Assembly (NCBI GenBank): GCA_035259575.1 | Contig: DATFWE010000042.1 | Span: forward strand, 4,882-68,881 | Direction of reading: 5' to 3' | DNA length: 64,000 bases | Source: Haliangiales bacterium | GTDB lineage: Bacteria; Myxococcota_A; Polyangia; Haliangiales; SHYZ01 | Part shown: piece by piece, positions 1 to 64,000 of the stretch | Position numbering within the stretch: position 1 is the first letter of the stretch | Layout of the letters: every line of letters starts with the position of its first letter | Notes under the pieces: model-generated | What the model was told of the DNA's origin: nothing | The model's database searches: none | Seen by the model: the letters and a program-made list of their open reading frames with translations, nothing else | Position numbers and translations under genes: made by a program

Positions 1-459
1 GGCGTCGGTCACCGGCCCGCGCGCGAACCCGACGTCGACCCTCCCCGCGTGCAGGGCCTCGATCTGCCGCGCCGGCGGCATGTCCTCGAGCTGGACCTCG
101 ACCCCGGGCAGCCGGGCGCGAAACGACCGGACGATCTCCGGCAGGCCGCCCAGCGCGGCCGCCGGGACGTAGGCGATCCGCAGCCGTCCCAGCTCGCCGC
201 GGGCGGCGCGCCGCGCGGCCGTGACGGCGTCCTCGATCCGCGCGAGCAGCAGCCTCGACTCGTCGAGGAACGCGGCGCCGGCCGGCGTGAGCGACACCCG
301 GCGCCGGTTGCGATCGAAGAGCCGCAGGCCCAGCTCCGCTTCGAGATCCCGGATCTGCCGGCTGAGCGACGGTTGGGCGATGTGGACGCGCGCCGCCGCG
401 CGCCCGAAGTGGAGCTCCTCGGCGAGCGTGACGAAGTAGCGAATGTGCCGGAGCTCCAT
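1..459 (-). CDS. LysR-family transcriptional regulator (3' end runs off the window)
   Basis: Manual translation from ATG 459: MELRHIRYFVTLAEELHFGRAAARVHIAQPSLSRQIRDLEAELGLRLFDRNRRRVSLTPAG, a classic LysR HTH. Not in the ORF track because it lacks a stop in the window. Confidence 0.93.
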   Translation of the reverse strand, partial: MELRHIRYFVTLAEELHFGRAAARVHIAQPSLSRQIRDLEAELGLRLFDRNRRRVSLTPAGAAFLDESRLLLARIEDAVTAARRAARGELGRLRIAYVPAAALGGLPEIVRSFRARLPGVEVQLEDMPPARQIEALHAGRVDVGFARGPVTDA

Positions 460-460
460 G

Positions 461-475
461 ATGCCCATTAGGTAT
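461..475. promoter_or_regulatory. Putative LysR binding site (T-N11-A, ATGC-N7-GTAT)
   Basis: Imperfect inverted repeat TGATGCC-CATTA-GGTATCA between the divergent lysR and MFS starts. Confidence 0.5.
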
Positions 476-495
476 CACAGCTTCCGGAAAAGATC

Positions 496-1758
496 TTGGA
501 CATGCGTGCCCGGCGACCGCATCTACCCCATGTGGCCCAAGCGTCTCGATCGCAGCGAGGAGCCGTCGGCACGGTGGCCGTCGCGACCGCGCTCAACCCG
601 CTGAACACCTCCATGATCGCGGTGGCGCTCGCGGACGTGCGGTCCGATCTCCGCGTCGGGCCCGCCTCGGCGTCCTTGTTGCTGCTGTCGTTCGCCCTGG
701 CGTCGGCGGTGGCCCAGCCTCTCGCCGGCTGGCTCGCCGATCGGGTCGGTTCCCGCCGCGTGCTCGTGGCCGGGCTGGCGATCGCGGGCGCGACCGGCGT
801 CGCGGCGGCGGCCGTGCCGTCGTTCGCGCCCCTCGTCGCGGTTCGGGCGATCCAGGCGCTCGGTACGTCGGTCGGGTTTCCCGCCGGCGTCGCGGCGCTC
901 GGGGCGCTGGTCGCGGGCGGGGGGCGGGGCGGGCGGGTCCCCGCGGCATGGCTCGGCGCGCTCACGGTCTCGAGCAACGCGAGCGCCGCGCTGGGCCCCG
1001 TGCTCGGAAGCTTCCTCGGCGCGGTCGCCGGCTGGCGGGCCGTGTTCCTCGTCAATGTCCCGATCTCGCTCGTCGCGATCGGCCTGGCGCTTGCGTATCT
1101 TCCGCCGGACGCGGCCGGGTCTCCGCGCCCCGTCGCGACGGATCGCGGGGCCGCCGGCGGACGCGCGTTGTGGTCGGTGTACGCCCGCTTTGCGCTGGTC
1201 TGCGCCATCTTCTACTCGGTGTTTTTCGCCCTCCCCCAGTGGCTCGAATCCACCCGGCGGCTCACGGCCCCGCAGACGGGGCTGGTGATGCTGCCGTTCG
1301 TGGGCACCGCGGTGCTCGCCATGCCGTTCGCCGTCAGGCTACTTTCGCGCGTCGGGGTCGCGCGCATGCTGGTCGTGGGAGCGGGCGGCCTGGTCGTGGC
1401 GACCTGGCTGCTGACGCTCGTGGGAGCCGACACGTCCGTCGTCGCGCTCGTCGCGATCGCGGCTGCACTCGGGGTACCCAGCGCGTTCAACAATCTGGGG
1501 CTCCAGGCCGAGCTCGTCGAGCATGCCCCCCGCGAGCGGCAAGGAGCGGCGGCCGGTTGGTTCCAGAACGCGCGATTCGTCGGCGCGATGGCGGCCGCCG
1601 GTCTGCTGGCGATGGTCGGCGACCCCGCCGCCACCCGCGGGCTGCGCACGCTGGCCGTGGTCCTGGCGCTCTCGAGCGTCGCGCTGCTCGTGTGGTCGGG
1701 ACGACGGGCGGTCGCGCTCGCCGCCCGCAAACCTGTCACCATCACGGAAAGGACATGA
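496..1758 (+). CDS. MFS transporter
   Basis: Many hydrophobic helices; LNPLNTSMIAVAL start and GWLADRVGSRRV MFS motif A. Start may be ATG 502. Confidence 0.88.
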   Translation: MDMRARRPHLPHVAQASRSQRGAVGTVAVATALNPLNTSMIAVALADVRSDLRVGPASASLLLLSFALASAVAQPLAGWLADRVGSRRVLVAGLAIAGATGVAAAAVPSFAPLVAVRAIQALGTSVGFPAGVAALGALVAGGGRGGRVPAAWLGALTVSSNASAALGPVLGSFLGAVAGWRAVFLVNVPISLVAIGLALAYLPPDAAGSPRPVATDRGAAGGRALWSVYARFALVCAIFYSVFFALPQWLESTRRLTAPQTGLVMLPFVGTAVLAMPFAVRLLSRVGVARMLVVGAGGLVVATWLLTLVGADTSVVALVAIAAALGVPSAFNNLGLQAELVEHAPRERQGAAAGWFQNARFVGAMAAAGLLAMVGDPAATRGLRTLAVVLALSSVALLVWSGRRAVALAARKPVTITERT

Positions 1759-2840
1759 TCATGACGGCTTCACTCGATGAGGCGCTCGACCGCCTGCGCG
1801 GTGCCGGAGGCGAGATCGCCGGCGGCGGCATGCCGAATCACGGGCCCATGGCCGCCGAGGCGCTGGTCGCGCTCGGCCGCGGCGACGTCGTGGCGCGCTG
1901 GGCGGAACGGTACCGCACCGTGCTGGGCACCATGCCGGAGGCGAGCTCGGCGGTCACGATGGCGTCGTGGCGCGACGCACTCGGGGCGCCGCTCCGCTTC
2001 GGCGACTGGGCGGCGTTCTTCCGCGATCAGGTGGCGAAAAAAACCTGGCGGACCGTGCTCGCATCGTGGATCGGTCTCCTCGTGCCCGCGATGAATTCGG
2101 GCGGCACGCATGGGCTCATCCGAACCGCCCACGCGCTGCGCGCGCTCGAGGACGCGGAGACGCCGCTGCGGATCGAGGAGCTGGCGGTCGCGCTCGCGTT
2201 CTGGGCGGCTTACTACCGAGCATTCCCCACGCCGGCGCGGCTGTCCGGGACGCTCGGCTTCGCCGAAGCTCTCGCGCGGGTGCCCCGGCTCATGCGCGGT
2301 CGAGACCGTCGGGGCTTTCCGAGGGACCTCGCCCACGTGGCGGGGTCGGATCCGGACCTCGCGATCGCGGTGGATCGCGCCGCCCCACCCGAGTCCATCG
2401 AGCGCGCGCTCGGCGAGATCACCGAGGCCGGAGCCCGTCTGTACCTGGCCAACGCCGACCGCCAACCGCTCGTGCTGCTTCACATCGTCACCAGCGCGGC
2501 GGCCCTCCGGCTCCTTCTGCCGCATCTGTCGAGCGACCTCAGGCCCGTCGCGTTCGCCGGCCTGTGGCAGGCCGCGGCCGCGAACGCGGCCATGTTCAGC
2601 GACGAGCCGGCGCGCGACGGCGACGACCAGGGGTCGTTCTCCGAGCCGGAGATCATCGACCGATCGGTCGAGACGGAAGACCCGCACGCGATCAAGTTCG
2701 CCGAGGCATGCCTCCGCGAGCACCGGTTGCGCCCTCGACCCGTGTACCTCGCAGCCGCACGAGACTTCGCCGAACGGGCCCGCCGGGCGCGGGGCTGGAG
2801 CGAGGCGGAGCGCGTGGCCGCCGGGATGGAGTTTCCCTGA
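1755..2840 (+). CDS. Questin oxidase family (DUF4243-like) protein
   Basis: C-terminal part of track ORF 948..2840. ATGA overlap with the MFS stop; motifs NHGPMAAEAL, HGLIRTAH, LHIVTSAAALR, DPHAIKFAEAC. Confidence 0.7.
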   Translation: MIMTASLDEALDRLRGAGGEIAGGGMPNHGPMAAEALVALGRGDVVARWAERYRTVLGTMPEASSAVTMASWRDALGAPLRFGDWAAFFRDQVAKKTWRTVLASWIGLLVPAMNSGGTHGLIRTAHALRALEDAETPLRIEELAVALAFWAAYYRAFPTPARLSGTLGFAEALARVPRLMRGRDRRGFPRDLAHVAGSDPDLAIAVDRAAPPESIERALGEITEAGARLYLANADRQPLVLLHIVTSAAALRLLLPHLSSDLRPVAFAGLWQAAAANAAMFSDEPARDGDDQGSFSEPEIIDRSVETEDPHAIKFAEACLREHRLRPRPVYLAAARDFAERARRARGWSEAERVAAGMEFP

Positions 2841-2865
2841 CGCGAATCCGCGTTACGCTTTCCGC

Positions 2866-4050
2866 GTGCACCTCTCGGCCGCCGCGGCGCGGCGCTTCCT
2901 CGTCCGGCGCCACCTCCTCGCCCCGCCGCGATCGCTGCCCGCGCGGGCGCGCTCGGTGCTCGCCGTCGTCCGCGCGCTCGGATCGCTGCAGTTCGACCCG
3001 CTCGAGACCCCGGGCGCGCGCAACCACGAGCTGGTCCTCCACGCGCGCGTGGCCGGCTACCGCCGGGGCTGGTGCGAGCGCTGGCTCTACGGGCCCGATC
3101 GCCGCCTGTTCGAGGCCTACAACAAGTCGCTCAACATCCTTCCCGTCGAGGAGCTCCCCTACCACCGCATCAGCTTTTCGCGCGGCTGGCCGGGGTACGG
3201 CCAGCTCCTCGCCGGCCACACCGCCGAGACGGCGCGCATCCTCGCGACGATCGCCGAGCGCGGGCCGCTGCCGAGCTCGTACTTCTCCAGGGAGATCAAC
3301 CATACGCTGCCGGGCGGCTGGGGGCCGATGCGCGCCGGACGCCTGCTCGTCGAGGGACTGTTCGTGCACGGGCGCCTGGCGATCGCGCGCCGCGACGGGA
3401 ACACCCGCTTCTACGACCTGCCCGAGCGCGTCTATCCCGCCGAGCTCCTGGCGCGGCCGGTCGAGGACGGCGCGGCGCTGCGGCATCGCCTGCTCACGCG
3501 CTTCCGCGGCGTCGGGCTCCTCGGCGCGGGGGGCGCGGCCGAGGTGACGACCGGGACGGGGCCGGCCGCCGCGCGCCGGAAGGCCATCGAGGGGCTCGCC
3601 GCCGAGGGCGTCCTCGTGCCGGTCACCGTCGAGGGCGTGCGCGGCCCGCGCTGGATCCTCGCCGAGGAACGGCCGCTCCTCGATGCGGGCGCGGCAGGCG
3701 GCGCCGTCACGTTCCTCGGGCCGCTCGATCCGTTCCTGTGGGATCGCCGCCTCGTGCGCGAGCTCTTCGGCTTCGACTACACCTGGGAGGTCTACACGCC
3801 GGCGAAGAAGCGCAAGCACGGCTACTACGTCTTGCCGATCCTCTTCGGCGACCGGCTGGTGGGGCGGATCGAGCCGCGCCTCGACCGGGAGGCCGAGACG
3901 CTGGCGATCGCCGGCCTGTGGCACGAGGCCTCGTTCCGGCCGACGCGCCGCTACCGCGCGGCGTTCGACGACGCGCTGGAGGCCTACCGCGCGTTCGTCG
4001 GTGCCGACGAGGTCGTCCGCTCCAGGCTCAGTGATGGTGCGCGGCCATGA
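2866..4050 (+). CDS. YcaQ/AlkZ-like DNA glycosylase (winged-helix) family protein
   Basis: GTG 2866 start (MHLSAAAARRFLVRRHLL); motifs LQFDPL, NHELVLHARV and LGPLDPFLWDRR..LFGFDYTWEVYTPAKKRKHGYYVLPIL. Confidence 0.85.
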   Translation: MHLSAAAARRFLVRRHLLAPPRSLPARARSVLAVVRALGSLQFDPLETPGARNHELVLHARVAGYRRGWCERWLYGPDRRLFEAYNKSLNILPVEELPYHRISFSRGWPGYGQLLAGHTAETARILATIAERGPLPSSYFSREINHTLPGGWGPMRAGRLLVEGLFVHGRLAIARRDGNTRFYDLPERVYPAELLARPVEDGAALRHRLLTRFRGVGLLGAGGAAEVTTGTGPAAARRKAIEGLAAEGVLVPVTVEGVRGPRWILAEERPLLDAGAAGGAVTFLGPLDPFLWDRRLVRELFGFDYTWEVYTPAKKRKHGYYVLPILFGDRLVGRIEPRLDREAETLAIAGLWHEASFRPTRRYRAAFDDALEAYRAFVGADEVVRSRLSDGARP

Positions 4051-4651
4051 ACAGCGGCCGGAGGGCGAGCCACACCGCGAGGAGGCCCCACGCGACGGCC
4101 TGCACCGCCGGGGCGACGCGTACGCCGAGCCGCCGGAGGCCGGCGCCGGCGAGCGCGGGCACGAGCAGGCCGGGCAGCGTCCCGACCCAGAACGCGGCCA
4201 TGGTGAGCGCGCCCTCCCCCGTTCCGCCGCTCCCGGCGGCGAGGATCCACGCCGGGACGAGCATGCCGCAGGGCAGAAATCCCGTCGCGGCGCCCAGGCC
4301 CAGACCGCCGCGCGGCAGGCGGCGGACGAGCCGCGTCCAGACGCCCGGCCGGCGGAGCGGCACGAGCCGCGACGCACCGGCGGCCACGATCGGCGACACC
4401 GCGCGCGCGATCGCGAATGCGGCGACGAGGAGGAGCGTCACGGTCTGCACCGTGCCGACGGGGAGGGCGCACAGCGCGTGCTCGCCCAGCGCGCCCATGA
4501 TCGCGCCGGCCGCCCCGTAGGACGCGAGGCGGCCGACCTGGTAGCGCGCGCGTCCACTTGCCGCGGCGGCGAGCGGCCCGCACATCGCCGCGCAATGGAG
4601 CGATCCGGCCAGGCCGGCGGCGGCGGCGGTGGCGAGCGCGGCGATCATCAT
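4028..4651 (-). CDS. DsbD_2 / sulfite-exporter TauE-SafE-like membrane protein of cco clusters
   Basis: GLAGSLHCAAMCGPL and GFLPCGML motifs; ATGA-coupled to ccoG. Confidence 0.85.
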   Translation of the reverse strand: MMIAALATAAAAGLAGSLHCAAMCGPLAAAASGRARYQVGRLASYGAAGAIMGALGEHALCALPVGTVQTVTLLLVAAFAIARAVSPIVAAGASRLVPLRRPGVWTRLVRRLPRGGLGLGAATGFLPCGMLVPAWILAAGSGGTGEGALTMAAFWVGTLPGLLVPALAGAGLRRLGVRVAPAVQAVAWGLLAVWLALRPLFMAAHHH

Positions 4652-6006
4652 GGGCGCGGCCCCAGGAAGCGCGCCTCGAGCACGCGGGTCTCGCCGCCCG
4701 CGGACACGCGGATGGGCACGCGCCTCTCACCGCGGAATTGCGCGCGCGGCACGATCATGAACACCGGGGCGTGCGCGTCGGCCATCGGCTCGAGCGCGAT
4801 CTCCGCCATCGGCACGACGAAGCTCATCCCCGGCGAGGTCTCGGGCGCGATGGTGAACGTCGCCGGCTCGGCCTTCTTGTTGACGAGGTGGATCTCGAAC
4901 GAGTTCGTGACCTTCTCGGCGTCGACGACGAACGGCAGGCCGCGGGTGCGGAGGAGGTTCGCCTCGAAGCCGGCGCGGCCGGCGAGCGCCAGCGCCGCCG
5001 CCACGATCGCCGCGCCGAAGACGGCGAGATAGAGGTAAAGGCGCGGGCGCAGGACTCGTTTGCGCTTCCCGTCGAGCCCGTTGAGCGAGTCGTAGCGGAT
5101 CAGGCCCCGCTTGCGCCCGATCTTGACCATGATCTCGTCGCAGGCGTCGATGCAGGCGGTGCAGGCGATGCAGTCGAGCTGGAGGCCGTTGCGGATGTCG
5201 ATGCCGGTGGGGCACACGACGACGCAGCGTTTGCAGTCGACGCAGTCCCCGGCTCCGGCGGCGCCGAGCTTGCCCCGCGGCTCCCCCCGCGCGGCGTCGT
5301 AGCCGATGACGAGCGAGTCCTTGTCGAGGAGCACCGCCTGCAGCCGGCCGTACGGGCACACGCCGATGCATAGCTGCTCGCGGAAGAACGCGAAGTTGAG
5401 GTACAGCGCCGCGGTGGTCGCGGCGGCGACCGCGAACGCCTCGGGGTGGGCCGCCGGCGATCCTTGCACCATCTGGAACAATCCGGGGAGCGAGGCGAAG
5501 TAGGCGAGGAAGACGTGCGCCAGGACGAACGAGATGGCGACCCACGCGGCGTGGGTAGCGGCCTTGCGCCAGACGCGATCCCACGTCCACGCTCCTGCGT
5601 CGCGGCGCATGCGCCTCTCGCGCGGGCCCTGGAGCCAGCGTTCGACGCGGCGGTACACGCCGTCGAGGAACACCGTCTGCGGGCACGCCCATCCGCACCA
5701 CACCCGCCCCAGGAGCGCAGTCGCCACGAACAGGACGAACCCGACGCCGAGGAGGACCACCAGCATCATCCAGATGTCCTGGGCGTTGAACGTCGCGCCG
5801 AAGAGGTGGAAGTGGCGCCGCGGGATGTCGATGAACACGGCAGGATGGCCGCCGATGCGGATCCACGGCAGGGCCACGTAGACGCCGATCAGCGCCGCGA
5901 ACGTCCATCGCCGGGCCGTCGCGAACCGCCCCGTCACGTCCGCGGGGTAGACGAACTTCCGGTGCCCGTCGGGGAGGAGCGAGCTCGCGGCGCCGTCGGG
6001 GATCAT
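4648..6006 (-). CDS. ccoG: cbb3 oxidase accessory 4Fe-4S protein CcoG/FixG
   Basis: CGWACPQ, CIGVCPYG, CVDCKRCVVVCP and CIACTACIDAC motifs; start ATG 6006 overlaps the ccoP stop. Confidence 0.93.
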   Translation of the reverse strand: MIPDGAASSLLPDGHRKFVYPADVTGRFATARRWTFAALIGVYVALPWIRIGGHPAVFIDIPRRHFHLFGATFNAQDIWMMLVVLLGVGFVLFVATALLGRVWCGWACPQTVFLDGVYRRVERWLQGPRERRMRRDAGAWTWDRVWRKAATHAAWVAISFVLAHVFLAYFASLPGLFQMVQGSPAAHPEAFAVAAATTAALYLNFAFFREQLCIGVCPYGRLQAVLLDKDSLVIGYDAARGEPRGKLGAAGAGDCVDCKRCVVVCPTGIDIRNGLQLDCIACTACIDACDEIMVKIGRKRGLIRYDSLNGLDGKRKRVLRPRLYLYLAVFGAAIVAAALALAGRAGFEANLLRTRGLPFVVDAEKVTNSFEIHLVNKKAEPATFTIAPETSPGMSFVVPMAEIALEPMADAHAPVFMIVPRAQFRGERRVPIRVSAGGETRVLEARFLGPRP

Positions 6007-6557
6007 ATCTCCGGGGCGCCCTGCGGCGCCTTGCCCGCGGGCGCGTCGGTGTGGCGCAGGGTGAGGACGTAGGATACGACCTCGCGGACCTTCTGCTCCC
6101 CGAGCTGGGGGCCCCACGCCGGCATCCCCTTGTCGAGGACGCCGCCGCGGACGACCTTGATGATGTCCTCCGGCCTGCCGCCGTGGATCCAGTAGCGGTC
6201 GGTGAGGTTCGGTCCGATCTGCCCGCCGCCGTCGGCGCGGTGGCAGGCGGCGCACGTGGCCACGAACGTGGCCTTGCCCGCGCCGACTATGGCGACGTTC
6301 TTCGCCATCGCCTCGAGCTTCTCGCCGGTGAGCTCGCCCTCGGCGGCGAGCTTCTTGGCCTCTTCCTGCGCGAGGGCGTACTTTTCGGCCTTGTACTGGT
6401 CGACCGGGCTGGGCCCGGCCTTGAGCACCTGGAACCAGATCCAGTAGCACGTGGCGAAGACGACCGTGCCGAAGAGGATCCCGCGCCACCACAGCGGGAG
6501 CTCGTTGTCGAGCTCGCGCAGGTCATCGTCGTAGGTATGGAGCGGCTTGTCACTCAT
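6003..6557 (-). CDS. ccoP: cbb3 oxidase subunit III (short mono-heme CcoP)
   Basis: HTYDDDLRELDNELPLWW N-terminus, single CAACH, GPNLTD and MPAWG; GGAGAGG SD before ATG 6557. Confidence 0.9.
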   Translation of the reverse strand: MSDKPLHTYDDDLRELDNELPLWWRGILFGTVVFATCYWIWFQVLKAGPSPVDQYKAEKYALAQEEAKKLAAEGELTGEKLEAMAKNVAIVGAGKATFVATCAACHRADGGGQIGPNLTDRYWIHGGRPEDIIKVVRGGVLDKGMPAWGPQLGEQKVREVVSYVLTLRHTDAPAGKAPQGAPEI

Positions 6558-6723
6558 GGTCCTCTCCATCGAGGGGAAGGCGCGCGATGCGCTCGTAGCG
6601 GCCCTTGGCGCGCCAGGCGCGCACCGCCGCGGCCGCGAACACGACCGCGAACAGCAGGAACGCCGCCAGCGGCAGGGCGAGGAGCGGGCTCTTGGCGAGG
6701 AGCTCTCCGAAAAGGAACCTCAC
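6550..6723 (-). CDS. ccoQ: CcoQ/FixQ-like small membrane subunit (57 aa; not separately listed in the ORF track)
   Basis: MRFLFGELLAKSPLLALPLAAFLLFAVVFAAAAVRAWRAKGRYERIARLPLDGEDHE; GTGA overlap with the ccoNO stop; one TM helix plus ARLPLD tail, between ccoO and ccoP. Confidence 0.75.
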   Translation of the reverse strand: MRFLFGELLAKSPLLALPLAAFLLFAVVFAAAAVRAWRAKGRYERIARLPLDGEDHE

Positions 6724-9032
6724 GGCGCACCTCCGGCCTGGGCCACGCTCTTGGGCGCGACGGTGTCGTCGGGCGGCAGCGATTTCTTCCCCAGGCTCTG
6801 CAGATAGGCGACCAGCGCGACGAGCTCGCTGTCGGGGGCCACGGCGATCCCGCTCTGGGCGAGATCCGCGGCGATGCCGGCGCCCTGCGCCCGCGCGTCG
6901 TCGCCGGCGGACGCGACCTCGGCCGCGTCGTAGGGGACGCCGAGCATCCGCATCACGCCGAGCTTCGAGCGGGTGCGCCCGAGGTCGACGCGGCCGTCGG
7001 CGAGGAACGCGTAGGGCGGCATGTTGGAGCCCGGCGACGTCGACCGCGGGTCGAGGAGGTGCTGGTAGTGCCACAGGTTGGGGTACTTGCCGCCGACGCG
7101 CGCGAGATCGGGTCCGGTGCGCTTGGACCCCCACTGGAACGGGTGGTCGAAGGCGGAGTCGGCGAGCTGGGACCGATCGCCGTAGCGCTGCGTCTCGAAG
7201 CGCATCGGGCGGATCATCTGCGAGTGGCAGGTGTAGCAGCCCTCGCGCAGGTAGATGTCGCGCCCCTCGAGCTCGAGCGGCGTGTACGGGTGCGTCTGGC
7301 CGGGCGGACCGTCGGTCTTGGCGATGACCACCGACGGCACGATCTCCGCCACGCCGCCGACGAGGATGGCGATCAGCGTGAACACGGTGAACAGCAGCGG
7401 CCGCCCTTCGAGCAGCCGGTGCAGCCCGGCGCTGCCGCCGGACAGCTTGATCGCCCAGAACCCGACCAGGCCCACGAACCCCGCCAGCATGAGGAAGCCG
7501 AGCGCGCCGATCGTGTCGAGGAAGCCGACGGCGATCGCCAGGCTCCCCACGATGCCGACCAGGACGAGCGGCGGGGCGAAGACGATCTTCTTCCACGACG
7601 GCTCCGCCGCGCGAGCGAGCGGGACCACCTCGACCACGCCGTCGACCGCCTTGCCGGCGCGCGCCGTCTTCCACAGGTTCCACGCCATCACGCCCATGCC
7701 GGCGAGGTACATCGCCCCGCCGACGACGCGCACGATGTACATCGGGCGGATCGCGGCGAGCGTCTCGACGAAGTTGGGGTACATGAGGCCGCCGCCGTCG
7801 CCCTGCGCGCGCCACATCATGCCCTGCGTCACGCCCGACACCCACATCGCCACGACGTAGAGCAGGATGCCGATCGTCCCCAGGTAGAAGTGCGCCTCCG
7901 CCGCGGGCTTCGAGTAGAGCTTGGTGCCGAAGAGGCGCGGCACCATCCAGTAGAACATCCCGGCGGCCATGAAGCCGTTCCACCCCAGCGCCCCGGAGTG
8001 CACGTGCCCGATGATCCAGTCGGTGTAGTGCGCCAGCGACGATACGCTCTTGATCGACAGGAGTGGCCCCTCGAACGTCGCCATGCCGTAGAACGTCACC
8101 CCGGCGACGAAGAACTTGAGCACCGGGTCCTGGCGGACCTTGTCCCACGCGCCGCGGAGCGTCAGCAGCCCGTTCAGCATGCCGCCCCAGCTCGGCGCCC
8201 ACAGCATGACCGAGAACACCATGCCGAGCGTCTGCGCCCAGTCGGGGAGCGCAGTGTTCAGCAGGTGGTGCGGGCCCGCCCAGATGTACACGAAGATGAG
8301 CGCCCAGAAGTGGACGATCGACAGGCGGTAGGAGTAGACCGGCCGGTCGGCAGCCTTGGGCAGGTAGTAGTACATGATGCCGAGCACCGGCGTGGTGAGG
8401 AAGAACGCCACCGCGTTGTGCCCGTACCACCACTGCACCAGCGCGTCCTGCGCCCCGGCGAAGATGGAATAGCTCTTGAGCGCCGACAGCGGCAGCGACA
8501 GGCTGTTCACCACGTGCAGCACCGCCACCGTCACGATCGTCGAGATGTAGAACCAGAGCGCCACGTAGAGGTGCTTCTCGTTGCGCCGGGCGAGGGTCCA
8601 GAAGAAGTTGATCGCGAACGTCACCCACACCACCGCGATGGCGACGTCGATGGGCCACTCCAGCTCGGCGTACTCCTTGCCCTGCGTGAAGCCGAGGGGG
8701 AGCGTGATCGCCGCGGCGAGGATGATCGCCTGCCACCCCCAGAAATGGATCGCCGCCAGCTTGTCCGACGCGATGCGCGCCTTGAGCAGGCGCTGCGTCG
8801 AGTAGTAGATGCCGGCGAAGATCATGTTGCCGACGAACGCGAAGATGACCGCGTTGGTGTGGAGCGGGCGGAGGCGGCCGAAGCTCAGCCAGGGGGCCGC
8901 ATTCGCCTGGGGAAACGCCAGCTGCACGGCGACGACGATGCCCACGAGGAGGCCGACGAGCCCCCACCCCACCGAGGCGGCGATGAACTGTCGGCTGATC
9001 TTGTCGTTGTAGACGACCTTAACGGTGGCCAT
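6720..9032 (-). CDS. ccoN: Fused cbb3-type cytochrome c oxidase subunit I/II (CcoN-CcoO)
   Basis: LRPLHTNAVIFAF, HNAVAFFLT, WAGPHHL and HVHSGALGW in CcoN; EGCYTCHSQMIRP, WGSKRTGPDL and SNMP in CcoO. Confidence 0.97.
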   Translation of the reverse strand: MATVKVVYNDKISRQFIAASVGWGLVGLLVGIVVAVQLAFPQANAAPWLSFGRLRPLHTNAVIFAFVGNMIFAGIYYSTQRLLKARIASDKLAAIHFWGWQAIILAAAITLPLGFTQGKEYAELEWPIDVAIAVVWVTFAINFFWTLARRNEKHLYVALWFYISTIVTVAVLHVVNSLSLPLSALKSYSIFAGAQDALVQWWYGHNAVAFFLTTPVLGIMYYYLPKAADRPVYSYRLSIVHFWALIFVYIWAGPHHLLNTALPDWAQTLGMVFSVMLWAPSWGGMLNGLLTLRGAWDKVRQDPVLKFFVAGVTFYGMATFEGPLLSIKSVSSLAHYTDWIIGHVHSGALGWNGFMAAGMFYWMVPRLFGTKLYSKPAAEAHFYLGTIGILLYVVAMWVSGVTQGMMWRAQGDGGGLMYPNFVETLAAIRPMYIVRVVGGAMYLAGMGVMAWNLWKTARAGKAVDGVVEVVPLARAAEPSWKKIVFAPPLVLVGIVGSLAIAVGFLDTIGALGFLMLAGFVGLVGFWAIKLSGGSAGLHRLLEGRPLLFTVFTLIAILVGGVAEIVPSVVIAKTDGPPGQTHPYTPLELEGRDIYLREGCYTCHSQMIRPMRFETQRYGDRSQLADSAFDHPFQWGSKRTGPDLARVGGKYPNLWHYQHLLDPRSTSPGSNMPPYAFLADGRVDLGRTRSKLGVMRMLGVPYDAAEVASAGDDARAQGAGIAADLAQSGIAVAPDSELVALVAYLQSLGKKSLPPDDTVAPKSVAQAGGAP

Positions 9033-9183
9033 GGGTCTCCTCGGTTTTTTCGTCGCGTAGGGGAAACAGGGACAGGCGATCGGCGTGCTCGTGGTCGCGC
9101 TGCTTCATGCTGAAGCCGAAAAGGAGGATCGAGCCGGCGACGAGCATCAGGCTCACGAACACCTGGAGGATCACGACCGCCAT
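9019..9183 (-). CDS. ccoS: cbb3 oxidase maturation protein CcoS/FixS (54 aa; not separately listed in the ORF track)
   Basis: MAVVILQVFVSLMLVAGSILLFGFSMKQRDHEHADRLSLFPLRDE; one TM helix, between ccoI and ccoN, overlapping both. Confidence 0.8.
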   Translation of the reverse strand: MAVVILQVFVSLMLVAGSILLFGFSMKQRDHEHADRLSLFPLRDEKTEETHGHR

Positions 9184-11492
9184 AGACGACTCCGCCGCGA
9201 CAGCGATGCAACCGTCGCGCCGATCACGGTGAGCGAGCTCGCGGGCATGAGCACGGCGCACAAAAGGGGCGACATCAGGCCGGCGTAGGCCAGCGCGACG
9301 GCACCCACGTTGTAGGTGACGGCGATGGCAAGATTGGTGCGCACCACGCGGGCGAGGCGGCGCGCCGCATCCAGCGCGAGCCGCACCGGGCGCAGGCCGG
9401 GCGACGTGAACCAGAAATCGGAGCGCGCGGGCATGAACGGCCGGTCGATGGCGGGCGTGCCCGAACAGGTCGCCTGGTCGGCGGCGAGGCTGTCGTTGAT
9501 GCCGTCGCCGATGAACAGGACGTCGCCGCGGTCGTTCGCGCGGAGCCACGCCGCCTTGGCCGACGGGGTCTGTCCGCCGAGCGCGCGCGCCGCCGGAATG
9601 CCCAGCGCCCGCGCCTGGTCGGCCACGCGCGCGGGCGAGTCGCCCGACAGGATCCACACCTCGTAGCGGCCGGCGGCGAGCCGCCGCGCCTCGTCGGCGG
9701 CGTCGGGGCGGAGCTCCTCCACGGTCTCGAGCGGGATGGGCGGCGCGCCGGCCGCGGAGAACCCGGCGGCGTCGAGCCGGTAGACGCGGCCGCCGCGAGT
9801 CAGCTCGACGCCGCGCCCGGGCTCCTCGACGACCACGAGGCCGTCGACGAAGCGGTGCGCCCCGGCGTCCTCGAGCGCGCGTCGCACCGCCGCGGCCCTG
9901 GGGTGGGAGCTACGCGCGGCGAGGTTGTAGAGCGCCTCGCGCGCGTCGCCGTCGAGGGCGGCGAGGGCCGTCGGGTCGGCGAGGCGCAGGGACCCCGTCG
10001 TGAGCGTGCCCGTCTTGTCGAACACCACCCGCCGCACCGCGGCGGCGCGGTCGAGGAACCCGCCGGCGCGCACGTACAGGCCGTGGCGGCGCAGCCCCGC
10101 CTGGGCGAGCTCGTAGGCGAGGGGCGTGGCGATCCCCAGCGCGCACGGGCAGGTGACGATGAGCACCGCGGCGGTGACCGCGAGCGCGCGGCCGGCGTCC
10201 CCGGTCGCGAACGCCCATCCGCCGAACGCCCCCGCGGCGAGCGCGAGCACCGCGATGACGTACCAGCGGGCGAGGCGGCGCCAGAACGCCGTCGCCCGCG
10301 GCAGCTCGGTCTCGCGCCGCGTCGACTTCTCGAGGAGGGGCAGGAGCGTGGACGCGGCGAACGGGCCGGCGGCGCGGGCGGCCGCCGCGTGCGCGGACGC
10401 GTTGAACGCGCCCGCCGGGATGGTGTCTCCGCGGGCGAACGCGCGCGGGGCGCTCTCTCCGGTGATCCAGTCGAGCGAGAACGTGGCGGCCTCGGCGTCG
10501 AGCGCGGCGTCGACGGGGCAGAGGTCGCCCGGCGCGAGGAGTAGGCGATCGCCCTCGCGGAGCTCGGCGCAGCGCACGATCGCCACGCGGTCGCGGTCCA
10601 CGCGGCGGACGAGGAGCTCATCCGCGCCGTCGGCGGCGAGGAGCTGGCGGCGGTTCTTCTCGAGGACGCGCTCCTGCAGGAACCGGCCGAGGAGCATGAG
10701 GGCGATGAAGACGGTGAGCGTGTCGAAGTAGGTGGCGTCGCCGCGATGGGCGACGAACGACAGCGTGGACGAAGCGAACGCGAGGAGGATCCCCAAGGCG
10801 ATGGGGAGGTCGAGGTGGAAGAGCCCGCGGCGCAGCGCCTCCCACGCCGAGCGGAAGAAGACCGGGCCGCCCACCAGCACGGCCGCGGCGGCGAGCGCGA
10901 AGTTGAGGTCCCGGAACATGCGGTAGATCGGCCCGGCGCGGAGCCCGGCGTAGGTCGCGATGCCGAAAATCATCGCGTTCATGGCCAGGGCGACGCACAC
11001 GCCCAGGCGCCAGAGGAGGTCGCGCGAGCCGGTCGGCGCGTCGGGCTTGCGCGCCGGGCCGAGGCGATAGCCGAACCGCTCGATGTCCGTCACCAGCTCG
11101 CCGAGGGGAAACTCCGGCGCGACGGTGAGCGACAGCGTGCCGAGCGCCGGGTTCACGACGATGTCGAGCGCCCCGCGGTCTCGCCGGCGCGCGAACATCT
11201 GCTCGATCAGCCACACGCACGCGGCGCAGCGGATGCCCTGGACGTCGAGGCTGAGGCGCTGGACCGGCCCGCCGGCGGCGAGGCGCTCCGCCGCGAGCGC
11301 CACCCACTTGTGGTCGGCCGGCGCCTCGGCGGCGGTCGCCGGCACGCCCACCGCGCCGCCGAGCTCGTAGTAGCGGTCGAGACCCTCGCTGCGGATGAGG
11401 TGGTACACCGTCTCGCACCCGCGGCAGCAGAAGGATCCGGCGCTGGGCGTGCCGCAGTGCAGGCAGGCGACCGCGCAGGACGACGAAATCAT
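9171..11492 (-). CDS. ccoI: P1B-type Cu-ATPase CcoI/FixI
   Basis: N-terminal CLHCG..FCCRGC, CAAC metal domain, CPC, DKTGTLT and GDGINDS. Start placed at ATG 11492, downstream of a sigma54-like element. Confidence 0.93.
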   Translation of the reverse strand: MISSSCAVACLHCGTPSAGSFCCRGCETVYHLIRSEGLDRYYELGGAVGVPATAAEAPADHKWVALAAERLAAGGPVQRLSLDVQGIRCAACVWLIEQMFARRRDRGALDIVVNPALGTLSLTVAPEFPLGELVTDIERFGYRLGPARKPDAPTGSRDLLWRLGVCVALAMNAMIFGIATYAGLRAGPIYRMFRDLNFALAAAAVLVGGPVFFRSAWEALRRGLFHLDLPIALGILLAFASSTLSFVAHRGDATYFDTLTVFIALMLLGRFLQERVLEKNRRQLLAADGADELLVRRVDRDRVAIVRCAELREGDRLLLAPGDLCPVDAALDAEAATFSLDWITGESAPRAFARGDTIPAGAFNASAHAAAARAAGPFAASTLLPLLEKSTRRETELPRATAFWRRLARWYVIAVLALAAGAFGGWAFATGDAGRALAVTAAVLIVTCPCALGIATPLAYELAQAGLRRHGLYVRAGGFLDRAAAVRRVVFDKTGTLTTGSLRLADPTALAALDGDAREALYNLAARSSHPRAAAVRRALEDAGAHRFVDGLVVVEEPGRGVELTRGGRVYRLDAAGFSAAGAPPIPLETVEELRPDAADEARRLAAGRYEVWILSGDSPARVADQARALGIPAARALGGQTPSAKAAWLRANDRGDVLFIGDGINDSLAADQATCSGTPAIDRPFMPARSDFWFTSPGLRPVRLALDAARRLARVVRTNLAIAVTYNVGAVALAYAGLMSPLLCAVLMPASSLTVIGATVASLSRRSRLWRS

Positions 11493-11505
11493 CACGCGGG
11501 CATCT

Positions 11506-11522
11506 AGCAAGGAGGGTGCCGA
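11506..11522 (-). promoter_or_regulatory. Putative sigma54 -24/-12 promoter of the cco operon
   Basis: Minus strand TCGGCACCCTCCTTGCT (GG-N10-GC, close to TGGCAC-N5-TTGC). Confidence 0.7.
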
Positions 11523-11550
11523 CCGCCGCGCGCCCGGACCGGGGACGCGG

Positions 11551-11565
11551 GCGCAGTTTCTGCGC
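11551..11565. promoter_or_regulatory. Palindromic activator-type site
   Basis: GCGCAG-TTT-CTGCGC; a half site (GGAAG-AAT-CTGCG) lies 31 bp downstream at 11583-11595. Confidence 0.6.
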
Positions 11566-11614
11566 CCCCATCCCCGAGCCGGGGAAGAATCTGCGCGCTT
11601 TCCGACGACCTTCC

Positions 11615-11630
11615 GAGCACGCGACTTGCA
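11615..11630 (+). promoter_or_regulatory. Putative sigma54 promoter (non-canonical AG at -24)
   Basis: GAGCACGCGACTTGCA; ATG 11644 lies 15 nt after the -12 C. Confidence 0.5.
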
Positions 11631-11643
11631 GTCTGATCACGTC

Positions 11644-12498
11644 ATGCACACCGTGTCCGAGCTCATGACGCCGAGCCCGATCGTCATCGACGTCCATCAA
11701 CCGTTGGCGGAGGCCTCCGAGCGGATGGAGCAGTTCAGGCTCCGGCATCTGCCGGTCATCGACGCTCGGGGCCGGCTCGTCGGGATCCTGTCCGAGCTCG
11801 ACCTCTATCGCTTCAAGGACAAGCGGCCTCGGGCCGACCTCGAAAACATGGCCGTCGGCGCGGCCATGGACCCGAATCCCTACACCGTGGCGCCGGACGC
11901 TCCCATCACCTCGGTCGCGCGCACCATGGCCGCCCAGCGCATCGGCGCTGCGGTCGTCATGAACGAAGGCCGCGTCGCCGGCGTGTTCACCACCGTCGAC
12001 GCGCTCCGCGGGCTCGCGGCGGCGGACGTGCTCTCCGAGGTCGGTGGCGCGCCGGTGTCGCCGACGGCCGCGCGCAAGGTCCTCTGCCCCATCGACTTCT
12101 CCCCCGGTTCGCGCGAGGCCGTGTGCCACGCGCTCGACCTCGCGCGCGGCTCCGGCGGCTCGGTCACCCTGTTTCACGCCTTCGACGTGCCGGCGGTGTC
12201 GTTCACCCCGGCGATGATCGAGCAGGCCGACGAGCAGGTGCTGGCGTCGCTTCACGAGTGGCGGCTCGACTTCCAGCGTCCCGGCGAGGCCGATATCGCC
12301 GTCGCCAAGGGCATCGGCCCGGCGTGGCGGGCGATCGTGGACTACGCGAAGGCCCACGACTACGACGTCATCGTGATGGGGACGCACGGACGCACCGGGC
12401 TCCCGCGCATGCTGGTGGGCTCGGTGGCGGAGAACGTGACGCGCCACGCGCCCTGCCCGGTGATGATCGTGCGGCGCCGCGAGAGCGATCGCCCATGA
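11644..12498 (+). CDS. CBS-domain pair fused to a universal stress protein domain
   Basis: VSELMTPSP..RLRHLPVID..LVGILS and IGAAVV..VAGVFTTVD (CBS); VLCPIDFS..IVMGTHGRTGLPRMLVGSVAENV.RHAPCPV (USP). Confidence 0.9.
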   Translation: MHTVSELMTPSPIVIDVHQPLAEASERMEQFRLRHLPVIDARGRLVGILSELDLYRFKDKRPRADLENMAVGAAMDPNPYTVAPDAPITSVARTMAAQRIGAAVVMNEGRVAGVFTTVDALRGLAAADVLSEVGGAPVSPTAARKVLCPIDFSPGSREAVCHALDLARGSGGSVTLFHAFDVPAVSFTPAMIEQADEQVLASLHEWRLDFQRPGEADIAVAKGIGPAWRAIVDYAKAHDYDVIVMGTHGRTGLPRMLVGSVAENVTRHAPCPVMIVRRRESDRP

Positions 12499-12517
12499 AG
12501 ACGATCGTGAGGCGGCG

Positions 12518-14179
12518 ATGCATGACCCGTCGTCTGAGACCTCCCGGCTCGACGAGCTGACCGCCGTCGTGGCAAGGCTCGAGGAGCGCGTCGCGAGGCT
12601 CGAACGCGCGCCTGCGGAGTCGAGCGCGCCGCGCCAAGCGCCGCGACCTGCGCCGCGTGCCGAGCCCATGCCGCGGCCACGCTGGCTCGATGCCGCGCTC
12701 CTCGGGCGGAGCTTCATCGTGCTGGGAATCGGTTACCTCCTCCGGGCGATCACCGATCTCCCCGTCGTGCCGGACGCCGTGGGCGCCGGCGTCGGCCTCG
12801 CCTTCGCGGCCGCGCTCCTCGTCCTCGCCGATCGCGCCGGCGCGCGCGGACGTCCTGCGAGCAGCGCCTGCCACGGCGCGACCGCGCTGATCGTCGCGTA
12901 CCCCCTGGTGGCCGAGCTGGTGGCGCGCTACGCGCTCATCGGTGCGGCCGGGAGCGCGGCGCTGGTCGTGGCCTTCAGCATCGCGACGATGGTCGTGGCG
13001 GCGCGCCGTCGGGTCGTCGCCCTGGCCTGGATCGTCACGCCTGCATCTCTGCTCGCGATCGTCGCCCTGGCCACGCAGACGGGTTTGACGGCACCCCACG
13101 CCGCCGCCGTCGTGGCGCTCACCGCGGCATCCGCTTGGCTGGCGCGCCGCCTCCGGCAACGCTTCCTCGTCTGGCCGGTCGCCATCGCCTCCGACCTCGT
13201 CGTCCTCCTGTTCGCGTCGCTGGTCGTGTGGGGGAGGAGCGCCGCCTCGCCGTGGGGCGCGGCCGCCATCGCCCTCCTCTTCTTCGGGCTCTGCGCCGGC
13301 GGCACGATGGCGCGGGCGGTGCGCGACGGCACCGCCACGACGCCATGGGAGAACCTCCAGGCGTCCGCCGCTTTTGTCGTGGGGCTGGTGCCGGCGGCGC
13401 GAATCTCCGCCCAGCTGGCCGGCGGCGCGTTCCTCGGCCTGGCGATGCTCGCCCTCGGCGTCGCCGGCGAGGTCCTCGCCCTGCGTGCGTTCTCGCCGCA
13501 GACCGCCGGACGTACGCTCGCCTTCTGGACGTCGCTCTGGCTGGCCGTGGTCGTGGTCTCGCTCGCCGTCGTCTTCCATGGGCCCGCGCTCGCGCTCGTC
13601 GAGCTCGCGCCGGCGGCGGCCATGCTGATCGTCGTGCGCCGGCGCGAGCACCCGGCGGGTGAGCTCCAGGCGCTCGCGACGATCGTCGTCGCCGCGGCCG
13701 TCTCCGGTGCGCTCGATGATGTCGCGCGCGCGCTGACCGCCCCGCCGCCCGACGTCGCCGCGCCCGGCCCGATCGGGCTCGCGGTCCTCATGGCTCTCGT
13801 CGTCGCCGTTGTCCGCGGCATCCGCGAGCCCCCGCGCGACGCGAGCCTTCCGCGTCGCGCCGCCAAGATGCTCGCGGTGCTGCTGGGCGCGCTCTCTGTC
13901 GCCGGACTCGCCGCCGGGCTCGCCGCCGCGATCCTCCACCCCTCGTTCGCGGCCATGGCGACGATCCGCACGGGCATCCTCTCGCTCTCCGCCGTTGCGC
14001 TCGCGCTCGTCCCGCGGCGGTCGTGCGCGGACCTCGTCTACCCCCTGCTGGCGCTCATCGCCATCAAGATCGGCGTCGAGGACCTGCGGCACGGCGTGGC
14101 GGCGACCCTGTTCGTCAGCCTCGGCCTCTTCGGGCTAACGCTGATCCTGGCGCCGCGCTTCCGCCAGGCCGGCACATGA
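12518..14179 (+). CDS. Polytopic membrane protein, DUF2339-like
   Basis: N-terminal coil RLEERVARLE, Pro-rich linker, then many TM helices. Confidence 0.55.
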   Translation: MHDPSSETSRLDELTAVVARLEERVARLERAPAESSAPRQAPRPAPRAEPMPRPRWLDAALLGRSFIVLGIGYLLRAITDLPVVPDAVGAGVGLAFAAALLVLADRAGARGRPASSACHGATALIVAYPLVAELVARYALIGAAGSAALVVAFSIATMVVAARRRVVALAWIVTPASLLAIVALATQTGLTAPHAAAVVALTAASAWLARRLRQRFLVWPVAIASDLVVLLFASLVVWGRSAASPWGAAAIALLFFGLCAGGTMARAVRDGTATTPWENLQASAAFVVGLVPAARISAQLAGGAFLGLAMLALGVAGEVLALRAFSPQTAGRTLAFWTSLWLAVVVVSLAVVFHGPALALVELAPAAAMLIVVRRREHPAGELQALATIVVAAAVSGALDDVARALTAPPPDVAAPGPIGLAVLMALVVAVVRGIREPPRDASLPRRAAKMLAVLLGALSVAGLAAGLAAAILHPSFAAMATIRTGILSLSAVALALVPRRSCADLVYPLLALIAIKIGVEDLRHGVAATLFVSLGLFGLTLILAPRFRQAGT

Positions 14180-14185
14180 ACGGGG

Positions 14186-14237
14186 CGCAATGCTTGCGGG
14201 GGCGCAAACGCGCCAGGCGGGAAACGCAATCTTTGCG
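14186..14237. promoter_or_regulatory. Pair of perfect CGCAA-N3-TTGCG palindromes (putative enhancer sites)
   Basis: 14186-14198 CGCAA-TGC-TTGCG and 14225-14237 CGCAA-TCT-TTGCG, upstream of a sigma54 element. Confidence 0.72.
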
Positions 14238-14256
14238 CGGGAATCGCGCTCACTGC

Positions 14257-14273
14257 TTGGCACGGAGTTCGCT
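14257..14273 (+). promoter_or_regulatory. Putative sigma54 promoter of the cyt c-Rieske-cyt b operon
   Basis: TTGGCACGGAGTTCGCT, GG-N10-GC with TGGCACG. Confidence 0.75.
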
Positions 14274-14304
14274 GGTCTTCGATGGCCATAAGGAGGTCGC
14301 AACC

Positions 14305-14652
14305 ATGAAGCGGCTGAGCGCCATGTTCTTCCTCTCGATGTCTCTCCTCGGTCCCGCCATCGCCTCGGCGGACGACGCCGCGACGAATCGCGTGTTCCGC
14401 GCCAAGTGCGCGTCCTGCCACGGCGAGGACGGCAAGGGACACACCAAGGAAGGCGAGAAGATGAAGGTAGGCGACATGACGTCGGCCGCGTTCCAGAAGG
14501 AGCTCACCGACGAGAAGATCAAGCAGACGATCGAAAACGGCCTGTCCCGCGAGAAGAACGGCGTCAAGCAGGAGATGAAGCCGCTCAAGGACAAGCTCAC
14601 GCCCGAGCAGATCGACGCGCTGGTCAAATACGTCCGCGGGCTGGCCAAGTAG
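14305..14652 (+). CDS. Secreted mono-heme class I cytochrome c
   Basis: AGGAGG SD, signal peptide, CASCH and distal Met (QEMKP). Confidence 0.92.
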   Translation: MKRLSAMFFLSMSLLGPAIASADDAATNRVFRAKCASCHGEDGKGHTKEGEKMKVGDMTSAAFQKELTDEKIKQTIENGLSREKNGVKQEMKPLKDKLTPEQIDALVKYVRGLAK

Positions 14653-14665
14653 CCGAGGCGCGCCC

Positions 14666-15124
14666 ATGAGCGATCACGCACCCGCGCCGGTGACGCGAAG
14701 GCGATTCCTCGACGCCCTTCTCGGCGCGGGGCTCGTCGGCTGGCTGGCCACGGTCCTTTACCCGGTGCTGCGTTATCTCAAGCCGCTCAGCTCGACCGGT
14801 CCGGGCGGACCGATCAAACTGTCGGCCGACGAGGCGACCAAGCTCGAGCGGGAACGCTACGTGATCGTGCGCGCCGGCACCAGCCGCGTCCTCGTCTTCG
14901 AAGATGCGGCTCAAGGCCTGCGCGCGCTGTCGGCGAAGTGCACCCACGAGGGGTGCACCGTGCAGTACGTCGCGGGCGAGTCGATCGTCCTGTGCGCGTG
15001 CCACAACGGCCGCTACGACCTCGACGGCCGCGTGCTCGCTGGGCCGCCGCCGCGCCCGCTCGCGCAGTACGAGGCGCAGCGCGACGCCGACGGCTCGATC
15101 CTCGTCAAGCTGGGGACGTCGTGA
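14666..15124 (+). CDS. Rieske 2Fe-2S subunit of a Rieske/cytochrome b complex
   Basis: Tat-like RRRFL plus TM helix; CTHEGC and CACHNG motifs. Confidence 0.93.
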   Translation: MSDHAPAPVTRRRFLDALLGAGLVGWLATVLYPVLRYLKPLSSTGPGGPIKLSADEATKLERERYVIVRAGTSRVLVFEDAAQGLRALSAKCTHEGCTVQYVAGESIVLCACHNGRYDLDGRVLAGPPPRPLAQYEAQRDADGSILVKLGTS

Positions 15125-18015
15125 GCGCACCGGAGCGCCGGCGCGGACGCCTCTTCCGCTGGCTGGACTCGCGCTACCAGCTCCAGCCCGTCGTGGACTT
15201 CCTCGAGCACAAGGAGGTGCCGGTCGGCGTCCACTCACTGATCTGGTACTACCTCGGCGGCACGACGCTGTTCTTCTTCGTCGTGCAGATCGCGTCGGGC
15301 GTGCTGCTCCTCATGTATTACCAGCCCGGCGAGGCCACGGCGTACGAGAGCATCCGCTACATCACCACGAAGGTGCCGTTCGGCTGGCTCATCCGCTCCG
15401 TCCACTGCTGGAGCGCGCACCTGATGATCGTCTCGCTGGTGGCGCACATGTTCTCGACGCTCATGCTCAAGGCCTACCGGCCGCCGCGCGAGCTGACCTG
15501 GGTCACCGGCTTTCTCCTGTTCGCCGTCGCGCTCGGCTTCGGCTTTTCCGGCTATCTCCTGCCGTGGAACGAGCTGTCGTTCTTCGCCACGTCGGTCGGC
15601 ACCGACTCGGTGAAGGAGATCCCGGTCATCGGCGACTGGTTGCTGCAGGTCCTGCGCGGGGGCACCGAGGTGAGCATCAACACGCTCTACCGCTTCTTCG
15701 GGCTGCACGTCGTCATCCTGCCGCTGGCGGCGTTCGCCATCATCGCCGTCCACCTCCTGTTCATCCAGCGCCAGGGCATGGCGCCGCCGGTCCATCCGCC
15801 GGCGACGCCGCGCGCGATGAAGTTCTTCCCCAACTTCGCGGTGCGCGATCTGCTGATCTGGCTCTTGTGCCTGGCGGCGCTGACCAGCCTCGCGGTGTTC
15901 CTGCCGTATGGCCCCGGCGTCCCCGGCGTGGAGTGGGAGCTCGGCAAGAAGGCCAACCCGCTCGCCCCGGCCTACCCGGGGATCAAGCCGGAGTGGTACT
16001 TCCTGTGGGTCTACCAGCTCCTCAAGGAGTTCCCGCCGCACCTGGTCGGCGGCCTGGAAGGCCCGCAGGCGGCGCTGCTGCTCGTCGGCGGGCTGCTCGT
16101 CGTGTGGGCGCTCATCCCGTGGCTCGACCGATCGGCGCGCCGCAACGAGCCCTCCCCGGCCTTCACCGACTTCGGCATGGCGGCGCTCCTGTTCATCGCG
16201 TTCCTGACGCTCAAGGCGTGGGACATCGGCGGGGGCGCAGGCAAGGTGCCGGACGCGCGGGCGGTCGCGTGGACGACGGCCTGGTACGCGCTCGGCGTGG
16301 CGCTCGTCTCGGTAGTCGTGCGCGCGGTCGTGTACCGGCATCGCTGGTTCCTGTTCACCGGGGCGTTCGCCGTCCACGTGGTGCTGCACGGTCTCGTCGG
16401 CCTGCCCTACCTCCTCGCCGGCGCCATCGGCATCGGCGTGCTCCTGGCGGCGCTGGGCGGCCTCAAGCTGCGCGGTCGCGGCGCCGTCGCGCTGCTCGTG
16501 GTCCTCGGCGCCGTCTCGGCGGCGCGCGCCGACGAGCCGCTGCCGCCTGCGCTGCAGAAGATGTTCGACGCCCGCCGGCCCGACGGCGCGCCCGTCATCC
16601 CGCCGGCGCAGCGAGAGTACTTCGCCAAGCTTCCCGATCGCGTGCGCGCCCTCGTCGCCGAAGCGGCCGACGCGACCATCCTCGGCTCGGCCGAGCACGC
16701 CCGCCGTCTGTTCGCGCTGAACCTTCCGCCGACGGCCTTCGAGCTCCTCATCAAGGACAACTGCATCGTCTGCCACACCGATCCAGGCAACGTCGAGGCG
16801 CGCACGCTCTTCTCCGCCGACCCCAAGGCCGACAAGTCGTCGCCGCGCCTCAACCTCAAGGAGTTCGCCAGCGACGTGCACTTCCGCCGCGGCGTGTCCT
16901 GCTCCGGCTGCCACGGCGGCTCGCCCACCGACCTCAACATGACCGACGCCATCGCCGAGCGGTGGCCGAGCGAGGAGGACCGCGCGAAGTCGCACGCCTG
17001 GATCCCGGCGTTCTGCGCGCGCTGCCACAGCGACGCCGCCTACATGCGCTCCTTCAACCAAGCCTTGCCCACCGACCAGCTCGCCAAGTACAAGACCAGC
17101 CGACACGGCCAGCGGCTCCTGGTCGAGGGCGACGACAAGGCGGCCCAGTGCGCGAGCTGCCACGGCGGGCACGGGATCCGCAGCGCGAAGAGCCCCAAGT
17201 CGATGGTCCACCCGCAGCGCGTTCCCGAGACGTGCGGCGCGTGCCACGCCGACGCCCGGTACATGGCCGGCGAGAAGACCGACCGCGGCGAGCCCCTGCC
17301 GACCAATCAGCTCGAACAGTACAGGAAGAGCGCGCACGGCAAGGCCCTCCTCGAGAAGGGCGATCTCGGCGCGCCGGCGTGCAACTCCTGCCACGGCAAT
17401 CACGCCGCGCAGCCGCCCGCCGTCGCCTCCGTGTCGGAAGTCTGCCGCGTTTGCCACGTCACGAACGGCCGGCTGTTCGACGGCTCGAAGCACAAGATCG
17501 CATTCGAGAAGCACGGCTGGCCGGAATGCGCCCAGTGTCATGGCAAGCACGACATCGCCAAGGCGAACGACGAGCTTCTCGCCGACGGGGCCGAGCGGCT
17601 GTGCCACGCTTGCCACGCCAAGGACGCGCCGGACAACAAGGAATGCGACGCCACGGCGAGCCATTTCCACGCGACCCTCGGCGAGCTGGCCGGGTCGATG
17701 ACGGCGTACACCGTCGAGGGCGAGGAGCTGGCGAAGAAGGGCCTCGACGTCGAGCCGCTCACGAACGTGCTCGGCGAGCTCGAGGAGTCGCTCGTCAAGG
17801 CGCGCGAAGGCATCCACAGCTTCGACAAGGACACGTTCGATCGCCTGGCGGATCCGGCGCGCGCGGCCGCGAAAAAGAGCCAGGAGCTCATCGACGCCTC
17901 GCGGAAGGAGTACCGCTTCCGGCAGGGCGGGCTCCTGGCGGCGATCGGTGCGATGTCGCTGCTCGCGCTCGGGATCTACCTCACGCTGCGGCGGATCGAG
18001 TCGCGGAAGCCCTGA
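15121..18015 (+). CDS. Cytochrome b (b6 + subunit IV-like) fused to a C-terminal 9-heme cytochrome c domain
   Basis: GTGA overlap with the Rieske gene; RSVHCWSAH, RPPRELTW, SGYLLPWN, FFGLHV, AVHL and KPEWYFL, then 9 CxxCH and a C-terminal TM helix. Confidence 0.9.
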   Translation: MSAPERRRGRLFRWLDSRYQLQPVVDFLEHKEVPVGVHSLIWYYLGGTTLFFFVVQIASGVLLLMYYQPGEATAYESIRYITTKVPFGWLIRSVHCWSAHLMIVSLVAHMFSTLMLKAYRPPRELTWVTGFLLFAVALGFGFSGYLLPWNELSFFATSVGTDSVKEIPVIGDWLLQVLRGGTEVSINTLYRFFGLHVVILPLAAFAIIAVHLLFIQRQGMAPPVHPPATPRAMKFFPNFAVRDLLIWLLCLAALTSLAVFLPYGPGVPGVEWELGKKANPLAPAYPGIKPEWYFLWVYQLLKEFPPHLVGGLEGPQAALLLVGGLLVVWALIPWLDRSARRNEPSPAFTDFGMAALLFIAFLTLKAWDIGGGAGKVPDARAVAWTTAWYALGVALVSVVVRAVVYRHRWFLFTGAFAVHVVLHGLVGLPYLLAGAIGIGVLLAALGGLKLRGRGAVALLVVLGAVSAARADEPLPPALQKMFDARRPDGAPVIPPAQREYFAKLPDRVRALVAEAADATILGSAEHARRLFALNLPPTAFELLIKDNCIVCHTDPGNVEARTLFSADPKADKSSPRLNLKEFASDVHFRRGVSCSGCHGGSPTDLNMTDAIAERWPSEEDRAKSHAWIPAFCARCHSDAAYMRSFNQALPTDQLAKYKTSRHGQRLLVEGDDKAAQCASCHGGHGIRSAKSPKSMVHPQRVPETCGACHADARYMAGEKTDRGEPLPTNQLEQYRKSAHGKALLEKGDLGAPACNSCHGNHAAQPPAVASVSEVCRVCHVTNGRLFDGSKHKIAFEKHGWPECAQCHGKHDIAKANDELLADGAERLCHACHAKDAPDNKECDATASHFHATLGELAGSMTAYTVEGEELAKKGLDVEPLTNVLGELEESLVKAREGIHSFDKDTFDRLADPARAAAKKSQELIDASRKEYRFRQGGLLAAIGAMSLLALGIYLTLRRIESRKP

Positions 18016-18034
18016 CGCGGGCGCGCCGGCGACA

Positions 18035-18077
18035 CGAATTTCTTGCGCGCATCGGCTCGGGGGACGCAATCGGTGCG
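18035..18077. promoter_or_regulatory. Pair of degenerate CGCAA-N3-TTGCG sites
   Basis: CGAAT-TTC-TTGCG (18035) and CGCAA-TCG-GTGCG (18065), 30 bp apart. Confidence 0.55.
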
Positions 18078-18197
18078 TCGCCGGGGCACGCGGGCCGCGC
18101 CCCATTGTCGTGCAGATATCTTTCCAGGCCCGCCAAGGCGGCGTCATTTGTTTCGAATGGGCGCTCGCGCGAACGGGCGTCATGCAAGTTTCTTTCA

Positions 18198-18213
18198 CGG
18201 CACGCTGGCTGCA
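18198..18213 (+). promoter_or_regulatory. Putative sigma54 promoter
   Basis: CGGCACGCTGGCTGCA; ATG 18227 lies 15 nt after the -12 C. Confidence 0.65.
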
Positions 18214-18226
18214 ACACCGACGAGCC

Positions 18227-19120
18227 ATGTCGACGCACGATCGGATCGCAACGAGTATCGCGCTCGCGTTCGGGTCCGCGGTGGCGTGGGTGGCGTGCGG
18301 GGGCGGTTCTTCGACGACCTCGCCGCCGGACGCCGCTCCGCCCGACGCGCGCCCGCCGGCGCCGGACGCCGCCCCACCCGACGCCAGCCCTCCGGATGCC
18401 CCGCCGCCCCCGACGCTGACGCTGTCGCTCGATCCCGCGCTCGACACCGACCCCGACACCGTGAAGGCGACGGCGATCACGGCGGCCGACTTGCTCGACA
18501 CGTCCGGCACGGCGGTCGCGCACGCGACTGTTGCGAACGACCAGGCGGTGTTCGCGATCGGCGCTCTCGCGCCAGGTGAGTTCTTCATCAAGGTGAACGG
18601 GGACGCCGACGATCTCGTGCCGACGCGCATCGACAACCCTGCGGCGAGCGTCGTCCAGCGAGTGGGACAGAAGCTGAGGGCAAGCTTGATCGGGCCGGAG
18701 AACAGCCCGGTGTACCGCGTGAACACCTATTCTGCCGGCCAGGGAGAGAGCCCGATCGTGAGATTCTCCGACGGCACGACGATCGCCGGCGAGCAGCCGT
18801 ACATCTTCATCACGCTCGCCCTGCCAAAGGTTGACATCAAGGTCCTGGGGACGGGGGCTCGCGTGAGCACCCTTTTGCCGGGCTCGCAGCTTCACCCGAG
18901 CACGCTCGTGCCCTTCGACGCCTGGATCCTGAACACCAGCGGCCAGCCGCACCACGGGGATGCCTACAACGCGGCGCCCTCATCGTGCAGCGGGTGCCAC
19001 ACGAAGCTCGACATGAAGCCGGCGAGCTATGCCGACATCACCGTCGCGAACGGCTGGTGCTTCCATTGCCACAATGGAACGGCGGGAGACGGCAGCGGCT
19101 TCGTCGATCCTACCCAGTAG
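18227..19120 (+). CDS. Di-heme c-type cytochrome lipoprotein of unknown function
   Basis: Lipobox-like WVAC, Pro/Asp-rich PDAAPP repeats, C-terminal CSGCH and CFHCH. Confidence 0.78.
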   Translation: MSTHDRIATSIALAFGSAVAWVACGGGSSTTSPPDAAPPDARPPAPDAAPPDASPPDAPPPPTLTLSLDPALDTDPDTVKATAITAADLLDTSGTAVAHATVANDQAVFAIGALAPGEFFIKVNGDADDLVPTRIDNPAASVVQRVGQKLRASLIGPENSPVYRVNTYSAGQGESPIVRFSDGTTIAGEQPYIFITLALPKVDIKVLGTGARVSTLLPGSQLHPSTLVPFDAWILNTSGQPHHGDAYNAAPSSCSGCHTKLDMKPASYADITVANGWCFHCHNGTAGDGSGFVDPTQ

Positions 19121-19172
19121 GAACGACGAAGAAGGGTGGAAAGCTGTGGGGGGAAGGGACGGCTCGCGCGGC

Positions 19173-22100
19173 TTACCTGTGCACCTCGGCGATGGCCGCC
19201 AGGCGGCCGGGGCCGTGGCAGAGCAGACACTGCTCCTTCGTGGCGCCCGGGGCGAGCACGACGCTGCGCGGCGCGTAGAAGTAGCCGCCCATCGCCTGCA
19301 TGTGGTCGATCGCCACGGGCGTGTCGTGGCACGCGGAGCAGGCCGCGACAATCGGCGACTTCACGAGCGTCGTGGGATCGGCCTCGCACGGCGCCGAGGT
19401 GGAGCACGTCTTGGCGGCCACACCGGTGCACGGAGCAGCGCTGGTGCACGTGCACGGAGCGGCCGCGGTGCAGTTGGTGCCGCCCTGCTTGCCCGAGGTG
19501 ACCCCGGTCACCGTGCACGGGTTGGCAAGGCTGCACGTGCACGGCGTCGCCGGCGTGCAGCTCTGGGTCCCCTGCGTGCCCGTTCGCCCGTCGGGAAGCG
19601 TCGTCGTGAGGTTGGTCGTGGCGAACCCGAGCCCGTAGTCGGTGAAGCCGTCCGCGATGACGTACGGCGAGATGGTGAACCAGCTCGCCGGATTCGTCGT
19701 CGCGTTGTTGTTGTATCGCCCCTTCGCGACTGTGCTCGGCAGCATGCTGGGCAGCGCGGCCATGCTCGTGGCGGAGCTGAAGTCGTAGTCGCCCGCGACG
19801 TGGCACGCCGTGCAGTTGTTGAGCGGCCCGGGGAACTCCACGTGGGAGAAGTTCTCGGTCGCCGACTCCGCGTGCCACGTGAACGCCACGGTGCGCTTGC
19901 GCGCGCCGTGGATCGCGTGGATGAAGTCCTTGGCGTTCCCGCCCCAGCCGCTGGTCGACTGGTTGGGGTTGTGACAGAACGAGCAGGTCGGCCCGTTGTT
20001 GCGCTGCCCGGCGTGGAACGTCGGCGCGGCGCCGAGCGTGACGTGACACTTGAGGCAATTTGCGTTGTCGATGATGACGTGGCGAGCCGTGTATCCCGTC
20101 GCCACCTTGTAGACGTCGGGCGCGGGGACGATCAGGCCGCCTTGCTTCTTGACGGTGTCGTACGGGAACGCGGGGAGATCGATCTCGGTCAGCGGGAACG
20201 CCGACACCAGGTTGTAGGTGTAGCCCACGCCGCCGGTGAGCTGCGCGGCGTTGTTCGGGATCACGACGTTGGGGAGGACGATGGTATAGAAGCCGGACGC
20301 GTCGGGTCCCGTCAGCGTGCCGGCGCCCGTTCCCGTCGCGGTGCCGTTCCAGATGTTCTTGATGTAGCCGCTGGCGGTCGCGTTGTAGTCCGCCGGTGCC
20401 GCGATGCCGTCCTGCGGCACGCTGAACGCGAAGTAGACGCTCGGCGAGCCGACGAAGCCGTCCATGAGCTCGGTGGCGCCGCCGCCGAACGTGGGGAAAG
20501 CGACGTTGCTGCCGTTCTTGAGCAGCTTGAACTTGATCGACGGGCGCTTGACCCCGCCGGCATCGGCGACGGCGTCGACGCTGCTGACGGCGTACGTGAT
20601 GACCGCCGCGCCTTCGGGGACCGCCCCCGCGGCCGCCAGGAATCCCGCGTTCGTGTTGGCGTTCGTGCCGCCATTCAAGATGTTGTTCGGGTCCGGGGGA
20701 GCGATCGGCACGTGGTATCTGCCGATGAGCGCCGGCGTGTGGCACGTGGCGCAGGCGCCGTCGGCGACTGCGCCGCCGGTGTGCTTGCACGGCACGTTCA
20801 AGCCCGTGCCGTCGACCGCGGGCGGATGGACGCACGTCGCGGCGGACGAGGCCGCGGCGAAGTCGACCTGGTCGTGGCACGACGTGCACGCGGCGAGGGT
20901 CGGACGACCCTTCGCCTGCGCGCCTTGCGCCGCGCCGTCGTGGCAGGCGCCGCAGTTGCGGATGTCCTGCGGATAGGTCGCAGCGACGCCGTGGAACACG
21001 TTCTGCGGCTGGAGCGACTCGCCGTTGTGGATGCGGTGCACGAACACCATGGCCTGCGCCGCGGGGTTCGAGACCCGGGCCGGGTTGTGGCACACGACGC
21101 AGTACCGCGCGTCGATGCGGCCGCTGTTGTGGAAGCTGCTCGAGGTCAAGCCCTCGGCGCTGAAGCCGCGGTGGCAGTTGTTGCAGCCCGCGGTCGACGC
21201 GATCTCCCGGTTGAGCGGCGTCCCGGTGGGGTTGTTCGGGATGTAATTGAAATACGTGTTCACCGCGTCGAAGCCCGCCGGGTCGAGCGTGTTGTCGAGG
21301 TTGGTCTGGCGGGAGGCCTCGATCCACACGACGTGCGTGTTCCCCAGCTTGCTCGCGTCGTACGCGACCGCCGTGAAGACGACGCCGTTCGGGGCGCCGG
21401 ACGTGTCGGTCTGCTGCACGTCGGCCGTGGGGAACGTGTAGGTGTACTCGCCGGACAAGGGAACGTCCTCGACGAGCAGTCCGACCGCGGGCGTCCTCGT
21501 CGTCGCGGTGGTCGTGGCGCTGGGGTTGTAGGCGGTCGGCTGGAACCTGGTCTGCGCCGACGCCGAGCTCGCCTGCGTGAGCACGGTGTTCGGCAGGACG
21601 TTCCCGTCGGGGTCCTTGGTGAGGTACGACAGCGAGAACCGCATCGCGATCGGCGTGTTCAGCGTGTAGATCCCGTTCTTGTCCACGGGGAAACCGCGCG
21701 AGTCCTTCATCGAGAACCGGACGGAGATTGCGCCGGACGCGTCGTCGCTGACGCCCTTGATGGCGATCGCCAGCCCGGTGCTCGTGGCCGAAGGGCCCGG
21801 GGTGCCGCCGCATACATACGTCGTCTGCGCGGGGTTCACCTCCGAGGGATCGAGGAGGCCGTTGCCGTTGGCATCGACGCCCATCTCGATCTTGACGCCG
21901 CCGGACGGGCAGTTCGGCCCGGGCGGCTCGGGGCTGGTTTTCACGAGCGTCGGCCGGCCGCTCGAGCCGTTGCAGATGTACGTCGTCTCCGACGCGTTGA
22001 CCTCGCCCGGATCGAGGACGCCGTTCATGTTCGCGTCCACGCCGGTCTCGAGCCTGGTGCCGCCGTTGGCGCAGTGCGCCCCCGGGGGCTCGGGCGTGGT

Positions 22101-22205
22101 CGCGACGAGCGCCGTGCCGCCGGTGTCGCCCGTGCAGCCGGCGAACAAGACCGCCGCGACCGCGCCGGCGAGCCGGATTCGTCCGATTCTGCTTGCGTTG
22201 TGCAT
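19173..22205 (-). CDS. OmcA/MtrC-family decaheme cytochrome lipoprotein with N-terminal tandem repeats
   Basis: GGAGG SD before ATG 22205; lipobox LFAGC; 10 CxxCH in a 5+5 arrangement separated by a beta-rich domain; FVHRIH and FIHAIH distal-His motifs. Confidence 0.88.
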   Translation of the reverse strand: MHNASRIGRIRLAGAVAAVLFAGCTGDTGGTALVATTPEPPGAHCANGGTRLETGVDANMNGVLDPGEVNASETTYICNGSSGRPTLVKTSPEPPGPNCPSGGVKIEMGVDANGNGLLDPSEVNPAQTTYVCGGTPGPSATSTGLAIAIKGVSDDASGAISVRFSMKDSRGFPVDKNGIYTLNTPIAMRFSLSYLTKDPDGNVLPNTVLTQASSASAQTRFQPTAYNPSATTTATTRTPAVGLLVEDVPLSGEYTYTFPTADVQQTDTSGAPNGVVFTAVAYDASKLGNTHVVWIEASRQTNLDNTLDPAGFDAVNTYFNYIPNNPTGTPLNREIASTAGCNNCHRGFSAEGLTSSSFHNSGRIDARYCVVCHNPARVSNPAAQAMVFVHRIHNGESLQPQNVFHGVAATYPQDIRNCGACHDGAAQGAQAKGRPTLAACTSCHDQVDFAAASSAATCVHPPAVDGTGLNVPCKHTGGAVADGACATCHTPALIGRYHVPIAPPDPNNILNGGTNANTNAGFLAAAGAVPEGAAVITYAVSSVDAVADAGGVKRPSIKFKLLKNGSNVAFPTFGGGATELMDGFVGSPSVYFAFSVPQDGIAAPADYNATASGYIKNIWNGTATGTGAGTLTGPDASGFYTIVLPNVVIPNNAAQLTGGVGYTYNLVSAFPLTEIDLPAFPYDTVKKQGGLIVPAPDVYKVATGYTARHVIIDNANCLKCHVTLGAAPTFHAGQRNNGPTCSFCHNPNQSTSGWGGNAKDFIHAIHGARKRTVAFTWHAESATENFSHVEFPGPLNNCTACHVAGDYDFSSATSMAALPSMLPSTVAKGRYNNNATTNPASWFTISPYVIADGFTDYGLGFATTNLTTTLPDGRTGTQGTQSCTPATPCTCSLANPCTVTGVTSGKQGGTNCTAAAPCTCTSAAPCTGVAAKTCSTSAPCEADPTTLVKSPIVAACSACHDTPVAIDHMQAMGGYFYAPRSVVLAPGATKEQCLLCHGPGRLAAIAEVHR

Positions 22206-22242
22206 CACGTCCTCCATCAAGCCGTTCGTACCGACCCGGCCG

Positions 22243-23322
22243 TCAGAAATGACAGGTCGTGCACATCCCGTTGCTGCGGATCTCCGAGTGGTCGTGGTGC
22301 GAAAGCCACGACGCGGGATGTGGGTTGCCGCCGATCCCGCCGACGCGGTGGCAGCTCACGCAGTTGGATCGCGGGCCCTGGTCGTGGCACGACGCGCAGC
22401 TCGCGATGTCGCGCCGCGCCGCCTCGCCATGGAAATCCCCCGATCCCGGGATGGTCCACCCGAGCGGATGCGGATCACGCGGATTTTGCGCGGTCGGCGT
22501 CAAATTCTGGGCCTGATGACAGCTCGTGCAGAAATCGTTCCCATGGCACTTGCGGCAGGAGGCCTCGTTGCCGGCGGCCTCGATCGAGTGCCGTCCGAGG
22601 AAGTCATTGCGGTGGATGAAGGACGCGTCGACCGACTCGGGGAACTTGACCTCGACCCGGGTCGCCACGGTCCGGGCGTGGCAGTCCGCGCAGTACGTCT
22701 GGTCGTGGCACTGCGCGCAGTTCCCGGCGGAGCTGCGCGCGTCGGCGCCGTGGCGCGCGATGTAATTGCCCTGGTGCGAGAAATCGGACAGGGGCTTGAG
22801 CGCGATGCGGTTCAGCGTCGGATGGCACCCCGTGCACTGGGTCTGCGCGTACTCCTGCGCGTGCTCGTGGCAGCCCAGGCAGTCGCTCATCTTGGGCACG
22901 GTGTCCACCGCTGCGAACGGCTCCGGGAGCCGCTGGTGACAAGTCGAGCAGTCCTCCTTGACGCGCTCGATGTGCTTCTGGTGGCTCATCTTCACCAGGC
23001 CCTCGGCGAGCGTGCGCTTCGCGGCGTGCTGGACGTCCGTGTGGCAGAAGCTGCAGTTGTTCTTTTCCTTCTGCTCCTTGTGGCACTGGAGGCACGTGTC
23101 TTCCGGGGGCAGCGCCTCGGGCGCGGTGCCGAGCGCGGTCTCGTCGAACACGCCCTCGTGGCAGGCGATGCACTTGACGTCGTTCTTGGCGTGGATCTCG
23201 TGCGGAGCGCGGATCCGATCGCTGGGCGGGTCGGCCGGCGTCGTCCGCGGCGACGCGGGCCAGCACGAGACGAGGGCGCCGCCGGCGGCGGCGAGCGCGA
23301 CGAGGGCAAGCGCCTTCCTCAC
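22243..23322 (-). CDS. 13-heme cytochrome c3-like lipoprotein
   Basis: GTG 23322 overlaps the upstream stop; lipobox LVSC; 13 CxxCH with PHEIH and SHQKH c3-type distal His pairs. Confidence 0.9.
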   Translation of the reverse strand: MRKALALVALAAAGGALVSCWPASPRTTPADPPSDRIRAPHEIHAKNDVKCIACHEGVFDETALGTAPEALPPEDTCLQCHKEQKEKNNCSFCHTDVQHAAKRTLAEGLVKMSHQKHIERVKEDCSTCHQRLPEPFAAVDTVPKMSDCLGCHEHAQEYAQTQCTGCHPTLNRIALKPLSDFSHQGNYIARHGADARSSAGNCAQCHDQTYCADCHARTVATRVEVKFPESVDASFIHRNDFLGRHSIEAAGNEASCRKCHGNDFCTSCHQAQNLTPTAQNPRDPHPLGWTIPGSGDFHGEAARRDIASCASCHDQGPRSNCVSCHRVGGIGGNPHPASWLSHHDHSEIRSNGMCTTCHF

Positions 23323-24584
23323 GGCGTCACCTTCTTCGCGCGGTAGTCGAAGTTGTAGACCAGCTTCGCCATCGCCTCGGTGCGCCACTCGAGCAGCGGC
23401 GTCCGCCCGGTCAAGCCGCTCACGAGGCCCCTCCACCCGGGCGCGAAGTCCCAGCCGACCGTCGCGGCGAACGTCAGCGACAGGTTCTCGCCGTTGATCC
23501 GCGGGTCGAGCCACACCGCGTCGCAATCGAGGGTCGCCGTGACGTCGCGGCCGAACCGGTGCAACCCGTAGATGCGGCCCTGGACGTAGCGGCTGGCCGG
23601 CAGCGCGAGGACGCGCCCCTGGACGCCGATCTGAGTCATGTCCGCCCCGTCGACGGCGAGCGATGCGCGCAGCCCGGCGCGCCCGCCGGTGCCGGAGTCG
23701 TCGTGGAGCACGAAGCCGTCCCCCCACAGGCGAAGGCGCGCCCACGGCCGGAAGTACACCGTCGCCCCGCCCTCCTCGCGCGCCTCCTCGGCGAACACGG
23801 AGAAGATCGACGCCCGCGATACGAACAGATCCGGCGCGGTGCGCGCCGCCTCGGCCGTGACCTCGAGGTTGCGCAGCGGCTGCCACAGCGCGCGCAGCGA
23901 CGCCTCGCTGATCCTCTGCTCGAGGATGCTGAACGCCGCGAGCGCGGTCAACGTGACCTCTTCCGTCACGACCGCGCGCGCGTCGACGCCGGCCTCCTGG
24001 CGATCGACCAAGCCGTCGTCGAGGATGTCCACGAACGAGAGGCCGCCCTCGAAGATCGGCGACGGCCGCCACGACAGGCGCCCGCCGATCACGCCCTGAC
24101 CGTGGGCGTAGCCGAAACGCGGCGGCACGGGAACGCCGCCGTAGATCTGGACACGGATGCCCGCGGGGGCGAGCGCGACGACGTCGGCACCGTCGAGCTG
24201 AAGGTTGCGCGCGACGCCCGAGGCGACGAGCTGGCGCCCGAGACGCACGCCCAGGTGACGATCGAACAGCTTGCCCTCGATGAACGCGACGTCGACGTCG
24301 CCGGTGACGTTGCGGTCGTCCAACGTGGTGCCGCCGGCGACCATGCCCCACCCGGACACGACGATGCGCGTCCCGTGGACTCCCGGGATGTCGACGTCGC
24401 GCGCCGAGAGCCAGATTTCCTCGTACGCGGGTACGACCGTGTGCACCGTGCCGTCGCGTGGGTCCTGGCGCCCGGCGAGGAGCGTCAGAGCGGTCGCGTC
24501 GACGGTCTGCCCGTGCACGAGCACCGGCAGGCCCACGCCGACGGCCGCCACGATCGCGCTAGTTCTGAACGTCGACCATTCCAT
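23319..24584 (-). CDS. Putative outer-membrane beta-barrel (porin of a porin-cytochrome conduit)
   Basis: Signal peptide, no hemes, many alternating amphipathic strands (GVDARAVV, LEVTAEAAR, LTFAATVGWDF, AMAKLVYNF); coupled between two multiheme genes. Confidence 0.68.
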   Translation of the reverse strand: MEWSTFRTSAIVAAVGVGLPVLVHGQTVDATALTLLAGRQDPRDGTVHTVVPAYEEIWLSARDVDIPGVHGTRIVVSGWGMVAGGTTLDDRNVTGDVDVAFIEGKLFDRHLGVRLGRQLVASGVARNLQLDGADVVALAPAGIRVQIYGGVPVPPRFGYAHGQGVIGGRLSWRPSPIFEGGLSFVDILDDGLVDRQEAGVDARAVVTEEVTLTALAAFSILEQRISEASLRALWQPLRNLEVTAEAARTAPDLFVSRASIFSVFAEEAREEGGATVYFRPWARLRLWGDGFVLHDDSGTGGRAGLRASLAVDGADMTQIGVQGRVLALPASRYVQGRIYGLHRFGRDVTATLDCDAVWLDPRINGENLSLTFAATVGWDFAPGWRGLVSGLTGRTPLLEWRTEAMAKLVYNFDYRAKKVTP

Positions 24585-25980
24585 TGATGTGGGCTCCGCC
24601 AACCTTGATGGCGCCGCCGGGCAAGACCGTCCCGGAGTGACACTGCACACAGTCCGACAGCTTCAGGCTCGGGTCATGGGCGTCCGTCGGCGGTGGGATG
24701 CCGTGGCACGAGCCGCAGGCGATCGTGCCCACCCCGCCGCCCCACACCGGCCGCACCGCCCCGTGGCACCATACGTTGTTGCAGGTCTGCGCCTGCGCAT
24801 CCCACGCCGGCTGGGTTTTGCCGCCGCCCGTGGCGCGCACGCCGGTCATGGCGACGGTCGCCTCCTGCGTGAGGTGCCCGGGCGCATCGACGCTCGCGGG
24901 GACCGTGTGGCAGTCGCCGCACGCCACGGGCGCGGACAAAAGGTGCAGCGCGTCCGTGTGCGCGAGGTGGCTGCCCGTCGCGGGCGGCTGGCCGTGACAG
25001 CTCGTGCACACATCGGCGCCGACGCCGAAGTCGATGCTGCCGTTGACGTGCTTGCTCGCGTCGCGGACGTGGCGCTCGGCGTCGACGACCGCCGAATGGC
25101 AATCGACGCAGCGACCGCCGGTGTTGTGATGGCCGCTCGGCGGCAGCCCGTGGCACGTGCCGCACGCCGCCTGGTCGGGGCCGCCGGTCCACTTCGGCGC
25201 GGTCCGCGTCGCCGCCGCGTCCGTGAACGCGCCCCCGTGACAGTAGACGCCCGAACAGGTCCGGGCGGGCTGATCGTAGGTCGGCGTCGCCGACATCGCG
25301 AATGCCAGGGCGCCGAAGTGTATCGTCGCCGGTCCGGTGTGGAGGTGGCCGGCCTCGGTCACGACCGCCGGCTTCAGGTGGCACGCGGTGCAGTCGAGCG
25401 CCGCGCCGATGCCTCCCGAGACGTGGGCCAGGTGCGACCCGGTGGATGGCGGCTGCCCGTGACAGCCCGTGCACGATGTCAGCCCGCCGGAGTGGCAGGT
25501 CGCGCACCCGACGCCCGAGGTGCCGCCGGCGAAGTCGCTGCCGTGGCATTTCGCGCACAGGGTGAGGTCCCAGTTGAACACCTGGCCGACGACCGTGCCG
25601 TGGAACGTCGGATCGCTCGGATTCATCAGGCCCGGGCCATGGACGGGCGACGTCTCGTAGCCCAGGTCATCGTCGACGACCCAGGTCCGCAGCAGCGCGA
25701 ACGTGGTCGCGAACGGCGCGTGCGTCGCGTCGCTCCCGATGGCGATGAGGACGGACGTCGCGTCGCCGGCGCGGGCGCGCGCGATGACCTGAAAATAGTC
25801 GTCCGTCCGGAAGCCGGCCGCCGGCTCGCTCCCGGTGTGGCAGGAGCCGCACTTGTCGGCGAGCGCGGGCGCGACGTCCTTCTTCCACGTCAATCCCTGT
25901 CGCCGCACACCCGGCTCGAGGGTTTGCGGCGTGGCGCAACCCACGGCGAGGCCGACGGCCATGGCGGCGACTGCGCGCAT
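24559..25980 (-). CDS. 13-heme CxxxxCH/CxxCH-domain cytochrome lipoprotein
   Basis: Lipobox LAVGC; 11 CxxCH plus CSGVYCH and CNNVWCH; two internally repeated modules. Confidence 0.9.
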   Translation of the reverse strand: MRAVAAMAVGLAVGCATPQTLEPGVRRQGLTWKKDVAPALADKCGSCHTGSEPAAGFRTDDYFQVIARARAGDATSVLIAIGSDATHAPFATTFALLRTWVVDDDLGYETSPVHGPGLMNPSDPTFHGTVVGQVFNWDLTLCAKCHGSDFAGGTSGVGCATCHSGGLTSCTGCHGQPPSTGSHLAHVSGGIGAALDCTACHLKPAVVTEAGHLHTGPATIHFGALAFAMSATPTYDQPARTCSGVYCHGGAFTDAAATRTAPKWTGGPDQAACGTCHGLPPSGHHNTGGRCVDCHSAVVDAERHVRDASKHVNGSIDFGVGADVCTSCHGQPPATGSHLAHTDALHLLSAPVACGDCHTVPASVDAPGHLTQEATVAMTGVRATGGGKTQPAWDAQAQTCNNVWCHGAVRPVWGGGVGTIACGSCHGIPPPTDAHDPSLKLSDCVQCHSGTVLPGGAIKVGGAHINGMVDVQN

Positions 25981-25983
25981 GGC

Positions 25984-26322
25984 TCACTTGCCGGCGAACG
26001 ACCGCATGTACTTCACCAGGTCCTCAATCTGGTCGGGCTTGAGCTTCGCCTTGTAGGCGTCCATCTGCTGCTTCTTGCCGTCCTTGGTCCGGTCGAGCCC
26101 GTCCTCGATCGCCTTCTGGATGGCCTCGTCGGTGAACTCCTTCTGCCACGCGGGGGCGGTCGCGTCGCGGACGCCCATCTCCTTGCCCTTGGTGGTTTGC
26201 CCCTTGCCGTCGTCGCCGTGGCACGACGCGCACTTCGCCTTCCAGGTGCGCTCGGTCTTGTCCGCCCGAGCGGCGGTCGCGAGAGCCATGATGCAGAACA
26301 ACGCGGTGCAAACCGTACGCAT
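25984..26322 (-). CDS. Secreted mono-heme cytochrome c (paralog of 14305..14652)
   Basis: AAAGGAG SD, signal peptide, KAKCASCHGDDGKG and QQM distal Met. Confidence 0.92.
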   Translation of the reverse strand: MRTVCTALFCIMALATAARADKTERTWKAKCASCHGDDGKGQTTKGKEMGVRDATAPAWQKEFTDEAIQKAIEDGLDRTKDGKKQQMDAYKAKLKPDQIEDLVKYMRSFAGK

Positions 26323-26324
26323 GA

Positions 26325-26543
26325 TCACTCCTTTGCCCGGGGAGGGGCCGCCGCCTCGTCCGGCCGACCCCAAACGAGCCAATAGAGGTAGAGGAGAAGG
26401 CCGATGCCGAGCGCTGCTCCGCCGACCGTCGCGAACGCGATGAACGACAGCGGGTGCGACCAGAACAGGGTGACGAGCTCGACGACGAGCGCCACCATCA
26501 CGAGCGCACACGCGAGGCGCAGCAGCAGCGACGACCGGCTCAT
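26325..26543 (-). CDS. Small two-TM membrane protein (72 aa)
   Basis: ATGA overlap with the NapC-like stop; MSRSSLLLRLACALVMVALVVELVTLFWSHPLSFIAFATVGG... Confidence 0.72.
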   Translation of the reverse strand: MSRSSLLLRLACALVMVALVVELVTLFWSHPLSFIAFATVGGAALGIGLLLYLYWLVWGRPDEAAAPPRAKE

Positions 26544-27160
26544 TCCTTGTCCTCCGTCGGTCCGGACCACAGCTTGAGCTTGGCGAGCTCATCGACGGCA
26601 TGGACGTTGGGGTGGCAGCTCTGCGACAGACACGACAGCTCGTTGCTCTGGATGCGCGCGCGTTCCTTCTTGTGTTCCGACGTATCCTCGAAACCGCGCG
26701 TGCCGTCGTGGCAGTGCAGGCACTCGCGATTGTTGTACGGCGTGTAGAGCTTGATTTGCTCGGGCACGGTGCCGAGGTAGGCCACCCACACGTGCTGCAG
26801 GCCCTTGAGCTTGGCGTGGAGGTCGCCGTAGAGCGTGTACGTCGTGTGGCAGGCGAAACATGCCGTTTGGCGCGGCACGCGGGAATTCTGAACATGGGCC
26901 GCAGGGAGGTATCGGGGATCGTCGATGGTTAGGCTCTTCCCGTACTTCTCCATCGCGTGGCAGGACGTGCAGTAGGCGACCGTCTTCGAGTGCTCGATGT
27001 GCGTGCTCGTCCCCATGAACACGATGAACAACGGAAACACCATGATCGAGACGAAGCCGAACAGCTTGCCGATGCCGTGGGTCAAGACCTGCGGTCGCGC
27101 GACGCCCACGAAGAGGAGGGCGATTGCGACGAGGATGCTCGCAACAGGTAGGATCCCCAT
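26540..27160 (-). CDS. NapC/NirT (CymA-like) membrane-anchored tetraheme quinol dehydrogenase
   Basis: N-terminal TM helices; YCTSCHAM, CFACH, AKLKGLQHV, CLHCH and a last heme as CLSQSCH. Confidence 0.85.
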   Translation of the reverse strand: MGILPVASILVAIALLFVGVARPQVLTHGIGKLFGFVSIMVFPLFIVFMGTSTHIEHSKTVAYCTSCHAMEKYGKSLTIDDPRYLPAAHVQNSRVPRQTACFACHTTYTLYGDLHAKLKGLQHVWVAYLGTVPEQIKLYTPYNNRECLHCHDGTRGFEDTSEHKKERARIQSNELSCLSQSCHPNVHAVDELAKLKLWSGPTEDKE

Positions 27161-27179
27161 ATGGACACCCGCCCAGCCC

Positions 27180-27196
27180 AGCAACCTGCTTGCCAA
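27180..27196 (-). promoter_or_regulatory. Putative sigma54 promoter of the multiheme operon
   Basis: Minus strand TTGGCAAGCAGGTTGCT. Confidence 0.72.
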
Positions 27197-27235
27197 CCTG
27201 GGCCCGGTTTTTGGCGGGTCTCTGGCAGTCTTTCC

Positions 27236-27278
27236 CGCAAATCCTGCGTTTCAGGGCGGCCGAGGCGCGAAAACTGCG
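27236..27278. promoter_or_regulatory. Pair of CGCAA-N3-CTGCG-type sites
   Basis: CGCAA-ATC-CTGCG (27236) and CGCGA-AAA-CTGCG (27266), 30 bp apart. Confidence 0.62.
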
Positions 27279-27282
27279 TGGG

Positions 27283-27774
27283 TCAGACGGACGATGAGGC
27301 CAGCTCCGCGTTGATGCGGGCGGCCACGTCCTCGACGAAGCGCAGGACGGCGGCCTCGGCCACCCGATGCAAGAGGAGGGCGTCGAGGGCGGTCCCGACC
27401 GGCCCAAGCGGGGGACGGTATGCCCCGTAAAGCTCGATCTGGGTCTCGTGGCGCGACAGCGGATAGAGGCGCAGCGAGGCCTCCATCGACGGGAAGAAGC
27501 CGCCGGCGCGCGCGGCCGTCCACGCGATGTCGATCCGAGCCGTCCGGTCCCCGAGGACGCCGACCTCCTCGGACCGGGAGACGACCCGGATGCTCACCGG
27601 CACGCCGACCTCGAGAGGGCCGAGCTTCACGCGCAGCGTCGCTCCGACCTCGTCGGCCCGCACCGAGGCCGCGCGGGTGGCGCGCTGGAACAACCCGGCG
27701 GCGTCGCCGTCGAGGAGCGCGCACACGCGCTCGTAGGAGGCGGTCACGTACTCGTAGCAGCGCAGCTCGATCAT
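27283..27774 (-). CDS. Hypothetical protein, possible START/SRPBCC-like fold
   Basis: C-terminal part of track ORF 27283..29229, coupled to the hemN stop (MIELRCYEYV..FFPSMEASLRLYPL..YRPPLGPVG..ALLLHRVAEA). Confidence 0.6.
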   Translation of the reverse strand: MIELRCYEYVTASYERVCALLDGDAAGLFQRATRAASVRADEVGATLRVKLGPLEVGVPVSIRVVSRSEEVGVLGDRTARIDIAWTAARAGGFFPSMEASLRLYPLSRHETQIELYGAYRPPLGPVGTALDALLLHRVAEAAVLRFVEDVAARINAELASSSV

Positions 27775-29135
27775 CACACCGTCCTCGAGAAAACGGGTCG
27801 GCGGGCGTCCCCGTGCCCGCGATACGCGTCGAACGCCATCGACACGTTGCGGACGAAGACCCGACCGAGCGGAGTGAGCCGGATGTCGCCGCCGTCGATG
27901 ACGCACAGACCGTCGTCCGCGAGCGCGCGCAGGCGCTCGAGCTCGGGGGCAAATGCGTCGAGCTCGTCGGCCGCGAGCGTCGCGCGGAGGTTGCACATGA
28001 GGTTGCCGATGATCGCCCGCCGCCGCTCGTCGTCGGGGCTGCGCACCCAGCCCCGCTCCACCGGCAGGAGGCCGGCGTCCAGCATGGCCGCGTAGCGCGG
28101 CAGCGTCTTGACGTTCTGCAGGTAGGCGCCGCCGACGTCGCCGATGCCGCTGACGCCGAGCGCGATCGTGCCGGCGCCCCCGCGTCCGGCGGAATAGCCC
28201 TGGAAGTCGCGCCACAACCGCCCCTCCGCGCGGGCGCGCGCGAGCTCGTCGTCGGGCAGCGCGAAGTGATCCATGCCGATGGCGACGTAGCCGGCGTCGA
28301 TGAGGGCGTCGTGGGCCAGGCGAAACAGCGCGAGCTTGGCCGCGCCGGTCGGGAGCTCCGCCACCGGCAGGCGGCGCTGGTGCGGTTTCACCGTCGGGAC
28401 GTACGCGAACGAAAAGAGCGAGATGCGGTCGGGGCGGATCGCCGCGATGCGCTCGATCGTCCGCCGCCATGACGGGGGCGTCTGGCGCGGCAGGCCGTAG
28501 ATGAGGTCGAGGTTGACGCTGCGCAACCCGAGCGAGCGCGCCCCGTCGACCGCCGCGCGCGTCTCCTCCTCCGTCTGGATGCGCGCGATCGCCCGTTGCA
28601 CGTCCTCGTCGAGGTCCTGGACGCCCATGGAGATGCGCCGGAAACCCAGGCGCGCGAGGAGCTCGAGCTGCGTCGTCCGGGTGACCGCGGGGTCGACCTC
28701 GACGGCTAGCTCGGCGTCGGGAAGGATGTCGAACGCGCCGGCGAGGATCGCGTGGAGCTCGGCGAGCTGCCGCTCGTCGAGGAACGTCGGCGTCCCCCCG
28801 CCGAGGTGGACGCGCGAAATCGCCTTCCGCCCGCCGAGGGCGGCCCGCACCAGCGCCGCCTCCTTTCGCACCAGGGCGAGATAGTCGTCGCCCTTCGCTT
28901 GGTTCTTGGTGACGATGACGTGGCACCCGCAGTACGAGCACATCTCGCGGCAGAACGGGATGTGCACGTAGAGCGACAGGGGCTCGGCGCCAGCGCGGGC
29001 GAGCGCCGCCTCGGCCTCGTGCGGGCCGAGGGCGCGCCAGTCCACCGCGGTGGGGTAGCTCGTATAGCGCGGCCCCGGGACGTCGAGTCGACGCGTCATC
29101 TCGTCGGAGAGCGCCGGGAAGTGCGCGTCGGTCAT
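27774..29135 (-). CDS. hemN: Oxygen-independent coproporphyrinogen III oxidase
   Basis: GPRYTSYPT, LSLYVHIPFCREMCSYCGC, HLGGGTP, MDHFAL and RDFQGY motifs. Confidence 0.95.
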   Translation of the reverse strand: MTDAHFPALSDEMTRRLDVPGPRYTSYPTAVDWRALGPHEAEAALARAGAEPLSLYVHIPFCREMCSYCGCHVIVTKNQAKGDDYLALVRKEAALVRAALGGRKAISRVHLGGGTPTFLDERQLAELHAILAGAFDILPDAELAVEVDPAVTRTTQLELLARLGFRRISMGVQDLDEDVQRAIARIQTEEETRAAVDGARSLGLRSVNLDLIYGLPRQTPPSWRRTIERIAAIRPDRISLFSFAYVPTVKPHQRRLPVAELPTGAAKLALFRLAHDALIDAGYVAIGMDHFALPDDELARARAEGRLWRDFQGYSAGRGGAGTIALGVSGIGDVGGAYLQNVKTLPRYAAMLDAGLLPVERGWVRSPDDERRRAIIGNLMCNLRATLAADELDAFAPELERLRALADDGLCVIDGGDIRLTPLGRVFVRNVSMAFDAYRGHGDARRPVFSRTV

Positions 29136-29147
29136 GCGACCGGTTCG

Positions 29148-29163
29148 TGCAAGCCCGAGGCCA
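29148..29163 (-). promoter_or_regulatory. Putative sigma54 promoter of hemN
   Basis: Minus strand TGGCCTCGGGCTTGCA; ATG 29135 lies 14 nt after the -12 C. Confidence 0.7.
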
Positions 29164-29193
29164 CGCCTTTCCTCGACTCGGGGCGCCGGCGGG

Positions 29194-29237
29194 CGCACAG
29201 CTTGCGCGACGGCCGCGCAAAACCCGCAAAAGCTGCG
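29194..29237. promoter_or_regulatory. Pair of CGCA-N5-TGCG palindromic sites
   Basis: CGCAC-AGC-TTGCG (29194) and CGCAA-AAG-CTGCG (29225), 31 bp apart. Confidence 0.62.
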
Positions 29238-29245
29238 CGGTCCCG

Positions 29246-31072
29246 TCAGCCGGGCGGAAACCTGCCCTCGAGCTGCACCACGCCGTCCTCGAGCTTGCTC
29301 GTGAACGGGATGCCGCTCTTGTGGAACACGGCGAGCATGGGGCCGTTGCCGGCCAGGACCTCGGCGCGAAACCCCGCCAGGCCGCGGCCGCGCGCGATCT
29401 CCATCATCCGGCGGAGCAGCAGCTTGCCCACCCCGCGACCCTGCCAGTCGTCGCGGACCACGAACGCGATCTCCGCCAGCCGCGTCGCCGGATCCACGTC
29501 GTAGCGACACAGGCCCACGATGTCCTCGGTGGTCGGCTCGCACACGACGAGGCCCATCGCGCGGTCGTAGTCGACGTCGACCATCGCCTGCATCTCTTCG
29601 TGGGGATGGCTGCGGCGATAGCCGAAGAAGCGGCGGTACGTGCTCTCGTCGGAGAGCGAGTAGAGCAAGCGCTGGAGCGGCGCCTCGTCGCTCATGCGCA
29701 GCGGGCGGACCTCCACCTCCTCGCCGCCCTTCAGGGTCTCGCGGCGCGTCTCCTCGAACGGATAGGTCGCGCGCGGCGCGATCTGATCCGGGAACACGAA
29801 CCGCCGGCGCTTGGCGGCGACGAGGAGCTCCGCGCGGAAGTCGGGATGGGCGATCTCGACCAGCGCCTTGGCGCGCTCGCGCACGCTCTTGCCCCACAGG
29901 TCGGCGATGCCGTGCTCGGTGACGACGTAATGGACGTCGCCGCGGCTGGTCACGACCCCTGCCCCCTCCTCGAACGCCGCGTTGATGCGGCTGATCGTGC
30001 CCTTCTTGGCGGTGGAGCGGAGGGCGATGATCGCCTTGCCGCCGCGGCTGCGCGACGCGCCGCGCACGAAATCGACCTGGCCGCCGATGCCGGAATAGAA
30101 CCGGCCGCCCACGGTGTCCGACGCGACCTGGCCGGTGAGATCGATCGCCAGCGCGGAGTTGATCGCGATCATCCTGTCGTTGCGCGCGATCGTCCCCGGG
30201 TCGTTGGTGAACTCCGACGGGCGCATCTCCAGCGCCGGGTGCTCGTGCGCCCACTCGTAGAGCGCGCGCGTGCCCATGACGAAGGACGTCACCATCTTGC
30301 CCGCGAGCAGCGTCTTCTTGCGGCCGGTGACGACGCCGGCCTCGGCGAGGCGCATGACTCCGTCGGAGAGCATCTCCGTGTGGATGCCGAGATCGTGGCG
30401 ATGCCCGAGCGCCGCCAGGACGGCGTCGGGGAGCTCGCCGATGCCGGTCTGGAGCGTCGCGCCGTCGGGGACGAGCGACGCCACGTGCCGCCCGATGGCC
30501 AGCGCCGCCTCGTCGGGCGGCTCGGCGGCGCGCTCGAGAATGGGCGCGTCGACCTCGACGAACCGGTGGATGCGCCCGATGGGGATCGCCGAGTCGCCGT
30601 GCGTCCACGGCATGCGGGGGTTCACCTGGGCGATGACGAGGTCGGCGGAATCGACGGCGGCGCGCACGATGTCCACCGACACCCCCAGGCTCACGTAGCC
30701 GTGCCGGTTGGGCGGGGTGACCTGGATGAGCGCCACGTCGATGCGCACGCGCCGGCTGCGGATGAGCTCGGGGATGTCGGACAGGAACACCGGGATCCAG
30801 TCGGCGCGGCCGTCGTGGACGGCCTCGCGCACGTTGGGCCCGATGAAGAACGCGCTGTGGTGGAACCGGGCCCGGTGCTCCGGGCGCACGTAGGGGGCGG
30901 GCCCGAGCGTGAGCAGGTGCACGATCTCGTTGTCGGCGAGATGCGCGCCGTGGTCGACGAGCGCGTCGACCAGCGCGACCGGCTCGGCCGCGCCCGAGCC
31001 GATGAGGATGCGCCGTCCGGGGCGGATGAGGCGAATCGCGGCGGCGGGCGAGCAGAGCTTGTCCTTGAGCAC
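29246..31072 (-). CDS. Acetyl-CoA hydrolase/CoA-transferase fused to a C-terminal GNAT domain
   Basis: LQTGIG, LGIHTEM, AINSALAIDLTGQV, GIGGQVDFVRGA and VVTEHG, then EIAFVVRDDWQGRGVG. Confidence 0.9.
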   Translation of the reverse strand: MLKDKLCSPAAAIRLIRPGRRILIGSGAAEPVALVDALVDHGAHLADNEIVHLLTLGPAPYVRPEHRARFHHSAFFIGPNVREAVHDGRADWIPVFLSDIPELIRSRRVRIDVALIQVTPPNRHGYVSLGVSVDIVRAAVDSADLVIAQVNPRMPWTHGDSAIPIGRIHRFVEVDAPILERAAEPPDEAALAIGRHVASLVPDGATLQTGIGELPDAVLAALGHRHDLGIHTEMLSDGVMRLAEAGVVTGRKKTLLAGKMVTSFVMGTRALYEWAHEHPALEMRPSEFTNDPGTIARNDRMIAINSALAIDLTGQVASDTVGGRFYSGIGGQVDFVRGASRSRGGKAIIALRSTAKKGTISRINAAFEEGAGVVTSRGDVHYVVTEHGIADLWGKSVRERAKALVEIAHPDFRAELLVAAKRRRFVFPDQIAPRATYPFEETRRETLKGGEEVEVRPLRMSDEAPLQRLLYSLSDESTYRRFFGYRRSHPHEEMQAMVDVDYDRAMGLVVCEPTTEDIVGLCRYDVDPATRLAEIAFVVRDDWQGRGVGKLLLRRMMEIARGRGLAGFRAEVLAGNGPMLAVFHKSGIPFTSKLEDGVVQLEGRFPPG

Positions 31073-31108
31073 GGGCCGAATATGGGGTTCGCGGCCGGCG
31101 TTCGCAAG

Positions 31109-33571
31109 TCAGGTCGTCGCGTGCGCCCGCTCCTCGGCCGCCTCGCGATGGGCGAGCGGACGGTACACGATGCGGCACGCGACGCGGCCCTTGTCCCCGT
31201 CGGTGACGTTTGCCGGGATGTACAGGAACGCCGACTCGGTCTCGCACTCGAGGACGCGCGGGCCCCGCTCGACCATGCCGTCGAGCAGCACCCGGCCGGA
31301 GATGTCCTCGGTGTGGTGGGACTCGTGGTCCTGGTACAGGGCGGAGGTGGCGACGAGCTCCACGCTCTCGATCTGCACCCAGGTGTAGCGCCGGCCGAAC
31401 AGCACCGCGACGTTCATGCCGGCCTCGCCGATGGGAACGACGAGGGCGAAGAAGCCGTCGTGCGTCGCGTGCGCGTCGCGGGCGGCGACGGTGGACTCGG
31501 CGCCGCGCGCCAGCACGAACGGCACGTTCTCGCGCCGCACGGTGAAGTCGGCGTGGGCGAAGCTCAACCCATAGCGCTGCTGGGCGAAGTAGGTCACCGC
31601 CATCTCGAGCCCGGCGTAGCGCAGCTCGATGGGGTAGTTCATGCGGCGCCCGGAGTGGCCGTGCTCCATGAAGAACAGTCCGCGCCGGCGCAGGCCGGTC
31701 AGGCCCTCCTCGCGGTCGAACAGGCGGAAGGAGTCGGTGGTGGCCAGGTTCATGTCGAGACGGAAGCCCTCGAGGTAGGCCATCTCATGGCGCGTGGGGA
31801 AGTACGACAGGCGGCCCAGCTGCCCCAGCGCGGCGCGGCGCAGCGACGCGAGATCGGGGCGCTTGCCCGTCGCGGCGAAGAAGCTCTCGGCATCGGCGGC
31901 GAACGCGCGGCACGCCTCCTGCACCGGCTTCACCCGCTCGATCTGGTCGCGCGCGATCACCTGGGGCGCGCCGATCGGCCTCCCCTCCTCGTCGTAGTCG
32001 ACGACGCTGTCCATGTCGGCGGTGCAGATGTCCTCGAGCAGCGCCACCTGATCCACCAGCGACAGCACCCCGCGCTCGTCGCAGCACGACGGGTCGAGGA
32101 GGCCTTTGCGCGAGCGCTCCCACCCGGGCGTGCCCACGACCATGAGGTAGAGCCCGGCGACGTCGACCCCCCACTCCTCGCGAAGCACCGGCTCGAGCAG
32201 GCGCTGCGCCGTGCACTCGTAGCCGAGATCGACGAAGACGAGCGTATCGCCGGGCGCGACGCCGGCGGTGCGCTCGACGTAGCGGCGCAGGCGCGCGCGG
32301 TAGGCGCGCGAGCGCTCGAAGATCGCCGCCATCGTGTCGGGACGGCGGATGCGCCGCATGAACTCGTCGAACGGGCGCGACTTCCTCTTGGCGGCGGCGA
32401 CGATGTCCCTGCCCTGGTCGCCGGCGAGGCCGAGCTGCCGGGCGAGGTCGTCGAGGCGCTGCGTCCCGATGAAGCGCGCCAGGTAGCGCTCGACGTCCTC
32501 GGGCCCGCGGAACGACGCGGCGTAGGCGGCGAAGCGGCTGATGCCCACCTCGTGGCCGACGGGCTCGCCGGCGATCGCGCTGGCCACCTGGCGCGGCAGG
32601 TAGGCGTCGCGCATGAGGAACAGCGGCTTCACGCGCTTGCCGGCGGCGCGCAGGGCGGCGAGCTCGTCGACGATGAACCGCCCGAACGCATACATGATCG
32701 GCCCGGCCGCGGCGTAGCCGAGGAGCTGGTCTCCGTCGGCGGGGGCGCGCCGCTGGGCGAGGACGCCGTGGAACGGGCTGGGCACGCCGGCGGTGTGGCG
32801 CACGCTCGGGTCGAGGAGCGCCATGGCGGTCCCCTGCAGGCGCAGGAGCTCGCACACGTCGGCATCGTTCTGCACGAAGCGAAGCGCGCGCATGCCGGCG
32901 GCGAGCGGCGCCGTCAGGTCGGCGGTCGGGTTGTCGCCGATGTGGAGAACCGCGTCGGGGCGGACGTTGAGCTCGGCGAGGACGTGGCGGAACAGGCCGT
33001 CCGCCTTGCCCTCGCGGAAGCGGCTGGAGCAGAACACGCGCGCGATCGCGGCGTAGGCGTCCTCCGGCAGCACGGCGGCGAGGAGCGCGCGCAGCTCGGT
33101 CTCGTCGAGGTAGGTGTCGCTGACGATCGCGACGCGCAGGCCCTTGCGCCGGGCGGCCCGGATGAGCTCCACCGTCGGGGGAAACGCGAAGCAGGCGTCC
33201 ATCTCGGCGGCGAGCTCGGCGCGGGCGAGCTCGGCGATCTCGGCCTCGCCGAGGTCGGGGAACGCGGCGCGGTAGATCTCGGGGAGCCGCACCTCTGACC
33301 GGCCCTTCTGCAGCCGCCGGAGCGAGCGCGCCAGCGACTCCGCCTGCGCGCGCAGCCGGGCGGTGAGCCCGCGGGCGCGAAACGGCGGCGCGTGCTGGAG
33401 GTCGTAGAAGACGTCGGCGGGGGTGGCCGTCCTGCGGAACAGCAGCGTGTCGAAGCAATCGAGGGACAGAACCTTGATGCGCCCGGCGTGCGCGGCCAGG
33501 GCATCGATGAGCTCGAACGCGCGGACCTCAGGGCGGGCGGCGTCCATGTGCGCGGGGGCGGTCGAGGGCAT
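31109..33571 (-). CDS. HAD phosphatase domain plus PRTase-like domain; probable dual-domain ribofuranosyltransferase-like protein
   Basis: SLDCFDTLLFR, VSDTYL and HIGDNPTAD (HAD); GYAAAGP, LFLMRDA, ISR and FVDLGYECTAQ (glycan phosphoribosyltransferase-like). Confidence 0.6.
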   Translation of the reverse strand: MPSTAPAHMDAARPEVRAFELIDALAAHAGRIKVLSLDCFDTLLFRRTATPADVFYDLQHAPPFRARGLTARLRAQAESLARSLRRLQKGRSEVRLPEIYRAAFPDLGEAEIAELARAELAAEMDACFAFPPTVELIRAARRKGLRVAIVSDTYLDETELRALLAAVLPEDAYAAIARVFCSSRFREGKADGLFRHVLAELNVRPDAVLHIGDNPTADLTAPLAAGMRALRFVQNDADVCELLRLQGTAMALLDPSVRHTAGVPSPFHGVLAQRRAPADGDQLLGYAAAGPIMYAFGRFIVDELAALRAAGKRVKPLFLMRDAYLPRQVASAIAGEPVGHEVGISRFAAYAASFRGPEDVERYLARFIGTQRLDDLARQLGLAGDQGRDIVAAAKRKSRPFDEFMRRIRRPDTMAAIFERSRAYRARLRRYVERTAGVAPGDTLVFVDLGYECTAQRLLEPVLREEWGVDVAGLYLMVVGTPGWERSRKGLLDPSCCDERGVLSLVDQVALLEDICTADMDSVVDYDEEGRPIGAPQVIARDQIERVKPVQEACRAFAADAESFFAATGKRPDLASLRRAALGQLGRLSYFPTRHEMAYLEGFRLDMNLATTDSFRLFDREEGLTGLRRRGLFFMEHGHSGRRMNYPIELRYAGLEMAVTYFAQQRYGLSFAHADFTVRRENVPFVLARGAESTVAARDAHATHDGFFALVVPIGEAGMNVAVLFGRRYTWVQIESVELVATSALYQDHESHHTEDISGRVLLDGMVERGPRVLECETESAFLYIPANVTDGDKGRVACRIVYRPLAHREAAEERAHATT

Positions 33572-33585
33572 TCGTCGCCTTGTTG

Positions 33586-33601
33586 AGCAAGCCCCATGCC
33601 G
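33586..33601 (-). promoter_or_regulatory. Putative sigma54 promoter
   Basis: Minus strand CGGCATGGGGCTTGCT; ATG 33571 lies 16 nt after the -12 C. Confidence 0.62.
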
Positions 33602-33679
33602 CGCTGTTCGGCAACGGTTTCAGATAGTTACATATGTGCCCGCGTCAACGTCCCCCGCGCCGACGGGAGGATTGACGGC

Positions 33680-36442
33680 TCACTCCTCGCGCAGGGCCAC
33701 CATCGGGTCCACGCGGGACGCGCGGCGCGCCGGGATGACGCTGGCGGCGATCGCGACCCCGGCCAGGAGCGCGATCGCGCAGAGCGCCGTGGTGGGGTCG
33801 TGGGGGGCGAGGCCGTACAGCATCGCCTTGGCAGCCTGCGCGCCGGCGAGCGCCAGGACGAGGCCGGCGACGAGACCGTAGAGGAGCAGGCGGGCGGCCT
33901 CCGTGACGATCATGCGCGTGACCCTGCCGGCGTCGGCGCCGAGCGCCATGCGGATCCCGATCTCGTGCACCCGCCGCGCGACGCTGTAGGACACCACGCC
34001 GTACAGCCCGATGGTGGCGAGGAGCGCGGCGAGCAGGCCGAAGAACCCGGCCAGCGTCGCCATGAGGCGCTCCTGCCGCACGGACTCGCCGACCATCCGC
34101 TCGAGGAGGTCGAAGTCCATGACGAGCCTGGGCTCGAAGTCGCCCACCGTCTGCTTCAGCGCCGTCACCACCGCCCCCGGCGGCAGCCCGGTGCGGACGA
34201 CCAGGTTGACGTAGGCCTGCGGCGTCTTGTCCTGCGTGCGCGCCCGGAACACCGTCGGCGGCGAATCCTCGCGGAGCGAGTAATACTTGCTCTCGCGCAC
34301 GACGCCGACGATCTCGTACACCCGCTCCGGCTCGCCGCTCGGTTCTGCCTCGACGCGGAGCTGCCGTCCGATCGGGTTCTTCCCGTCGAACAGCGTGCGC
34401 ACGACCTCGGCGTTGACGATGGCCACCTGCGGCGACTCCGGCGTGTCGCGCGCATCGAAGTCGCGTCCGCCGACGAACGGCGTCTCCATCGTCTTGAAGT
34501 AGTCGGCGCTGACGAGATTGAACCTGCCGGTCACCGCCTTCTTCGGGTCGCCTCCGTCGGGCCAGATGTTGTCGTGCCAGCCGCTGCCCGAGATAGGCAC
34601 GATGCTGGCCGTGGCGGCGGACGCCACGCCCGGCGTGCTCCGCACCCGCTCCAGGAGGTCGCGCACGAACGCCAGCCGGCGCTCCTGCGGCAGGTCGAGC
34701 GGACGGGCGTCGACGGTGAGCACGACGACCCCTTCGTCGCGGAAGCCGGCATCGACGGTGACGAGGTTGCGCAGGCTGCGCACGAACAGGAGCGCGCCGA
34801 ACAGGAGCACGAACGACAGCGCGACCTGCACCGCGACGAGCACGCGCCGCAGGCCGAAGCGCTCGCGGCCGGCGGTGGTCGAGCGGCCGGCCTTGAGCAC
34901 GAGGCCCACGTCGGTGCGGGTGGCGCGCAGGGCCGGCGCGAGCCCGAACAGCACGCACGTCAGGGCGGCGAGCCCGGCGGTGAAGCCGAGGACGCGCCAG
35001 TCGAGCGCCAGGTTGACGAACAGCTCCTCCCCGCGCGTGCTGAGGAACGCGACGAGCACGTCGCTGAGGAGGCTGGCGAGGAACAGGCCGAGCGCGGCGC
35101 CGAGGACGGCCAGGAGCAGGCTCTCGGCCATGAGCTGGCGGATGAGCCGGCCGCGCGAGGCGCCGAGGGCGAGGCGGATCGAGATCTCGCGCTCGCGCGC
35201 GCTGGCGCGGGCGAGCAGCAGGTTGGCCAGGTTCGCGCACGCGATGAGGAGCACGAGCCCGGCGATGGCGAGGAGGAAATACAGCGCCCCGGAGTATTCC
35301 TCGCGCAGGGAGGAGATGCCGTGGGCGGCGGAAAATGCGCCCAGCTTGTACTCCTTGTACTTCACGACGTTCTGGGGCGGATAGCCGGGCGGGACCGTCT
35401 CGTCGAGGAGCCGCTTGCCCAGCGTCTCGATGTAGGCGTCCGCCCGCTCGATCGTCCACCCCGCCTTGAGGCGGCCGACCGCCGACAGCCACCACCCGTG
35501 CGGCACGTCGAGGAGGTTGCGTTCGCCGTAGAGCGTGACCTCCATGCACAGCGGGACCGCCACGTCGAACGAGCGGCCGACCTCGAGGCCGAAGAACCCA
35601 GGCGGGGCGACGCCGATGATCGTGACGGAGTGGCCGTCGAGGGTGAGCCGGCGTCCGATCGCCGACGGATCGCCGCCGAACTGGCGCCGCCAGAACCCAT
35701 CGCCGAGGACCGCGCCCGGATCGGTGCAGCCGCGCCGATCATCGGCGGCGGCGAACGTGCGGCCGAGGGCGGGCTTGACGCGGAGCACGTCGAAGTAGTC
35801 GCCGCTCACCAGCATCGCGCGCGCCCAGCGGGCCTCGCCGGCCGGGTTGAGGTTCACCGTGCGGTCGCCGAACGCGAGCATGCCCGCGAACGCCTCCTGC
35901 TCGTCGCGCAGGTGCGTCCACAGGTTGTAGGTGAGATCGGGGTGCGACCCGTTGAACCTGCCGCTGCCCCAGTGGCGGTCGCGGATGCGGACGATGGTCA
36001 GCTCGTCGGCGCGGTCGACTGGAAGCTTGCGCAGGTGGAGTGTGTCGAGGAGCTGGAAGATGGCGGTGTTGGCGCCGATGCCGAGGGCCAGCGACAGGAG
36101 GGTCACCGCGGTGAACCCCGGGTTCTTGGCCAGCGCCCGCACGGCGTAGCGCAGGTCGTGGAAAAGGTCCCCCGCGACGCCGCGGGGCGCGCCGCCGGGG
36201 ACGATCGGGTCGCGCGCCGCGGGGCGCAAGACCCCGCGCAGGCGCTGCGACAGGACCTCGTTGTCGTCGAGCTCGGCGAGGACCGCGGCGTCGGCCTCGG
36301 CGGGGCTCCGGCCCCGGGCCACGAGCTCGGCGTGCCGGTCCTCGAGGTGCTGGACGATCTCCTCGACGATCTCGTTCTCGCGCGTCGGCTCGAGCTGCGC
36401 GCCCGCCAGCCGCCGCAGGACCTCGGCTCGCCACTCAGGCAT
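33680..36442 (-). CDS. Duplicated ABC permease (MacB/FtsX-like, ADOP-type)
   Basis: EIVQHLEDR prefix, DLRYAVRALAKNPGF, LALGIGANTAIF, LIACANLANLL, EISIRLALGA and EIGIRMALGA. Confidence 0.92.
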   Translation of the reverse strand: MPEWRAEVLRRLAGAQLEPTRENEIVEEIVQHLEDRHAELVARGRSPAEADAAVLAELDDNEVLSQRLRGVLRPAARDPIVPGGAPRGVAGDLFHDLRYAVRALAKNPGFTAVTLLSLALGIGANTAIFQLLDTLHLRKLPVDRADELTIVRIRDRHWGSGRFNGSHPDLTYNLWTHLRDEQEAFAGMLAFGDRTVNLNPAGEARWARAMLVSGDYFDVLRVKPALGRTFAAADDRRGCTDPGAVLGDGFWRRQFGGDPSAIGRRLTLDGHSVTIIGVAPPGFFGLEVGRSFDVAVPLCMEVTLYGERNLLDVPHGWWLSAVGRLKAGWTIERADAYIETLGKRLLDETVPPGYPPQNVVKYKEYKLGAFSAAHGISSLREEYSGALYFLLAIAGLVLLIACANLANLLLARASAREREISIRLALGASRGRLIRQLMAESLLLAVLGAALGLFLASLLSDVLVAFLSTRGEELFVNLALDWRVLGFTAGLAALTCVLFGLAPALRATRTDVGLVLKAGRSTTAGRERFGLRRVLVAVQVALSFVLLFGALLFVRSLRNLVTVDAGFRDEGVVVLTVDARPLDLPQERRLAFVRDLLERVRSTPGVASAATASIVPISGSGWHDNIWPDGGDPKKAVTGRFNLVSADYFKTMETPFVGGRDFDARDTPESPQVAIVNAEVVRTLFDGKNPIGRQLRVEAEPSGEPERVYEIVGVVRESKYYSLREDSPPTVFRARTQDKTPQAYVNLVVRTGLPPGAVVTALKQTVGDFEPRLVMDFDLLERMVGESVRQERLMATLAGFFGLLAALLATIGLYGVVSYSVARRVHEIGIRMALGADAGRVTRMIVTEAARLLLYGLVAGLVLALAGAQAAKAMLYGLAPHDPTTALCAIALLAGVAIAASVIPARRASRVDPMVALREE

Positions 36443-36767
36443 GTTCGCCTCCCGTGATGCGGTTGATGGCGGCGACGAACGCCTCCCACGAGCTGCGCTG
36501 CTGCGCGAGCACCTTCCGGCCGCTCGGCGTGATGCGGTAGTACCGCCGCCGTCGCTGGCCGGCCTTCTCCACCCAGCGGCCCTGGAGCCAGCCGCGCTTC
36601 TCCAGGCGGTAGAGGAGAGGATACAGCGACGCCACGTTGAAGCGCACCACACCGTCGGAGCGGGAGTCGATCAGCTTGCTGATCTCGTAGCCGTGACGGG
36701 GGCGTACTTCGAGGAGCGAGAGGATCAGCAGCTCGGCGCTGCCCTTCTTGAGCTCTTTGTCAGCCAC
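36435..36767 (-). CDS. PadR-family transcriptional regulator
   Basis: KKGSAELLILSLL..RHGYEI..SLYPLLYRLE..RRRYYRIT. Confidence 0.93.
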   Translation of the reverse strand: MADKELKKGSAELLILSLLEVRPRHGYEISKLIDSRSDGVVRFNVASLYPLLYRLEKRGWLQGRWVEKAGQRRRRYYRITPSGRKVLAQQRSSWEAFVAAINRITGGEHA

Positions 36768-36769
36768 AG

Positions 36770-36810
36770 GTCGTTATACGATATATGATCGTACGACGTA
36801 TGGCTGTCAA
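36770..36810 (-). promoter_or_regulatory. PadR promoter/operator region
   Basis: TTGACA at 36810-36805 (minus); AT-rich inverted repeat TACGAT-N5-ATCGTA at 36777-36793. Confidence 0.5.
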
Positions 36811-36818
36811 GAGGGGCG

Positions 36819-37289
36819 TCAGGAAGCCTTGCGCTCCTGGCGCGCGGCCGCGGCCGGTCCGACGGCGAGGACCGGGCACGGCGCCCGGCGCAGCACCTGC
36901 TCGGCGACCGAGCCGAGGATCGCGCGCTTGATGAAGCCGCGCCCGTGCGTCCCCAGCACGATCACGCCGCACCCCGAGTGGTGCGCGCGGTCGAGGATCC
37001 CTTCGGCCGACATGCCCAGCGCCTGCACCACCTCGACGTGGGGGGCGCCCATCGCCTCGGCGTCCGTCTTCCACTCGTCCAGGCGCTTCCGCGACGCGGC
37101 GACGAGAGCGTCGATCACCTGCCGGCCCGGGAACGGCGCCTCGGGCAGGCTCGCCATCGGCGGCGCGACCGCGTGGTAAAGCTCGAGCGACGCCCCCAGC
37201 TTGACCGCGAGATCCACCGCCACGTCCATCGCGGCGCGCGAGGTATCGGAGAAGTCGACCGGACACAGGATTCGATCCCAGCTCGTCAT
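36819..37289 (-). CDS. Universal stress protein
   Basis: ILCPVDFS..IVLGTHGRG..ILGSVAEQVLRRAPCPVL; GGAGG SD before ATG 37289. Confidence 0.93.
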   Translation of the reverse strand: MTSWDRILCPVDFSDTSRAAMDVAVDLAVKLGASLELYHAVAPPMASLPEAPFPGRQVIDALVAASRKRLDEWKTDAEAMGAPHVEVVQALGMSAEGILDRAHHSGCGVIVLGTHGRGFIKRAILGSVAEQVLRRAPCPVLAVGPAAAARQERKAS

Positions 37290-37314
37290 TCGCATCACCT
37301 CCCAAGGCCGTCAC

Positions 37315-37353
37315 TGCAACGCGCGTACCGCGCCGACTGGCCCGAACCTTGCG
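37315..37353. promoter_or_regulatory. Back-to-back sigma54-like promoters
   Basis: Minus CGGTACGCGCGTTGCA (37330-37315) and plus TGGCCCGAACCTTGCG (37338-37353). Confidence 0.62.
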
Positions 37354-37366
37354 TACGTCGGGATCC

Positions 37367-37783
37367 ATGAACCCCAGCGAAGCGCGTGCGCACATCCTGC
37401 GAGAGCACGACCGGCTGCGCGAGCTGCTCGCGGCCGCCGAGACCGCCGCGGCGCGTCTCCTCGCGGGAGTGGACGATGCGGACCGCTTCCGCGGGATCGT
37501 CGCCGAGCTGCGCACCGCCCTGGCGGAGCACAATGCGCACGAGGAGGCGCTGATCGAGCCGATGCTGGCGGGCGTCGACGCCGTGGCGCCCCTCCGCATC
37601 CGGCGGATGGTCGAGGAGCACGCCGCGGAGCACGCCGCGCTGCGGGCGCACCTCGCCGGCCCGGAGGCGGAGATCGCGCACCGGATGTCGGACCTCGCCG
37701 AGGACCTCCTCGCCCACATGGAAGCGGAAGAGCGCACGTTCCTCCACCCCCGCGTCCTCGGCGACGACACGCCCCGGGGCTGA
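37367..37783 (+). CDS. Hemerythrin-domain protein
   Basis: REHDRL, AEHNAHEE, EEHAAEH and LAHMEAEE iron-ligand pattern. Confidence 0.87.
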   Translation: MNPSEARAHILREHDRLRELLAAAETAAARLLAGVDDADRFRGIVAELRTALAEHNAHEEALIEPMLAGVDAVAPLRIRRMVEEHAAEHAALRAHLAGPEAEIAHRMSDLAEDLLAHMEAEERTFLHPRVLGDDTPRG

Positions 37784-37786
37784 GCG

Positions 37787-37868
37787 CGCAGCGTTTGCGC
37801 CCCGGCGGCCCCACATCGCCGAATATCGCAAGGTCTGCGCCATCCCCGATCTGGGCAGGGGGTCTGCC
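37787..37868 (+). promoter_or_regulatory. Palindrome pair plus weak sigma54-like element
   Basis: CGCAG-CGT-TTGCG (37787), CGCAA-GGT-CTGCG (37827) and GGGCAGGGGGTCTGCC (37853-37868). Confidence 0.55.
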
Positions 37869-37886
37869 TTGGGCGACACTGGGACG

Positions 37887-40139
37887 GTGATCGCCGCCGC
37901 CACGCTCGACGAGCTGGTGCGCCTCCGTGGGGCCGAGACCCCCGCCGCCGATGTGCTGCGCTTCGAGGGCCAAGCCCTCCGCGCCGCGGAGCTCGACGAG
38001 CGCTGCCGGCGCACCGCCCGCGCCCTCGCCGATGCCGGCATCGGGCCGGGCGATCGGGTACTCCTCTACCTGCCCAATGGAATCGACGTCATGGTGGCCT
38101 GGTTGGGGATCGTGCGGCGCGGCGCGATCGTGGTCCCGGCGCATGCGACGCTGCGCGAGCGCGATCTGGGGCACCTGCTCGCCGTCTCCGGGGCGAAGCT
38201 CGCGCTCACCGACGCGGCCGGCGCGCCGGCGATCGCCCGGGCCGGCGCGCCCGGCGACGTGTGGATCGACCTCGGCCCGGCGCGGACGGCCCCCGCCCAC
38301 GGCGGCGAGACGCCCGCCGCGCCCGACGACGTGGTCGCGCTCCAGTACACGTCGGGCACGACCGGCCTGCCCAAGGGCTGCATGCTCACGCACGCCTACT
38401 GGCTCGCGCTCGTCGGGGCGATGGCGGCCTATGCGCCGTTCGGACCGGACGACGTGGCGCTGTCCGCGCAGCCGGCCAGCTACATGGACCCGATGTGGAA
38501 TCTGTTCCTCGGTCTCGCGACGGGCATGCCTCTGGCGCTGCTGCCGCGCTTCTCCGCGACGACGTTCTGGCGCAGCGCCGTCGCCACGCGCGCCACGTTC
38601 TTCTACTGCCTCGGCACGATGCCCCTCGTCCTGGCCAGGCAGCCGATCGACCCCGCGATCGAGCGCGGGCACCGACTGCGGTTCGTCCTGTGCTCGGGGA
38701 TCCCGGCGGCGCGGCACGCGGAGCTGGAGGCGCGCTACGGCTGTCCCTGGCGCGAGGCCTACGGGACGACCGAGCTGGGGGCGGTGCTGCTCTCGCCCCT
38801 CGCCGCCGTCGACGACGTGGGGACCGGGGCCCTCGGCGAGCCGTGCGCGGGCAAGGAGATCCGCGTCGTGCGCGACGACGGCGCCGCGGCCGGGCCCGGC
38901 GACTCCGGCGAGCTGCAGGTGCGCGGCCCGGCCCTCATGCGCGGGTACTTCGACGACGCGGAGGCCACCGCCGCGTGGTGCCCCGACGGCTGGGCGCGCA
39001 CCGGCGATGAGGTTGCCCTCGACGCGCGCGGGCGGCCGCGCCACGTCGGGCGGCGGCGCGACCTCATCCGGCGCGGCGGCCAGAACATCGCCGCGGCCGA
39101 GGTCGAAGCGGTCCTGGCCGAGCATCCGGCGGTGCGGCAGGTCGCCTGCGTCCCCGTCCCCGACGAGATCCGCGGGGAGGAGGTCAAGGCCTACGTGGTG
39201 CCGGCGGCGCCCGGCGCGGTGTCGCCCGAGGCGCTGGTGGAGCACGTGCGCGAGCGGCTGGCGCCGTTCAAGGCGCCGCGGTACGTCGAGATCGTCGCGA
39301 CGCTGCCGATGACGCCGTCGGAGCGCGTGGCCAAGCGCCTCCTCGCGCGCGCGGTCGGCCCGCGGACCTACGACGCGGACGAGCCCGTCGCCATGCGCGA
39401 GCTCACCCGCCTGGTCGCGCGCGCCGATTGGGTCGGCCTCGACGAGATGCTCGAGCTCGAGACCGACGCGGTGCTGGCGTGCCTCGCCGACCCCCAGCTC
39501 GAGCGGCGCGTGCGGGCGCGCGTGGGCGATCGCGCCCCCGACCCCTCGCCCGGCCCCGACGTGCGCGTCGCGCGCGCCGGCCGGCTCGCGACCATCACGC
39601 TGGACCGCCCCCACGTGGCCAACGCCCTGCGCCACGCGAGCCTGCGCGAGCTCCTCGCGATCCTCGACGCGCTGGCCGCCGACGACTCGGTGGACGCGGC
39701 GGTCGTCACCGGCGCCGGCCGCGCCTTCTCCGCCGGGGAGGACCTGCGCGAGCTCGTCGCCGGCCTGCCCGGCTCGGCCGCCGCGGCGCTGCCGCTGGCG
39801 CAGGACCTCACCCGCCGCATCGTGGCGCACCCGAAGCGCATCGTCGCCGCGGTGAATGGGCCCGCGGTGGGGCTGGGCGCCGAGCTCGCCCTCGCCTGCC
39901 ACGCGCTGGTCGCGGCGCGCGGCGCGTTCCTCAGCTTCCCCGAGGCGGAGATCGGGCTCCTGCCCACGAACGGGGCTTTCCACTTCGTGCCGCGACGGGC
40001 CGGCCCGGCGCTGGCGCTCGCGTGGTTCCGCGGCGGTGCCCCCATCCCCGTCGAGGAAGCGGCGGCCGCCGGCCTGGTGGCGCGGGTCGTTCCGCCCCAC
40101 GAGCTCGCCGCGGTCGCGGCCGCCGTGGCGCTCGGCTGA
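37887..40139 (+). CDS. CaiC-like acyl-CoA ligase fused to an enoyl-CoA hydratase/isomerase domain
   Basis: YTSGTTGLPKG, YGTTE, RTGD and RGGQNI (ligase); ITLDRP..NAL, FSAGEDL, AVNGPAVGLGAEL and FPEAEIGL (crotonase). Track start is TTG 37869. Confidence 0.88.
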   Translation: MIAAATLDELVRLRGAETPAADVLRFEGQALRAAELDERCRRTARALADAGIGPGDRVLLYLPNGIDVMVAWLGIVRRGAIVVPAHATLRERDLGHLLAVSGAKLALTDAAGAPAIARAGAPGDVWIDLGPARTAPAHGGETPAAPDDVVALQYTSGTTGLPKGCMLTHAYWLALVGAMAAYAPFGPDDVALSAQPASYMDPMWNLFLGLATGMPLALLPRFSATTFWRSAVATRATFFYCLGTMPLVLARQPIDPAIERGHRLRFVLCSGIPAARHAELEARYGCPWREAYGTTELGAVLLSPLAAVDDVGTGALGEPCAGKEIRVVRDDGAAAGPGDSGELQVRGPALMRGYFDDAEATAAWCPDGWARTGDEVALDARGRPRHVGRRRDLIRRGGQNIAAAEVEAVLAEHPAVRQVACVPVPDEIRGEEVKAYVVPAAPGAVSPEALVEHVRERLAPFKAPRYVEIVATLPMTPSERVAKRLLARAVGPRTYDADEPVAMRELTRLVARADWVGLDEMLELETDAVLACLADPQLERRVRARVGDRAPDPSPGPDVRVARAGRLATITLDRPHVANALRHASLRELLAILDALAADDSVDAAVVTGAGRAFSAGEDLRELVAGLPGSAAAALPLAQDLTRRIVAHPKRIVAAVNGPAVGLGAELALACHALVAARGAFLSFPEAEIGLLPTNGAFHFVPRRAGPALALAWFRGGAPIPVEEAAAAGLVARVVPPHELAAVAAAVALG

Positions 40140-40147
40140 AGATACAG

Positions 40148-40176
40148 TTGTACTTCCAGTATAACGATCGTATCCT
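40148..40176 (+). promoter_or_regulatory. sigma70-type promoter with an overlapping imperfect inverted repeat
   Basis: TTGTAC-N17-TATCCT; inverted repeat GTTGTAC-TTCCA-GTATAAC flanked by GATAC and GTATC. Confidence 0.55.
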
Positions 40177-40183
40177 CACGAGC

Positions 40184-40639
40184 ATGCAATGGGTGACGCG
40201 TCGGCACATCCGGGTGAACCGGACCGCCACAGCCTGGCTCGTCAGGCGCTTCATCGACCCCGGGGCGAGCTTCGTCTTCTGCGGCGCCGAGGAAGTGGCG
40301 GCCGTCGAGGCGCAAGGCGCGATCGGTTTCGACGCGCCCGGCGCGCGCTATCCGCACCGCGACGACCGGGGCCGCTGCTCGTTCGAGGCGCTCGTCGACG
40401 AGCATTGCGCGGGCGACGACGCGCTGCGCCGCATGGCGCGGATCGTCCACGGCGCCGACTTTCGCGACGCCGCCGCCGCGCCGCCGGAGTCGGCCGGACT
40501 GCGCGCGATCTCGCACGGCTTCCCCCTCGTCGCCGCCGGCGACGACGAGACGGTCGAGCGCGCCGGCTTTCTCTACGACGCCCTGTACGCCGCGCTGGCC
40601 GAGGCGTCGCGCCCTACCCCGACCAGAACGAGCACTTGA
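40184..40639 (+). CDS. ChrB C-terminal-domain (chromate resistance family) protein
   Basis: MQWVTRRHIRVNRTATAWLVRRFIDP..FDAPGARYPH..CSFEAL..IVHGAD; frame of track ORF 39428..40639. Confidence 0.85.
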   Translation: MQWVTRRHIRVNRTATAWLVRRFIDPGASFVFCGAEEVAAVEAQGAIGFDAPGARYPHRDDRGRCSFEALVDEHCAGDDALRRMARIVHGADFRDAAAAPPESAGLRAISHGFPLVAAGDDETVERAGFLYDALYAALAEASRPTPTRTST

Positions 40640-43094
40640 CGAGGAACACGTCGGCCGCCGCGCCGCGGAAAGCGGCGCCGACGTCGAGCCGCGCGTTCTC
40701 GCCCGGTGCGAGGTCGACCGCCTGCGACTGGGAACGCGCGTACACGAGGTACAGCGTCGAGCCGAGGCGCCACTCCCAGCGGAGGACGACGTTGGCGTTC
40801 AGGACGGCCTCCTCGCGGTCCGGGTTCGCGGCGGGCGGCGCGGCGGGCGTGAGGTCATCGAGATGGACCACGCGCGAGGTGGACGTGGTGAACGCATCGT
40901 AGTGCACCGAGGCCAGAAACATCTGCGCGTAGGCCTGGAGCGTGAGGCGCGGCGCGAACGTGTACGTCGCCCGGAGCGTCGCGCCGACGCTGGCGGCCTG
41001 CTGGTGGCCGAAGAGCGGGCGGCCGTCCGCCGTGGTCTGCCCGACGTAGCGCGGCTCGCCGGTGGTGTAGGTGGCGGCCGGAAGGACGTCGATGTCGAGC
41101 TGCGGGAGCGCGCGCACGCCGATCGACCCCTCGACCGAGAAGTTCCACCCGTCGAAGAGACGCTGGCTCTGGGTGCTGAGCGAGCCGACCACGCGGGCCC
41201 GCGGGTCGGTGCTGAGGCTGGCCTCGAGCCCGAGCAGGCCCGCGCGCTCGAGGGCCGTCCCGTCGCCGACCTCGCGGTCGTCGAAGTGCGCGGCGCGATA
41301 GTGGAGCTCGACGAAGTACTCCCAGAACCCGCGCAGCTTGCCCGACGTGTTGATCTGGTAGAGCTCGGCGAGCTTGAGCCCGTCGACGTTGCGCCGGTGG
41401 AACGTCTCCAGGCGGTACGAGCTCTCCAGCAGGACGTCGCCGGGCGTGCGGTCCTTGTACTCCCCGACCGCGGCGATGCTGTGCAGGTTCGCGCGCGTGA
41501 GATAGCCCAGGTCGTCGATGTCGAACCGGCGCCCATACCCCTCGTATTGCAGGTCGAACAGCCAGCTGCCGCCCTCCTTGGCGGCGTGGGCCAGCACGCC
41601 GGGCGCGACGTCGCCCGACTCGATGATCGTGCCGTCGACCTGTCGGCGCGGCGGACCGTTGGCGCTGAGCGAGGCGAGCGCCATGCCGTTGACGACGTAG
41701 TCGCCCGACGGCGAGCGCCAGCGCGCGTCCACGGCGGCCACGTAGGCGTCGTGAAAGCAGCGGCTGCCGTGGACGACGACGGTGCCGCTCGCGCACAGCG
41801 TGTTGAGCTGGAGGTCCGCCGGATAGCTGTCGGGGCGCTCGAAGCGCGTGACCGAGGTGGCCATCGCGCCGACGTGCGCGTTGTCGCCGATGTCGCGCTT
41901 CACGCGCACTGCCGCGAACGCCGTGACCGGTTCGAGGGCGCGCGCCGCGCGGCTCCCGTCCGCCGCCTGCACGGTCGCGTCGTTCGCGCCGACGACCGCC
42001 GCCAGCGCGCCGACCGTGACGCGCCCGCCGAGCTGGCCCGAGAGCTTGGCGGCGCCGTAGATCGACGACGGCTCCGGCGCGTCGACCAGCTGCTCCCCGG
42101 CCGCCAGCTCTGGGGCCGCCGGCTGGCGCCCGATGCGGCGCGTATAGAGGATCCGGACCGGCGTCGCGAACGCGTCCAGCCCCTCGAGGAAGAACGGCCG
42201 CTTCTCCGGGAAGAACGTCTCGTAGGTGGTGAGGTTGAGCACCACCTGATCGGCCTCGACCTGCGCGAAGTCGGGCAGGACCGTCGCGTCGAGCGTGAGG
42301 TCGCGCGCGATGTGCCACTTGGCGTCGAGGCCCGCGGCCGCGGAGACATCGGTCCCGGAGGTCAGCGTGTCGGGGGTCGGTTCGCGCCGCCGCAGCTTGG
42401 CCAGCGCGAACGGCCGGATCTCGAACGGGCTGCCGGCGCGCAGGCCCTCGAGCGGCCCGAGCGTCCCGTAGTGCGACACCTCGCCGGCCACGTTCCGCGG
42501 GATGAACGCCCACTCGTCGATCTCCTGGCGCGCGGAGACGTACCGGCGGACCTGGAGGCCCCATGTCTGGCTCGGCGCCTCCGGGAAGCGGAGGATGCGC
42601 AGGGGGATGCGCAACTCCGCGGTCCAGCCCGCGTCCGTGCGCGCCGTCGCCGCCTCCCAGTTTTCGTCCCACTCGAGGCTGAGCTCGGTGTCGTCGTAGC
42701 GGATGCCGTCGACGAGCACGCCCGCGGCGTTGACGCTGAAGTGGAACGCCGACTTGCCGTCGCCGCGCGTGCCGAGGTCGATCTCGACGCGGTCGGCGTC
42801 GACGACCCGATCGCGACGCGTCAGCCGCGCCACGAGCGGCGAGTGTTCTTGCGGGCAGTCGACGGCGACGTAGATGGCGTCGTCGTCGTAGAGCACGCGG
42901 ACGGTCGTGGCCTCGCTGGGCGGCTGCCCCTCGTCGGGGAACTTCTGCACGAACGCGGTCGCCGGGGCGGCGTCCGCCCACGCCGCATCGTCGATGCGGC
43001 CGTCGATCGCCGGCGCGCGCTCCGCCCGCGTCGGGCGCAGCGCGGGCGGGGACCCCTCCACCAGCAGCGCCGCCGTAACGAACAACTGAATCAT
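40614..43094 (-). CDS. CBM9-like domain plus DUF5916 outer-membrane protein
   Basis: PAIDGRIDDAAW..LYDDDAIYVA..GWTAELRIPL; PDFAQVEADQVVLNL..FFPEKRPFFLEG; strand-rich C-terminus. Confidence 0.85.
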   Translation of the reverse strand: MIQLFVTAALLVEGSPPALRPTRAERAPAIDGRIDDAAWADAAPATAFVQKFPDEGQPPSEATTVRVLYDDDAIYVAVDCPQEHSPLVARLTRRDRVVDADRVEIDLGTRGDGKSAFHFSVNAAGVLVDGIRYDDTELSLEWDENWEAATARTDAGWTAELRIPLRILRFPEAPSQTWGLQVRRYVSARQEIDEWAFIPRNVAGEVSHYGTLGPLEGLRAGSPFEIRPFALAKLRRREPTPDTLTSGTDVSAAAGLDAKWHIARDLTLDATVLPDFAQVEADQVVLNLTTYETFFPEKRPFFLEGLDAFATPVRILYTRRIGRQPAAPELAAGEQLVDAPEPSSIYGAAKLSGQLGGRVTVGALAAVVGANDATVQAADGSRAARALEPVTAFAAVRVKRDIGDNAHVGAMATSVTRFERPDSYPADLQLNTLCASGTVVVHGSRCFHDAYVAAVDARWRSPSGDYVVNGMALASLSANGPPRRQVDGTIIESGDVAPGVLAHAAKEGGSWLFDLQYEGYGRRFDIDDLGYLTRANLHSIAAVGEYKDRTPGDVLLESSYRLETFHRRNVDGLKLAELYQINTSGKLRGFWEYFVELHYRAAHFDDREVGDGTALERAGLLGLEASLSTDPRARVVGSLSTQSQRLFDGWNFSVEGSIGVRALPQLDIDVLPAATYTTGEPRYVGQTTADGRPLFGHQQAASVGATLRATYTFAPRLTLQAYAQMFLASVHYDAFTTSTSRVVHLDDLTPAAPPAANPDREEAVLNANVVLRWEWRLGSTLYLVYARSQSQAVDLAPGENARLDVGAAFRGAAADVFLVKCSFWSG

Positions 43095-43123
43095 CCGAGG
43101 GGCCCCAGGATACAAGGTCGGCC

Positions 43124-43152
43124 TTGACAGCGAAACGGGCGAACCCCACGCT
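43124..43152 (+). promoter_or_regulatory. sigma70-type promoter of chrB
   Basis: TTGACA-N17-CACGCT; GTG start lies 7 nt downstream. Confidence 0.5.
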
Positions 43153-43159
43153 CACGTCA

Positions 43160-44140
43160 GTGACCGCGCCGGCGTCGGGTGAAGGACGGTGGCTCCTCCT
43201 CATCCATCAGATCCCGCCCAAGCCCGACTACCTGCGCGTGAAGATCTGGCGGCGCCTCCAGCGCGTCGGCGCCGTCCCCATCAAGAACTCAGTCTACGTC
43301 CTGCCGCAGGGCGACCGCGCGCAGGAGGACTTCCAGTGGATCGTGCGCGAGATCGCCGCGCAGGGCGGCGACGCGTCCGTGTGCGAGGCCCGCTTCGTCG
43401 ACGGTCTGTCCGACGAGCACGTCGAGGCGATGTTCCACGCCGCGCGCGACGCCGAGTACGGCGAGATCGCCGAGGGCGCGCGCCGCCTCGTCGACGGGCT
43501 GCGCAAGGCCGACGCCGCGCGCAAGTCGGAGATCGCCGCCGAGCTCGAGCGCCTCCGGCGGCGCCTCGCCGAGGTGGTGGACATCGACTTCCTCGGCGCC
43601 CCCGGCCGGGAGGCCGCCGAGTCGGCCCTGACTGCCCTGCACGATCGCCTCCGCCCCGCCGAAGCCAAGGGCGAGGACGAGCCCGAGCGGCGATTCCGCC
43701 GCGAGGACTACCGGGGCCGGACGTGGGTGACGCGCAAGGGCATCCACGTCGATCGCATGGCGAGCGCGTGGTTGATCCGCCGGTTCATCGACGAGCGCGC
43801 CGCGTTCAAGTACGTCCCCGCCAAGGGGTACCGGCCCGAGCGCGGCGAGGTACGCTTCGACATGTTCGAGGCGGAGTTCACGCACGAGGGGGACGCCTGC
43901 ACCTTCGAGGTGCTGATCGACCGCTTCGCCCTCCGCAAGGATCCCGGGCTCGCGCACATCGCCGAGATCGTGCACGAGCTCGACGTGCGGGACGGCAGGT
44001 TCGAGCGCGAGGACGCCGCCGGCATCGGGGAGATGGTCACCGGCATCTGTCTCGCCCAGCGCGAGGACGGCGAGCGGCTGGCGCTGGCGTCCCGCCTGCT
44101 CGACGCGCTCTACGAGAGCCTGCGGCGGCGCAAGCGCTGA
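43160..44140 (+). CDS. chrB: Full-length ChrB-family protein (N- and C-domains)
   Basis: WLLLIHQIPPKPDYLRVKIWRRLQRVGAV..NSVYVLP and WVTRKGIHVDRMASAWLIRRFID..FTHEGDACTFEVL. Confidence 0.85.
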   Translation: MTAPASGEGRWLLLIHQIPPKPDYLRVKIWRRLQRVGAVPIKNSVYVLPQGDRAQEDFQWIVREIAAQGGDASVCEARFVDGLSDEHVEAMFHAARDAEYGEIAEGARRLVDGLRKADAARKSEIAAELERLRRRLAEVVDIDFLGAPGREAAESALTALHDRLRPAEAKGEDEPERRFRREDYRGRTWVTRKGIHVDRMASAWLIRRFIDERAAFKYVPAKGYRPERGEVRFDMFEAEFTHEGDACTFEVLIDRFALRKDPGLAHIAEIVHELDVRDGRFEREDAAGIGEMVTGICLAQREDGERLALASRLLDALYESLRRRKR

Positions 44141-44188
44141 CCGGTGCACCGCCGGTCCAGCGCGCGGCCTATCGAGCGGGGCGAGGGA

Positions 44189-46804
44189 TCACTCGGCGTA
44201 GAGCGCGATGACCGGGCTCAGCCCGGCCGCCCGCCGGGCCGGGATCACCGACGCGGCCGCGGCCACGACGACGAGGACGACGGGGACGGCGGCGAAGGTG
44301 GCGAGATCGGTGGGGCTGACCTGGTAGAGAAGGTTGGCCAGGACGTGGGTGAGGGCCAGGGCGCCGGCGATGCCGAGGACGACGCCGAGCGAGGCCAGCT
44401 TGAGCGCGTCGCCGAGGACCAGGCGCAGGACGTCCATCCGGCGCGCCCCGAGGGCCACGCGGACGCCGATCTCGCGCGTGCGCTGGGTGACGAGGAAGGC
44501 GAGGACGCCGTAGACGCCGACGGCGGCGAGGAGGAGGGCGATGAGGGCGAAGCCTCCGATCAGCGCGGCGAAGAAGCGCGGGGCGGCGACCGAGCGCGAA
44601 AGGACGGTTTCCATGGTCGCGACGTCGAAGATCGGCTGATCCGGATCGAGCGACCGGACGGCGCCGCGCACCGCGGCGACCAGCGCGCTCGGCTCGACTT
44701 CCGTCCGCACCGCGAGGGTCATCCAGCGGAGGAACTCCGGCTTCTGGGCGTGCGGCTGGTACACCGCCGGCCCCTCGTCGGCGTCGAGCCCCATGTGCTT
44801 GACGTCGCCGACGACGCCGACGATGGTGCGGAGCGCGCCGTCATCGGCGCCGAGCCGCAGCCGGCGGCCCAGCGGCGAGCCGTCGGGGAAGTAGCGAGCG
44901 ACCAGGCTGTCGTTGACCACGACCACGCCGGCGGCGCCGCTCCGGTCGGTGGCGTCGAACCGCCGCCCCGCGCGCAGGGGGATGCCCATGGTGGCGAAGT
45001 AGTCGGGCGAGACCACGCGGTAGGCGGCGTAGGGGGGCCGGCCTCCCGCGGGGACCGGGCGCCCTTCGATGGCGAGCTCGTTCATCATCTGGTTCTTGCG
45101 CAGCGGCAGGTCCTGGACGCCGCCGACGCTGCGGACGCCGGGGAGGGCGCCGATCCGCCGCTCCAGCTCCTGGAAGAAGGCGATCTGCCGGTCGTTGTCG
45201 CGGTATTTCTGCGCCGGCAGCCACACCCGCAGCGTGAGGAGGTTGCGCGTGTCGAACCCGGGCGCGACCGCCGACAGCCGCGCGAAGCTCTTCATCAGCA
45301 GGCCGGCGCCGACGAGGAGGATCAGCGCCAGGGCGATCTCGCTCACCACCAGCGCGCCGCGGAGTCGGGCCCGCTGGCCCCCGCCCTCTCGTTTGAGCGC
45401 GTCGAGCGGGGCGTCGCGGGACACGAGGAAGCCGGGCAGCAGGCCGCAGGCCAGCGCCGACCCGACGGTGATCGCCAGCGTCACCGCGAGCACCCGCCCG
45501 TCGATGGTGGCCTGGGCCAGGCGCGGGATGCCACCGGGGCCCCAGGCCAGGACGCCGTCGACCGCCAGGGCGGCGAGGCCGGTGCCGGCGGCGGCGCCGA
45601 GGAGGGCGAGGAGCAAGCTCTCGGTCAGCGACTGTGCGACCAGCCGGGCGCGCCCGGCGCCCACGGCCACGCGGATGGCCATCTCCCGTCGCCGCGCGGC
45701 AGCGCGGGCCAGGAGCAGATTGGCGGCGTTGACGTTGGACACGAGCAGCACGCAGGCCACCGCGCCGAGAAGGATGAGCAGCGGCGGGCGCGCGTCGCCG
45801 TAAAGGAGCGGCACGAGCCGAGACACGCGCACGGTCCAGCCGAGGTCGTCGGGGTACTCCTGCGCCAGCCGCGCGCCGACGGCCTCCATGTTTGCCCGGG
45901 CGCCGGCCACCGTCTCCCCCGGCGCGAGCCGCGCGATGACGCGGATGAACCGGGTGCTGCGGCCGTTGCGGTTGGCGTCGCCCGGTCCGGCGGGGGCCCA
46001 GAGATCGATGTCGTCGCCGGGGTAGGCGAAGTCGGGCGCCATCACGCCGACGACGGTGACGCTCTGGCCGGCGAGCGCGATGCTCCGGCCGATCACCCCG
46101 GGGTCGCCGCCGAACCGCCGCTGCCACAGGCCGTGGCCGATCACCGCCACCGGCGGGCTGTCTGCCCGATCGTCGGCGACGCCGAGCGTCCGGCCCAGCG
46201 CCGGCCTCGCTCCCAGGACGTCGAAGAAGCCGCCGGTGACGATCGCGGTGGTGAGCCGCTCCGGCGGATCGACGCCGGTGAGGTTGGCGGTCCAGGTGAA
46301 CGACGCCGCCATGCCGGAGAACGACCGGTTCTGCGCCTGCCAGTCGGAGAAGTTCGCGAACGACGCCGACCGGACGTCGTCGGCCGCGCCGGAGGTCTCC
46401 CACACGGCCACCAGCCGATCCGGTTCGGCGAACGGCGGCGGCCGGAGCACCACCGCGTCGACGACGCTGAACACCGTCGTGGTGGCGCCGATTCCAAGGG
46501 CCAGCGTGGCGACCGCGGCCAGGGCGAACGTCGGCCGCCGGGCCAGCGACCGCGCGGCGATGCGGAGGTCGCGGCGGAACACGTCGACGAGGCCGGCGCC
46601 GCGGAGTTCGCGCGCTTCCTCGCCGATGCCGGTCACGTTGCCGAACCGGCGGCGGGCGTCGCGCTCGGCATCCTCCGGCGTCATCCCGGCGGCGCGGTTT
46701 TCCGCGATCCGCATTTCGATGTGGAAGCGGATCTCCTCGTCGACCTCGCGGGCGACCCGCCCGGGGGCGAACACGGCCCGCAGCCGCTGCCAGAGGCGGC
46801 TCAT
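44189..46804 (-). CDS. Second duplicated ABC permease (ADOP-type)
   Basis: EIRFHIEM..ARRRFGN prefix, LALGIGATT, EMAIRVAVGA and EIGVRVALGA; ATGA-coupled to PadR. Confidence 0.92.
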   Translation of the reverse strand: MSRLWQRLRAVFAPGRVAREVDEEIRFHIEMRIAENRAAGMTPEDAERDARRRFGNVTGIGEEARELRGAGLVDVFRRDLRIAARSLARRPTFALAAVATLALGIGATTTVFSVVDAVVLRPPPFAEPDRLVAVWETSGAADDVRSASFANFSDWQAQNRSFSGMAASFTWTANLTGVDPPERLTTAIVTGGFFDVLGARPALGRTLGVADDRADSPPVAVIGHGLWQRRFGGDPGVIGRSIALAGQSVTVVGVMAPDFAYPGDDIDLWAPAGPGDANRNGRSTRFIRVIARLAPGETVAGARANMEAVGARLAQEYPDDLGWTVRVSRLVPLLYGDARPPLLILLGAVACVLLVSNVNAANLLLARAAARRREMAIRVAVGAGRARLVAQSLTESLLLALLGAAAGTGLAALAVDGVLAWGPGGIPRLAQATIDGRVLAVTLAITVGSALACGLLPGFLVSRDAPLDALKREGGGQRARLRGALVVSEIALALILLVGAGLLMKSFARLSAVAPGFDTRNLLTLRVWLPAQKYRDNDRQIAFFQELERRIGALPGVRSVGGVQDLPLRKNQMMNELAIEGRPVPAGGRPPYAAYRVVSPDYFATMGIPLRAGRRFDATDRSGAAGVVVVNDSLVARYFPDGSPLGRRLRLGADDGALRTIVGVVGDVKHMGLDADEGPAVYQPHAQKPEFLRWMTLAVRTEVEPSALVAAVRGAVRSLDPDQPIFDVATMETVLSRSVAAPRFFAALIGGFALIALLLAAVGVYGVLAFLVTQRTREIGVRVALGARRMDVLRLVLGDALKLASLGVVLGIAGALALTHVLANLLYQVSPTDLATFAAVPVVLVVVAAAASVIPARRAAGLSPVIALYAE

Positions 46805-47136
46805 GTCGTCTCCATGATCTTGGCGATGGCGATCGACAGGCGCTGCCAGCTCTCGGCCTCGGCCTCGAGCTGCCGCCGCCCCTTGGGGGTGAGCTGATAG
46901 TAGCGGGCGCGCCGGTTGTTCTCGGTCGTGCCCCACTCGGAGCGGATCCATCCCCGTTCTTCCATCCGATACAGCGCCGGGTAGAGGGAGCCCTCTTCGA
47001 CCTGGAGCGCGTCGTCGCTGGTGCGCTGGATCCAGCGGGCGATGTCGTAGCCGTGGCTGGCGCCGCGCCGCAGCGTCTTGAGCACGAGCATGTCGAGGGT
47101 GCCCTGGAGAAGGTCGGATCGAGGAGCGCGTTCCAT
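46801..47136 (-). CDS. PadR-family regulator (acidobacterial-type)
   Basis: DLLQGTLDMLVLKTL..HGYDIARWI..EEGSLYPALYRME..NNRRARYYQLT. Confidence 0.94.
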   Translation of the reverse strand: MERAPRSDLLQGTLDMLVLKTLRRGASHGYDIARWIQRTSDDALQVEEGSLYPALYRMEERGWIRSEWGTTENNRRARYYQLTPKGRRQLEAEAESWQRLSIAIAKIMETT

Positions 47137-47184
47137 TAGACGTCCTAGGGGAGCGTAGGGGCGCTCCCTTAGAATGTCAAGGGG
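47137..47184 (-). promoter_or_regulatory. sigma70 promoter and putative PadR operators
   Basis: Minus TTGACA-N17-TACGCT; GGGAGCG-N6-CGCTCCC palindrome over the -10; related 18-mers CCCTTGACATTCTAAGGG and CCCTAGGACGTCTAATGG. Confidence 0.6.
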
Positions 47185-47240
47185 AAGCGGGCAGCGCTCG
47201 CGCCAGGGCATCGAGGTCTTCGACCAGCCCGCCTCGGTAC

Positions 47241-47338
47241 GCTCTTCCCGTCTTTCTCCATCGCGTGGCACGATGTGCAGTAGGCGACGCTCTTGGAGTG
47301 CTCGACGTGCGCGTTGGTCCCCATGAACGCAATGAACA
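47241..47338 (-). pseudogene. 98-bp relic of a NapC/NirT-like cytochrome gene
   Basis: Ungapped match to 26933-27030, 85/98 identical by manual count; encodes FIAFMGTNAHVEHSKSVAYCTSCHAMEKDGKS. Confidence 0.85.
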
Positions 47339-47339
47339 C

Positions 47340-48614
47340 TTGCGCGGCCGCGTCGCTTTCGTCGCGGTCGCGGTGGCCGTCGTGGCGTCGGCCTGCGACG
47401 GCCCGCGCGGGCCGGAGGCGCGGGGCGTGACGGCGTCCCCCCAGGCCCCGGGCCGCGACGATCGCGAGCGCCGCGACCAGGCGGCGGCGCTGATGCTGCG
47501 CTTCGCGGAGCGCACGGGGCTCACGTCAGCGCGAGCGGAGCGGCGCTACCTGTGGACGGATGCGTTCGCCGTGTGCAACTTCCTCGGCCTCGCGCGCGCG
47601 ACCGGGGAAGCGCGCTACACCGAGCTCGCGCTGCGGCTGATCGATCGCGTGCATCACACCCTCGGGAAGCATCGCGCCGACGATGCGCGCACGGGCTGGC
47701 TGAGCGGCCTGTCCGCGCAGGACGGCGAGGCGCACCCCACCCGCGGCGGCCTGCGCATCGGCAAGGAGCTGCCCGAGCGCCGCCCGGACCAGCCGTTCGA
47801 CGAGCGGCTGGAATGGGAGCGCGACGGCCAGTACTTCCATTACCTCACCCAGTGGATGCACGCGCTCGATCGCGCGGCACGAGCGACCGCCACGCCGCGA
47901 TTCAATCGGTGGGGGCGCGAGCTGGCGGAGACGGCGCGCGCCGCGTTCGCCCACGGCGCGCGGGGCACCTCGCTCCGACGCATGTACTGGAAGATGAGCA
48001 TCGACCTCGGGCGGCCGCTCGTGCCGTCGATGGGCCAGCACGACGCGCTCGATGGGTACGTCGCGTGCGCCGAGCTGCGGGCGACCGCGGCGGCGTCGGG
48101 GGAGCCGGCTGCGGGTCCGACGCCGCCCACGCTAGAAGACGAAGCCCGGGACTTCGCCCGGATGATCGACGTCGACAACCTGGCGACGGCCGACCCGCTG
48201 GGGATCGGGGGCCTCCTGGTCGACGCCCATCGCCTGGATCGGCTCGTCCGCCGCGGAGCCGGTGCGGACGGCGGCCTGCGCGATCGGCTGCTCGGCGCGG
48301 CGATCGCGGGGCTGGAGCAGTACGCGCGGGCCGGCGACCTCGGGCGCCCCGCCGAGCGACGCCTCGCGTTTCGCGAGCTCGGGCTCGCGATCGGGCTTCA
48401 CGCGGTCGCGGCGATGCGGCGCGGGGCGACGGACGAACCGGAGCGCAGGCTCCTCGAGGCGCTGCGCCCCTACGATAGGCTGGCCGACGACGTCATCGCC
48501 TTCTGGCTCGAGCCCGAGCACCAGAGATCGTCGACGTTCGTGGAGCACGAAGACATCAACGAGGTCATGCTGGCGACCGCGCTCGCGCCCGAGGGATTCC
48601 TCGGCGAGCTCTGA
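47340..48614 (+). CDS. Conserved-looking hypothetical protein, possible lipoprotein
   Basis: RYLWTDAFAV, GGLRIGK, RDGQYFHYL.QWMHAL and HEDINEVMLATAL blocks; TTG 47340 gives MRGRVAFVAVAVAVVASAC. Start uncertain. Confidence 0.7.
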   Translation: MRGRVAFVAVAVAVVASACDGPRGPEARGVTASPQAPGRDDRERRDQAAALMLRFAERTGLTSARAERRYLWTDAFAVCNFLGLARATGEARYTELALRLIDRVHHTLGKHRADDARTGWLSGLSAQDGEAHPTRGGLRIGKELPERRPDQPFDERLEWERDGQYFHYLTQWMHALDRAARATATPRFNRWGRELAETARAAFAHGARGTSLRRMYWKMSIDLGRPLVPSMGQHDALDGYVACAELRATAAASGEPAAGPTPPTLEDEARDFARMIDVDNLATADPLGIGGLLVDAHRLDRLVRRGAGADGGLRDRLLGAAIAGLEQYARAGDLGRPAERRLAFRELGLAIGLHAVAAMRRGATDEPERRLLEALRPYDRLADDVIAFWLEPEHQRSSTFVEHEDINEVMLATALAPEGFLGEL

Positions 48615-48716
48615 AGAGCGCTCCGTCACATAGAGTGCTCGGCAGGCAAAAGGTTACGGCGTCCGCGTGTAACCGATCGCCGTCGGCAGACTCCGTTCAT
48701 GCGAAGGAGGAATCGC

Positions 48717-50072
48717 ATGTCCATCCGTCCTTTGGCCAAATTCGGGGGGTGCGTGACGCTGTGCATGGCCATGGCGTGCACCGGCGCGTCCGCGCCGATC
48801 GGCGATCAGGGCGCCGCCGAGGGGTCCGACAAGACCGGCGAGCCCGATTCGGTTCGCCAGGCCGCCCTGGCGATGATCCGCGAGGGCCGGCACACGTTCC
48901 GCTTCGACACCTTCGGCGACGAGGCGTTCTGGGGCGACACGCTCCGGTTGCATCAGGCGATCGCCGGCGCCGCGAACGGCGGCGTCGGTCCCGGCGTCAG
49001 CCCCGCCGCGGCGCTCGGTCTCGGCCTGAAGGTCGACGTAGAGGCGCTGCCGCGCGAGCTGCGGGTTGCAATTCGCAATGGGCAAGTGGATCTGAACGAC
49101 CCGGCCACGACCGTCGCGCTGCTCCGCCTGAATGCCGTCGTGGGGGTCACCGGCTTCTTCGCCGGCGACGGAACGCTGCGCTCCATGGGCATCCAGTGTG
49201 CGCTTTGCCACTCCACCGTCGACGACTCGTTCGCGCCGGGCATCGGGCGCCGCCTCGACGGCTGGGCCAACCGCGACCTCAATGTGGGCGCGATCGTCGC
49301 GGCCGCGCCCGACCTGTCGGTCGTCGCGAGCCTTCTCGGCACCGATCAGGCGACCGTGCGCACGGTGCTGCACTCGTGGGGGCCCGGCAAGTTCGACGCC
49401 GAGCTCTTCATGGACGGCAAGGCCTTCCGCCCCGACGGCGGCTCGGCGGCCACGCTCATCCCGCCGGCGTTCGGCCTCGCCGGCGTGAACCTGCACACGT
49501 GGACCGGTTGGGGCTCGGTCACGCACTGGAACGCGTTCGTCGCCAACCTCGAGATGCACGGCAAGGGGACCTTCTTCGACCCGCGCCTCGACGACACGAG
49601 CCGGTTCCCCATCGCGGCCGCGAACGGCTTCGGTCACGTGACGATCGCCGAGAACGAGGACCGCATCACCCCGCGGCTGCCGGCGCTGCATTTCTTCCAG
49701 CTCGCGTTGCGCGCGCCGCGGCCGCCGGAAGGCAGCTTCGACGAGGATGCCGCCGAGCGCGGCGGTGCGGTGTTCTCGGGCAAGGCGCGCTGCGCGAGCT
49801 GCCACGTCCGGCCGCTCACCACCGAGCCCGGCTGGAACATGCACACCGCGCAGGAGGTCGGCATCGACGAATTCCAGGCCGACCGCGCGCCCGACCGGCG
49901 CTATCGCACTACGCCCCTGCGCGGCCTGTGGACCCACCAGAAGGGCGGCTTCTACCACGACGGCCGCTTCGCGACGCTGCTCGACGTCGTGAACCACTAC
50001 AACTCGTTCATGGCCCTGGGCCTCACCGACACCGAGAAGCAGGAGCTCGTCGAGTTCATGAAGTCGCTATGA
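48717..50072 (+). CDS. Di-heme c-type cytochrome lipoprotein with a CCP/MauG-like C-terminus
   Basis: AAGGAGG SD; MAMAC lipobox; CALCH and CASCH; YRTTPLRGL..FYHDGRFATLLDVVNHY. Confidence 0.8.
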   Translation: MSIRPLAKFGGCVTLCMAMACTGASAPIGDQGAAEGSDKTGEPDSVRQAALAMIREGRHTFRFDTFGDEAFWGDTLRLHQAIAGAANGGVGPGVSPAAALGLGLKVDVEALPRELRVAIRNGQVDLNDPATTVALLRLNAVVGVTGFFAGDGTLRSMGIQCALCHSTVDDSFAPGIGRRLDGWANRDLNVGAIVAAAPDLSVVASLLGTDQATVRTVLHSWGPGKFDAELFMDGKAFRPDGGSAATLIPPAFGLAGVNLHTWTGWGSVTHWNAFVANLEMHGKGTFFDPRLDDTSRFPIAAANGFGHVTIAENEDRITPRLPALHFFQLALRAPRPPEGSFDEDAAERGGAVFSGKARCASCHVRPLTTEPGWNMHTAQEVGIDEFQADRAPDRRYRTTPLRGLWTHQKGGFYHDGRFATLLDVVNHYNSFMALGLTDTEKQELVEFMKSL

Positions 50073-50166
50073 CCCCCCGCTGACCGCGGCCCCTTGCGCT
50101 CGGCGCGGCTCCGAGCCTACGCTTCGATCCGCCGGGACAACGCCCCGTCCCGGCAAGGAGGTCACC

Positions 50167-50904
<738 letters not shown>

Positions 50905-50949
50905 CCACACGACTTGGCCGCGCCACGCGCGCCGTGTACACAGGACGAC

Positions 50950-51369
50950 ATGCTCGCCCTTCGTCTGGCCTCCCTCACCCCCATCGCCCACGCCCTCCTG
51001 CGCATCGTCGCCGGCGCGATGTTCGCGCAGCACGGCGCCCAGAAGCTGTTCGGCGCGCTCGGTGGCACCGTCATGCCCGTCGGCTCGCAGCTGTGGATCG
51101 GCGCGGTCATCGAGCTCGTCGGCGGCGCGCTGATCGCGCTCGGCCTGTTCACGCGCCCGTCCGCGTTCGTCGCCAGCGGTACGATGGCGGTCGCGTACTT
51201 CCAGTTCCACTGGAAGCTCCACCTCGGCACGGCCGTGTTCCCGGCCGTCAACAAGGGAGAGCTGGCGGTGCTGTACTGTTTCGTGTTCCTCGTCTTCGCG
51301 TGCACCGGCGCCGGAAAATGGGGGCTCGACGGCGTCCTGATCGCCCGCGATCGGGGGTTCCGGGGTTGA
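50950..51369 (+). CDS. DoxX-family membrane protein
   Basis: LLRIVAG..HGAQKLFG..ELVGG..GLFTR..GTMAVAYF..NKGELAVLY. Confidence 0.9.
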   Translation: MLALRLASLTPIAHALLRIVAGAMFAQHGAQKLFGALGGTVMPVGSQLWIGAVIELVGGALIALGLFTRPSAFVASGTMAVAYFQFHWKLHLGTAVFPAVNKGELAVLYCFVFLVFACTGAGKWGLDGVLIARDRGFRG

Positions 51370-51381
51370 CACGATTCGCCG

Positions 51382-52152
51382 ATGCGCAACATGGATCATA
51401 TGAAGGACAAGGTCGCGCTGGTCACGGGCAGCTCGCGCGGCATCGGCGCGGCGATCGCGAAGGTGTTCGCGGCCGAGGGGGCGAAGGTCGCGGTGCACGG
51501 CAGGGACGCGGAAGCAATCTCCGCCACCCGGGAAGCGATCGAGAATGCCGGCGGCCGCGCGATCGGCGTCGCCGCCGACGTCACCAATCTCGCCGAGATC
51601 GAAGCCATGCGCGCGCGCATCGAGGAGGAGCTCGGCCCCATCGATGTGCTCGTCGCGAATGCCGGGGGCAGCTTCAGCCCGCCCGGACCGATCGAAGAGA
51701 CCAGCGAGGAAGGCTGGCGCGCGTCCGTCGAGGGAAACCTCACCGCGACGTTTCTCACCATCAAGAGCATCCTCCCCGGCATGAAGCAGCGACGGGCGGG
51801 CACCATCATCACGATGTCGTCGTCCGCCGGCCGTCGCGCGCACCCGCGGTCCCCCCTACCCTACGCCGCGGCGAAGGCGGGCATCGAGCTCCTCACGCAG
51901 GATGTCGCCGCCCAGGCGGGCCCGTTCGGCGTTCGCGTGAACTGCATTGCGCCGGAGACGATCCTCACCGAGCGCAATCTGCAGCGCATCCCGGAAGCCC
52001 AAAGGTCCCAGCTCGTCGACGCCCATCCGCTCAAACGCCTGGGGACGCCCGAGGACGTCGCGCGCGCGGCGCTGTTTCTGGCCTCGGATGATGCCGCCTG
52101 GATCACCGGCATCATCCTGGACGTCGCGGGCGGCGCGGTGATGGTGCGGTGA
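51382..52152 (+). CDS. SDR-family oxidoreductase
   Basis: TGSSRGIG, ANAG, YAAAK and VNCIAPE. Start could be 51382, 51391 or 51400. Confidence 0.92.
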   Translation: MRNMDHMKDKVALVTGSSRGIGAAIAKVFAAEGAKVAVHGRDAEAISATREAIENAGGRAIGVAADVTNLAEIEAMRARIEEELGPIDVLVANAGGSFSPPGPIEETSEEGWRASVEGNLTATFLTIKSILPGMKQRRAGTIITMSSSAGRRAHPRSPLPYAAAKAGIELLTQDVAAQAGPFGVRVNCIAPETILTERNLQRIPEAQRSQLVDAHPLKRLGTPEDVARAALFLASDDAAWITGIILDVAGGAVMVR

Positions 52153-52167
52153 CGGACGTATGGCCGC

Positions 52168-54042
52168 TCAGGGCGCGCCCGACGCGCCCGCCCGTTCCGC
52201 GCGCACGCGCTCGCGGAAGTCGGCCTCGTCCTCCGCGATCATCTTCGTCCAGCCGTCGGGATCGTAGAGCGGGTGCGGGCGGACCGCGGCGCGGATCTTG
52301 TCGACGCGCCCCTCGAACAGCTCCTGGGGGTGCATCGTCAGGTAGATGTCGGGCTTGAGCTTCTTCAGGCGGGCGAAGCTCTGCAACGTGTCCTCGACGA
52401 GGCGCGGAAACTTCGGATTGCCCACGAGCTTGACGCCGACGTTCGGCCCCGCGCACGCGTAGAACGCAACCGCATACGACTCCTTGCCGTCCTGCACGCG
52501 AGTCGTCCACACCGTGCAGCCGGGCGTGTGTCCCGGCGCCCACACCGCGCGCAGCGTGGTTCCGCCCAGCGTCACCGTGTCGCCGTCGGCCAGCACCCGG
52601 TCGACGTGGACCGGGTCCCACCCCTCGTCGCCCAGCGGCGAGCGGTCCGTGCCCGACGCCAGCGCCGCCGCGTCGTCGCGGAGCGCCATCACGCGCGCGC
52701 CCGTCGCCCGTTGCATCGCCGCGTGCCCCTGCACGTGGTCGAAGTGCGCGTGACCCGACAGCATGATCTTGATGTCGCGCAGCTTGAACCCCAGCTTCTC
52801 GATGCTGCCGCGGACGACCGGCTCCATCTCCCGCGTGCCGGTGTCGAGGAGGATGTGGCCCTCGGGCGTGACGATGAGGTAGGAGGCGATGTTCCGCGCG
52901 CCGACGTAGTAGATGTTGCCGACGATGCGGAACGGCTCGACCGCGGCGCTGGCCGGGCCGTGGAGCTCCGCGCTGACGCCCGGTTTGAGGACTCCGTGGG
53001 GATGGTCGCGGTAGTGCTGCTCGAGCCAGTGGGCGCCGAAATCGCCCCCCGCCTCGTCGAGCGCGTGCCACACCGAGTGTACGTGCGTCGCATCCTGCTG
53101 CGTATTGTCGTACTCGTAGACGAACGTCGGCCCCTTCACGCGGTAGTAATGGGGCTGCCCCGGCGCGGCGCCGCCGGCCCAGGTGAAGACGACGCGGTCG
53201 AGTCCCTTTTCGGCGATGCGCGCGCGCTCGCGCTCGGCGAGCTCGCGCGGCAGGTTGGCGACCGCCTCGTCGATGAGCGCGGCGAGGATCGCGCGCTGCG
53301 GCTCGGTCATCCGCGCCGCGGGAAGCCCCGGCAGGTCGCCGCCGCTCGCGCCCGGCCCGGTGAGGATGTCGCGCGGAGCGGCGACCTGATAGATCGCCTG
53401 GGCGCGCGACGCCCCGTCCAGGCTGGCCAGCAGGCGGAAGCCGAGGTCCTCCTCGTCGGCGAGCACGCGCATCCCGCCGAGGAACTCGCCGGTCACGCGC
53501 GTCGGCGACGCGCCGAAGAACGCCGGCGCCTCGACCGGGCGAACCCCGTCGACGAGAGTGAGGTTGAGCGACAGGTGGTGCCCCTCCAGCCGCCAGCCCC
53601 ATGTCGCCGTCGTCGACGGCTCGCCGAACACCGCCAGGTAGTACGCGCCCGGGTCGCGGCCGGGATCGTTGTGCTCGCGCCGCCGCAGCACCTCCTCGAG
53701 CGCCATGATCCCCGTGGCCTTGAGAAATCCCTGCCGGCTGAGCGCGGTGGACAGGAACGCGTAGGCCAGGTGCCGCTGCGCCGTGTCGAGCGTGCCGAGC
53801 GCGATCCCGCGCCGCGGCTTGGGGACGTAGTGCCAGCGCTGCCGCTCGGCGTCGTCGACCGCGAACGCGGCCCGCGCCCGCTGCGCGGGCTTGAGCGACG
53901 ACAGGAAGCGCCGGGCCGCCTCGACCATGTCCGCGGACAGCACCTTCTCGTCGCGATCGCGGTCGTGTACGGGCTCGTGCGCCGCCGATTGCGCGGCCGC
54001 GAGGCACAGGGTCACCAGGAATCCACGTCGCATGGCGTTCAT
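52168..54042 (-). CDS. Secreted DUF3500-domain protein fused to a subclass B3 metallo-beta-lactamase domain
   Basis: Signal peptide; WHYVP, WGWRLEGHHLSLN and EYDNTQ..HVHSVW (DUF3500); EPFRIVGNIYYVG, LLDTG, HAHFDH, GHTPGC and MHP (B3 MBL). Confidence 0.85.
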   Translation of the reverse strand: MNAMRRGFLVTLCLAAAQSAAHEPVHDRDRDEKVLSADMVEAARRFLSSLKPAQRARAAFAVDDAERQRWHYVPKPRRGIALGTLDTAQRHLAYAFLSTALSRQGFLKATGIMALEEVLRRREHNDPGRDPGAYYLAVFGEPSTTATWGWRLEGHHLSLNLTLVDGVRPVEAPAFFGASPTRVTGEFLGGMRVLADEEDLGFRLLASLDGASRAQAIYQVAAPRDILTGPGASGGDLPGLPAARMTEPQRAILAALIDEAVANLPRELAERERARIAEKGLDRVVFTWAGGAAPGQPHYYRVKGPTFVYEYDNTQQDATHVHSVWHALDEAGGDFGAHWLEQHYRDHPHGVLKPGVSAELHGPASAAVEPFRIVGNIYYVGARNIASYLIVTPEGHILLDTGTREMEPVVRGSIEKLGFKLRDIKIMLSGHAHFDHVQGHAAMQRATGARVMALRDDAAALASGTDRSPLGDEGWDPVHVDRVLADGDTVTLGGTTLRAVWAPGHTPGCTVWTTRVQDGKESYAVAFYACAGPNVGVKLVGNPKFPRLVEDTLQSFARLKKLKPDIYLTMHPQELFEGRVDKIRAAVRPHPLYDPDGWTKMIAEDEADFRERVRAERAGASGAP

Positions 54043-54070
54043 GGTGGCGTCGCGGCGGGGCGCGGTCCAA

Positions 54071-54098
54071 TTGATAGATTCGATGCCATCGATAGAAT
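54071..54098 (+). promoter_or_regulatory. LysR promoter and T-N11-A operator
   Basis: TTGATA-N16-TAGAAT; perfect palindrome TCGATG-C-CATCGA at 54080-54092. Confidence 0.62.
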
Positions 54099-54104
54099 GG
54101 CTTT

Positions 54105-55004
54105 ATGGACCCGGATCCGCGCTATCTCCACACGTTCCTCGTCGTCGGTCGCGAGCGCAGCTTCAGCCGCGCGGCGGCGATCCTGCACCGGACCCAGCCG
54201 GCGGTGAGCTACCAGATCCGGCGGCTGGAGCAGCAACTCGGCACGAGCCTCCTCGACCGCACCAGCCGGCACGCCAGCCTCACCCGCGCGGGACAGCAGC
54301 TCCACGATTTCTGCCAGCGGTTCTTCGACGAGCTCGAGCGGCTGCAGACGGCGCTGCGCTCCGGCTCGGCGATGGCGCTCGAGACGCTGCGCATCGCGTC
54401 GGTCAGCGGGTTCGGCCGATACGTCCTGTTCCCGCTGCTCGCGCGCCTGCCCGACCTGCCCTACTCGCTGCGCTTCCCCACCGCCGACCAGGTGTTCGCC
54501 GCGCTCGAGGACGGGGAATGCGACGTCGGTTTCGTGTACCTGCCGCGCGTGTCGAGCCGCCTCCTCACCGCGCCGGTGTGGCGTGAGGAGCTGGTGCTCG
54601 TGGCGCCGGGCGGCGGCCGCGGCCGGCGCATGCCGCAGCAGCTGCCCGGGTTCGAGGCCCTGTCCTTCGTCACCTACGACGAGAGCGAGTACGTCTTCGG
54701 CAAGTGGTTCGAAGCGCTGTTCGGACGCCAGCCGCGCGTGCTGCGCAGCCGGTACCATTTCGAGGAGCTCGAGGAGGTGGTGAGCACCGTCGCCGCGGGG
54801 CGGGGCTGGTCGATCGTCCCCGACCATGCGGTCGCCCAGGCCGCGCGCCGCGGCGACGTCGCGATCCTCCGCCACCCGCGCCGCCGCGTGCGCAACCTCA
54901 TCTACGCGGTGACGCGCGCCAACGCCCCCGCCCACCCGGCGGCGACGCACGTCATCGACGCGCTGCGCGCCGCCCGGCCGCGTTCTGTCTCGGGTTTTCG
55001 CTGA
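54105..55004 (+). CDS. LysR-family regulator
   Basis: RSFSRAAAILHRTQPAVSYQIRRLEQQLG..LLDR; divergent from the MBL fusion gene. Confidence 0.93.
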   Translation: MDPDPRYLHTFLVVGRERSFSRAAAILHRTQPAVSYQIRRLEQQLGTSLLDRTSRHASLTRAGQQLHDFCQRFFDELERLQTALRSGSAMALETLRIASVSGFGRYVLFPLLARLPDLPYSLRFPTADQVFAALEDGECDVGFVYLPRVSSRLLTAPVWREELVLVAPGGGRGRRMPQQLPGFEALSFVTYDESEYVFGKWFEALFGRQPRVLRSRYHFEELEEVVSTVAAGRGWSIVPDHAVAQAARRGDVAILRHPRRRVRNLIYAVTRANAPAHPAATHVIDALRAARPRSVSGFR

Positions 55005-55013
55005 CCGGCACGT

Positions 55014-56714
55014 CTAATCGTCGTCGCCGTTGCGGCGGAGGATCTCCCACGTCGCGTTGTCGCCGTGCTGCTGGGTGAAGAAGACGCGCCAGCCGTCGCG
55101 GAACGGCCGCGGGATGCTCGCGCCGAGGAGGCCGTCCCGGCCGGGATCCCCGTTGGACACGTGGATGCCGGTGATCTCGTTGTCGCCGTCGTTCTGGAAG
55201 CCGGGTGAGCCCGACAGCGCCGAGTCGATCGTCGCCGACGGATCGCGGCCCTCGGCGATGATCCGGATCGGCGCGTGGCTCGGGTCGGAGTAGTCGACGC
55301 GGACGTCGAACAGGAACGCCGAATCGAGGGCGTTGTGCTGGGTATGGAGCGTGTCGCCGCGGTCCTCGACGAAGACGATGCGATTCGCGTCCCAGAACGC
55401 GACGTTGTCGAAGCCGGCGTGGTCGAGATCGCCGCGGTAGAATAGGGCGAGGGTGCCGTGGTCGGCGGACGGCTCGGACTGGGTCAGCACGAACACGCCG
55501 CCGAAGCCGCCGAAGCCCGACCCGGCCTCGGTGAGCGCGTTGGTGTCGCCGGTTTCGTCGAAGAAGAAGCGGCGGAAGCCCGAGCCGGGCTGGAATTGGC
55601 CGTTCTCGGGCCGCTTGAACGGCGTCGCCAGCTTGGCCTTGGCGAGCGCATTGGCGCTGTACGGCGCGGTGCCGTCGACGGCGGTGTCGTGGAGGGTGAC
55701 CCAGTGGGTCTCGAACACCTTGCCGTAGGTGTGCAGGTCCCCGACGTCGGGCGACAGGATGTCGGCGTCCGCCTGGCCGGCGTGGAACGCGATCGGCTGG
55801 CCGGTCCGGAGGGAGATCACCTGGAGCGCCTGAAGCTTGCCTTCCTTCAGGTTCCCCGGATCGCCGGGGACGTACCGGTAGATGAAGCTGTTGGGCTGGC
55901 GCGCGCGGCGGTTCACGGTGCCGGTCGGTCCGCCGACGTCCTCGACGATCCACACGTTTCCGTCCGAATCGTTCTGGATGCCCTCGTAGCCGCCGCGGCC
56001 GACCGCGCCGGAGATGTCCTCGACCTGCGACGGGAAATCGAGCGTCGCCTGCCACACGCCCCCGTTGGCGCCGGCCTCGAACGTGAACAGCAGTCGCCGG
56101 GCGAACGGATCCCAGGTCGATCCGTCGAAGGTGGGAATGCGGTTGCCCGCGACGTCGTGGGAGGCGAGCAGCGTCACCCGGTGCAAGTCGTCGGCGTCGA
56201 GGTTGATGCGCGAGATGAAGCCCACGCCGCGGGCGCCATTCTCGTGTCCCTGGAACAGGAAGTGACGCCCGTAGTCGTAGCCGGGGTCGGCGCCGTGCTG
56301 GCCGCGCAGGACGAGATAGGTGTTCTTGTCGGGCTCCGTCTTGGTCGCCTCGACGTTGTGCGTCGCGGACTGCACGTCGCCCGGCGCCGGCAGCATCGGG
56401 CCGTTGCCGTTGTAGCCGTAGTGGGTGAGGTCGACCGTCGTGCCGTCGGCGAGCGTGACCCTGGCCGGGTTCTCCAGGGGGGTCGAACCCTGCGCCACCG
56501 CGGTGGCGAAGAGCTCGGGGGAATACACGTTCGGGGACGTGACGCCGGGGCTCTTGGTGTTCGCGGCGGCCACAGGCGTCAAGCCCACCCCGTCCTCGTC
56601 GCGGCCGCGGTCCTCGGCGGAGATCGCGCCGACGCCCTCCGTCGGGCGGGGGGGCTCGGACGAGCAGGCGGTCGCGAGCAGCAGGGACAAGGACACCAGT
56701 CGATGGATTCGCAT
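55014..56714 (-). CDS. PhoX-like (DUF839) alkaline phosphatase family lipoprotein
   Basis: AAGGAGG SD; LATAC lipobox; GHEN, YEG, IVED, FKRPEN, FDNV, VED, EITG and QH beta-propeller motifs. Confidence 0.7.
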   Translation of the reverse strand: MRIHRLVSLSLLLATACSSEPPRPTEGVGAISAEDRGRDEDGVGLTPVAAANTKSPGVTSPNVYSPELFATAVAQGSTPLENPARVTLADGTTVDLTHYGYNGNGPMLPAPGDVQSATHNVEATKTEPDKNTYLVLRGQHGADPGYDYGRHFLFQGHENGARGVGFISRINLDADDLHRVTLLASHDVAGNRIPTFDGSTWDPFARRLLFTFEAGANGGVWQATLDFPSQVEDISGAVGRGGYEGIQNDSDGNVWIVEDVGGPTGTVNRRARQPNSFIYRYVPGDPGNLKEGKLQALQVISLRTGQPIAFHAGQADADILSPDVGDLHTYGKVFETHWVTLHDTAVDGTAPYSANALAKAKLATPFKRPENGQFQPGSGFRRFFFDETGDTNALTEAGSGFGGFGGVFVLTQSEPSADHGTLALFYRGDLDHAGFDNVAFWDANRIVFVEDRGDTLHTQHNALDSAFLFDVRVDYSDPSHAPIRIIAEGRDPSATIDSALSGSPGFQNDGDNEITGIHVSNGDPGRDGLLGASIPRPFRDGWRVFFTQQHGDNATWEILRRNGDDD

Positions 56715-56834
56715 CGGACACCTCCTTGGAAGCCCTTCCGTCAGGCGGGGCACGTGTACGCCCCACGCGGACCGGCGGCAAACCACATTCCGGAAACGAA
56801 TCGTCGACGGACGGGGTGCAGACCACCCCTTGAT

Positions 56835-58094
56835 CTAGGGGAACAGACCGCGGATGCGGGTCGCGTCGGCGACGCGGCTCACGGCCCGGATGTACGCGGC
56901 CGTGCGCATGTCGGTCTTGTGGGCGACGGACGTCTCGTGCACCTCGGCGAACGCCTTCTTCATGATCGTCTCCAGGTGCCGGTTGATGGTGGCCTCGTCC
57001 CAGAAGAACGAGCTCAGCCCCTGCACCCACTCGAAATAGGACACCGTCACGCCGCCCGCGTTGGCGAGGATGTCGGGCACGACGAACGTGCCCTTGTCGC
57101 GCAGGATGTCGTCCGCCATCGGCGTCGTCGGGCCGTTGGCCGCCTCGACGATGATGCGCGCCCTGACCCGCGCCGCGTTGCCGCGGTGGATCTGGTTTTC
57201 CAGCGCCGCTGGGATGAGGACGTCGCACGGCAGCTCGAGCAGCTGCTCGTTGCTGATGGGTTCGGCTTCCGGGTAGCCGACCAACGTATGGTGCGCGTCC
57301 TTCCACGCCTGCACCCCCGCCGGATCGAGACCGCGCGGATTGTGGATGCCGCCCCGCGAATCCGACACCGCTACGATGCGCGCGCCGTCGAGGTGGAGCA
57401 GCCGGGCCACGGTGGCGCCGGCATTGCCGAACCCCTGCACCGCCACCGTCGCGCGGTCCGGGGGGACGTTGCGGACGCGGCACGCCTCGCGCACGATGTA
57501 CTGGCAGCCGCGGCCCGTGGCTTCGCGCCGTCCTTCGGAGCCCCCGACCTCGAGGGGCTTGCCGGTAACGACGCCGAGCGCGGAATGGCCCGCCACCATG
57601 CTGTACGTGTCGAGCATCCACGCCATGGTCTGGGCGTTGGTGTTGACGTCGGGCGCCGGGATGTCGGTCTCCGGCCCGATGAACGACGAGATCTCGAACG
57701 TGAACCGCCGCGTGATGCGCTCGAGCTCGCCCAGCGACAGCTGCTTGGGGTTGCAGCGCACGCCACCCTTGCCGCCCCCGTAGGGGATGTTGACCACCGC
57801 GCATTTCCACGTCATCCACGAGGCCAGCGCGCGCACCTCGTCGAGCGTGACGTCGGGGTGGAAGCGGACCCCGCCCTTGCACGGCCCGCGCGCGATGTTG
57901 TGCTGGACGCGGTAGCCCTCGAAGATGCCGACCGCGCCCGAGTCCATCTTGATCGGGACGCTGACCACCAGCGAGCGCTTGGGCGACGCCAACCACAGCC
58001 GCATGTCCGCATCCAGATGGATCGCGTCGGCCGCGCGCTCGAGCTGCTCGCGCGCGATGTGGAACGGATTCAGGTTCTCTTCGATCGCTGCCAT
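56835..58094 (-). CDS. gdhA: Glutamate dehydrogenase (Glu/Leu/Phe/Val family)
   Basis: KGGVRFHP, KCAVVNIPYGGGKGG, DIPAPD, QGFGNAG and NAGGVTVSYFEW; GGAGG SD. Confidence 0.93.
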   Translation of the reverse strand: MAAIEENLNPFHIAREQLERAADAIHLDADMRLWLASPKRSLVVSVPIKMDSGAVGIFEGYRVQHNIARGPCKGGVRFHPDVTLDEVRALASWMTWKCAVVNIPYGGGKGGVRCNPKQLSLGELERITRRFTFEISSFIGPETDIPAPDVNTNAQTMAWMLDTYSMVAGHSALGVVTGKPLEVGGSEGRREATGRGCQYIVREACRVRNVPPDRATVAVQGFGNAGATVARLLHLDGARIVAVSDSRGGIHNPRGLDPAGVQAWKDAHHTLVGYPEAEPISNEQLLELPCDVLIPAALENQIHRGNAARVRARIIVEAANGPTTPMADDILRDKGTFVVPDILANAGGVTVSYFEWVQGLSSFFWDEATINRHLETIMKKAFAEVHETSVAHKTDMRTAAYIRAVSRVADATRIRGLFP

Positions 58095-58170
58095 GGGCTG
58101 GTCCTCCGGCTTTTCGGGAGAATCTAGCCGACTCCGACAGGAGCGGTCGAGCGACGGCCGCACACCACGG

Positions 58171-58320
58171 TCAGTGGAGGAGATCGAAATCGAAGCTCGT
58201 TTCCGGGGCATTCGACAGCAGGAACTCCAACTTGGTCGTCTTGGCGGAAGCGGTACGCCCCCCGAACGCCGCAGCGGCCAGCACGATCGCAGCGATAGCT
58301 ATCCTCTGGGATGAGCTCAT
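58171..58320 (-). CDS. 49-aa small ORF with a signal peptide (absent from the track)
   Basis: AAAGGAGAGG SD; MSSSQRIAIAAIVLAAAAFGGRTASA-KTTKLEFLLSNAPETSFDFDLLH. Confidence 0.5.
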   Translation of the reverse strand: MSSSQRIAIAAIVLAAAAFGGRTASAKTTKLEFLLSNAPETSFDFDLLH

Positions 58321-58404
58321 GTGCCTCTCCTTTCGAGGAAAACTCAGGATGGGCGTTTCTGGACGATGGCTAGCACACTTCCCTCGAAGAGGGGGAGGCG
58401 CGAG

Positions 58405-61398
58405 TCATTGGGTCCACGCGCCGAGATCGATGACGTATCGATCGCACCAATCGGCGACGGTGCAGACGTGCTGCGCGTCCGGCGGCCGAGAGGGGTCGAA
58501 ATACCGCCAGCCCGAAGGTCCCAAGATGCGTGCGGCGCACTTGGGCCCCCGGCACTCGTGTCGGAGGGTCATGGGGACGCCGGGGAACGTGGGGGGCTGC
58601 AGCCCCGGCTGGTAGACGTGCATGTAGGGGACGCCGTCGAATCCCCAGTGATCGTCTCCGTAGCAACAGTCGCCGGCGGTGTGCGTCGACGCGTCGGGGA
58701 ACATATCCGAGCAGGCGGTCGTCGTTTGCGGCGGCGGCTGCATCGTTGCGCCGCTCTGCTCTCCGGACTGCGTGGCCGTGTGGGTGAACATGCACCCCGG
58801 CTGGTTGGTGAAGACGTAGTACTCCGTCTCGTGCTGGTGCTGGTGCACGTGGGTCGCCGGTTGTGAATTCACCATGTCGCGCTCGGCGTGGAACACCACC
58901 CCGCCGGGCTTGAACGGCGGTTCGAAGTAGGCCACGACTGCCGTGTAGTGGGTGTCGCCGCCGGAGTCGAGGTACTGGGTGTCGAAGTCGTAATCGTAGC
59001 GCGTGCAGCCGTCCGGCGGCGGGCCCGCGCAGCTCGCGACGCAGTCGTTGGTGTAGAGCCGAACGTTGGCGTCCGCGTTGCGATCGAGGTTGCCGATCGT
59101 CACCTTCACCTCGAGCGCCGGTTGCGGCGTAGGACAGCTCGGGGCCCAACGCACGACGATGTTGTTGCGGAGCGGCGTCGTCAGGACGACGTCGTCGCTT
59201 CCGTCGAGTCTCAGGTTGGTGAGGGGTGCGAGCGTCGTCGGCTGCGGATCCCCGGCCACGGCGTCGCCCTCGATGGCCACGATGGTCACGCTCGGAACGG
59301 CGTACGCGGCCTTGACGCGCTCGATGTCCGACTTCGACACGTGCAGGTCGGCGCTGGCGAGCAGGCCCGGGAGATCGCTCGCCGACCACGGCTGCGGCGG
59401 GCGGGACACGAACTGTCCGGCGAGAAGGTCGAGGCTGTCGGCTTGACGATCCAGAAAGGTCACCTTGTGCGCGTTGTCCGCGAACAAGCGCAACCGCGAC
59501 GTGAAGGCGCCGCGCGCGTACACCTCGTGGACGATATCGACGCCGAAATTGCCGGCGACGTCGAGCTCGACTTCGGAGCGGCCGTCTTGATTGAGATCGA
59601 GGCGCGGATCGTGAAGGTCGTCGCCGAGGACGGTCATTGTCCCCTGCATCGTCATCATGTCGCGCAGCCGGCGAAAGTCGCGCATGTCGACCACGCCGTC
59701 GCCCTCGGCGTCGGACGGCGGCGAGCCGTCGCGCGTGAACCCGTCGGCGGTGCCGTCGTCAAAATCGGTCATCCATTCGAGAATGGCGGGCGTGCGGGGG
59801 CGAACGACGTCGAGGCCCGCGACGGCGAACAGGAGGTTGAGCCGGGCGCTCGTGGTCGAGCCGCCGCCGTCCTGCGCTGCGGCGTAGGGCCGGGCGGTGA
59901 GCAGCGTGCGGAGCTCGGCGTTGGTGAGGGTCGGCTCGATGGCGAGCAGGAACGCGGCGGCGCCGGCGACGAACGGCGCCGCGAACGACGTGCCGTGCGC
60001 CAGGGACATACCGTCGCTCGAGTCGGGATCGAGGACCGTGATTTGGTCCCCCGGCGCGAAGACGCCGCCGCCGTCGACGTTGCTGGACGCCGCGCGCACC
60101 GCCGGATCGGTGAGTCTCGCGGCTCCCGGGGTGAGGGCCTCCACGACGATGATGTCGTCGGCGACCCCCAAGGTGGGATCCTGCGCGGCCCACGCGAGGT
60201 CGGAGTGCAACGCCGACGGGAAATTCCCGAGGCCTTTCGGCGGGCAACTCGGCTGTCCGGCTCCGCCGCACTTGCCGCGCGATCGACAGAAACTTTCGCC
60301 TTCGAGCAACATCGGCCCGGAATCGTTCCCCGCCGAGTGCACGAAGAGGATCGGACCGTCGAGCTGGGCGGCCGCGACGATCCGCGCGATCAAAACCGCG
60401 CCGTCCGCCATCAGGGCTTGCATGGTCATCGGGTCGCACCGCCGGCCGTCCGGGACGCGCTGGCTCGGGTCGATGCGCGGATCACAGCGCTCCCACACGA
60501 CGCCGCCCATGCCATCGGGGTAGCTGGAGCAGGACGAGGAGATGGTGAAGCCCAGCGACAGGTTGACGACGCGCGGCCGCCGGACGCCGTTCAGAAGCGC
60601 CTGCAGCGCGCCGAGCTCGTTCGATTGGTACAGGTTTGGGAAACGCAGGTCGACGCCCTCGGCCACCAAGGTTACGAAGGGCGCGACGCCCTCGAGGAGC
60701 TTCTTGTTGAAAAAGTTGGCGCCGATGATGCCCGCGACGGCGGTGCCATGGGGGTCGGTCCCCCCGGGCGCCGTTTCGAGGATGCCCTCGAGGTCGGGGC
60801 TCATGAGCATCGGGGCATCCACGATACCGACCACGGGCGGCGGCCGACCCACGAGAGCGTCGGCGATCCGCCGGTTGAGATTCCACGCGGCGGGAGCGTC
60901 GATGTTGTTGAAGGCCCACTGCGTGCCGTCGAACCAGCGGTCGGGCGGTGCATCGCTCGGCGGCAGGCGCGTCTGGGCGATGGAAAGGTCCGGAGCGATG
61001 ACCGCCACGGCGGCGGCGCTGCGCAAAGTCATGTAGGCCGCGTCGACGACCTCCACGGTGGAGGCCTCGCCGCAATCGAGCAGCGCGACGCCCGCGCGGG
61101 CGAACATCCCGGCGACGTGACAACCCGACGACCCGAGGGCGGCGAGAAACGCGTCGGCGCTCGCCCCCGACGCTTTTGCCGTAAGTAGGAACCGCGGCGA
61201 AGTGTCTATTCCGAACAGCGGGTTGAAAGCCGGCGCGACGTCGGCGACGGCGAAGGGCTGCTCGACGAGGCCGGGCGGGGCGTCCGGGACCGTCGTGGAC
61301 GCATCCGCCGCCGGACGCGCATCCGCACTGTCCGGAGTGCTCTGCCCGTCGCCCGCGCAGCCCGCCGCGAGCAGGAGGACGAGGATGCGCCGCCGCAC
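58405..61398 (-). CDS. S8 (subtilase) serine peptidase lipoprotein with C-terminal Ca-binding-like loops and an unknown domain
   Basis: VVGIVD, HGTAVAGII, SAGND and GTSFAAPFVAG; GTG 61398 gives MRRRILVLLLAAG-C; DAEGDGVVDMRD and DLNQDG loops. Confidence 0.85.
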   Translation of the reverse strand: MRRRILVLLLAAGCAGDGQSTPDSADARPAADASTTVPDAPPGLVEQPFAVADVAPAFNPLFGIDTSPRFLLTAKASGASADAFLAALGSSGCHVAGMFARAGVALLDCGEASTVEVVDAAYMTLRSAAAVAVIAPDLSIAQTRLPPSDAPPDRWFDGTQWAFNNIDAPAAWNLNRRIADALVGRPPPVVGIVDAPMLMSPDLEGILETAPGGTDPHGTAVAGIIGANFFNKKLLEGVAPFVTLVAEGVDLRFPNLYQSNELGALQALLNGVRRPRVVNLSLGFTISSSCSSYPDGMGGVVWERCDPRIDPSQRVPDGRRCDPMTMQALMADGAVLIARIVAAAQLDGPILFVHSAGNDSGPMLLEGESFCRSRGKCGGAGQPSCPPKGLGNFPSALHSDLAWAAQDPTLGVADDIIVVEALTPGAARLTDPAVRAASSNVDGGGVFAPGDQITVLDPDSSDGMSLAHGTSFAAPFVAGAAAFLLAIEPTLTNAELRTLLTARPYAAAQDGGGSTTSARLNLLFAVAGLDVVRPRTPAILEWMTDFDDGTADGFTRDGSPPSDAEGDGVVDMRDFRRLRDMMTMQGTMTVLGDDLHDPRLDLNQDGRSEVELDVAGNFGVDIVHEVYARGAFTSRLRLFADNAHKVTFLDRQADSLDLLAGQFVSRPPQPWSASDLPGLLASADLHVSKSDIERVKAAYAVPSVTIVAIEGDAVAGDPQPTTLAPLTNLRLDGSDDVVLTTPLRNNIVVRWAPSCPTPQPALEVKVTIGNLDRNADANVRLYTNDCVASCAGPPPDGCTRYDYDFDTQYLDSGGDTHYTAVVAYFEPPFKPGGVVFHAERDMVNSQPATHVHQHQHETEYYVFTNQPGCMFTHTATQSGEQSGATMQPPPQTTTACSDMFPDASTHTAGDCCYGDDHWGFDGVPYMHVYQPGLQPPTFPGVPMTLRHECRGPKCAARILGPSGWRYFDPSRPPDAQHVCTVADWCDRYVIDLGAWTQ

Positions 61399-61410
61399 AT
61401 GGGCTTGGCG

Positions 61411-61426
61411 TGCATCGCGCATGCCC
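61411..61426 (-). promoter_or_regulatory. Possible sigma54 promoter
   Basis: Minus GGGCATGCGCGATGCA; GTG 61398 lies 14 nt after the -12 C. Confidence 0.4.
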
Positions 61427-61604
61427 GAGGTGCGCCCGCGTGGATTCGTGGACTTGCGCGCGCGCCCGCCGGTCGTTCGCGCGCACGCACCCTGGGGCGA
61501 CACAGGTACGGCTCATGGGGCACACGTCCGTGGTCATTTCGCTCGACCGGCGTATCGTCGACTCGCCCGGACGACGCGCGAGCCGCGCCGCGCGGCACGA
61601 AAAG

Positions 61605-61633
61605 TGTCCAGCGCGCGGCCGGCCGGGCGTTGT
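61605..61633 (+). promoter_or_regulatory. Putative ECF sigma promoter
   Basis: TGTCCA-N17-CGTTGT, repeated at 63247. Confidence 0.62.
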
Positions 61634-61653
61634 CAGGGTGACGGAGGTAGAAC

Positions 61654-61992
61654 ATGGCTGAATTCGCGTACCTGTACCGAGAGGTCGACAAGGGACCAGC
61701 GTCGCCGCAAGAGATGCAGGAGCGGCTGAAAAATTGGACGGCGTGGTTCCAGGATCTGCAGGCGAAGGGGCACATCAAGCAGCGCGGCGTGCCACTCACC
61801 GTCGGCGGCGCGACGGTCAAGGGCCGCGAGCGGCAGGTGCACGACGGCCCCTACGCGGAGTCGAAGGACATCGTCATGGGCGTGACGGTCGTCGAGGCGC
61901 GCGACCTGGCGCAGGCGATCGAGCTCGCCCGTGGCTGCCCCGTCCTGGACAGCGGCGGCCTCGTCGAGGTGCGGCCGGTCCGGCAGCTGTAG
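61654..61992 (+). CDS. YciI/DGPF-family protein
   Basis: VHDGPYAESKDIVMG..EARDLAQAIELARGCP..VEVRP. Confidence 0.92.
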   Translation: MAEFAYLYREVDKGPASPQEMQERLKNWTAWFQDLQAKGHIKQRGVPLTVGGATVKGRERQVHDGPYAESKDIVMGVTVVEARDLAQAIELARGCPVLDSGGLVEVRPVRQL

Positions 61993-61993
61993 C

Positions 61994-63229
61994 TTGGCGG
62001 CGCCCGACGACCTGCTGTTCCGTCGCGAAGCCGGCCGGCTGCTCGCGATGCTCACCCGCATGCTCGGGGTGGACAAGCTCGCCCTCGCCGAGGACGTGGT
62101 GCAGGACGCGCTGCTCACCGCGTTCCAGACCTGGCGGCTCACCGGCGTGCCCGAGCACTTCGCCGCCTGGCTGACCACGGCGGCGAGGAACCGCGCCATC
62201 AGCCTGCTGCGCCGCCAGCGGACCGCTCAGCGACTCGCGCCCGAGGTCGGCCGCTTCCTGGACGAGGAGCGCACGCCCCCGGCCGCCTCCCTCGAGGGCG
62301 ACGAGCTGAGGATGATGTTCTCCTGCTGCCAACCACGGCTGCGCGAGGAGGCGCAGGTCGCGCTGATCCTTCATCTCCTGTGCGGATTCTCCGTCGGCGA
62401 GGTGGCCGCCGCGTTCCTGGTCACCGAGGCCGCCATGCACAAGCGGCTGTCGCGCGGCAAGAAGGTCCTCGCCGAGTCGAAGCGGCTGTTCGAGCTCACC
62501 ACCGCCGATTTCGCGCCCCGCCTGTCGGCCGTGCAGCGCGCGCTGTACCTGCTGTTCAACGAGGGCTACCACGGCGCCGGCCCCGAGGTCGTCCGCGCCG
62601 AGCTGTGCCGCGAGGCCATGCGCTTGGCGCGCCTGCTCCTCGCCCACCCGCCCTCGGCCACGCCCGCCAGTCGCGCCCTCGCCGCGCTCATGTGCCTCGA
62701 CGCCGCGCGGCTGCCCGGGCGCGTCGACGACGCGGGCAACCTGACCGCGCTGTCCGAGCAGGATCGCTCGCGCTGGGACGCGTCGCTCATCGCCGAGGGT
62801 ATGGAGCTGCTCGAGGCCTCCGCCGCCGGCGAGGAGGTGACGCCGTACCACCTCGAGGCCGCGATCGCCGCGATCCACGCCGCCGCGGGCCGTGCCGAGG
62901 ACACGCGCTGGGGCGACATCGTGGACCTGTACGACGCGCTCCTGCGCATCCGCCCGTCGCCGGTGGTGGCGCTGAATCGCGCCATCTCCGTGGCCGAGCA
63001 CGCCGGACCGGAGCGCGGCCTGGAGGCGCTGGCGGCGATCGATGACCGGGATCGCCTGGCCGCCTACCCGTTTTTCACCGCCGCGATCGGCGAGCTCGAG
63101 CTGCGCAGCGGCCGGTTCGACCGGGCGCGCGAGCACTTCCGCGCGGCCTACGGGCTCGCGCGCAACGAGGGCGAGCGTCGCTTCCTGGAGCGCCGGATCG
63201 CCGAGTGCGACCGCCTCGCGCGGTCGTGA
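61994..63229 (+). CDS. ECF sigma factor with a long C-terminal TPR-like extension (ECF42-like)
   Basis: LAEDVVQDA..AWLTTAARNRAI, DELRMMFSCC.P, LYLLFNEGY, QDRSRWD, YHLEAAIAAIH and SPVVALNRA. Start is approximate (TTG). Confidence 0.9.
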   Translation: MAAPDDLLFRREAGRLLAMLTRMLGVDKLALAEDVVQDALLTAFQTWRLTGVPEHFAAWLTTAARNRAISLLRRQRTAQRLAPEVGRFLDEERTPPAASLEGDELRMMFSCCQPRLREEAQVALILHLLCGFSVGEVAAAFLVTEAAMHKRLSRGKKVLAESKRLFELTTADFAPRLSAVQRALYLLFNEGYHGAGPEVVRAELCREAMRLARLLLAHPPSATPASRALAALMCLDAARLPGRVDDAGNLTALSEQDRSRWDASLIAEGMELLEASAAGEEVTPYHLEAAIAAIHAAAGRAEDTRWGDIVDLYDALLRIRPSPVVALNRAISVAEHAGPERGLEALAAIDDRDRLAAYPFFTAAIGELELRSGRFDRAREHFRAAYGLARNEGERRFLERRIAECDRLARS

Positions 63230-63246
63230 CGTTCCTCCGAAAAATG

Positions 63247-63275
63247 TGTCCACGACGACCGGGCTGAAACGCTGT
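63247..63275 (+). promoter_or_regulatory. Putative ECF sigma promoter (second copy)
   Basis: TGTCCA-N17-CGCTGT upstream of the SDR gene. Confidence 0.62.
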
Positions 63276-63294
63276 TGCGGTTGGAGGAACAGCG

Positions 63295-64000
63295 ATGAAC
63301 AGCTCAGGGACACTACGAGGAAAGTGTGCCGCGATCTTTGGCGCCGGAGGCTCGGTCGGTGCGGCCGTCGCCAAGGAGCTCGCGATGGAAGGCGCAGAAG
63401 TCTTTCTGTCCGGCCGGACGTTGTCGGGCGTGGAGGACGTGGCGCGGGCCATCGTATCGGCGGGCGGGCGGGCTCATGCGGAAGCGATAGACGCCCTCGA
63501 TGAGGCTGCCGTGAACGCGTACGTCGACCGCATCGTGAAGCAGACCGGGCGCCTCGACGTCGCATTCAATGCCGTCGGGCCGCGGGCGAGCGAGTACGGC
63601 AACGGCAAGCACGCCGTCGATCTGGCAACCGAGGAGTTCATGGTGCCGCTCACGACCATCGTCAGGTCGCAGTTCATCACCGCGCGGGCGGCCGCGCGCC
63701 AGATGGTGAAGCAACGTTCGGGCGTGGTCATCTTCCTGACCGGCAGCCCGGCGCGTGGTCACGTGGAAGGCGCGACGGCCATCGGCACTGCCTTCGGCGC
63801 GATCGAGACGTTCATGGAGAACCTGGCCGTCGAGATCTGCCCTCTCGGCGTCAGATCCGTGTGCCTTCGTACGACCGCGAACGCGGACAGCCGGACCATT
63901 CAGCAAACGGTCGACATCTTGGCGGCCAAGATGAACGTGCCCAGGGATCACATGATTGCCAGCCTCGCGAACATGAACCTCCTGAAGGTTCTCGCGAGCG
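63295..64000 (+). CDS. SDR-family oxidoreductase (3' end runs off the window)
   Basis: GGAGG SD; MNSSGTLRGKCAAIFGAGGSVGAAVAKELA..LDVAFNAVG; no stop before 64000. Confidence 0.88.
   Translation, partial: MNSSGTLRGKCAAIFGAGGSVGAAVAKELAMEGAEVFLSGRTLSGVEDVARAIVSAGGRAHAEAIDALDEAAVNAYVDRIVKQTGRLDVAFNAVGPRASEYGNGKHAVDLATEEFMVPLTTIVRSQFITARAAARQMVKQRSGVVIFLTGSPARGHVEGATAIGTAFGAIETFMENLAVEICPLGVRSVCLRTTANADSRTIQQTVDILAAKMNVPRDHMIASLANMNLLKVLAS

Follow-up and report, generated by a model that had tools for sequence, protein, structure and literature searches.

The window analyzed here is a stretch of 64,000 nucleotides from a Haliangiales bacterium. It contains a single gene of 964 codons in which a cytochrome b is followed by an internal signal-peptide-like segment and a nine-heme (nonaheme) cytochrome c with a C-terminal anchor (Table 1). 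The frame is open throughout, its GC3 is 0.86-1.00 over the entire gene including the junction, and its GTG start overlaps the stop codon of the preceding Rieske gene (GTGA). Profile searches place Pfam Cytochrome_B at residues 34-219 (E 8e-50) and Cytochrom_B_C at residues 278-365, whereas c7, c3 and paired-CXXCH models match from residue 581 to approximately 713, and NCBIfam paired-CXXCH and DmsE-type matches carry the multiheme region on to residues 753-836. An earlier, sequence-only reading of this DNA had correctly described the domain set, the nine hemes and the anchor.

Table 1. Features of the locus, with positions counted from the first nucleotide of the window
Feature	Positions	Strand	Details and basis
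cbb3 oxidase genes	6003-9032		fused ccoNO, ccoP
Polytopic membrane protein, 553 aa	12518-14179	+	125 nt upstream of cytochrome c gene
Monoheme class-I cytochrome c, 115 aa	14305-14652	+	signal peptide, one CxxCH; Pfam Cytochrom_C / Cytochrome_CBB3, E 5e-12
Rieske [2Fe-2S] subunit, 152 aa	14666-15124	+	Pfam Rieske E 2e-12; NCBIfam b6f iron-sulfur subunit E 5e-20, below cut-off
Fused gene, 964 aa	15121-18015	+	cytochrome b (b6 + subunit IV + three extra helices), internal signal peptide-like segment, nonaheme cytochrome c, C-terminal anchor
Cytochrome b6-like four-helix part, helices A-D	15121-15789	+	residues 1-223
Subunit-IV-like part, helices E-G	15823-16218	+	residues 235-366; Cytochrom_B_C; helices in AlphaFold model
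Three extra transmembrane helices	16255-16467	+	residues 379-404, 411-426, 430-449; hydropathy, AlphaFold pLDDT about 85-96
Internal signal-peptide-like segment	16468-16530	+	residues 450-470: LRGRG, AVALLVVLGAV, SAARA, then DE
N-terminal helical extension of mature nonaheme protein	16531-16755	+	residues 471-545; long form only
Nine-heme core	16756-17628	+	residues 546-836; motif positions
Helical stalk	17638-17919	+	helices 840-872, 878-900, start of 903-961; AlphaFold
C-terminal transmembrane anchor and short basic tail	17920-18012	+	hydrophobic 937-957; continuous helix 903-961
Porin-cytochrome operon	19173-27196	opposite to fused gene	MtrC-type, c7-type and NapC/NirT genes

Upstream of the Rieske gene lie genes for a Usp-CBS protein, for a membrane protein and for the small cytochrome c. 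The membrane protein matches no Pfam family even at E <= 1; weak homologs (28-53% identity) flank 17 of 80 related loci, and an accessory role is possible. The gene for cytochrome c, a candidate soluble acceptor, ends 13 nt before the Rieske gene and has homologs in the flanks of 22 of the 80 loci. The Rieske protein has a twin-arginine motif (TRRRFL), one N-terminal transmembrane helix and the cluster-binding boxes CTHEGC and CACHNGRY. As in 78 of the 80 related loci, its gene lies immediately upstream of the cytochrome b, the position of a cognate subunit. According to mutant values, a particular serine raises the potential of the cluster by about 130 mV and a tyrosine by about 65 mV (PMC12954380). 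The serine is never present in this family, which shares the motif CTHEGC...CACHNG[KR][FY] (the window protein has glycine), and the tyrosine position is usually occupied by phenylalanine, the tyrosine being kept in the window. The cluster is therefore predicted to be of low potential, which would suit oxidation of menaquinol.

Cytochrome b and its extra helices

The N-terminal part has the hallmarks of the bc1/b6f superfamily. Helices B and D contribute two pairs of histidines, H95/H109 with 13 intervening residues and H196/H211 with 14, as in b6, for bis-His ligation of two b hemes, and the ef loop contains the Qo-site motif PEWY (P290-E291-W292-Y293, nt 15988-15999). The four histidines and PEWY are invariant in 67 fused relatives. 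In a PDB sequence search the top match is cytochrome b6 (E 4e-54); in Foldseek comparisons the b6-like part reaches a TM-score of 0.83 (normalized to the target) against Synechocystis b6, and the match to the fold of bc1 cytochrome b spans 420-470 columns. The b6 and subunit IV parts, separate polypeptides in b6f complexes, form one continuous frame here. At the position of the heme-ci cysteine the protein reads W42-Y43-Y44-L45-G46-G47 (YYLGG, nt 15247-15261), without the cysteine of CxGG. W42, Y43, G46 and G47 are invariant among the 67 fused relatives and tyrosine is their consensus at the cysteine site, which agrees with the earlier suggestion that heme ci is probably absent.

The sequence-only reading also mentioned extra transmembrane helices. 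They are present and can be specified as three family-specific helices (residues 379-449) plus the retained signal-peptide-like helix (455-469). The former three are typical of this clade's long-form cytochrome b and recur at the C-termini of separately encoded cytochromes b, whereas short-form relatives stop after helix G. The second-best N-terminal model is NCBIfam ExtP, a Geobacter-type b cytochrome, with 203 bits, under its cut-off of 290. Another Geobacter protein, CbcL, is a nine-heme b-c fusion with a b domain of the HydC/FdnI type. This dihaem type was rejected for the window protein, since its N-terminus matches only Cytochrome_B-type b-domain models in Pfam.

The nonaheme subunit and the junction

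The C-terminal part contains exactly nine CxxCH motifs, at residues 548, 594, 632, 677, 705, 754, 775, 803 and 828, all of which are invariant in 63 relatives. Candidate distal ligands, in domain numbering, are the invariant H117, 192, 214, 269, 291, 321, 340 and 429 together with M172 and 245. An internal repeat can be read from the sequence, hemes 3-4 resembling hemes 5-6. The core is preceded by an extension of well-predicted helices (domain positions 6-13, 25-33, 36-47, 54-62 and 67-75; pLDDT >90 in the AlphaFold model); stand-alone relatives of about 420 aa lack this extension and their matches begin at query position ~109. In the stalk, H899 is invariant and a lone cysteine at its start, Cys842, nearly so; R934 is invariant in the 67 fused relatives. 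The topology of the anchor is that of the anchors of cytochromes c1 and f. Cytochrome c1 itself (PF02167) has no match in the window or in the 92%-complete genome, while the same search found it in a Caulobacter control genome, which bears out the claim that a c1 gene is missing. For the nonaheme domain, the PDB holds no relative by sequence or by fold; it belongs to no curated family, and a literature search returned general remarks on multiheme partners and no description of this subunit. In the related loci the protein is invariably adjacent to, or fused with, a cytochrome b of this kind; this association, the nine invariant CxxCH, the conserved distal His/Met, the stalk and the C-terminal helix together define the family, to which the window protein belongs. 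We collected 389 representatives of the domain (50%-identity clusters, E <= 1e-30) and 378 matching stretches in contigs of one genome per species.

The segment that joins the two parts (LRGRG-AVALLVVLGAVSAARA, followed by DE) is built like a signal peptide, with a positive n-region, a hydrophobic h-region and an AxA site, and it can be aligned to the signal peptides at the N-termini of separately encoded nonaheme proteins. In 67 fused relatives alanine is found at position -3 in 56 and at position -1 in 60 proteins, with Pro/Gly occupying -4 to -6 and Arg present within the n-region. The AlphaFold model has pLDDT <50 at residues 464-471. A single frame with a cytochrome b, an internal signal peptide with AxA and a C-terminally anchored c-type cytochrome is the layout of Bradyrhizobium FbcH. 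Alignments of the junction show helix 11 to be the former signal peptide of the nonaheme protein. Its retention and the conservation of AxA lead us to propose cleavage into two subunits; the conservation is compatible with cleavage without proving it, and the product could also be an uncut protein of 12 helices and 11 hemes.

Split and fused forms

The gene had been read as a three-part fusion. Comparison with 82 related loci shows instead a fusion of two genes, because the two parts are separately encoded in 47 loci and fused in 35. In the split form, a gene for a 10-helix cytochrome b comes first, and the nonaheme protein, encoded by the next gene, bears a signal peptide and a C-terminal anchor of its own. 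A tree of cytochrome b places the window sequence inside a clade with 100/99 support that includes 46 split rows; its sister is split and it is the sole fused row of its 25-row clade. The tree requires at least 3-4 independent origins of fusion, and the window gene is a lineage-specific joining of two neighboring genes rather than a three-part invention. As for whether the architecture is a well-annotated family, it is common, with full-length fused proteins forming >100 clusters at 90% identity, mostly in Acidobacteriota, yet uncharacterized: database names are only 'cytochrome b6' or 'cytochrome b N-terminal domain-containing protein'.

The isolated position of the window sequence raises the question of whether the organism truly has two genes, like its nearest relatives in the tree, the fusion being an assembly artefact or a recent inactivating lesion. 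Stop and start codons overlap or abut in split relatives, so that a small indel could merge the frames, and the gene was not found in genomes of the same family and the same order. However, a contig assembled independently from another sample (89.8% nucleotide identity) is in-frame across the same junction and differs there only by a 3-nt in-frame indel, making a sequencing error that hides a stop between the domains, a concern of the earlier reading, unlikely. In addition, about 14 codons of the sister (tail, stop and start) are missing at the window junction, which is not a single-base slip; GC3 is steady at 0.94-0.96 over the junction, and a comparable fusion is fixed in other lineages. We therefore consider an artefact or lesion highly improbable.

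Proposed function and comparison with known complexes

The interpretation that we favor, and regard as fairly probable, is that two subunits of a quinol oxidase of the Rieske/cytochrome b type (the complex III / b6f superfamily) are made from the gene as one precursor, the nonaheme protein delivering electrons to the cytochrome c/cbb3 branch and to the porin-cytochrome operon. The N-terminal half would be a ten-helix cytochrome b with two b hemes and the PEWY quinol-oxidation site, without heme ci. The C-terminal half would be a periplasmic nine-heme cytochrome, held by its C-terminal helix, in place of cytochrome c1 or f, and the former signal peptide, as helix 11, would carry the heme domain across the membrane. 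Cleavage by signal peptidase behind A-R-A (residue 470) would release the two mature subunits at a 1:1 ratio, as in FbcH, whose polyprotein is reportedly cleaved into two subunits (a 1991 PNAS paper). Quinol, probably menaquinol, would be oxidized at the Qo site; we infer that menaquinol oxidation is the likely function. The first electron would pass to the low-potential Rieske cluster and on to the nine-heme chain, the second to the b hemes, as in a Q-cycle. From the heme chain, electrons may reach the neighboring cbb3 oxidase via the small cytochrome c of the operon, and also the multiheme cytochromes that the adjacent porin-cytochrome operon supplies to the periplasm.

Some points speak against this reading. 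Bis-His multiheme chains are usually of low potential, and a Q-cycle requires an acceptor chain above the potential of the quinol. A NapC/NirT quinol dehydrogenase is already encoded within the porin-cytochrome operon, which for this reason does not depend on the Rieske/cytochrome b complex. A link between operon and fused gene is further weakened by their opposite strands, by the presence of operon homologs near only about 7-9 of 80 relatives and by the different downstream neighborhood of the closest relative. The absence of the gene from same-family and same-order genomes means that its present surroundings may have come about recently and by chance.

An alternative is an ordinary complex III that serves micro-oxic respiration only, with electrons flowing from the nonaheme protein through the monoheme cytochrome c to cbb3 and with the porin-cytochrome operon unrelated. 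The proximity of the cytochrome c gene and the recurrence of its homologs speak for this view, as do the fused ccoNO, ccoP and a CcoI-type ATPase located 3-9 kb upstream and, for the porin-cytochrome operon, its separate NapC/NirT and its opposite strand. Nevertheless, we find it rather unlikely. A one-step relay needs far fewer than nine hemes, no cbb3 homolog was found in the 80 related loci, and, of three further cytochrome b modules in the window genome, at least two adjoin heme-copper oxidase genes. Moreover, other multiheme ORFs are enriched approximately 30-fold in related loci (66 per Mb in 81 loci versus 2.1 per Mb in the window genome), and in some of these loci 13-heme and 33-motif ORFs directly flank the Rieske/cytochrome b/nonaheme trio.

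Reverse running of bc1 complexes has been proposed for iron oxidizers. Here, electrons from extracellular Fe(II) or another donor would enter through outer-membrane cytochromes and the nine-heme chain and be driven uphill to the quinone pool, or be split between oxidase and quinone pool. The cbb3 oxidase and the small cytochrome c adjoin the operon, and in Zixibacteria, where Mtr genes cluster with those of a Rieske/cytochrome b (PetAB) complex, the arrangement was interpreted as iron oxidation (PMC3903129). However, the absence of an MtrC/OmcA-type surface decaheme cytochrome had favored oxidation in Zixibacteria (PMC3903129), and such a cytochrome is encoded in the operon next to the fused gene. 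The predicted low-potential Rieske protein also fits menaquinol oxidation, and the surroundings of the gene showed neither an autotrophy nor a Cyc2-type oxidase context. Electron uptake thus seems improbable.

Forward flow from menaquinol may have a wider role, which we put forward as a tentative and somewhat doubtful extension. The Rieske/cytochrome b/nonaheme complex could be a proton-motive Q-cycle exit from the menaquinol pool to extracellular or periplasmic multiheme acceptors of sufficient potential, such as Mn(IV), chelated Fe(III) and humics, or to O2 via cytochrome c, operating beside the non-conserving NapC/NirT dehydrogenase. If the Q-cycle does feed multiheme conduits, energy-yield estimates of metal and humic respiration in soils would change. 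On this extended view, the potential of the acceptor would decide whether soil Myxococcota, Acidobacteriota and Verrucomicrobiota use a route that conserves energy or one that does not, in parallel to the ImcH/CbcL/CbcBA switch of Geobacter with different machinery.

Among the quinol oxidases that conserve energy in respiration and photosynthesis, Rieske/cytochrome b complexes are the main ones, and their c-type subunit sets the destination of the electrons. A nine-heme anchored substitute for c1 or f is encoded in hundreds of species of abundant, mostly uncultured soil and sediment phyla. The respiratory enzyme family is widespread in soil bacteria and unstudied; the window adds one independently derived fusion and no new kind of machine. 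Repeated fusion through a retained signal peptide offers a natural example of two genes becoming one gene that yields two proteins, cleavage being predicted; a precursor cut at this site would guarantee 1:1 assembly.

With b6f and bc1 complexes the system shares the Tat-type Rieske protein, four b-heme histidines at 13/14 spacing (the 14 between H196 and H211 being of the b6f type), PEWY and the anchoring of the c-type subunit by a single C-terminal helix. It differs in the single chain for b6 and subunit IV, in Tyr44 instead of the heme-ci cysteine, in the three extra helices, in the nonaheme cytochrome and in a Rieske protein without the potential-raising serine. That multiheme partners of Rieske/b complexes are known from some anaerobes, as the sequence-only reading stated, is correct. 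The anammox bacterium Kuenenia has two such complexes (Kustd1480-1485 and Kuste4569-4574) with a b6-like cytochrome b and a hexa- or octaheme anchored c subunit instead of cytochrome f, and in Kuste3096-3097 a cytochrome b is fused to a diheme c (PMC12954380). Unlike the window system, the anammox complexes have split b6 and subunit IV, an NAD(P) oxidoreductase subunit and heme cN in the models, and their Rieske proteins keep the serine, replaced by glycine here, with potentials above +300 mV (PMC12954380). Geobacter Cbc6 (GSU2930-2937), from a metal-respiring bacterium, likewise sets a Rieske/cytochrome b core among multiheme cytochromes, of 2, 10, 12 and 5 hemes (PMC2825233; for other Cbc quinol oxidases see PMC13591261), but it has other c-type partners, a four-helix b cytochrome and no fusion. 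In the Mtr-PetAB cluster of Zixibacteria RBG-1, a Rieske/cytochrome b complex lies next to a porin-cytochrome conduit and several multiheme cytochromes; this cluster, read as iron oxidation, combines MtrAB with the lack of any MtrC-type cytochrome at the surface (Castelle et al. 2013, PMC3903129), whereas the window does contain an MtrC-type gene and carries its two modules on different strands. A parallel in gene structure is FbcH (1989 Cell 57:683, cited in PMC6256036), one gene for cytochrome b and then a c-type subunit, with an internal signal-peptide-like segment and a signal-peptidase motif between them. The two share this polyprotein design and differ in that FbcH carries a monoheme c1, while the present family has nine hemes, a processing step that is predicted and several independent fusions.

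Reading frame and junction of the fused gene

The gene is a single frame of 964 open codons in DNA of about 72% G+C. It starts with GTG, overlapping the stop of the 152-aa Rieske gene (GTGA), and its third-position G+C is 0.86-1.00 over the full length, unchanged at the domain junction. The top NCBIfam models for the protein, cytochrome b6 and the Geobacter-type ExtP b-cytochrome, are both under the cut-off, and the c-type half has just generic paired-CXXCH and DmsE-type matches (residues 753-836). The b-heme ligands are H95/H109 and H196/H211, with the 13/14 spacing of b6, PEWY occupies residues 290-293, and YYLGG stands at the heme-ci cysteine position. All of these, together with the nine CxxCH motifs, are kept in 67 full-length relatives. 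Cytochrome c1 is absent from the whole genome, which is 92% complete. Pfam domains, motif and ligand positions, hydropathy and the absence of c1 thus bear out the sequence-only reading, which had described a cytochrome b with PEWY, extra transmembrane helices, nine CxxCH, a helical region and an anchor, no c1 gene, and YYLGG in place of the heme-ci cysteine. A scan for sigma-70 promoters and terminators over 11.2-19.3 kb of the window gave nothing usable.

The anatomy of the protein was derived from hydropathy and an AlphaFold model built on the 67 relatives (mean pLDDT 76). Given a cytoplasmic N-terminus and eleven helices, the heme domain is predicted to be periplasmic, as c-type heme attachment requires. 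In Foldseek comparisons, the first 420-470 residues reach a target-normalised TM-score of 0.83 against b6 and of 0.64-0.73 against bc1 cytochrome b.

Forty relatives of the same family, order and class yielded no ortholog, only paralogous cytochrome b at 36-39% identity. A search with the nonaheme half found a fragment, P0271, which is 88% identical; its ENA contig (L095, 1-2529) comes from another sample and has 89.8% nucleotide identity to window positions 15497-18016. This copy has at least four frame changes in 2.5 kb, probably long-read indel errors, all outside the junction region. About 170 codons round its junction lie in a single frame, reading ...LVTALGGKRLLRGAAVLLVVACAVHEARADEPVPP..., and L095 shows the same fusion as the window, the junctions differing by an in-frame 3-nt indel. 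A one-base assembly slip would not account for about 14 codons that a split sister, with two adjacent genes, has at the junction and the window is missing. A sequencing error hiding a stop between the domains, the danger named in the sequence-only reading, is unlikely, since the independent contig is in frame through the junction and these codons are missing. We regard an artefactual origin of the window's fusion as very improbable.

Features of the fused protein (residues of its 964 aa), of its neighbourhood in the window and of related loci (nucleotides)
Feature	Position	Strand	Basis or remark
Cytochrome_B	residues 34-219		Pfam, E 8e-50
Cytochrom_B_C	residues 278-365		Pfam
Helices A-D	residues 37-66, 88-116, 123-143, 186-219		hydropathy and AlphaFold
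Helices E-G	residues 235-260, 314-330, 346-366		hydropathy and AlphaFold
Three further helices	residues 379-404, 411-426, 430-449		hydropathy and AlphaFold
Short helix	residues 455-469		hydropathy and AlphaFold; before heme domain
Nine CxxCH	residues 548, 594, 632, 677, 705, 754, 775, 803, 828
c7/c3/paired-CXXCH models	residues 581 to about 713		Pfam
Three long helices after heme domain	residues 840-872, 878-900, 903-961		hydropathy and AlphaFold
Hydrophobic anchor	residues 937-957		hydropathy and AlphaFold; end of helix 903-961
ccoP	6003-6569	-	after ccoNO
ccoNO, fused, 770-aa ORF	6720-9032	-	Pfam COX1 residues 11-441 (CcoN), FixO residues 538-750 (CcoO)
CcoI-like P-type ATPase	9171-11510	-
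CBS-Usp protein	11395-12498	+	upstream of fused gene
Polytopic protein, 553 aa	12518-14179	+	upstream of cytochrome c/Rieske/cytochrome b genes
Monoheme cytochrome c	14305-14652	+	upstream of fused gene
Fused gene	15121-18015	+
33-CxxCH ORF, 728 aa	L101 8635-10821	+	directly after nonaheme gene of trio, in G310, a relative of the same class
b-c fusion modules L096, L098	G000:C158:2698-4937 and G000:C208:5501-7814		window's own genome

Split and fused relatives and predicted processing

When one genome per species was scanned, 378 stretches proved to encode relatives. The best 80 of these are all from metagenome-assembled genomes and belong to Myxococcota, Acidobacteriota (Thermoanaerobaculia), Verrucomicrobiota, Krumholzibacteriota, Binatia and others. 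The Rieske gene is directly upstream in 78 of these 80 loci. Cytochrome b and the nonaheme domain share one frame in 35 of 82 loci and are split in 47. Where the two are split, the cytochrome b frame stops past helix 10 with a short basic tail, and the nonaheme gene usually overlaps it in another frame. The split nonaheme genes begin with a short signal peptide (e.g., MIPLIAFALLAAAAP followed by DES); the remainder corresponds to the nonaheme protein of the fused loci, C-terminal anchor included. The window's junction is without tail, stop and start: helix 10 leads through LKLRGRG into AVALLVVLGAVSAARA, followed by DEPLPP. Since helix 10 continues into the segment that is the signal peptide of the split proteins, the extra helices are three family-specific helices plus a retained signal peptide, and the window's gene is a fusion of two genes. 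The interpretation in the sequence-only reading is partly supported, its three-part fusion giving way, on comparison of split and fused loci, to two joined genes.

In a maximum-likelihood tree of the cytochrome b part (84 rows, with the genome's own paralogues as outgroup), the window falls in a 50-row clade (support 100/99), 46 rows of which are split, and its sister is a split Binatia locus (95/89). On this topology, the fused state would need to have arisen at least three to four times, in the acidobacterial clades, in the lineage of the related loci L048/P0003-P0006 and in the window's lineage. Junction sequences differ between the fused lineages; all keep the layout of a signal peptide, with basic residues first, then a hydrophobic run and an AxA site. 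There is also a short-form trio, e.g., in the related locus L099 (6861-9602), where cytochrome b stops after helix G (about 340-380 aa) and the nonaheme partner does not have the N-terminal helical extension of ~100 residues. This extension and the three extra cytochrome b helices seem to co-occur, which suggests mutual contact.

Among the 67 fused relatives, the predicted cleavage site has Ala at -3 in 56 and at -1 in 60 (Ser or Gly in six more), with Pro or Gly at -4 to -6 and Arg in the n-region. In the model of the fused protein, pLDDT is below 50 exactly at residues 464-471. That lineages which fused independently have conserved the signal-peptidase site suggests continued cleavage of the precursor, and we consider cleavage of the window's protein at the retained signal peptide fairly probable. 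The products would be an 11-helix cytochrome b and the mature nonaheme subunit. A precedent for a b-c precursor is FbcH of Bradyrhizobium japonicum, a cytochrome b-c1 precursor (1989 paper, cited in PMC6256036). Work of 1991 reportedly found FbcH cleaved; cleavage of the window's protein is predicted.

The Rieske and nonaheme subunits

Over 83 loci, the cluster-binding boxes of the Rieske protein read CTHEGC and CACHNG[KR][FY]. The Ser and Tyr of box II contribute to a higher Rieske potential in bc1 and b6f, where mutating them lowers it by ~130 and ~65 mV, respectively (PMC12954380). The 83 loci of this family have Gly or Ala at the Ser position without exception and mostly Phe in place of the Tyr; the window keeps Tyr. 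From Ser never being present and Tyr being mostly replaced, we infer a low-potential cluster of the menaquinol-oxidising kind, unlike anammox Rieske proteins, which titrate above +300 mV (PMC12954380).

With residues 471-964 as query, a HMMER scan of 1.84 billion representative proteins gave 389 matches at E <= 1e-30, rising to 1405 when the threshold was relaxed to 1e-10. Stand-alone proteins make up most of them, with one class of 500-530 aa matching the entire query and a larger class of about 410-450 aa without the first ~100 residues. Their source names are 'cytochrome c3 family protein', 'predicted CXXCH cytochrome' or 'hypothetical'. The nine CxxCH are invariant in 63 aligned members, as are eight further His (117, 192, 214, 269, 291, 321, 340 and 429 in domain numbering) and two Met (172 and 245). 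These invariant His and Met would be enough for nine six-coordinate hemes. Hemes 3-4 and 5-6 read as an internal repeat, CxxCH-xDAxYM...LPT[DN]QL..Y..S.HG..LL..GD...A..C.SCHG.H. Following heme 9, the stalk helix opens with a lone cysteine, Cys842 (nt 17644-17646). All 63 nonaheme relatives have it, and its conservation among the 67 fused relatives is at least 90%. Outside the CxxCH motifs there is no cysteine for it to pair with; it might act as an axial ligand of a heme (His/Cys) or as a redox-active thiol.

The nonaheme domain is modelled with pLDDT 91 and pTM 0.80. A sequence search of the PDB found no relative (top heme-protein match 4qo5, E 0.09), and Foldseek of the model against the PDB gave no match below E 0.6. 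The NrfA/TvNiR matches reach TM-scores of about 0.2, and the other Foldseek matches are helical proteins matching the stalk. No description of the subunit was found in the accessible literature on Rieske/multiheme complexes, fusions, nonaheme proteins, Acidobacteria and Myxococcota; the family may correspond to the subfamily of Dibrova et al.

Gene neighbourhood and comparison with known systems

The operon downstream converges on the fused gene and encodes an MtrC/OmcA-type decaheme lipoprotein, c7-like multiheme cytochromes, a NapC/NirT quinol dehydrogenase and a 443-aa protein without a Pfam match. The downstream genes of L095 (cation ATPase fragments, ActD) differ from these; even the closest relative thus does not share the link to the porin-cytochrome operon. 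ORFs with at least four CxxCH number only 14 in the whole genome (6.8 Mb, 2.1 per Mb), and 4 of them are in this cluster (window about 14650 to 25980). The organism is not generally cytochrome-rich; its multiheme genes are concentrated here. The 81 related loci have 66 additional such ORFs per Mb, with at least one in 43 loci. Among more complete genomes from the same class, one has a 13-heme cytochrome next to the trio and a second has a 33-motif ORF there, and the neighbour at an acidobacterial locus is a tetraheme/FeS/NrfD module. The 553-aa polytopic protein has no Pfam match even at E <= 1; weak homologues of it (28-53% identity), some before and some after the module, occur in the flanks of 17 of 80 related loci, and it may serve the complex as an accessory protein or in assembly.

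Besides this one, the genome has three further cytochrome b modules, two of them fused to a mono- or diheme cytochrome c, and at least two adjoin heme-copper oxidase genes. In the paralogous modules L096 and L098, each with its own Rieske gene, one frame is 740 aa with two CxxCH after cytochrome b and the other is 562 aa with a single CxxCH; the latter adjoins heme-copper oxidase genes. The fused ccoNO is a second fusion of respiratory subunits in the same genome. From the gene neighbourhood and the enrichment of multiheme ORFs, we infer the partners and direction of electron flow: the complex would oxidise quinol and hand out the electrons, via its nine-heme arm, to cytochromes of the periplasm, through the small cytochrome c to cbb3 and along the multiheme chain to the cell surface.

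On the criteria tested, the complex belongs to the Rieske/cytochrome b superfamily. It is not b6f proper (unsplit b6/subunit IV chain, no heme-ci cysteine), bc1 (no c1) or of the CbcL type (b domain of a different family), nor is it of the anammox type, as it lacks an NAD(P) oxidoreductase, the heme-cN cysteine and the Ser of the Rieske protein. Multiheme partners of Rieske/cytochrome b complexes are documented in anammox bacteria (PMC12954380) and have been noted, with no known function, in the GSU2930-2937/Cbc6 cluster of Geobacter (PMC2825233, PMC13591261) and the Mtr-PetAB cluster of Zixibacteria (PMC3903129). The window's gene, whose main interest lies in its uncharacterised nonaheme family and the predicted polyprotein processing, is confirmed as real and biologically coherent but is not unique: it is a further, independently fused member of the split/fused family.

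Follow-up and report, generated by a model that had tools for sequence, protein, structure and literature searches.

Gene organization

The window (the whole stretch of DNA analysed, 64 kb in length) contains a cluster of seven intact genes on the minus strand, reading from 27160 to 19173, which carries 41 heme sites together with one unannotated outer-membrane barrel. The genes, designated g1–g7, and a promoter-like element upstream of them are as follows.

27180–27195, minus strand: sigma-54-like −24/−12 element TGGCAAGCAGGTTGCT, 20–35 nt upstream of the g1 ATG
26540–27160, minus strand: g1, NapC/NirT-like membrane tetraheme cytochrome, 206 aa
26325–26543, minus strand: g2, small two-helix membrane protein, 72 aa
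25984–26322, minus strand: g3, secreted class I monoheme cytochrome c, 112 aa (PF00034)
24559–25980, minus strand: g4, 13-heme CxxxxCH lipoprotein, 473 aa (TIGR01904)
23319–24584, minus strand: g5, unannotated outer-membrane beta-barrel, 421 aa (AlphaFold2)
22243–23322, minus strand: g6, 13-heme c7-repeat lipoprotein (c7/c3-type), 359 aa
19173–22217, minus strand: g7, OmcA/MtrC-family decaheme lipoprotein, 1014 aa (TIGR03507)

All seven genes lie where the original prediction had placed them, in the same order and with the overlapping or nearly adjacent stops and starts that it described. The g2 start overlaps the g1 stop by 4 nt (ATGA), gaps of 2 and 3 nt follow g2 and g3, respectively, and g5 and g6 overlap by 4 nt (GTGA); the extremes are the 26-nt overlap of g4 with g5 and the 25-nt gap between g6 and g7. 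The g1–g2–g3 junctions are found again in contigs from another sample and study, and relatives repeat the gene order from g3 to g7; both chance and misassembly can therefore be dismissed as the origin of the arrangement. The seven genes probably form one co-transcribed operon. Terminator-like sites are absent from the coding strand of the cluster, as are sigma-70-like sites from positions 18000–29500, and the sigma-54-like element is a candidate for the operon promoter. Its pattern, TGGCA-N6-TTGCW, has this single match in the 64 kb (0.05 expected; 5 of 100 shuffles carry one), and in a distant locus (L029) a TGGCA-N6-TTGC match lies approximately 100 nt upstream of the NapC-like gene. Directly upstream of the cluster and on the same strand is hemN, an oxygen-independent heme-synthesis gene, the position of which hints at anaerobic use of the cluster.

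Proposed inner-membrane and periplasmic components

The g1 product matches the NapC/NirT family (PF03264, 35.5 bits against a cut-off of 24.1), and its best NCBIfam match is NrfH, far under the equivalog cut-off. Three of its heme motifs are CxxCH sites (CTSCHAM, an NrfH-like CxxCHxM, CFACH and CLHCH), and the fourth, CLSQSCH, is a CxxxxCH site and not a further CxxCH. This CX4CH site is kept in homologues with 24–52% identity, as is a pair of hydrophobic helices at the N-terminus. We propose that g1 acts as a quinol dehydrogenase. The adjoining g2 encodes two hydrophobic helices and has no meaningful Pfam or NCBIfam match; in five other loci (L002, L027, L029, L031 and L033) the NapC-like gene is likewise followed by a small gene for a two-helix protein, which suggests that g2 is a conserved partner of g1. 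The third product, g3, is a class I cytochrome c (PF00034, 44 bits; PF13442, 41.7 bits) with a single heme motif, CASCH, and a Sec-type signal ending in ARA-D, and may serve as a periplasmic shuttle. Homologues of g3 adjoin the module in ten loci (L002–L005, L007, L009, L011, L012, L023 and L025).

The barrel and the two 13-heme cytochromes

No heme motif is present in g5, and it has no sequence match in Pfam, NCBIfam or the PDB. Its AlphaFold2 model (mean pLDDT 89.1, pTM 0.77) is almost all strand, with 23 DSSP strand segments of which two belong to one kinked strand, giving approximately 22 strands; the loops are short and the 421 residues leave no plug-sized insert. Foldseek returned outer-membrane barrels only, headed by the FimD/PapC usher pores (TMq 0.53) and including Occ/OprD-type substrate porins, as expected from the earlier assignment of this gene to an outer-membrane barrel. 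The homologues, 107 of them strong and the named ones labelled Polyangia, retain a plain Sec signal. If the model is correct, an unplugged barrel of this size must have an occupant in the cell, and we propose that g5 is the sheath of a heme wire.

The most probable occupant is g6, which carries 13 CxxCH motifs and an LVSC lipobox. Forty homologues keep all 13 motifs, the lipobox Cys20 and another 12 histidines without exception. The AlphaFold2 model of g6 is poor (pLDDT 61) and a fold search with it returned no matches; a profile of the family, when compared with the PDB, gave as its best match the GSU1996 dodecaheme cytochrome (3OV0; E = 4.6e-21), against E = 0.0097 for MtrA (6R2Q_A). Where a related locus extends far enough to show it, g6 almost always comes immediately after the barrel gene, and the 4-nt overlap seen here recurs in L023 and L025. 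In Pcc clusters the porin and the 'periplasmic' cytochrome always pair and co-evolve, and the constant order of barrel and g6 matches this pairing rule (PMC4245776). We therefore propose g6 as the trans-barrel wire, a putative functional counterpart of MtrA/OmaB.

The g4 product also has 13 heme motifs, 11 CxxCH and two CxxxxCH (CSGVYCH and CNNVWCH), and scores 80.2 bits against the TIGR01904 CxxxxCH/CxxCH domain (cut-off 27). Its lipobox is LAVGC, the cysteine of which is kept in homologues from approximately 25 loci, and the gene stays beside the barrel/g6 pair in most related loci. Atypical CX3-15CH motifs have been reported only in the outer-membrane, not the periplasmic, cytochromes of Pcc systems (PMC4245776), and g4 is proposed to be the outer-face cytochrome of the complex. 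However, g6 has an invariant lipobox, a feature missing from the classical 'periplasmic cytochrome' in Mtr and Pcc systems, so the inside and outside roles of g4 and g6 could be swapped. The earlier expectation of Geobacter-style partners agrees with these assignments: one protein is of the CxxxxCH/CxxCH type and the other is a c7-repeat protein nearer to GSU1996 than to MtrA.

The OmcA/MtrC-family decaheme and its proposed surface exposure

The predicted MtrC-type terminal cytochrome proved to be a bona fide OmcA/MtrC-family decaheme. g7 scores 305.4 bits against TIGR03507 (cut-off 209.3), spanning model positions 5–672, and 140 bits against the MtrC/MtrF domain II/IV (PF22113); it is the sole family member in the genome and matches the solved MtrC sequence at only E = 8e-5. 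Its ten CxxCH motifs are arranged 5 + 5, with hemes at residues 345–489 and 721–997 and heme-free segments between. Behind an FAGC lipobox, the N-terminal stalk comprises two DUF7151 domains, which are replaced by collagen repeats in distant homologues, and residues 886–944 form a Cys-rich insert. Such a variable stalk fits surface display, and g7 is proposed to be the terminal surface reductase.

All three large cytochromes are lipoproteins, with lipoboxes kept in g4, g6 and g7, and bacterial lipoproteins by default end up on the periplasmic face. They might thus form a periplasmic or inner-leaflet network that reduces a soluble acceptor in the periplasm, such as a chelated metal, a metalloid or a quinone-like shuttle, with the barrel acting as an ordinary solute channel, as the Occ/OprD-type porins among its structural neighbours would allow. 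We regard this as decidedly unlikely. With 22 strands, short loops and no plug, the barrel greatly exceeds specific solute channels in width and, if unoccupied, would leak; its translational coupling to g6 and their near-constant adjacency in the related loci examined suggest a stoichiometric complex. Moreover, MtrC/OmcA-family lipoproteins are surface-exposed in Shewanella (PMC4245776), and collagen or DUF7151 stalks are implausible in the narrow periplasm.

Recurrence across Myxococcota

The absence of MtrA- and MtrB-like sequences noted at the locus extends to the whole genome (92% complete), in which no MtrB (PF11854) and no MtrA/DmsE above the cut-off were found. The g4–barrel–g6 trio is kept in most of approximately 30 loci from Myxococcota MAGs, and in six distant genomes (L028, L029, L031, L032, L033 and L034) MtrC-like and NapC-like genes accompany the trio in shuffled orders. 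Of 401 Myxococcota genomes, 79 carry the barrel and 85 a member of the MtrC family, with an overlap of 49 (odds ratio 13, p = 9e-20, without correction for phylogeny); counted by genus, the association is 29/42 versus 58/255 (p = 1e-12, likewise uncorrected). The barrel and MtrC-family genes lie less than 12 kb apart in at least 15 genomes, and MtrB matches among the 85 MtrC-positive genomes are limited to a single weak one. Comparison of these genomes indicates that the design is recurrent across Myxococcota. The original description of a hybrid architecture holds in that an MtrC-type cytochrome is combined with Geobacter-type partners, but not as a peculiarity of one genome. Similarly, the conduit is complete here in having all seven genes, but conservation does not extend to the full set of seven: the NapC-like gene is missing from two close relatives, one of which retains a 44-aa remnant, and this implies that g1 is dispensable or redundant.

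This loss is also what might be expected of neighbours without a common function or of a decaying, unexpressed cluster. Such an explanation is highly improbable given the seven unbroken frames with strong coding signal (GC3 of 0.84–0.93 in the five larger genes), the invariant heme motifs and distal histidines of g6 and the repetition of the gene set in many genera.

Comparison with known systems

In layout the cluster resembles the Pcc systems, represented by Geobacter OmbB–OmaB–OmcB and the Anaeromyxobacter two-gene cluster of a porin and a 12-heme cytochrome (Shi et al., 2014; PMC4245776). The two share a core of three parts: an 18–22-strand porin-like barrel, an adjoining heme-dense 'inner' cytochrome and a lipoprotein outer cytochrome that bears atypical CX3-15CH sites. 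The 'inner' cytochrome has 5–14 hemes in Pcc systems (12 hemes in 338–344 aa in Anaeromyxobacter) and 13 hemes in 359 aa here. Inner-membrane and periplasmic cytochromes are often added, and the outer cytochromes can replace one another and show no co-evolution with the porin pair. The present cluster differs in that no relative of its barrel was found in Pfam, NCBIfam or the PDB, its 'inner' cytochrome has an invariant lipobox and it includes an OmcA/MtrC-family decaheme, which is unreported for Pcc clusters; those of Anaeromyxobacter are described as two-gene units without any outer cytochrome.

With Shewanella MtrCAB/OmcA (6R2Q) the cluster shares the g7 family (TIGR03507, with 5 + 5 hemes, two heme-free domains and a lipoprotein anchor) and the sequence of a NapC/NirT-type quinol dehydrogenase, a cytochrome in a barrel and a surface decaheme. 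Neither the 26-strand MtrB (PF11854) nor MtrA (TIGR03508) is present, however; the barrel is much smaller (421 aa, approximately 22 strands), a 13-heme c7-repeat protein replaces the decaheme as the proposed wire, a second 13-heme cytochrome is interposed and g7 differs from MtrC in having the DUF7151 stalk and the Cys-rich insert and in lacking the C-x8-C pair. The contrast originally drawn with Shewanella, in which cymA is encoded apart from mtrCAB, overstated the novelty, as Mtr clusters that include cymA are known in Rhodoferax ferrireducens (mtrABC with two cymA and mtrH; PMC6295460). The MtoAB–MtoD–CymA system likewise combines a NapC/NirT-type gene and a monoheme cytochrome c with the conduit (PMC4245776). 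In these systems, as here, a single cluster contains both the quinol dehydrogenase and the outer-membrane conduit and so encodes the entire route. In contrast to the present cluster, the Rhodoferax and Mto systems use genuine MtrA/MtrB homologues; the NapC-like protein here belongs to a separate subfamily with two N-terminal helices, a CX4CH fourth site and a dedicated membrane partner. Finally, GSU1996 of Geobacter sulfurreducens (3OV0), the nearest solved relative of the g6 family, shares its c7-type units and bis-His hemes, but is soluble and periplasmic and its gene lies away from any barrel, whereas g6 has 13 hemes and a lipobox and falls under the nanowire_3heme cut-off (21 versus 40 bits).

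Proposed electron route

The reading that best accommodates the cluster is a Pcc-like conduit with an MtrC-type terminal reductase on a stalk. Judging from its gene content, the operon likely encodes a porin–cytochrome conduit in which electrons flow outwards from the menaquinol pool to extracellular acceptors, candidates being Fe(III)/Mn(IV) oxides or humic substances. Quinol would be oxidized at the inner membrane by g1 with its small partner g2, and electrons would cross the periplasm via the soluble monoheme g3 and/or the long g6, a relative of the ~12-nm GSU1996 'nanowire'. Threaded into the plug-less 22-strand g5, g6 would contact g4, with its CxxxxCH sites typical of Pcc outer-membrane cytochromes, on the outer face; g4 would then pass electrons to g7, raised off the surface by its two DUF7151 domains, which would reduce the acceptor. 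If so, a soil myxobacterium would connect its respiratory quinol pool with extracellular minerals, using a Shewanella-type surface cytochrome without the usual MtrA/MtrB partners in a design that recurs across the phylum.

The same hardware might instead carry electrons inwards, with extracellular Fe(II)/Mn(II), a partner cell or reduced humics as the source. They would pass through the monoheme cytochrome c to a cbb3 oxidase, or run backwards through the NapC-like or cytochrome b complexes into the quinone pool, as in the MtoAB–MtoD–CymA system of iron oxidizers. Multiheme conduits are reversible in principle, and the combination of a monoheme cytochrome c and a NapC-like gene with a porin–cytochrome pair resembles the published mto clusters, which place CymA and MtoD among the Mtr-associated proteins (PMC4245776). 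Both a cbb3-type oxidase (6003–9104 of the window) and a Rieske/cytochrome b operon lie less than 15 kb away, and the oxidase would equally suit inward flow to oxygen. We nevertheless consider inward flow unlikely: known oxidizing systems have no MtrC-type surface cytochrome (PMC4245776; bioRxiv 10.1101/2022.03.26.485925), whereas this cluster has a stalked one; in the Myxococcota sample, the genomes with a real (MtoAB/PioAB-like) MtrB and those with the MtrC family make up distinct sets; and hemN lies directly upstream.

Under the favoured outward route, g1 need not be the main point of entry. The Rieske/cytochrome b–nonaheme operon, which adjoins the cluster here and often neighbours the module in relatives, encodes a complex that could serve as the main quinol oxidase.

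Gene organization and transcription signals

Gene calling by third-position G+C analysis and stop-to-stop translation places seven consecutive genes on the minus strand, from 27160 to 19173, downstream of a haem-synthesis gene on the same strand.

Genes of the cluster and its upstream flank (g1–g7 run in this order from 27160 to 19173)
27774–29135, minus strand, hemN, oxygen-independent coproporphyrinogen oxidase with radical SAM and HemN_C domains
27283–27774, minus strand, gene of 163 amino acids to which no family is given, between hemN and g1, overlapping hemN in ATGA
g1, minus strand, NapC/NirT-like protein, 206 amino acids
g2, minus strand, small protein with two hydrophobic helices, 72 amino acids
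g3, minus strand, monoheme cytochrome c, 112 amino acids
g4, minus strand, 13-heme lipoprotein (11 CxxCH and two CxxxxCH motifs), 473 amino acids
g5, minus strand, beta-barrel protein without a heme motif, 421 amino acids
g6, minus strand, 13-heme lipoprotein (13 CxxCH motifs), 359 amino acids
g7, minus strand, decaheme cytochrome (ten CxxCH motifs), 1014 amino acids

Together, g1–g7 encode 41 heme-binding motifs within 8 kb. Neighbouring genes overlap at g1/g2 (4 nt), g4/g5 (26 nt) and g5/g6 (4 nt) and are separated by 2 nt at g2/g3, 3 nt at g3/g4 and 25 nt at g6/g7, a packing that suggests co-transcription of all seven genes. The source assembly is 6.8 Mb in 363 contigs, 92% complete and approximately 71% G+C, and the window sequence is present in soil metagenomes. 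The g1/g2 and g2/g3 junctions are also spanned by contigs whose sample and study differ from those of the source assembly, and the order from g3 to g7 is common to relatives, which indicates that the arrangement is real; the predicted seven-gene order, with intact minus-strand frames, is thus borne out. Contigs of the probable source run break at 26707–26737, inside g1, where the word depth is two to four times higher; this is likely to be a short stretch common to related strains or paralogues.

The sole match in the 64-kb window to the sigma-54-like pattern TGGCA-N6-TTGCW (0.05 expected) lies 20–35 nt upstream of the g1 ATG, at 27180–27195 on the minus strand, and is a candidate operon promoter. 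A TGGCA-N6-TTGC match also occurs about 100 nt upstream of the NapC-like gene in one distant locus. No sigma-70-like sites were found in 18000–29500. The search for intrinsic terminators, which is uninformative at 71% G+C, revealed neither a coding-strand candidate within the operon nor a hairpin downstream of g7 (z-score +1.7).

The original prediction was of a complete route from the quinone pool to the cell surface in a single operon. It is supported at the sequence level. Clusters such as those of Rhodoferax ferrireducens already encode a quinol dehydrogenase together with the conduit (PMC6295460), and the single-operon aspect is therefore not new in itself.

An OmcA/MtrC-family cytochrome without MtrA and MtrB

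In Shewanella, MtrC/OmcA cytochromes are the textbook terminal reductases, and they have been regarded as co-evolving parts of MtrCAB. The terminal gene g7, which had been taken for a decaheme of this kind, proves to be one: its score of 305.4 bits with the OmcA/MtrC model TIGR03507 exceeds the cut-off (209.3), and it covers model positions 5–672 of 672 and is recovered as such by the genome scan, in which it is the sole member of the family. Its heme sites follow the canonical 5+5 layout (residues 345, 373, 422, 444 and 489, and 721, 745, 802, 960 and 997) and the heme-free stretches at residues 150–335 and 500–715 reproduce the family arrangement, in which pentaheme domains II and IV alternate with heme-free domains I and III. 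The domain II/IV model PF22113 matches in three stretches (140 bits). Searching the PDB with the individual g4 and g7 sequences yielded nothing useful except a weak match of g7 to the solved MtrC (E 8e-5), a similarity that marks g7 as a distant member of the family. The C-x8-C pair that forms the domain III disulfide in Shewanella occurs nowhere in g7. Between hemes 8 and 9 lies an insert (residues 886–944; window 19386–19562) that is free of histidine and contains about ten cysteines, arranged as C-T/S-x-x-x-P-C-like repeats; one related locus (L005) has the insert too, in a homologue 46% identical to g7.

The N-terminus of g7 carries a lipobox, LFAGC at Cys28, which is kept in homologues, followed by a stalk of two DUF7151 domains. 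The stalk, with its replacement by collagen repeats in relatives, would fit display of g7 at the cell surface. In MtrC-family lipoproteins of distant Myxococcota (L028, 752 amino acids; L031, 718 amino acids; also L029, L030 and L032–L034), collagen triple-helix repeats (PF01391, above cut-off) lie between the lipobox and the cytochrome, in the place of the two DUF7151 domains of g7. Such a swap suggests that the stalk is exchangeable and that display is possibly trimeric, as a collagen triple helix would imply trimers.

The claim that MtrA- and MtrB-like sequences are missing holds genome-wide. The MtrB/PioB-type barrel model PF11854 has no match in the 6.8-Mb genome, and the best match to the MtrA/DmsE model TIGR03508, away from g6, reaches 33 bits where the cut-off is 192. 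Lacking both partners, g1–g7 is not an Mtr system.

The g5 barrel family and its co-occurrence with MtrC

An AlphaFold2 model of g5 from a 48-sequence alignment is confident (pLDDT 89.1, pTM 0.77). After a signal helix, DSSP assigns 23 strand segments; two of them make up a single kinked strand, so that the barrel has approximately 22 strands in 421 amino acids. One short helix is left and there is no space for a plug. Foldseek returned outer-membrane barrels only, led by the 24-strand usher pores FimD and PapC (TMq 0.53), with Occ/OprD porins next; the first 50 matches do not include MtrB. Homologues carry plain Sec signals. The anticipated outer-membrane barrel is therefore supported by its predicted fold. 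An unlikely rival reading is that g5 is a solute channel and that the cytochromes form a network confined to the periplasm; the Occ/OprD matches speak for it, and the width of an unplugged barrel, the coupling of the g5 and g6 genes and the stalk of g7 speak against it. No sequence relatives of g5 were found in Pfam, NCBIfam or the PDB (g5 profile against the PDB, MtrB included). All of its 107 strong homologues (E 1e-41 or better) derive from metagenomes or MAGs, and where a source is named, the label is Polyangia, Myxococcales or a similar MAG. A literature search found no published description of the barrel family or of its link to MtrC-type cytochromes.

The distribution of these families was examined in 401 evenly sampled Myxococcota genomes from 255 genera. 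Of these, 79 (42 genera) have the barrel family and 85 (78 above cut-off; 58 genera) the OmcA/MtrC family, the latter amounting to about one genome in five. Both occur together in 49 genomes (odds ratio 13, Fisher p 9e-20) and in 29 genera (odds ratio 14, p 1e-12), values that carry no phylogenetic correction. In at least 15 genomes a single contig carries the two genes within 12 kb of each other. MtrB was detected in 22 of the 401 genomes. The barrel is in none of them, and an MtrC-family gene is in only one, whose MtrB match is weak; accordingly, none of the 79 barrel-positive genomes has MtrB, and just one of the 85 MtrC-positive genomes gives a match, the weak one. MtrB/PioB-type barrels and OmcA/MtrC cytochromes are thus almost mutually exclusive in this sample. 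Taken with the co-occurrence of barrel and MtrC, this separation indicates that in Myxococcota the MtrC family is decoupled from MtrAB and linked to a new barrel module. The 36 MtrC-positive genomes without a g5-type barrel may use yet another partner. A survey preprint has reported many novel multiheme clusters plus MtrC hits in the phylum (bioRxiv 10.1101/2022.03.26.485925). The main interest of the present locus lies in this phylum-wide decoupling and in the undescribed barrel family, to which MtrC is tied both statistically and physically, together with two 13-heme lipoproteins.

The two 13-heme lipoproteins and related loci

The Geobacter-style partner cytochromes of the original prediction are recognizable in g4 and g6. 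For g4, the Geobacter-defined CxxxxCH/CxxCH domain TIGR01904 matches in two stretches (80.2 bits against a cut-off of 27) and PF09698 scores 35.9 bits against 21.7. g6 matches c7/c3 models, and its profile, built from 40 homologues, finds as best PDB match the Geobacter dodecaheme GSU1996 (3OV0; E 4.6e-21), with MtrA (6R2Q chain A) at E 0.0097. A hybrid conduit, with an MtrC-type end and Geobacter-style cytochromes, is in this way supported at the sequence level. With pLDDT 61, pTM 0.36 and a single non-significant Foldseek match, an AlphaFold2 model of g6 (40-sequence alignment) does not bear on whether the protein has an MtrA-like shape. The lipobox cysteine is kept in all homologues of g4, g6 and g7. 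Cys20 of g6, all 13 of its CxxCH motifs and 12 further histidines are invariant in 40 sequences.

Eighteen genome loci were gathered with a 12-sequence barrel alignment. The g4–g5–g6 core recurs across them, often with g3; g1 is present in L002 and L003, and a clear g7 homologue only in L005. Where the flank is long enough to tell, the g6 gene almost always adjoins the barrel gene in related loci, and in the window it overlaps the barrel stop by 4 nt. Two closer relatives, with barrels 69–75% identical, have g3–g4–g5–g6–g7 with a DUF7151–MtrC protein and without the NapC-like gene. In one of the two (L023, barrel 75% identical), the NapC-like gene and g2 are missing, and a 44-residue ORF just upstream of g3 (8118–8252 of that locus) resembles g1 over its first 29 residues (59% identity, E 6e-10). 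The ORF is an apparent deletion remnant of g1, from which the seven-gene form looks ancestral in the clade. Distant Myxococcota (25–38% identity) carry the same five modules in shuffled orders, for example MtrC–g4–NapC–barrel–g6 in three genomes. A further rival, that the cluster is non-functional, is very unlikely: the apparent loss of g1 in close relatives speaks for it, and the intact frames and the invariant heme motifs of g6 speak against it.

Proposed electron-transfer route

The best-supported reading of g1–g7 is a conduit resembling the porin–cytochrome (Pcc) clusters, carrying electrons outward. Quinol would be oxidized by g1/g2, and electrons would pass, possibly via g3, to g6, a 13-heme c7-repeat wire inserted in the plug-less barrel g5, and from there to g4 on the outer face, to the stalked decaheme g7 and to the acceptor. 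Placement of g6 in the barrel is suggested by the near-constant adjacency of the two genes in the related loci and by their translational coupling, and matches the pairing of porin and cytochrome genes in Pcc clusters (PMC4245776). An outer position for g4 is suggested by its atypical heme sites, as CX3-15CH sites have been reported from the outer cytochromes of Pcc clusters but not from their periplasmic ones (PMC4245776). Inward electron uptake is a less likely rival to this direction of flow and would draw on the same modules; the MtrC-type end, which known oxidising systems are stated to lack (PMC4245776; bioRxiv 10.1101/2022.03.26.485925), is in keeping with outward transfer.

Pcc systems (Shi et al., 2014) have a porin-like protein of 18–22 strands that is smaller than MtrB, and g5 fits with approximately 22 strands, 421 amino acids and a Sec signal. 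A 5–14-heme cytochrome gene always lies beside the Pcc porin gene, as does g6 with its 13 hemes; g6, however, carries a lipobox, unlike its published Pcc counterparts, which is also a point against a simple analogy with MtrA or OmaB. The outer-membrane lipoprotein cytochrome of Pcc, often with atypical CX3-15CH sites, would have its counterpart in g4, a lipoprotein with two CX4CH sites, if g4 lies in the outer membrane. With the operational Pcc features of g5 and g6, the cluster would work like Pcc and Mtr conduits, a likeness judged on features rather than on homology to a named Pcc protein. In this scheme g7 would act like Shewanella OmcA, as an accessory family member found in about 60% of barrel-bearing genomes.

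A broader proposal is possible but on balance somewhat doubtful: that the cluster represents a third structural class of outer-membrane conduit, in which a 22-strand barrel from a family without described relatives and a two-lipoprotein 26-heme wire (g6 and g4) form a general Myxococcota docking platform for MtrC/OmcA cytochromes in place of MtrAB, with the terminal decaheme lifted on a stalk that can be exchanged (DUF7151 in this cluster, a collagen triple helix in others) and that perhaps reaches through the thick myxobacterial exopolysaccharide.

If the conduit works along the outward route set out above, MtrC-type modules would be transferable from one trans-membrane wire to another, unrelated one, and many soil myxobacteria not yet in culture would have a definite pathway for respiring metals or humics, one that HMM surveys treating mtrCAB as a unit would miss. 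The 41 hemes in 8 kb would also offer a compact one-operon system for the heterologous wiring of cells to electrodes.

Candidate quinol-oxidizing components

g1 scores 35.5 bits against a cut-off of 24.1 with the NapC/NirT model PF03264 and lies below all NCBIfam equivalog cut-offs (NrfH, the best, 36.6 against 134 bits; NapC/NirT, 29.9 against 310; NapC, 27.2 against 349). On its motifs and scores it is assigned to a separate subfamily within NapC/NirT, characterized by an NrfH-like CxxCHxM first site, a CX4CH site as the last of four and two N-terminal hydrophobic helices kept in homologues. The fourth site (residues 177–183; window 26627–26647) reads C-[LVAG]-[SK]-x-[SG]-C-H in all homologues aligned. 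An alternative g1 start at GTG 27109, leaving a single helix, was rejected, as conservation in homologues begins at residues 2–8. A g2-like small membrane gene directly follows the NapC-like gene in five loci, and g3, which has a Sec signal, belongs to the class I cytochromes c.

A second candidate lies in an operon convergent with g1–g7.

Genes of the convergent operon
14290–19120, plus strand, convergent operon, with a monoheme cytochrome c gene and the following
14579–15124, plus strand, Rieske protein ORF
ending at 18015, plus strand, bc-type cytochrome b fused to a nine-heme c domain
ending at 19120, plus strand, two-heme gene

The cytochrome b–multiheme fusion recurs in five loci of the 18-locus set, and a homologue adjoins the barrel module in L004, L005, L009, L011, L012 and L027. 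This complex may supply the conduit as an alternative quinol oxidase, or even as the main one. Elsewhere in the window, a cbb3-type oxidase with a fused CcoN–CcoO (6720–9104) and CcoP (6003–6719) is encoded within 6003–11636 on the minus strand, adjoined by a P-type ATPase with a metal-binding domain (9171–11636, minus strand).

Follow-up and report, generated by a model that had tools for sequence, protein, structure and literature searches.

The gene under study lies on the plus strand of the window, the 64,000-nucleotide stretch of a Haliangiales bacterium genome that was analysed, and encodes an acyl-CoA ligase joined to what reads as a permuted crotonase (37869/37887..40139). The open reading frame, at 37869..40139 (+), specifies 756 amino acids counted from TTG 37869, and all of the peptides quoted from it in the first-pass annotation are in its +1 frame. 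Translation probably begins at GTG 37887 instead (giving 750 amino acids, MIAAATLDEL...), as in the orthologs: P0002 and P0158 start with MIAA/MIDA at the position of Val7, and GGGA precedes this GTG. The protein ends with VVPPHELAAVAAAVALG, at residue 756, followed by the TGA stop at 40137-40139; stop codon and AT-richer intergenic spacer together (40137..40185, +) contain no crotonase tail in any frame. The next gene, from ATG 40186, is unrelated, and a Pfam scan of it gave no match. The neighbours in the window (Usp, hemerythrin, a gene of unknown function and DUF5916) are not shared with the ortholog loci and offer no clue to the substrate.

The ligase and the crotonase core

The N-terminal domain of an ANL adenylate-forming enzyme occupies residues 21-361 (37929..38951, +; Pfam AMP-binding, E 8.8e-67), and the C-terminal subdomain AMP-binding_C (residues 411-484), together with the family tail, follows at 39099..39377 (+; Pfam, E 1.1e-19). 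The P-loop-like loop YTSGTTGLPKG is present at 38346-38378; the nearest solved structure to the ligase is oxalate-CoA ligase (5ie0, E 1e-58). The catalytic Lys of motif A10 is replaced: Arg486 (PSERVAK) stands there, the 5ie0 alignment pairing SERV with SGKI, and an Arg at this position is common to all ligases of the cassette family described below, canonical cassettes included. The family tail runs to PRTYDA (residues 498-503), and the NCBIfam PRK06155 alignment reaches residue 504; the stand-alone ligases of L003, L095, L096 and L097 share this tail motif. In the whole protein Pfam found ligase and ECH domains only, and no trifunctional fusion of the propionyl-CoA synthase type.

The spiral core of a crotonase forms the C-terminal part (residues 564-756; 39558..40136, +). 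A profile of canonical relatives, 262 positions long, matches it with 221 bits over positions 5-198, while Pfam ECH_1 (E 4e-37) aligns residues 573-751 with only positions 6-184 of 251, so that some 65 positions at the C-terminal end of the profile have no counterpart. The spiral core, the AFSAGED loop (39723-39743) and the GLGAEL loop place it in the ECH_1 superfamily. Glu672 (39882, GLGAEL) and Glu692 (39942, FPEAEIG) both align with Glu of PaaF (4fzw_A) and are conserved in P0002, P0159, P0009 and P0278; we take them to be the equivalents of rat Glu144 and Glu164, of the hydratase subclass. The first-pass annotation had called both catalytic Glu residues intact, which they are, with the correction that, of the two Glu residues in PEAEIG, the first (PE) is the catalytic one, the second being Gln in orthologs. 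The Asp of the 'acD' motif is replaced by His (ACHA). The final helix of the core is HELAAVAAAVALG, and no trimerisation helices lie behind it: the protein stops at profile position 198, and the homologous helices are found N-terminal to the core.

Displaced helices and the order of the crotonase segments

Canonical crotonases have a two-domain architecture (PMC5834635). In the window protein, residues 506-558 (39384..39542, +), which begin with PVAMREL at residue 506 (nt 39384), separate ligase from core, and three helices are predicted in them (507-518, 524-539 and 544-552). The first-pass annotation had likened this linker to the trimerisation helices of crotonases and had proposed aligning ECH_1 to each segment; core positions 6-184 of 251 were matched in this way and the linker went unscored, even on an artificial un-permuted construct, with ECH_2 reaching only E 0.18. 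Pfam being too insensitive for the linker, profiles of close relatives were used instead. A tail HMM built from the C-terminal 64 residues of 114 canonical relatives matched residues 506-558 with 39.4 bits (E 1e-11), at profile positions 199-258, against a maximum of 7.1 bits for 300 shuffles (mean 0.6, sd 1.5), 0.2 bits for the reversed linker and at most 5.3 bits for 44 windows of the ligase part. Individually, about 50 of the 156 relatives align their own last ~55 residues with the linker in constant register, without gaps, the alignments ending at the targets' C-termini. Two relatives found independently agree: ECH-A of L097 (36% identity over 59 aa, E 1e-7) and the Microtetraspora fusca ECH (34% over 50 aa, E 2e-6). 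By these profile and pairwise alignments the likeness seen in the annotation stands, and the linker is, at the level of sequence, homologous to the crotonase C-terminal helices far beyond chance. The last tail helix has an altered form (RRVRARVGDR) of the conserved EG..AF.EKR motif and may pack differently.

A short Pro-rich connector (residues 559-564, the DPSPGPD region; 39543..39560, +), modelled as coil (AF2 pLDDT ~76), bridges the old C-terminus (..DRAP) and the old N-terminus (DVRVARAG..); its 6 residues resemble in length the head-to-tail junction of two canonical copies.

The two crotonase pieces cover profile positions 199-258 and then 5-198, complementary and without overlap, in P0001, P0002 and P0159, which bears out the annotation's reading of helices placed ahead of a core that stops where helices normally begin. 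The un-permuted construct (core followed by linker) can be aligned over its whole length with canonical 260-aa crotonases, and its artificial joint, gapless against P0016 and with a 2-residue gap against P0020, is crossed by one single alignment in 118 of 153 relatives. The cut (profile 198|199) falls in a loop at the surface, where the last helix of the core gives way to the first of the tail. Nor does a frameshift after 40139, which the annotation had named as a way to regain a normal tail, restore one: a search of every frame after the stop, in the window and two related loci, found no tail (best 0.9 bits). AF2 folds residues 491-756 into one compact unit (pLDDT 90.8, pTM 0.89), the helices having pLDDT 77-97 and the canonical lengths of 12, 16 and 9 residues. 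Foldseek matches PDB crotonases at an rmsd of 1.3-2 A and 31-37% identity over ~192 columns, which is the core only; the permutation is invisible to Foldseek because it aligns sequentially. Judged by swapped segment order with complementary coverage, the crotonase module reads as circularly permuted.

Relatives of the fusion and its proposed origin

A search for homologs with the same order, another check that the first-pass annotation had proposed, was successful: P0002 (85% identical, seen in two sequencing runs) and P0159 (~80% identical, from a JGI metagenome) both keep the layout, and neighbouring genes differ among these two loci and the window. Against the ortholog, dN/dS comes to 0.18 in the ligase, 0.20 in the helices and 0.28 in the core, values by which all three parts are under purifying selection. 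Only about five sequences with permuted order were found; their cores form one clade in the tree (100/100), with the helix-less ECH-B (P0012) as sister (91/65). No junction-spanning match was present among 60 relatives, 400 genomes of the phylum or 100 relatives of the P0278 genome, and a metagenome pattern scan gave no confirmed relative. Junction-spanning candidates from Bathyarchaeota, in the genome-collection scan, turned out to be two distinct canonical ECH genes with 3 nt between them, and one from M. fusca a canonical ECH whose frame overlaps the 3' end of the ligase. The truncated crotonases P0214 and P0018 were left uncounted, their contexts being unrelated (paa cluster; contig edge). 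Among the papers of the library searched, none dealt with a permuted crotonase.

The relatives can be set out as a graded series. Its first stage is a ligase with a canonical ECH, as in L095 (ligase 48% identical to the window ligase) and M. fusca L104 (51%). At the second, represented by L097, L098 and L099, a ligase (54%) is followed by ECH-A, 6 nt and ECH-B; ECH-A covers profile positions 90-261 and has lost the first Glu, and ECH-B covers 1-199, without the helices. At the third, both lie in one gene, which overlaps the stop of a ligase 69-70% identical to that of the window: P0278 comprises profile positions 101-253 (42 bits) and 5-199, and P0009 comprises 118-256 and 6-198. Taken by itself, the P0009 remnant reaches 12.5 bits, against a maximum of 5.0 for 300 shuffles, and is modelled by AF2 with low confidence (pLDDT 34-51). 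The single polypeptide in the window is the final stage. Relatives with tandem (L097) and partial-duplicate (P0278, P0009) copies, as looked for under permutation by duplication, are thus extant.

We propose that an ancestral cassette of ligase and canonical ECH underwent duplication of the ECH gene into copies A and B, and that these would then have decayed in complementary fashion, copy A losing catalysis and its N-terminal half while keeping the helices, and copy B losing the helices. Fusion of A and B into one gene would have been followed by an in-frame deletion of ~100 codons, taking out the rest of A's core and joining the ligase to the helices. We infer the direction of the series from parsimony, graded identity and the sister relation at 91/65.

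It could also be argued that the core is a C-terminally truncated crotonase, which works, or fails, without trimerisation helices, and that the helices in front of it are the vestige of a lost upstream copy, serving as an inert spacer. In favour of this, the series does derive the helices from a separate decayed copy (ECH-A), their last helix has not kept the EG..AF.EKR motif, and free-standing, helix-less crotonase-like ORFs of 200-225 aa occur (P0018). Against it, purifying selection on the helices here (omega 0.20) is as strong as on the ligase. The helices can still be recognised in P0009 and P0278, where module identity is down to 55% and the adjoining copy-A remnant has decayed, and that remnant was later deleted exactly to the first helix, so that no crotonase segment was lost from the set. 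AF2 confidently models helices and core as a single rigid unit (pTM 0.89, pLDDT up to 97). We consider an inert spacer improbable.

That the layout is an artefact of frameshift, mis-assembly or recent pseudogenisation, with a normal C-terminus in the true protein, might be suspected from a genome that is a 363-contig draft and from P0003, an error-laden copy of the same gene from another data source; it is very hard to credit when three loci have no tail in any frame after the stop, when independent assemblies with different downstream genes share end point and order, and when dN/dS is well below 1 in every part. A likeness through convergence or through composition (the helices are amphipathic and Ala/Leu/Arg-rich, and the genome has 75% GC) would fit the failure of ECH_1 and near-failure of ECH_2 (E 0.18) on the linker, but is a most implausible source of 39.4 bits where composition-preserving shuffles reach 7.1, the reversed linker 0.2 and windows from other helical parts of the protein 5.3, where the gapless register is constant to the targets' C-termini, and where in the intermediates the helices directly adjoin a second half of the core that can still be recognised (P0278, 42 bits).

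Likely function and comparison with known systems

The reading we hold to be likely is of a two-enzyme polypeptide, ligase (residues 1-503) plus circularly permuted crotonase, that arose by duplication, decay, fusion and deletion. Helices 506-558 would pack on a spiral core, belonging to the same chain or to a neighbour, just as they do in ordinary crotonases, and the assembly may be a trimeric disc that carries three ligases around its rim. An acyl-CoA would be made by the ligase, and the crotonase could then hydrate or dehydrate it, or subject it to related alpha-proton chemistry. A bolder proposal, somewhat short of an even chance in our estimation, is that this is a functional natural circularly permuted crotonase whose relatives record the real evolutionary path, and in which N-terminal lid helices let the ligase sit by the active-site entrance of a trimeric substrate-channelling machine.

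With canonical crotonases (E. coli PaaF 4fzw_A, M. tuberculosis EchA8 and rat ECH 1dub) the window protein shares the spiral core, both catalytic Glu residues and three homologous helices of the trimerisation subdomain. In contrast to them, it has these helices N-terminal to the core, a 6-residue connector and a ligase in front, with His for the 'acD' Asp (ACHA) and the EG..AF.EKR end motif lost. Another comparison is with the two-gene cassette of M. fusca L104 and the metagenome contig L095, which consists of a TetR gene, a PRK06155-like acyl-CoA ligase and a canonical ECH. The cassette ligases are orthologous to that of the window (48-51% identical, with the same PMTPSER[VI]AK motif), and their ECHs are the closest canonical cores to the window core (45-47%). 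The cassettes keep separate genes, with an ECH of 262-266 aa in normal order, whereas the window has one fused permuted chain; the two-step chemistry is presumably the same.

Permutation by duplication is known from other folds, such as saposin/swaposin and the DNA methyltransferases, where tandem duplication and fusion were followed by loss of the outer ends. As in those cases, two segments are swapped here, and partial-duplicate intermediates are represented by P0278 and P0009. Unlike them, this series passes, before fusion, through a pair of separate genes (ECH-A and ECH-B) that have decayed in complementary ways, and its last deletion brings a third enzyme, the ligase, into the fusion as well.

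The 3-hydroxypropionate bi-cycle enzyme propionyl-CoA synthase (Pcs), reportedly described by Bernhardsgruetter et al. in 2018 (cited in PMC11599936), is a ligase-dehydratase-reductase fusion in which the CoA ester passes between the fused active sites. The window protein resembles it in having an acyl-CoA ligase N-terminal to a crotonase-type dehydratase and differs in having no third (reductase) domain. The 60 best PDB matches do not include Pcs, which is not a close sequence relative, and we know of no permutation in Pcs.

It is rare for the intermediates of a natural circular permutation to survive, and such cases are instructive for protein evolution. For each step proposed here, from duplication through complementary decay into a helix donor and a catalytic core to fusion, trimming and the joining to a partner enzyme, there is an extant sequence, which opens the pathway to reconstruction and to bench tests. 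A further outcome is the definition of an unstudied ligase-plus-hydratase cassette, with which a TetR regulator and amino-acid permeases often occur. For the crotonase family, the sequences suggest that the trimerisation/lid helices can come from the opposite end of the chain and that, at the second stage of the series, they are probably supplied in trans by a second polypeptide. Such relocation of helices is relevant to crotonase engineering and also to annotation, as standard Pfam scans call these proteins truncated ECH domains and overlook the helices.

The gene and its boundaries

The ligase and the crotonase module are encoded by one open reading frame, 37869..40139 on the + strand (756 aa), whose longest form begins at TTG 37869. 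The real start, where the annotation should be placed, is probably 37887: this GTG codon, that of Val7, is where the orthologs start (MIAAATLDEL), and GGGA precedes it. Pfam places AMP-binding at residues 21-361, AMP-binding_C at 411-484 and ECH_1 at 573-751, the last covering profile positions 6-184 of 251 only; NCBIfam crotonase models also end on this protein, at about position 195 of 260. The peptides and coordinates of the first-pass annotation were exact on re-check against the sequence.

The frame closes with a TGA stop at 40137, followed by an AT-richer spacer and then an unrelated gene from 40186. No frameshift after 40139 restores a normal tail: a crotonase tail is absent from the three frames 3′ of the stop, in the window and at two related loci (best score 0.9 bits). 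The open reading frame directly 3′ (40186-40639, + strand, 150 aa, beginning MQWVTRRHIRVNRTATAWLVRRFIDPG...) has zero Pfam matches at E ≤ 1; it may resemble ChrB-C-like chromate-resistance domains.

The linker as a crotonase tail

Judging from how stand-alone members of this ligase family end, PRTYDA (to residue 503) is still ligase, and the crotonase helices therefore begin at about residue 504-506. The first-pass annotation had proposed that the linker which starts here resembles the C-terminal helices of crotonases, and had named an alignment of ECH_1 to each segment as a check. ECH_1 aligns to the core (positions 6-184) but not to the linker, which alone drew only ECH_2 from Pfam (E 0.18); on an artificial construct of core plus linker, the Pfam ECH_1 match still ends at position 186.

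The resemblance itself is borne out by a tail HMM (114 canonical relatives, 64 C-terminal residues of each), which scores the linker at 39.4 bits (E 1e-11), against ≤7.1 bits for 300 shuffles, 0.2 for the reversed sequence and ≤5.3 for 44 windows of the ligase part. We also compared residues 491-756 with 1.84 billion representative proteins and examined the ~150 best matches, many of which had two matched stretches. On re-alignment, ~50 canonical 260-aa crotonases pair their last ~55 residues with the linker (residues ~499-558), in a constant register that ends a few residues short of their C-terminus. The best single pairing, with the canonical crotonase P0020, is gapless at 24.5 bits: LEAMLQYEVDGMLACMASEDIEEGLRAFAEKRAP (P0020) against LDEMLELETDAVLACLADPQLERRVRARVGDRAP (window protein).

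On a 262-position profile of canonical relatives, for which the linker had been part of the selecting query, residues 499-558 fall on positions 199-258 and residues 564-754 on positions 5-198, so that the core does stop where the tail helices normally follow, as had been claimed. Because of that selection, comparisons with two relatives that came to light by different routes count as the independent checks: ECH-A, a crotonase encoded at locus L097, matches the linker at 36% identity over 59 aa (E 1e-7), and the crotonase of Microtetraspora fusca at 34% over 50 aa (E 2e-6). When un-permuted (core, then linker), the module aligns with canonical proteins end to end, for example 2-252 against 5-256 of P0016 with no gap across the artificial joint, and a single alignment crosses that joint in 118 of 153 relatives.

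An AlphaFold2 model of residues 491-756 (122 aligned sequences; pLDDT 90.8, pTM 0.89) has 10 disordered residues, then three helices, a coil connector and the core. The helices (12, 16 and 9 residues, pLDDT 77-97) have the lengths of canonical crotonase tail helices, and we infer their three-dimensional placement. Foldseek superpositions with many PDB crotonases give 1.3-2 Å for the core over only ~192 columns, the coverage expected of a sequential aligner. The last linker helix is without the EG..AF.EKR motif.

Relatives and the route to the permuted order

Homologs of the same order include two close orthologs, P0002 (762 aa, 85% identical, from two sequencing runs, in a gene neighbourhood that differs from the window's) and P0159 (partial, ~80% identical, from a JGI metagenome); both share the domain order, end point and profile coverage of the window protein. 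Against the related locus L001, dN/dS is 0.18 in the ligase part, 0.20 in the helices and 0.28 in the core. Both catalytic Glu residues are intact, as first suggested: Glu672 and Glu692 align with those of E. coli PaaF (4fzw_A) and are kept in all permuted members. At ACHA (residues 676-679, 39894-39905), His stands where the crotonase acD(l/i)r motif has a conserved Asp; this position is His in 5/5 permuted proteins, Gln in ECH-B of L097 and Asp in canonical relatives. A further protein, P0003 (460 aa), is a near-identical, error-laden copy of the window ligase and helices. Close to either end of the helices its sequence turns to nonsense, and it probably derives from an assembly of lower quality, made from this organism or a very close one.

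Gene neighbourhoods of relatives can be arranged in four stages, with ligase identity to the window ligase in brackets. The first is a canonical cassette, with the ligase followed by a 266-aa ECH at L095 (48%), and TetR, ligase, 262-aa ECH and amino-acid permease in M. fusca (51%). The second is found in three samples (L097, L098, L099). At L097, TetR and ligase (54%) are followed by two crotonase genes (2593-3909) that have decayed in complementary ways and are separated by 6 nt. ECH-A (219 aa, profile positions 90-261) has an eroded N-terminal half and has lost the first catalytic Glu, with its tail helices well kept; ECH-B (216 aa, P0012, positions 1-199) has a full core without helices; the two chains probably assemble into a 'split' crotonase. 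In the third, a single gene contains both copies, and its start overlaps the stop of the ligase (69-70%): P0278 (347 aa) matches profile positions 101-253 (42 bits) and 5-199, and P0009 (336 aa) 118-256 and 6-198. The copy-A remnant of P0009 is detectable alone (12.5 bits against ≤5.0 for 300 shuffles), with an AlphaFold2 pLDDT of only 34-51. In the fourth, the window's form, that remnant and the last ~8 ligase codons are gone, and the ligase runs into helix 1.

A maximum-likelihood tree of 69 cores groups those of the five permuted proteins in a single clade (100/100), divided into a third-stage and a fourth-stage group, with second-stage ECH-B as its sister (91/65). Parsimony and the graded identity suggest that change ran from the first stage to the fourth.

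Rarity and possible function

Junction-spanning matches were absent from 60 related genomes, from 400 others in the phylum, from 100 genomes related to that of P0278 and from a metagenome pattern scan; the pattern was also scanned for in 185,579 species genomes and gave no true one, the spanning matches there being rejected as two separate adjacent genes. Full-text literature searches found no paper on a permuted crotonase. In the Bathyarchaeota MAG locus L016 (3401-4972), a 3-hydroxyacyl-CoA dehydrogenase gene is followed by two canonical ECH genes of full length with 3 nt between them, an arrangement also seen at five other loci (L017, L024, L029, L036, L091); tblastn reads such pairs as one junction-spanning match, a trap for permuted-crotonase searches.

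By homology the window protein is an ANL ligase joined to a crotonase with both Glu residues. In its motif A10, Arg486 (residues 485-489, 39321-39335) occupies the usual position of the catalytic Lys; PSERVAK aligns with SGKIQR of oxalate-CoA ligase (5ie0), and PMTPSER[VI]AK is common to every ligase of the cassette family (L003, L095, L096, L097, L104). A TetR regulator recurs in related loci. Cassette relatives lie beside such a regulator and amino-acid permeases at L096 (645-8522) and in M. fusca (L104, 369-4885), and L096 additionally carries a class I/II aminotransferase and an S15 (CocE/NonD-type) peptidase. These neighbours hint at an imported amino-acid-derived acid as the candidate substrate class. 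The ligase would make an acyl-CoA, which the crotonase may then hydrate or dehydrate, or subject to related enolate chemistry. In crotonases such helices serve in trimerisation and as a lid (PMC5834635); the N-terminal helices are proposed to take that usual role here, which would tether the ligase beside the crotonase entrance.
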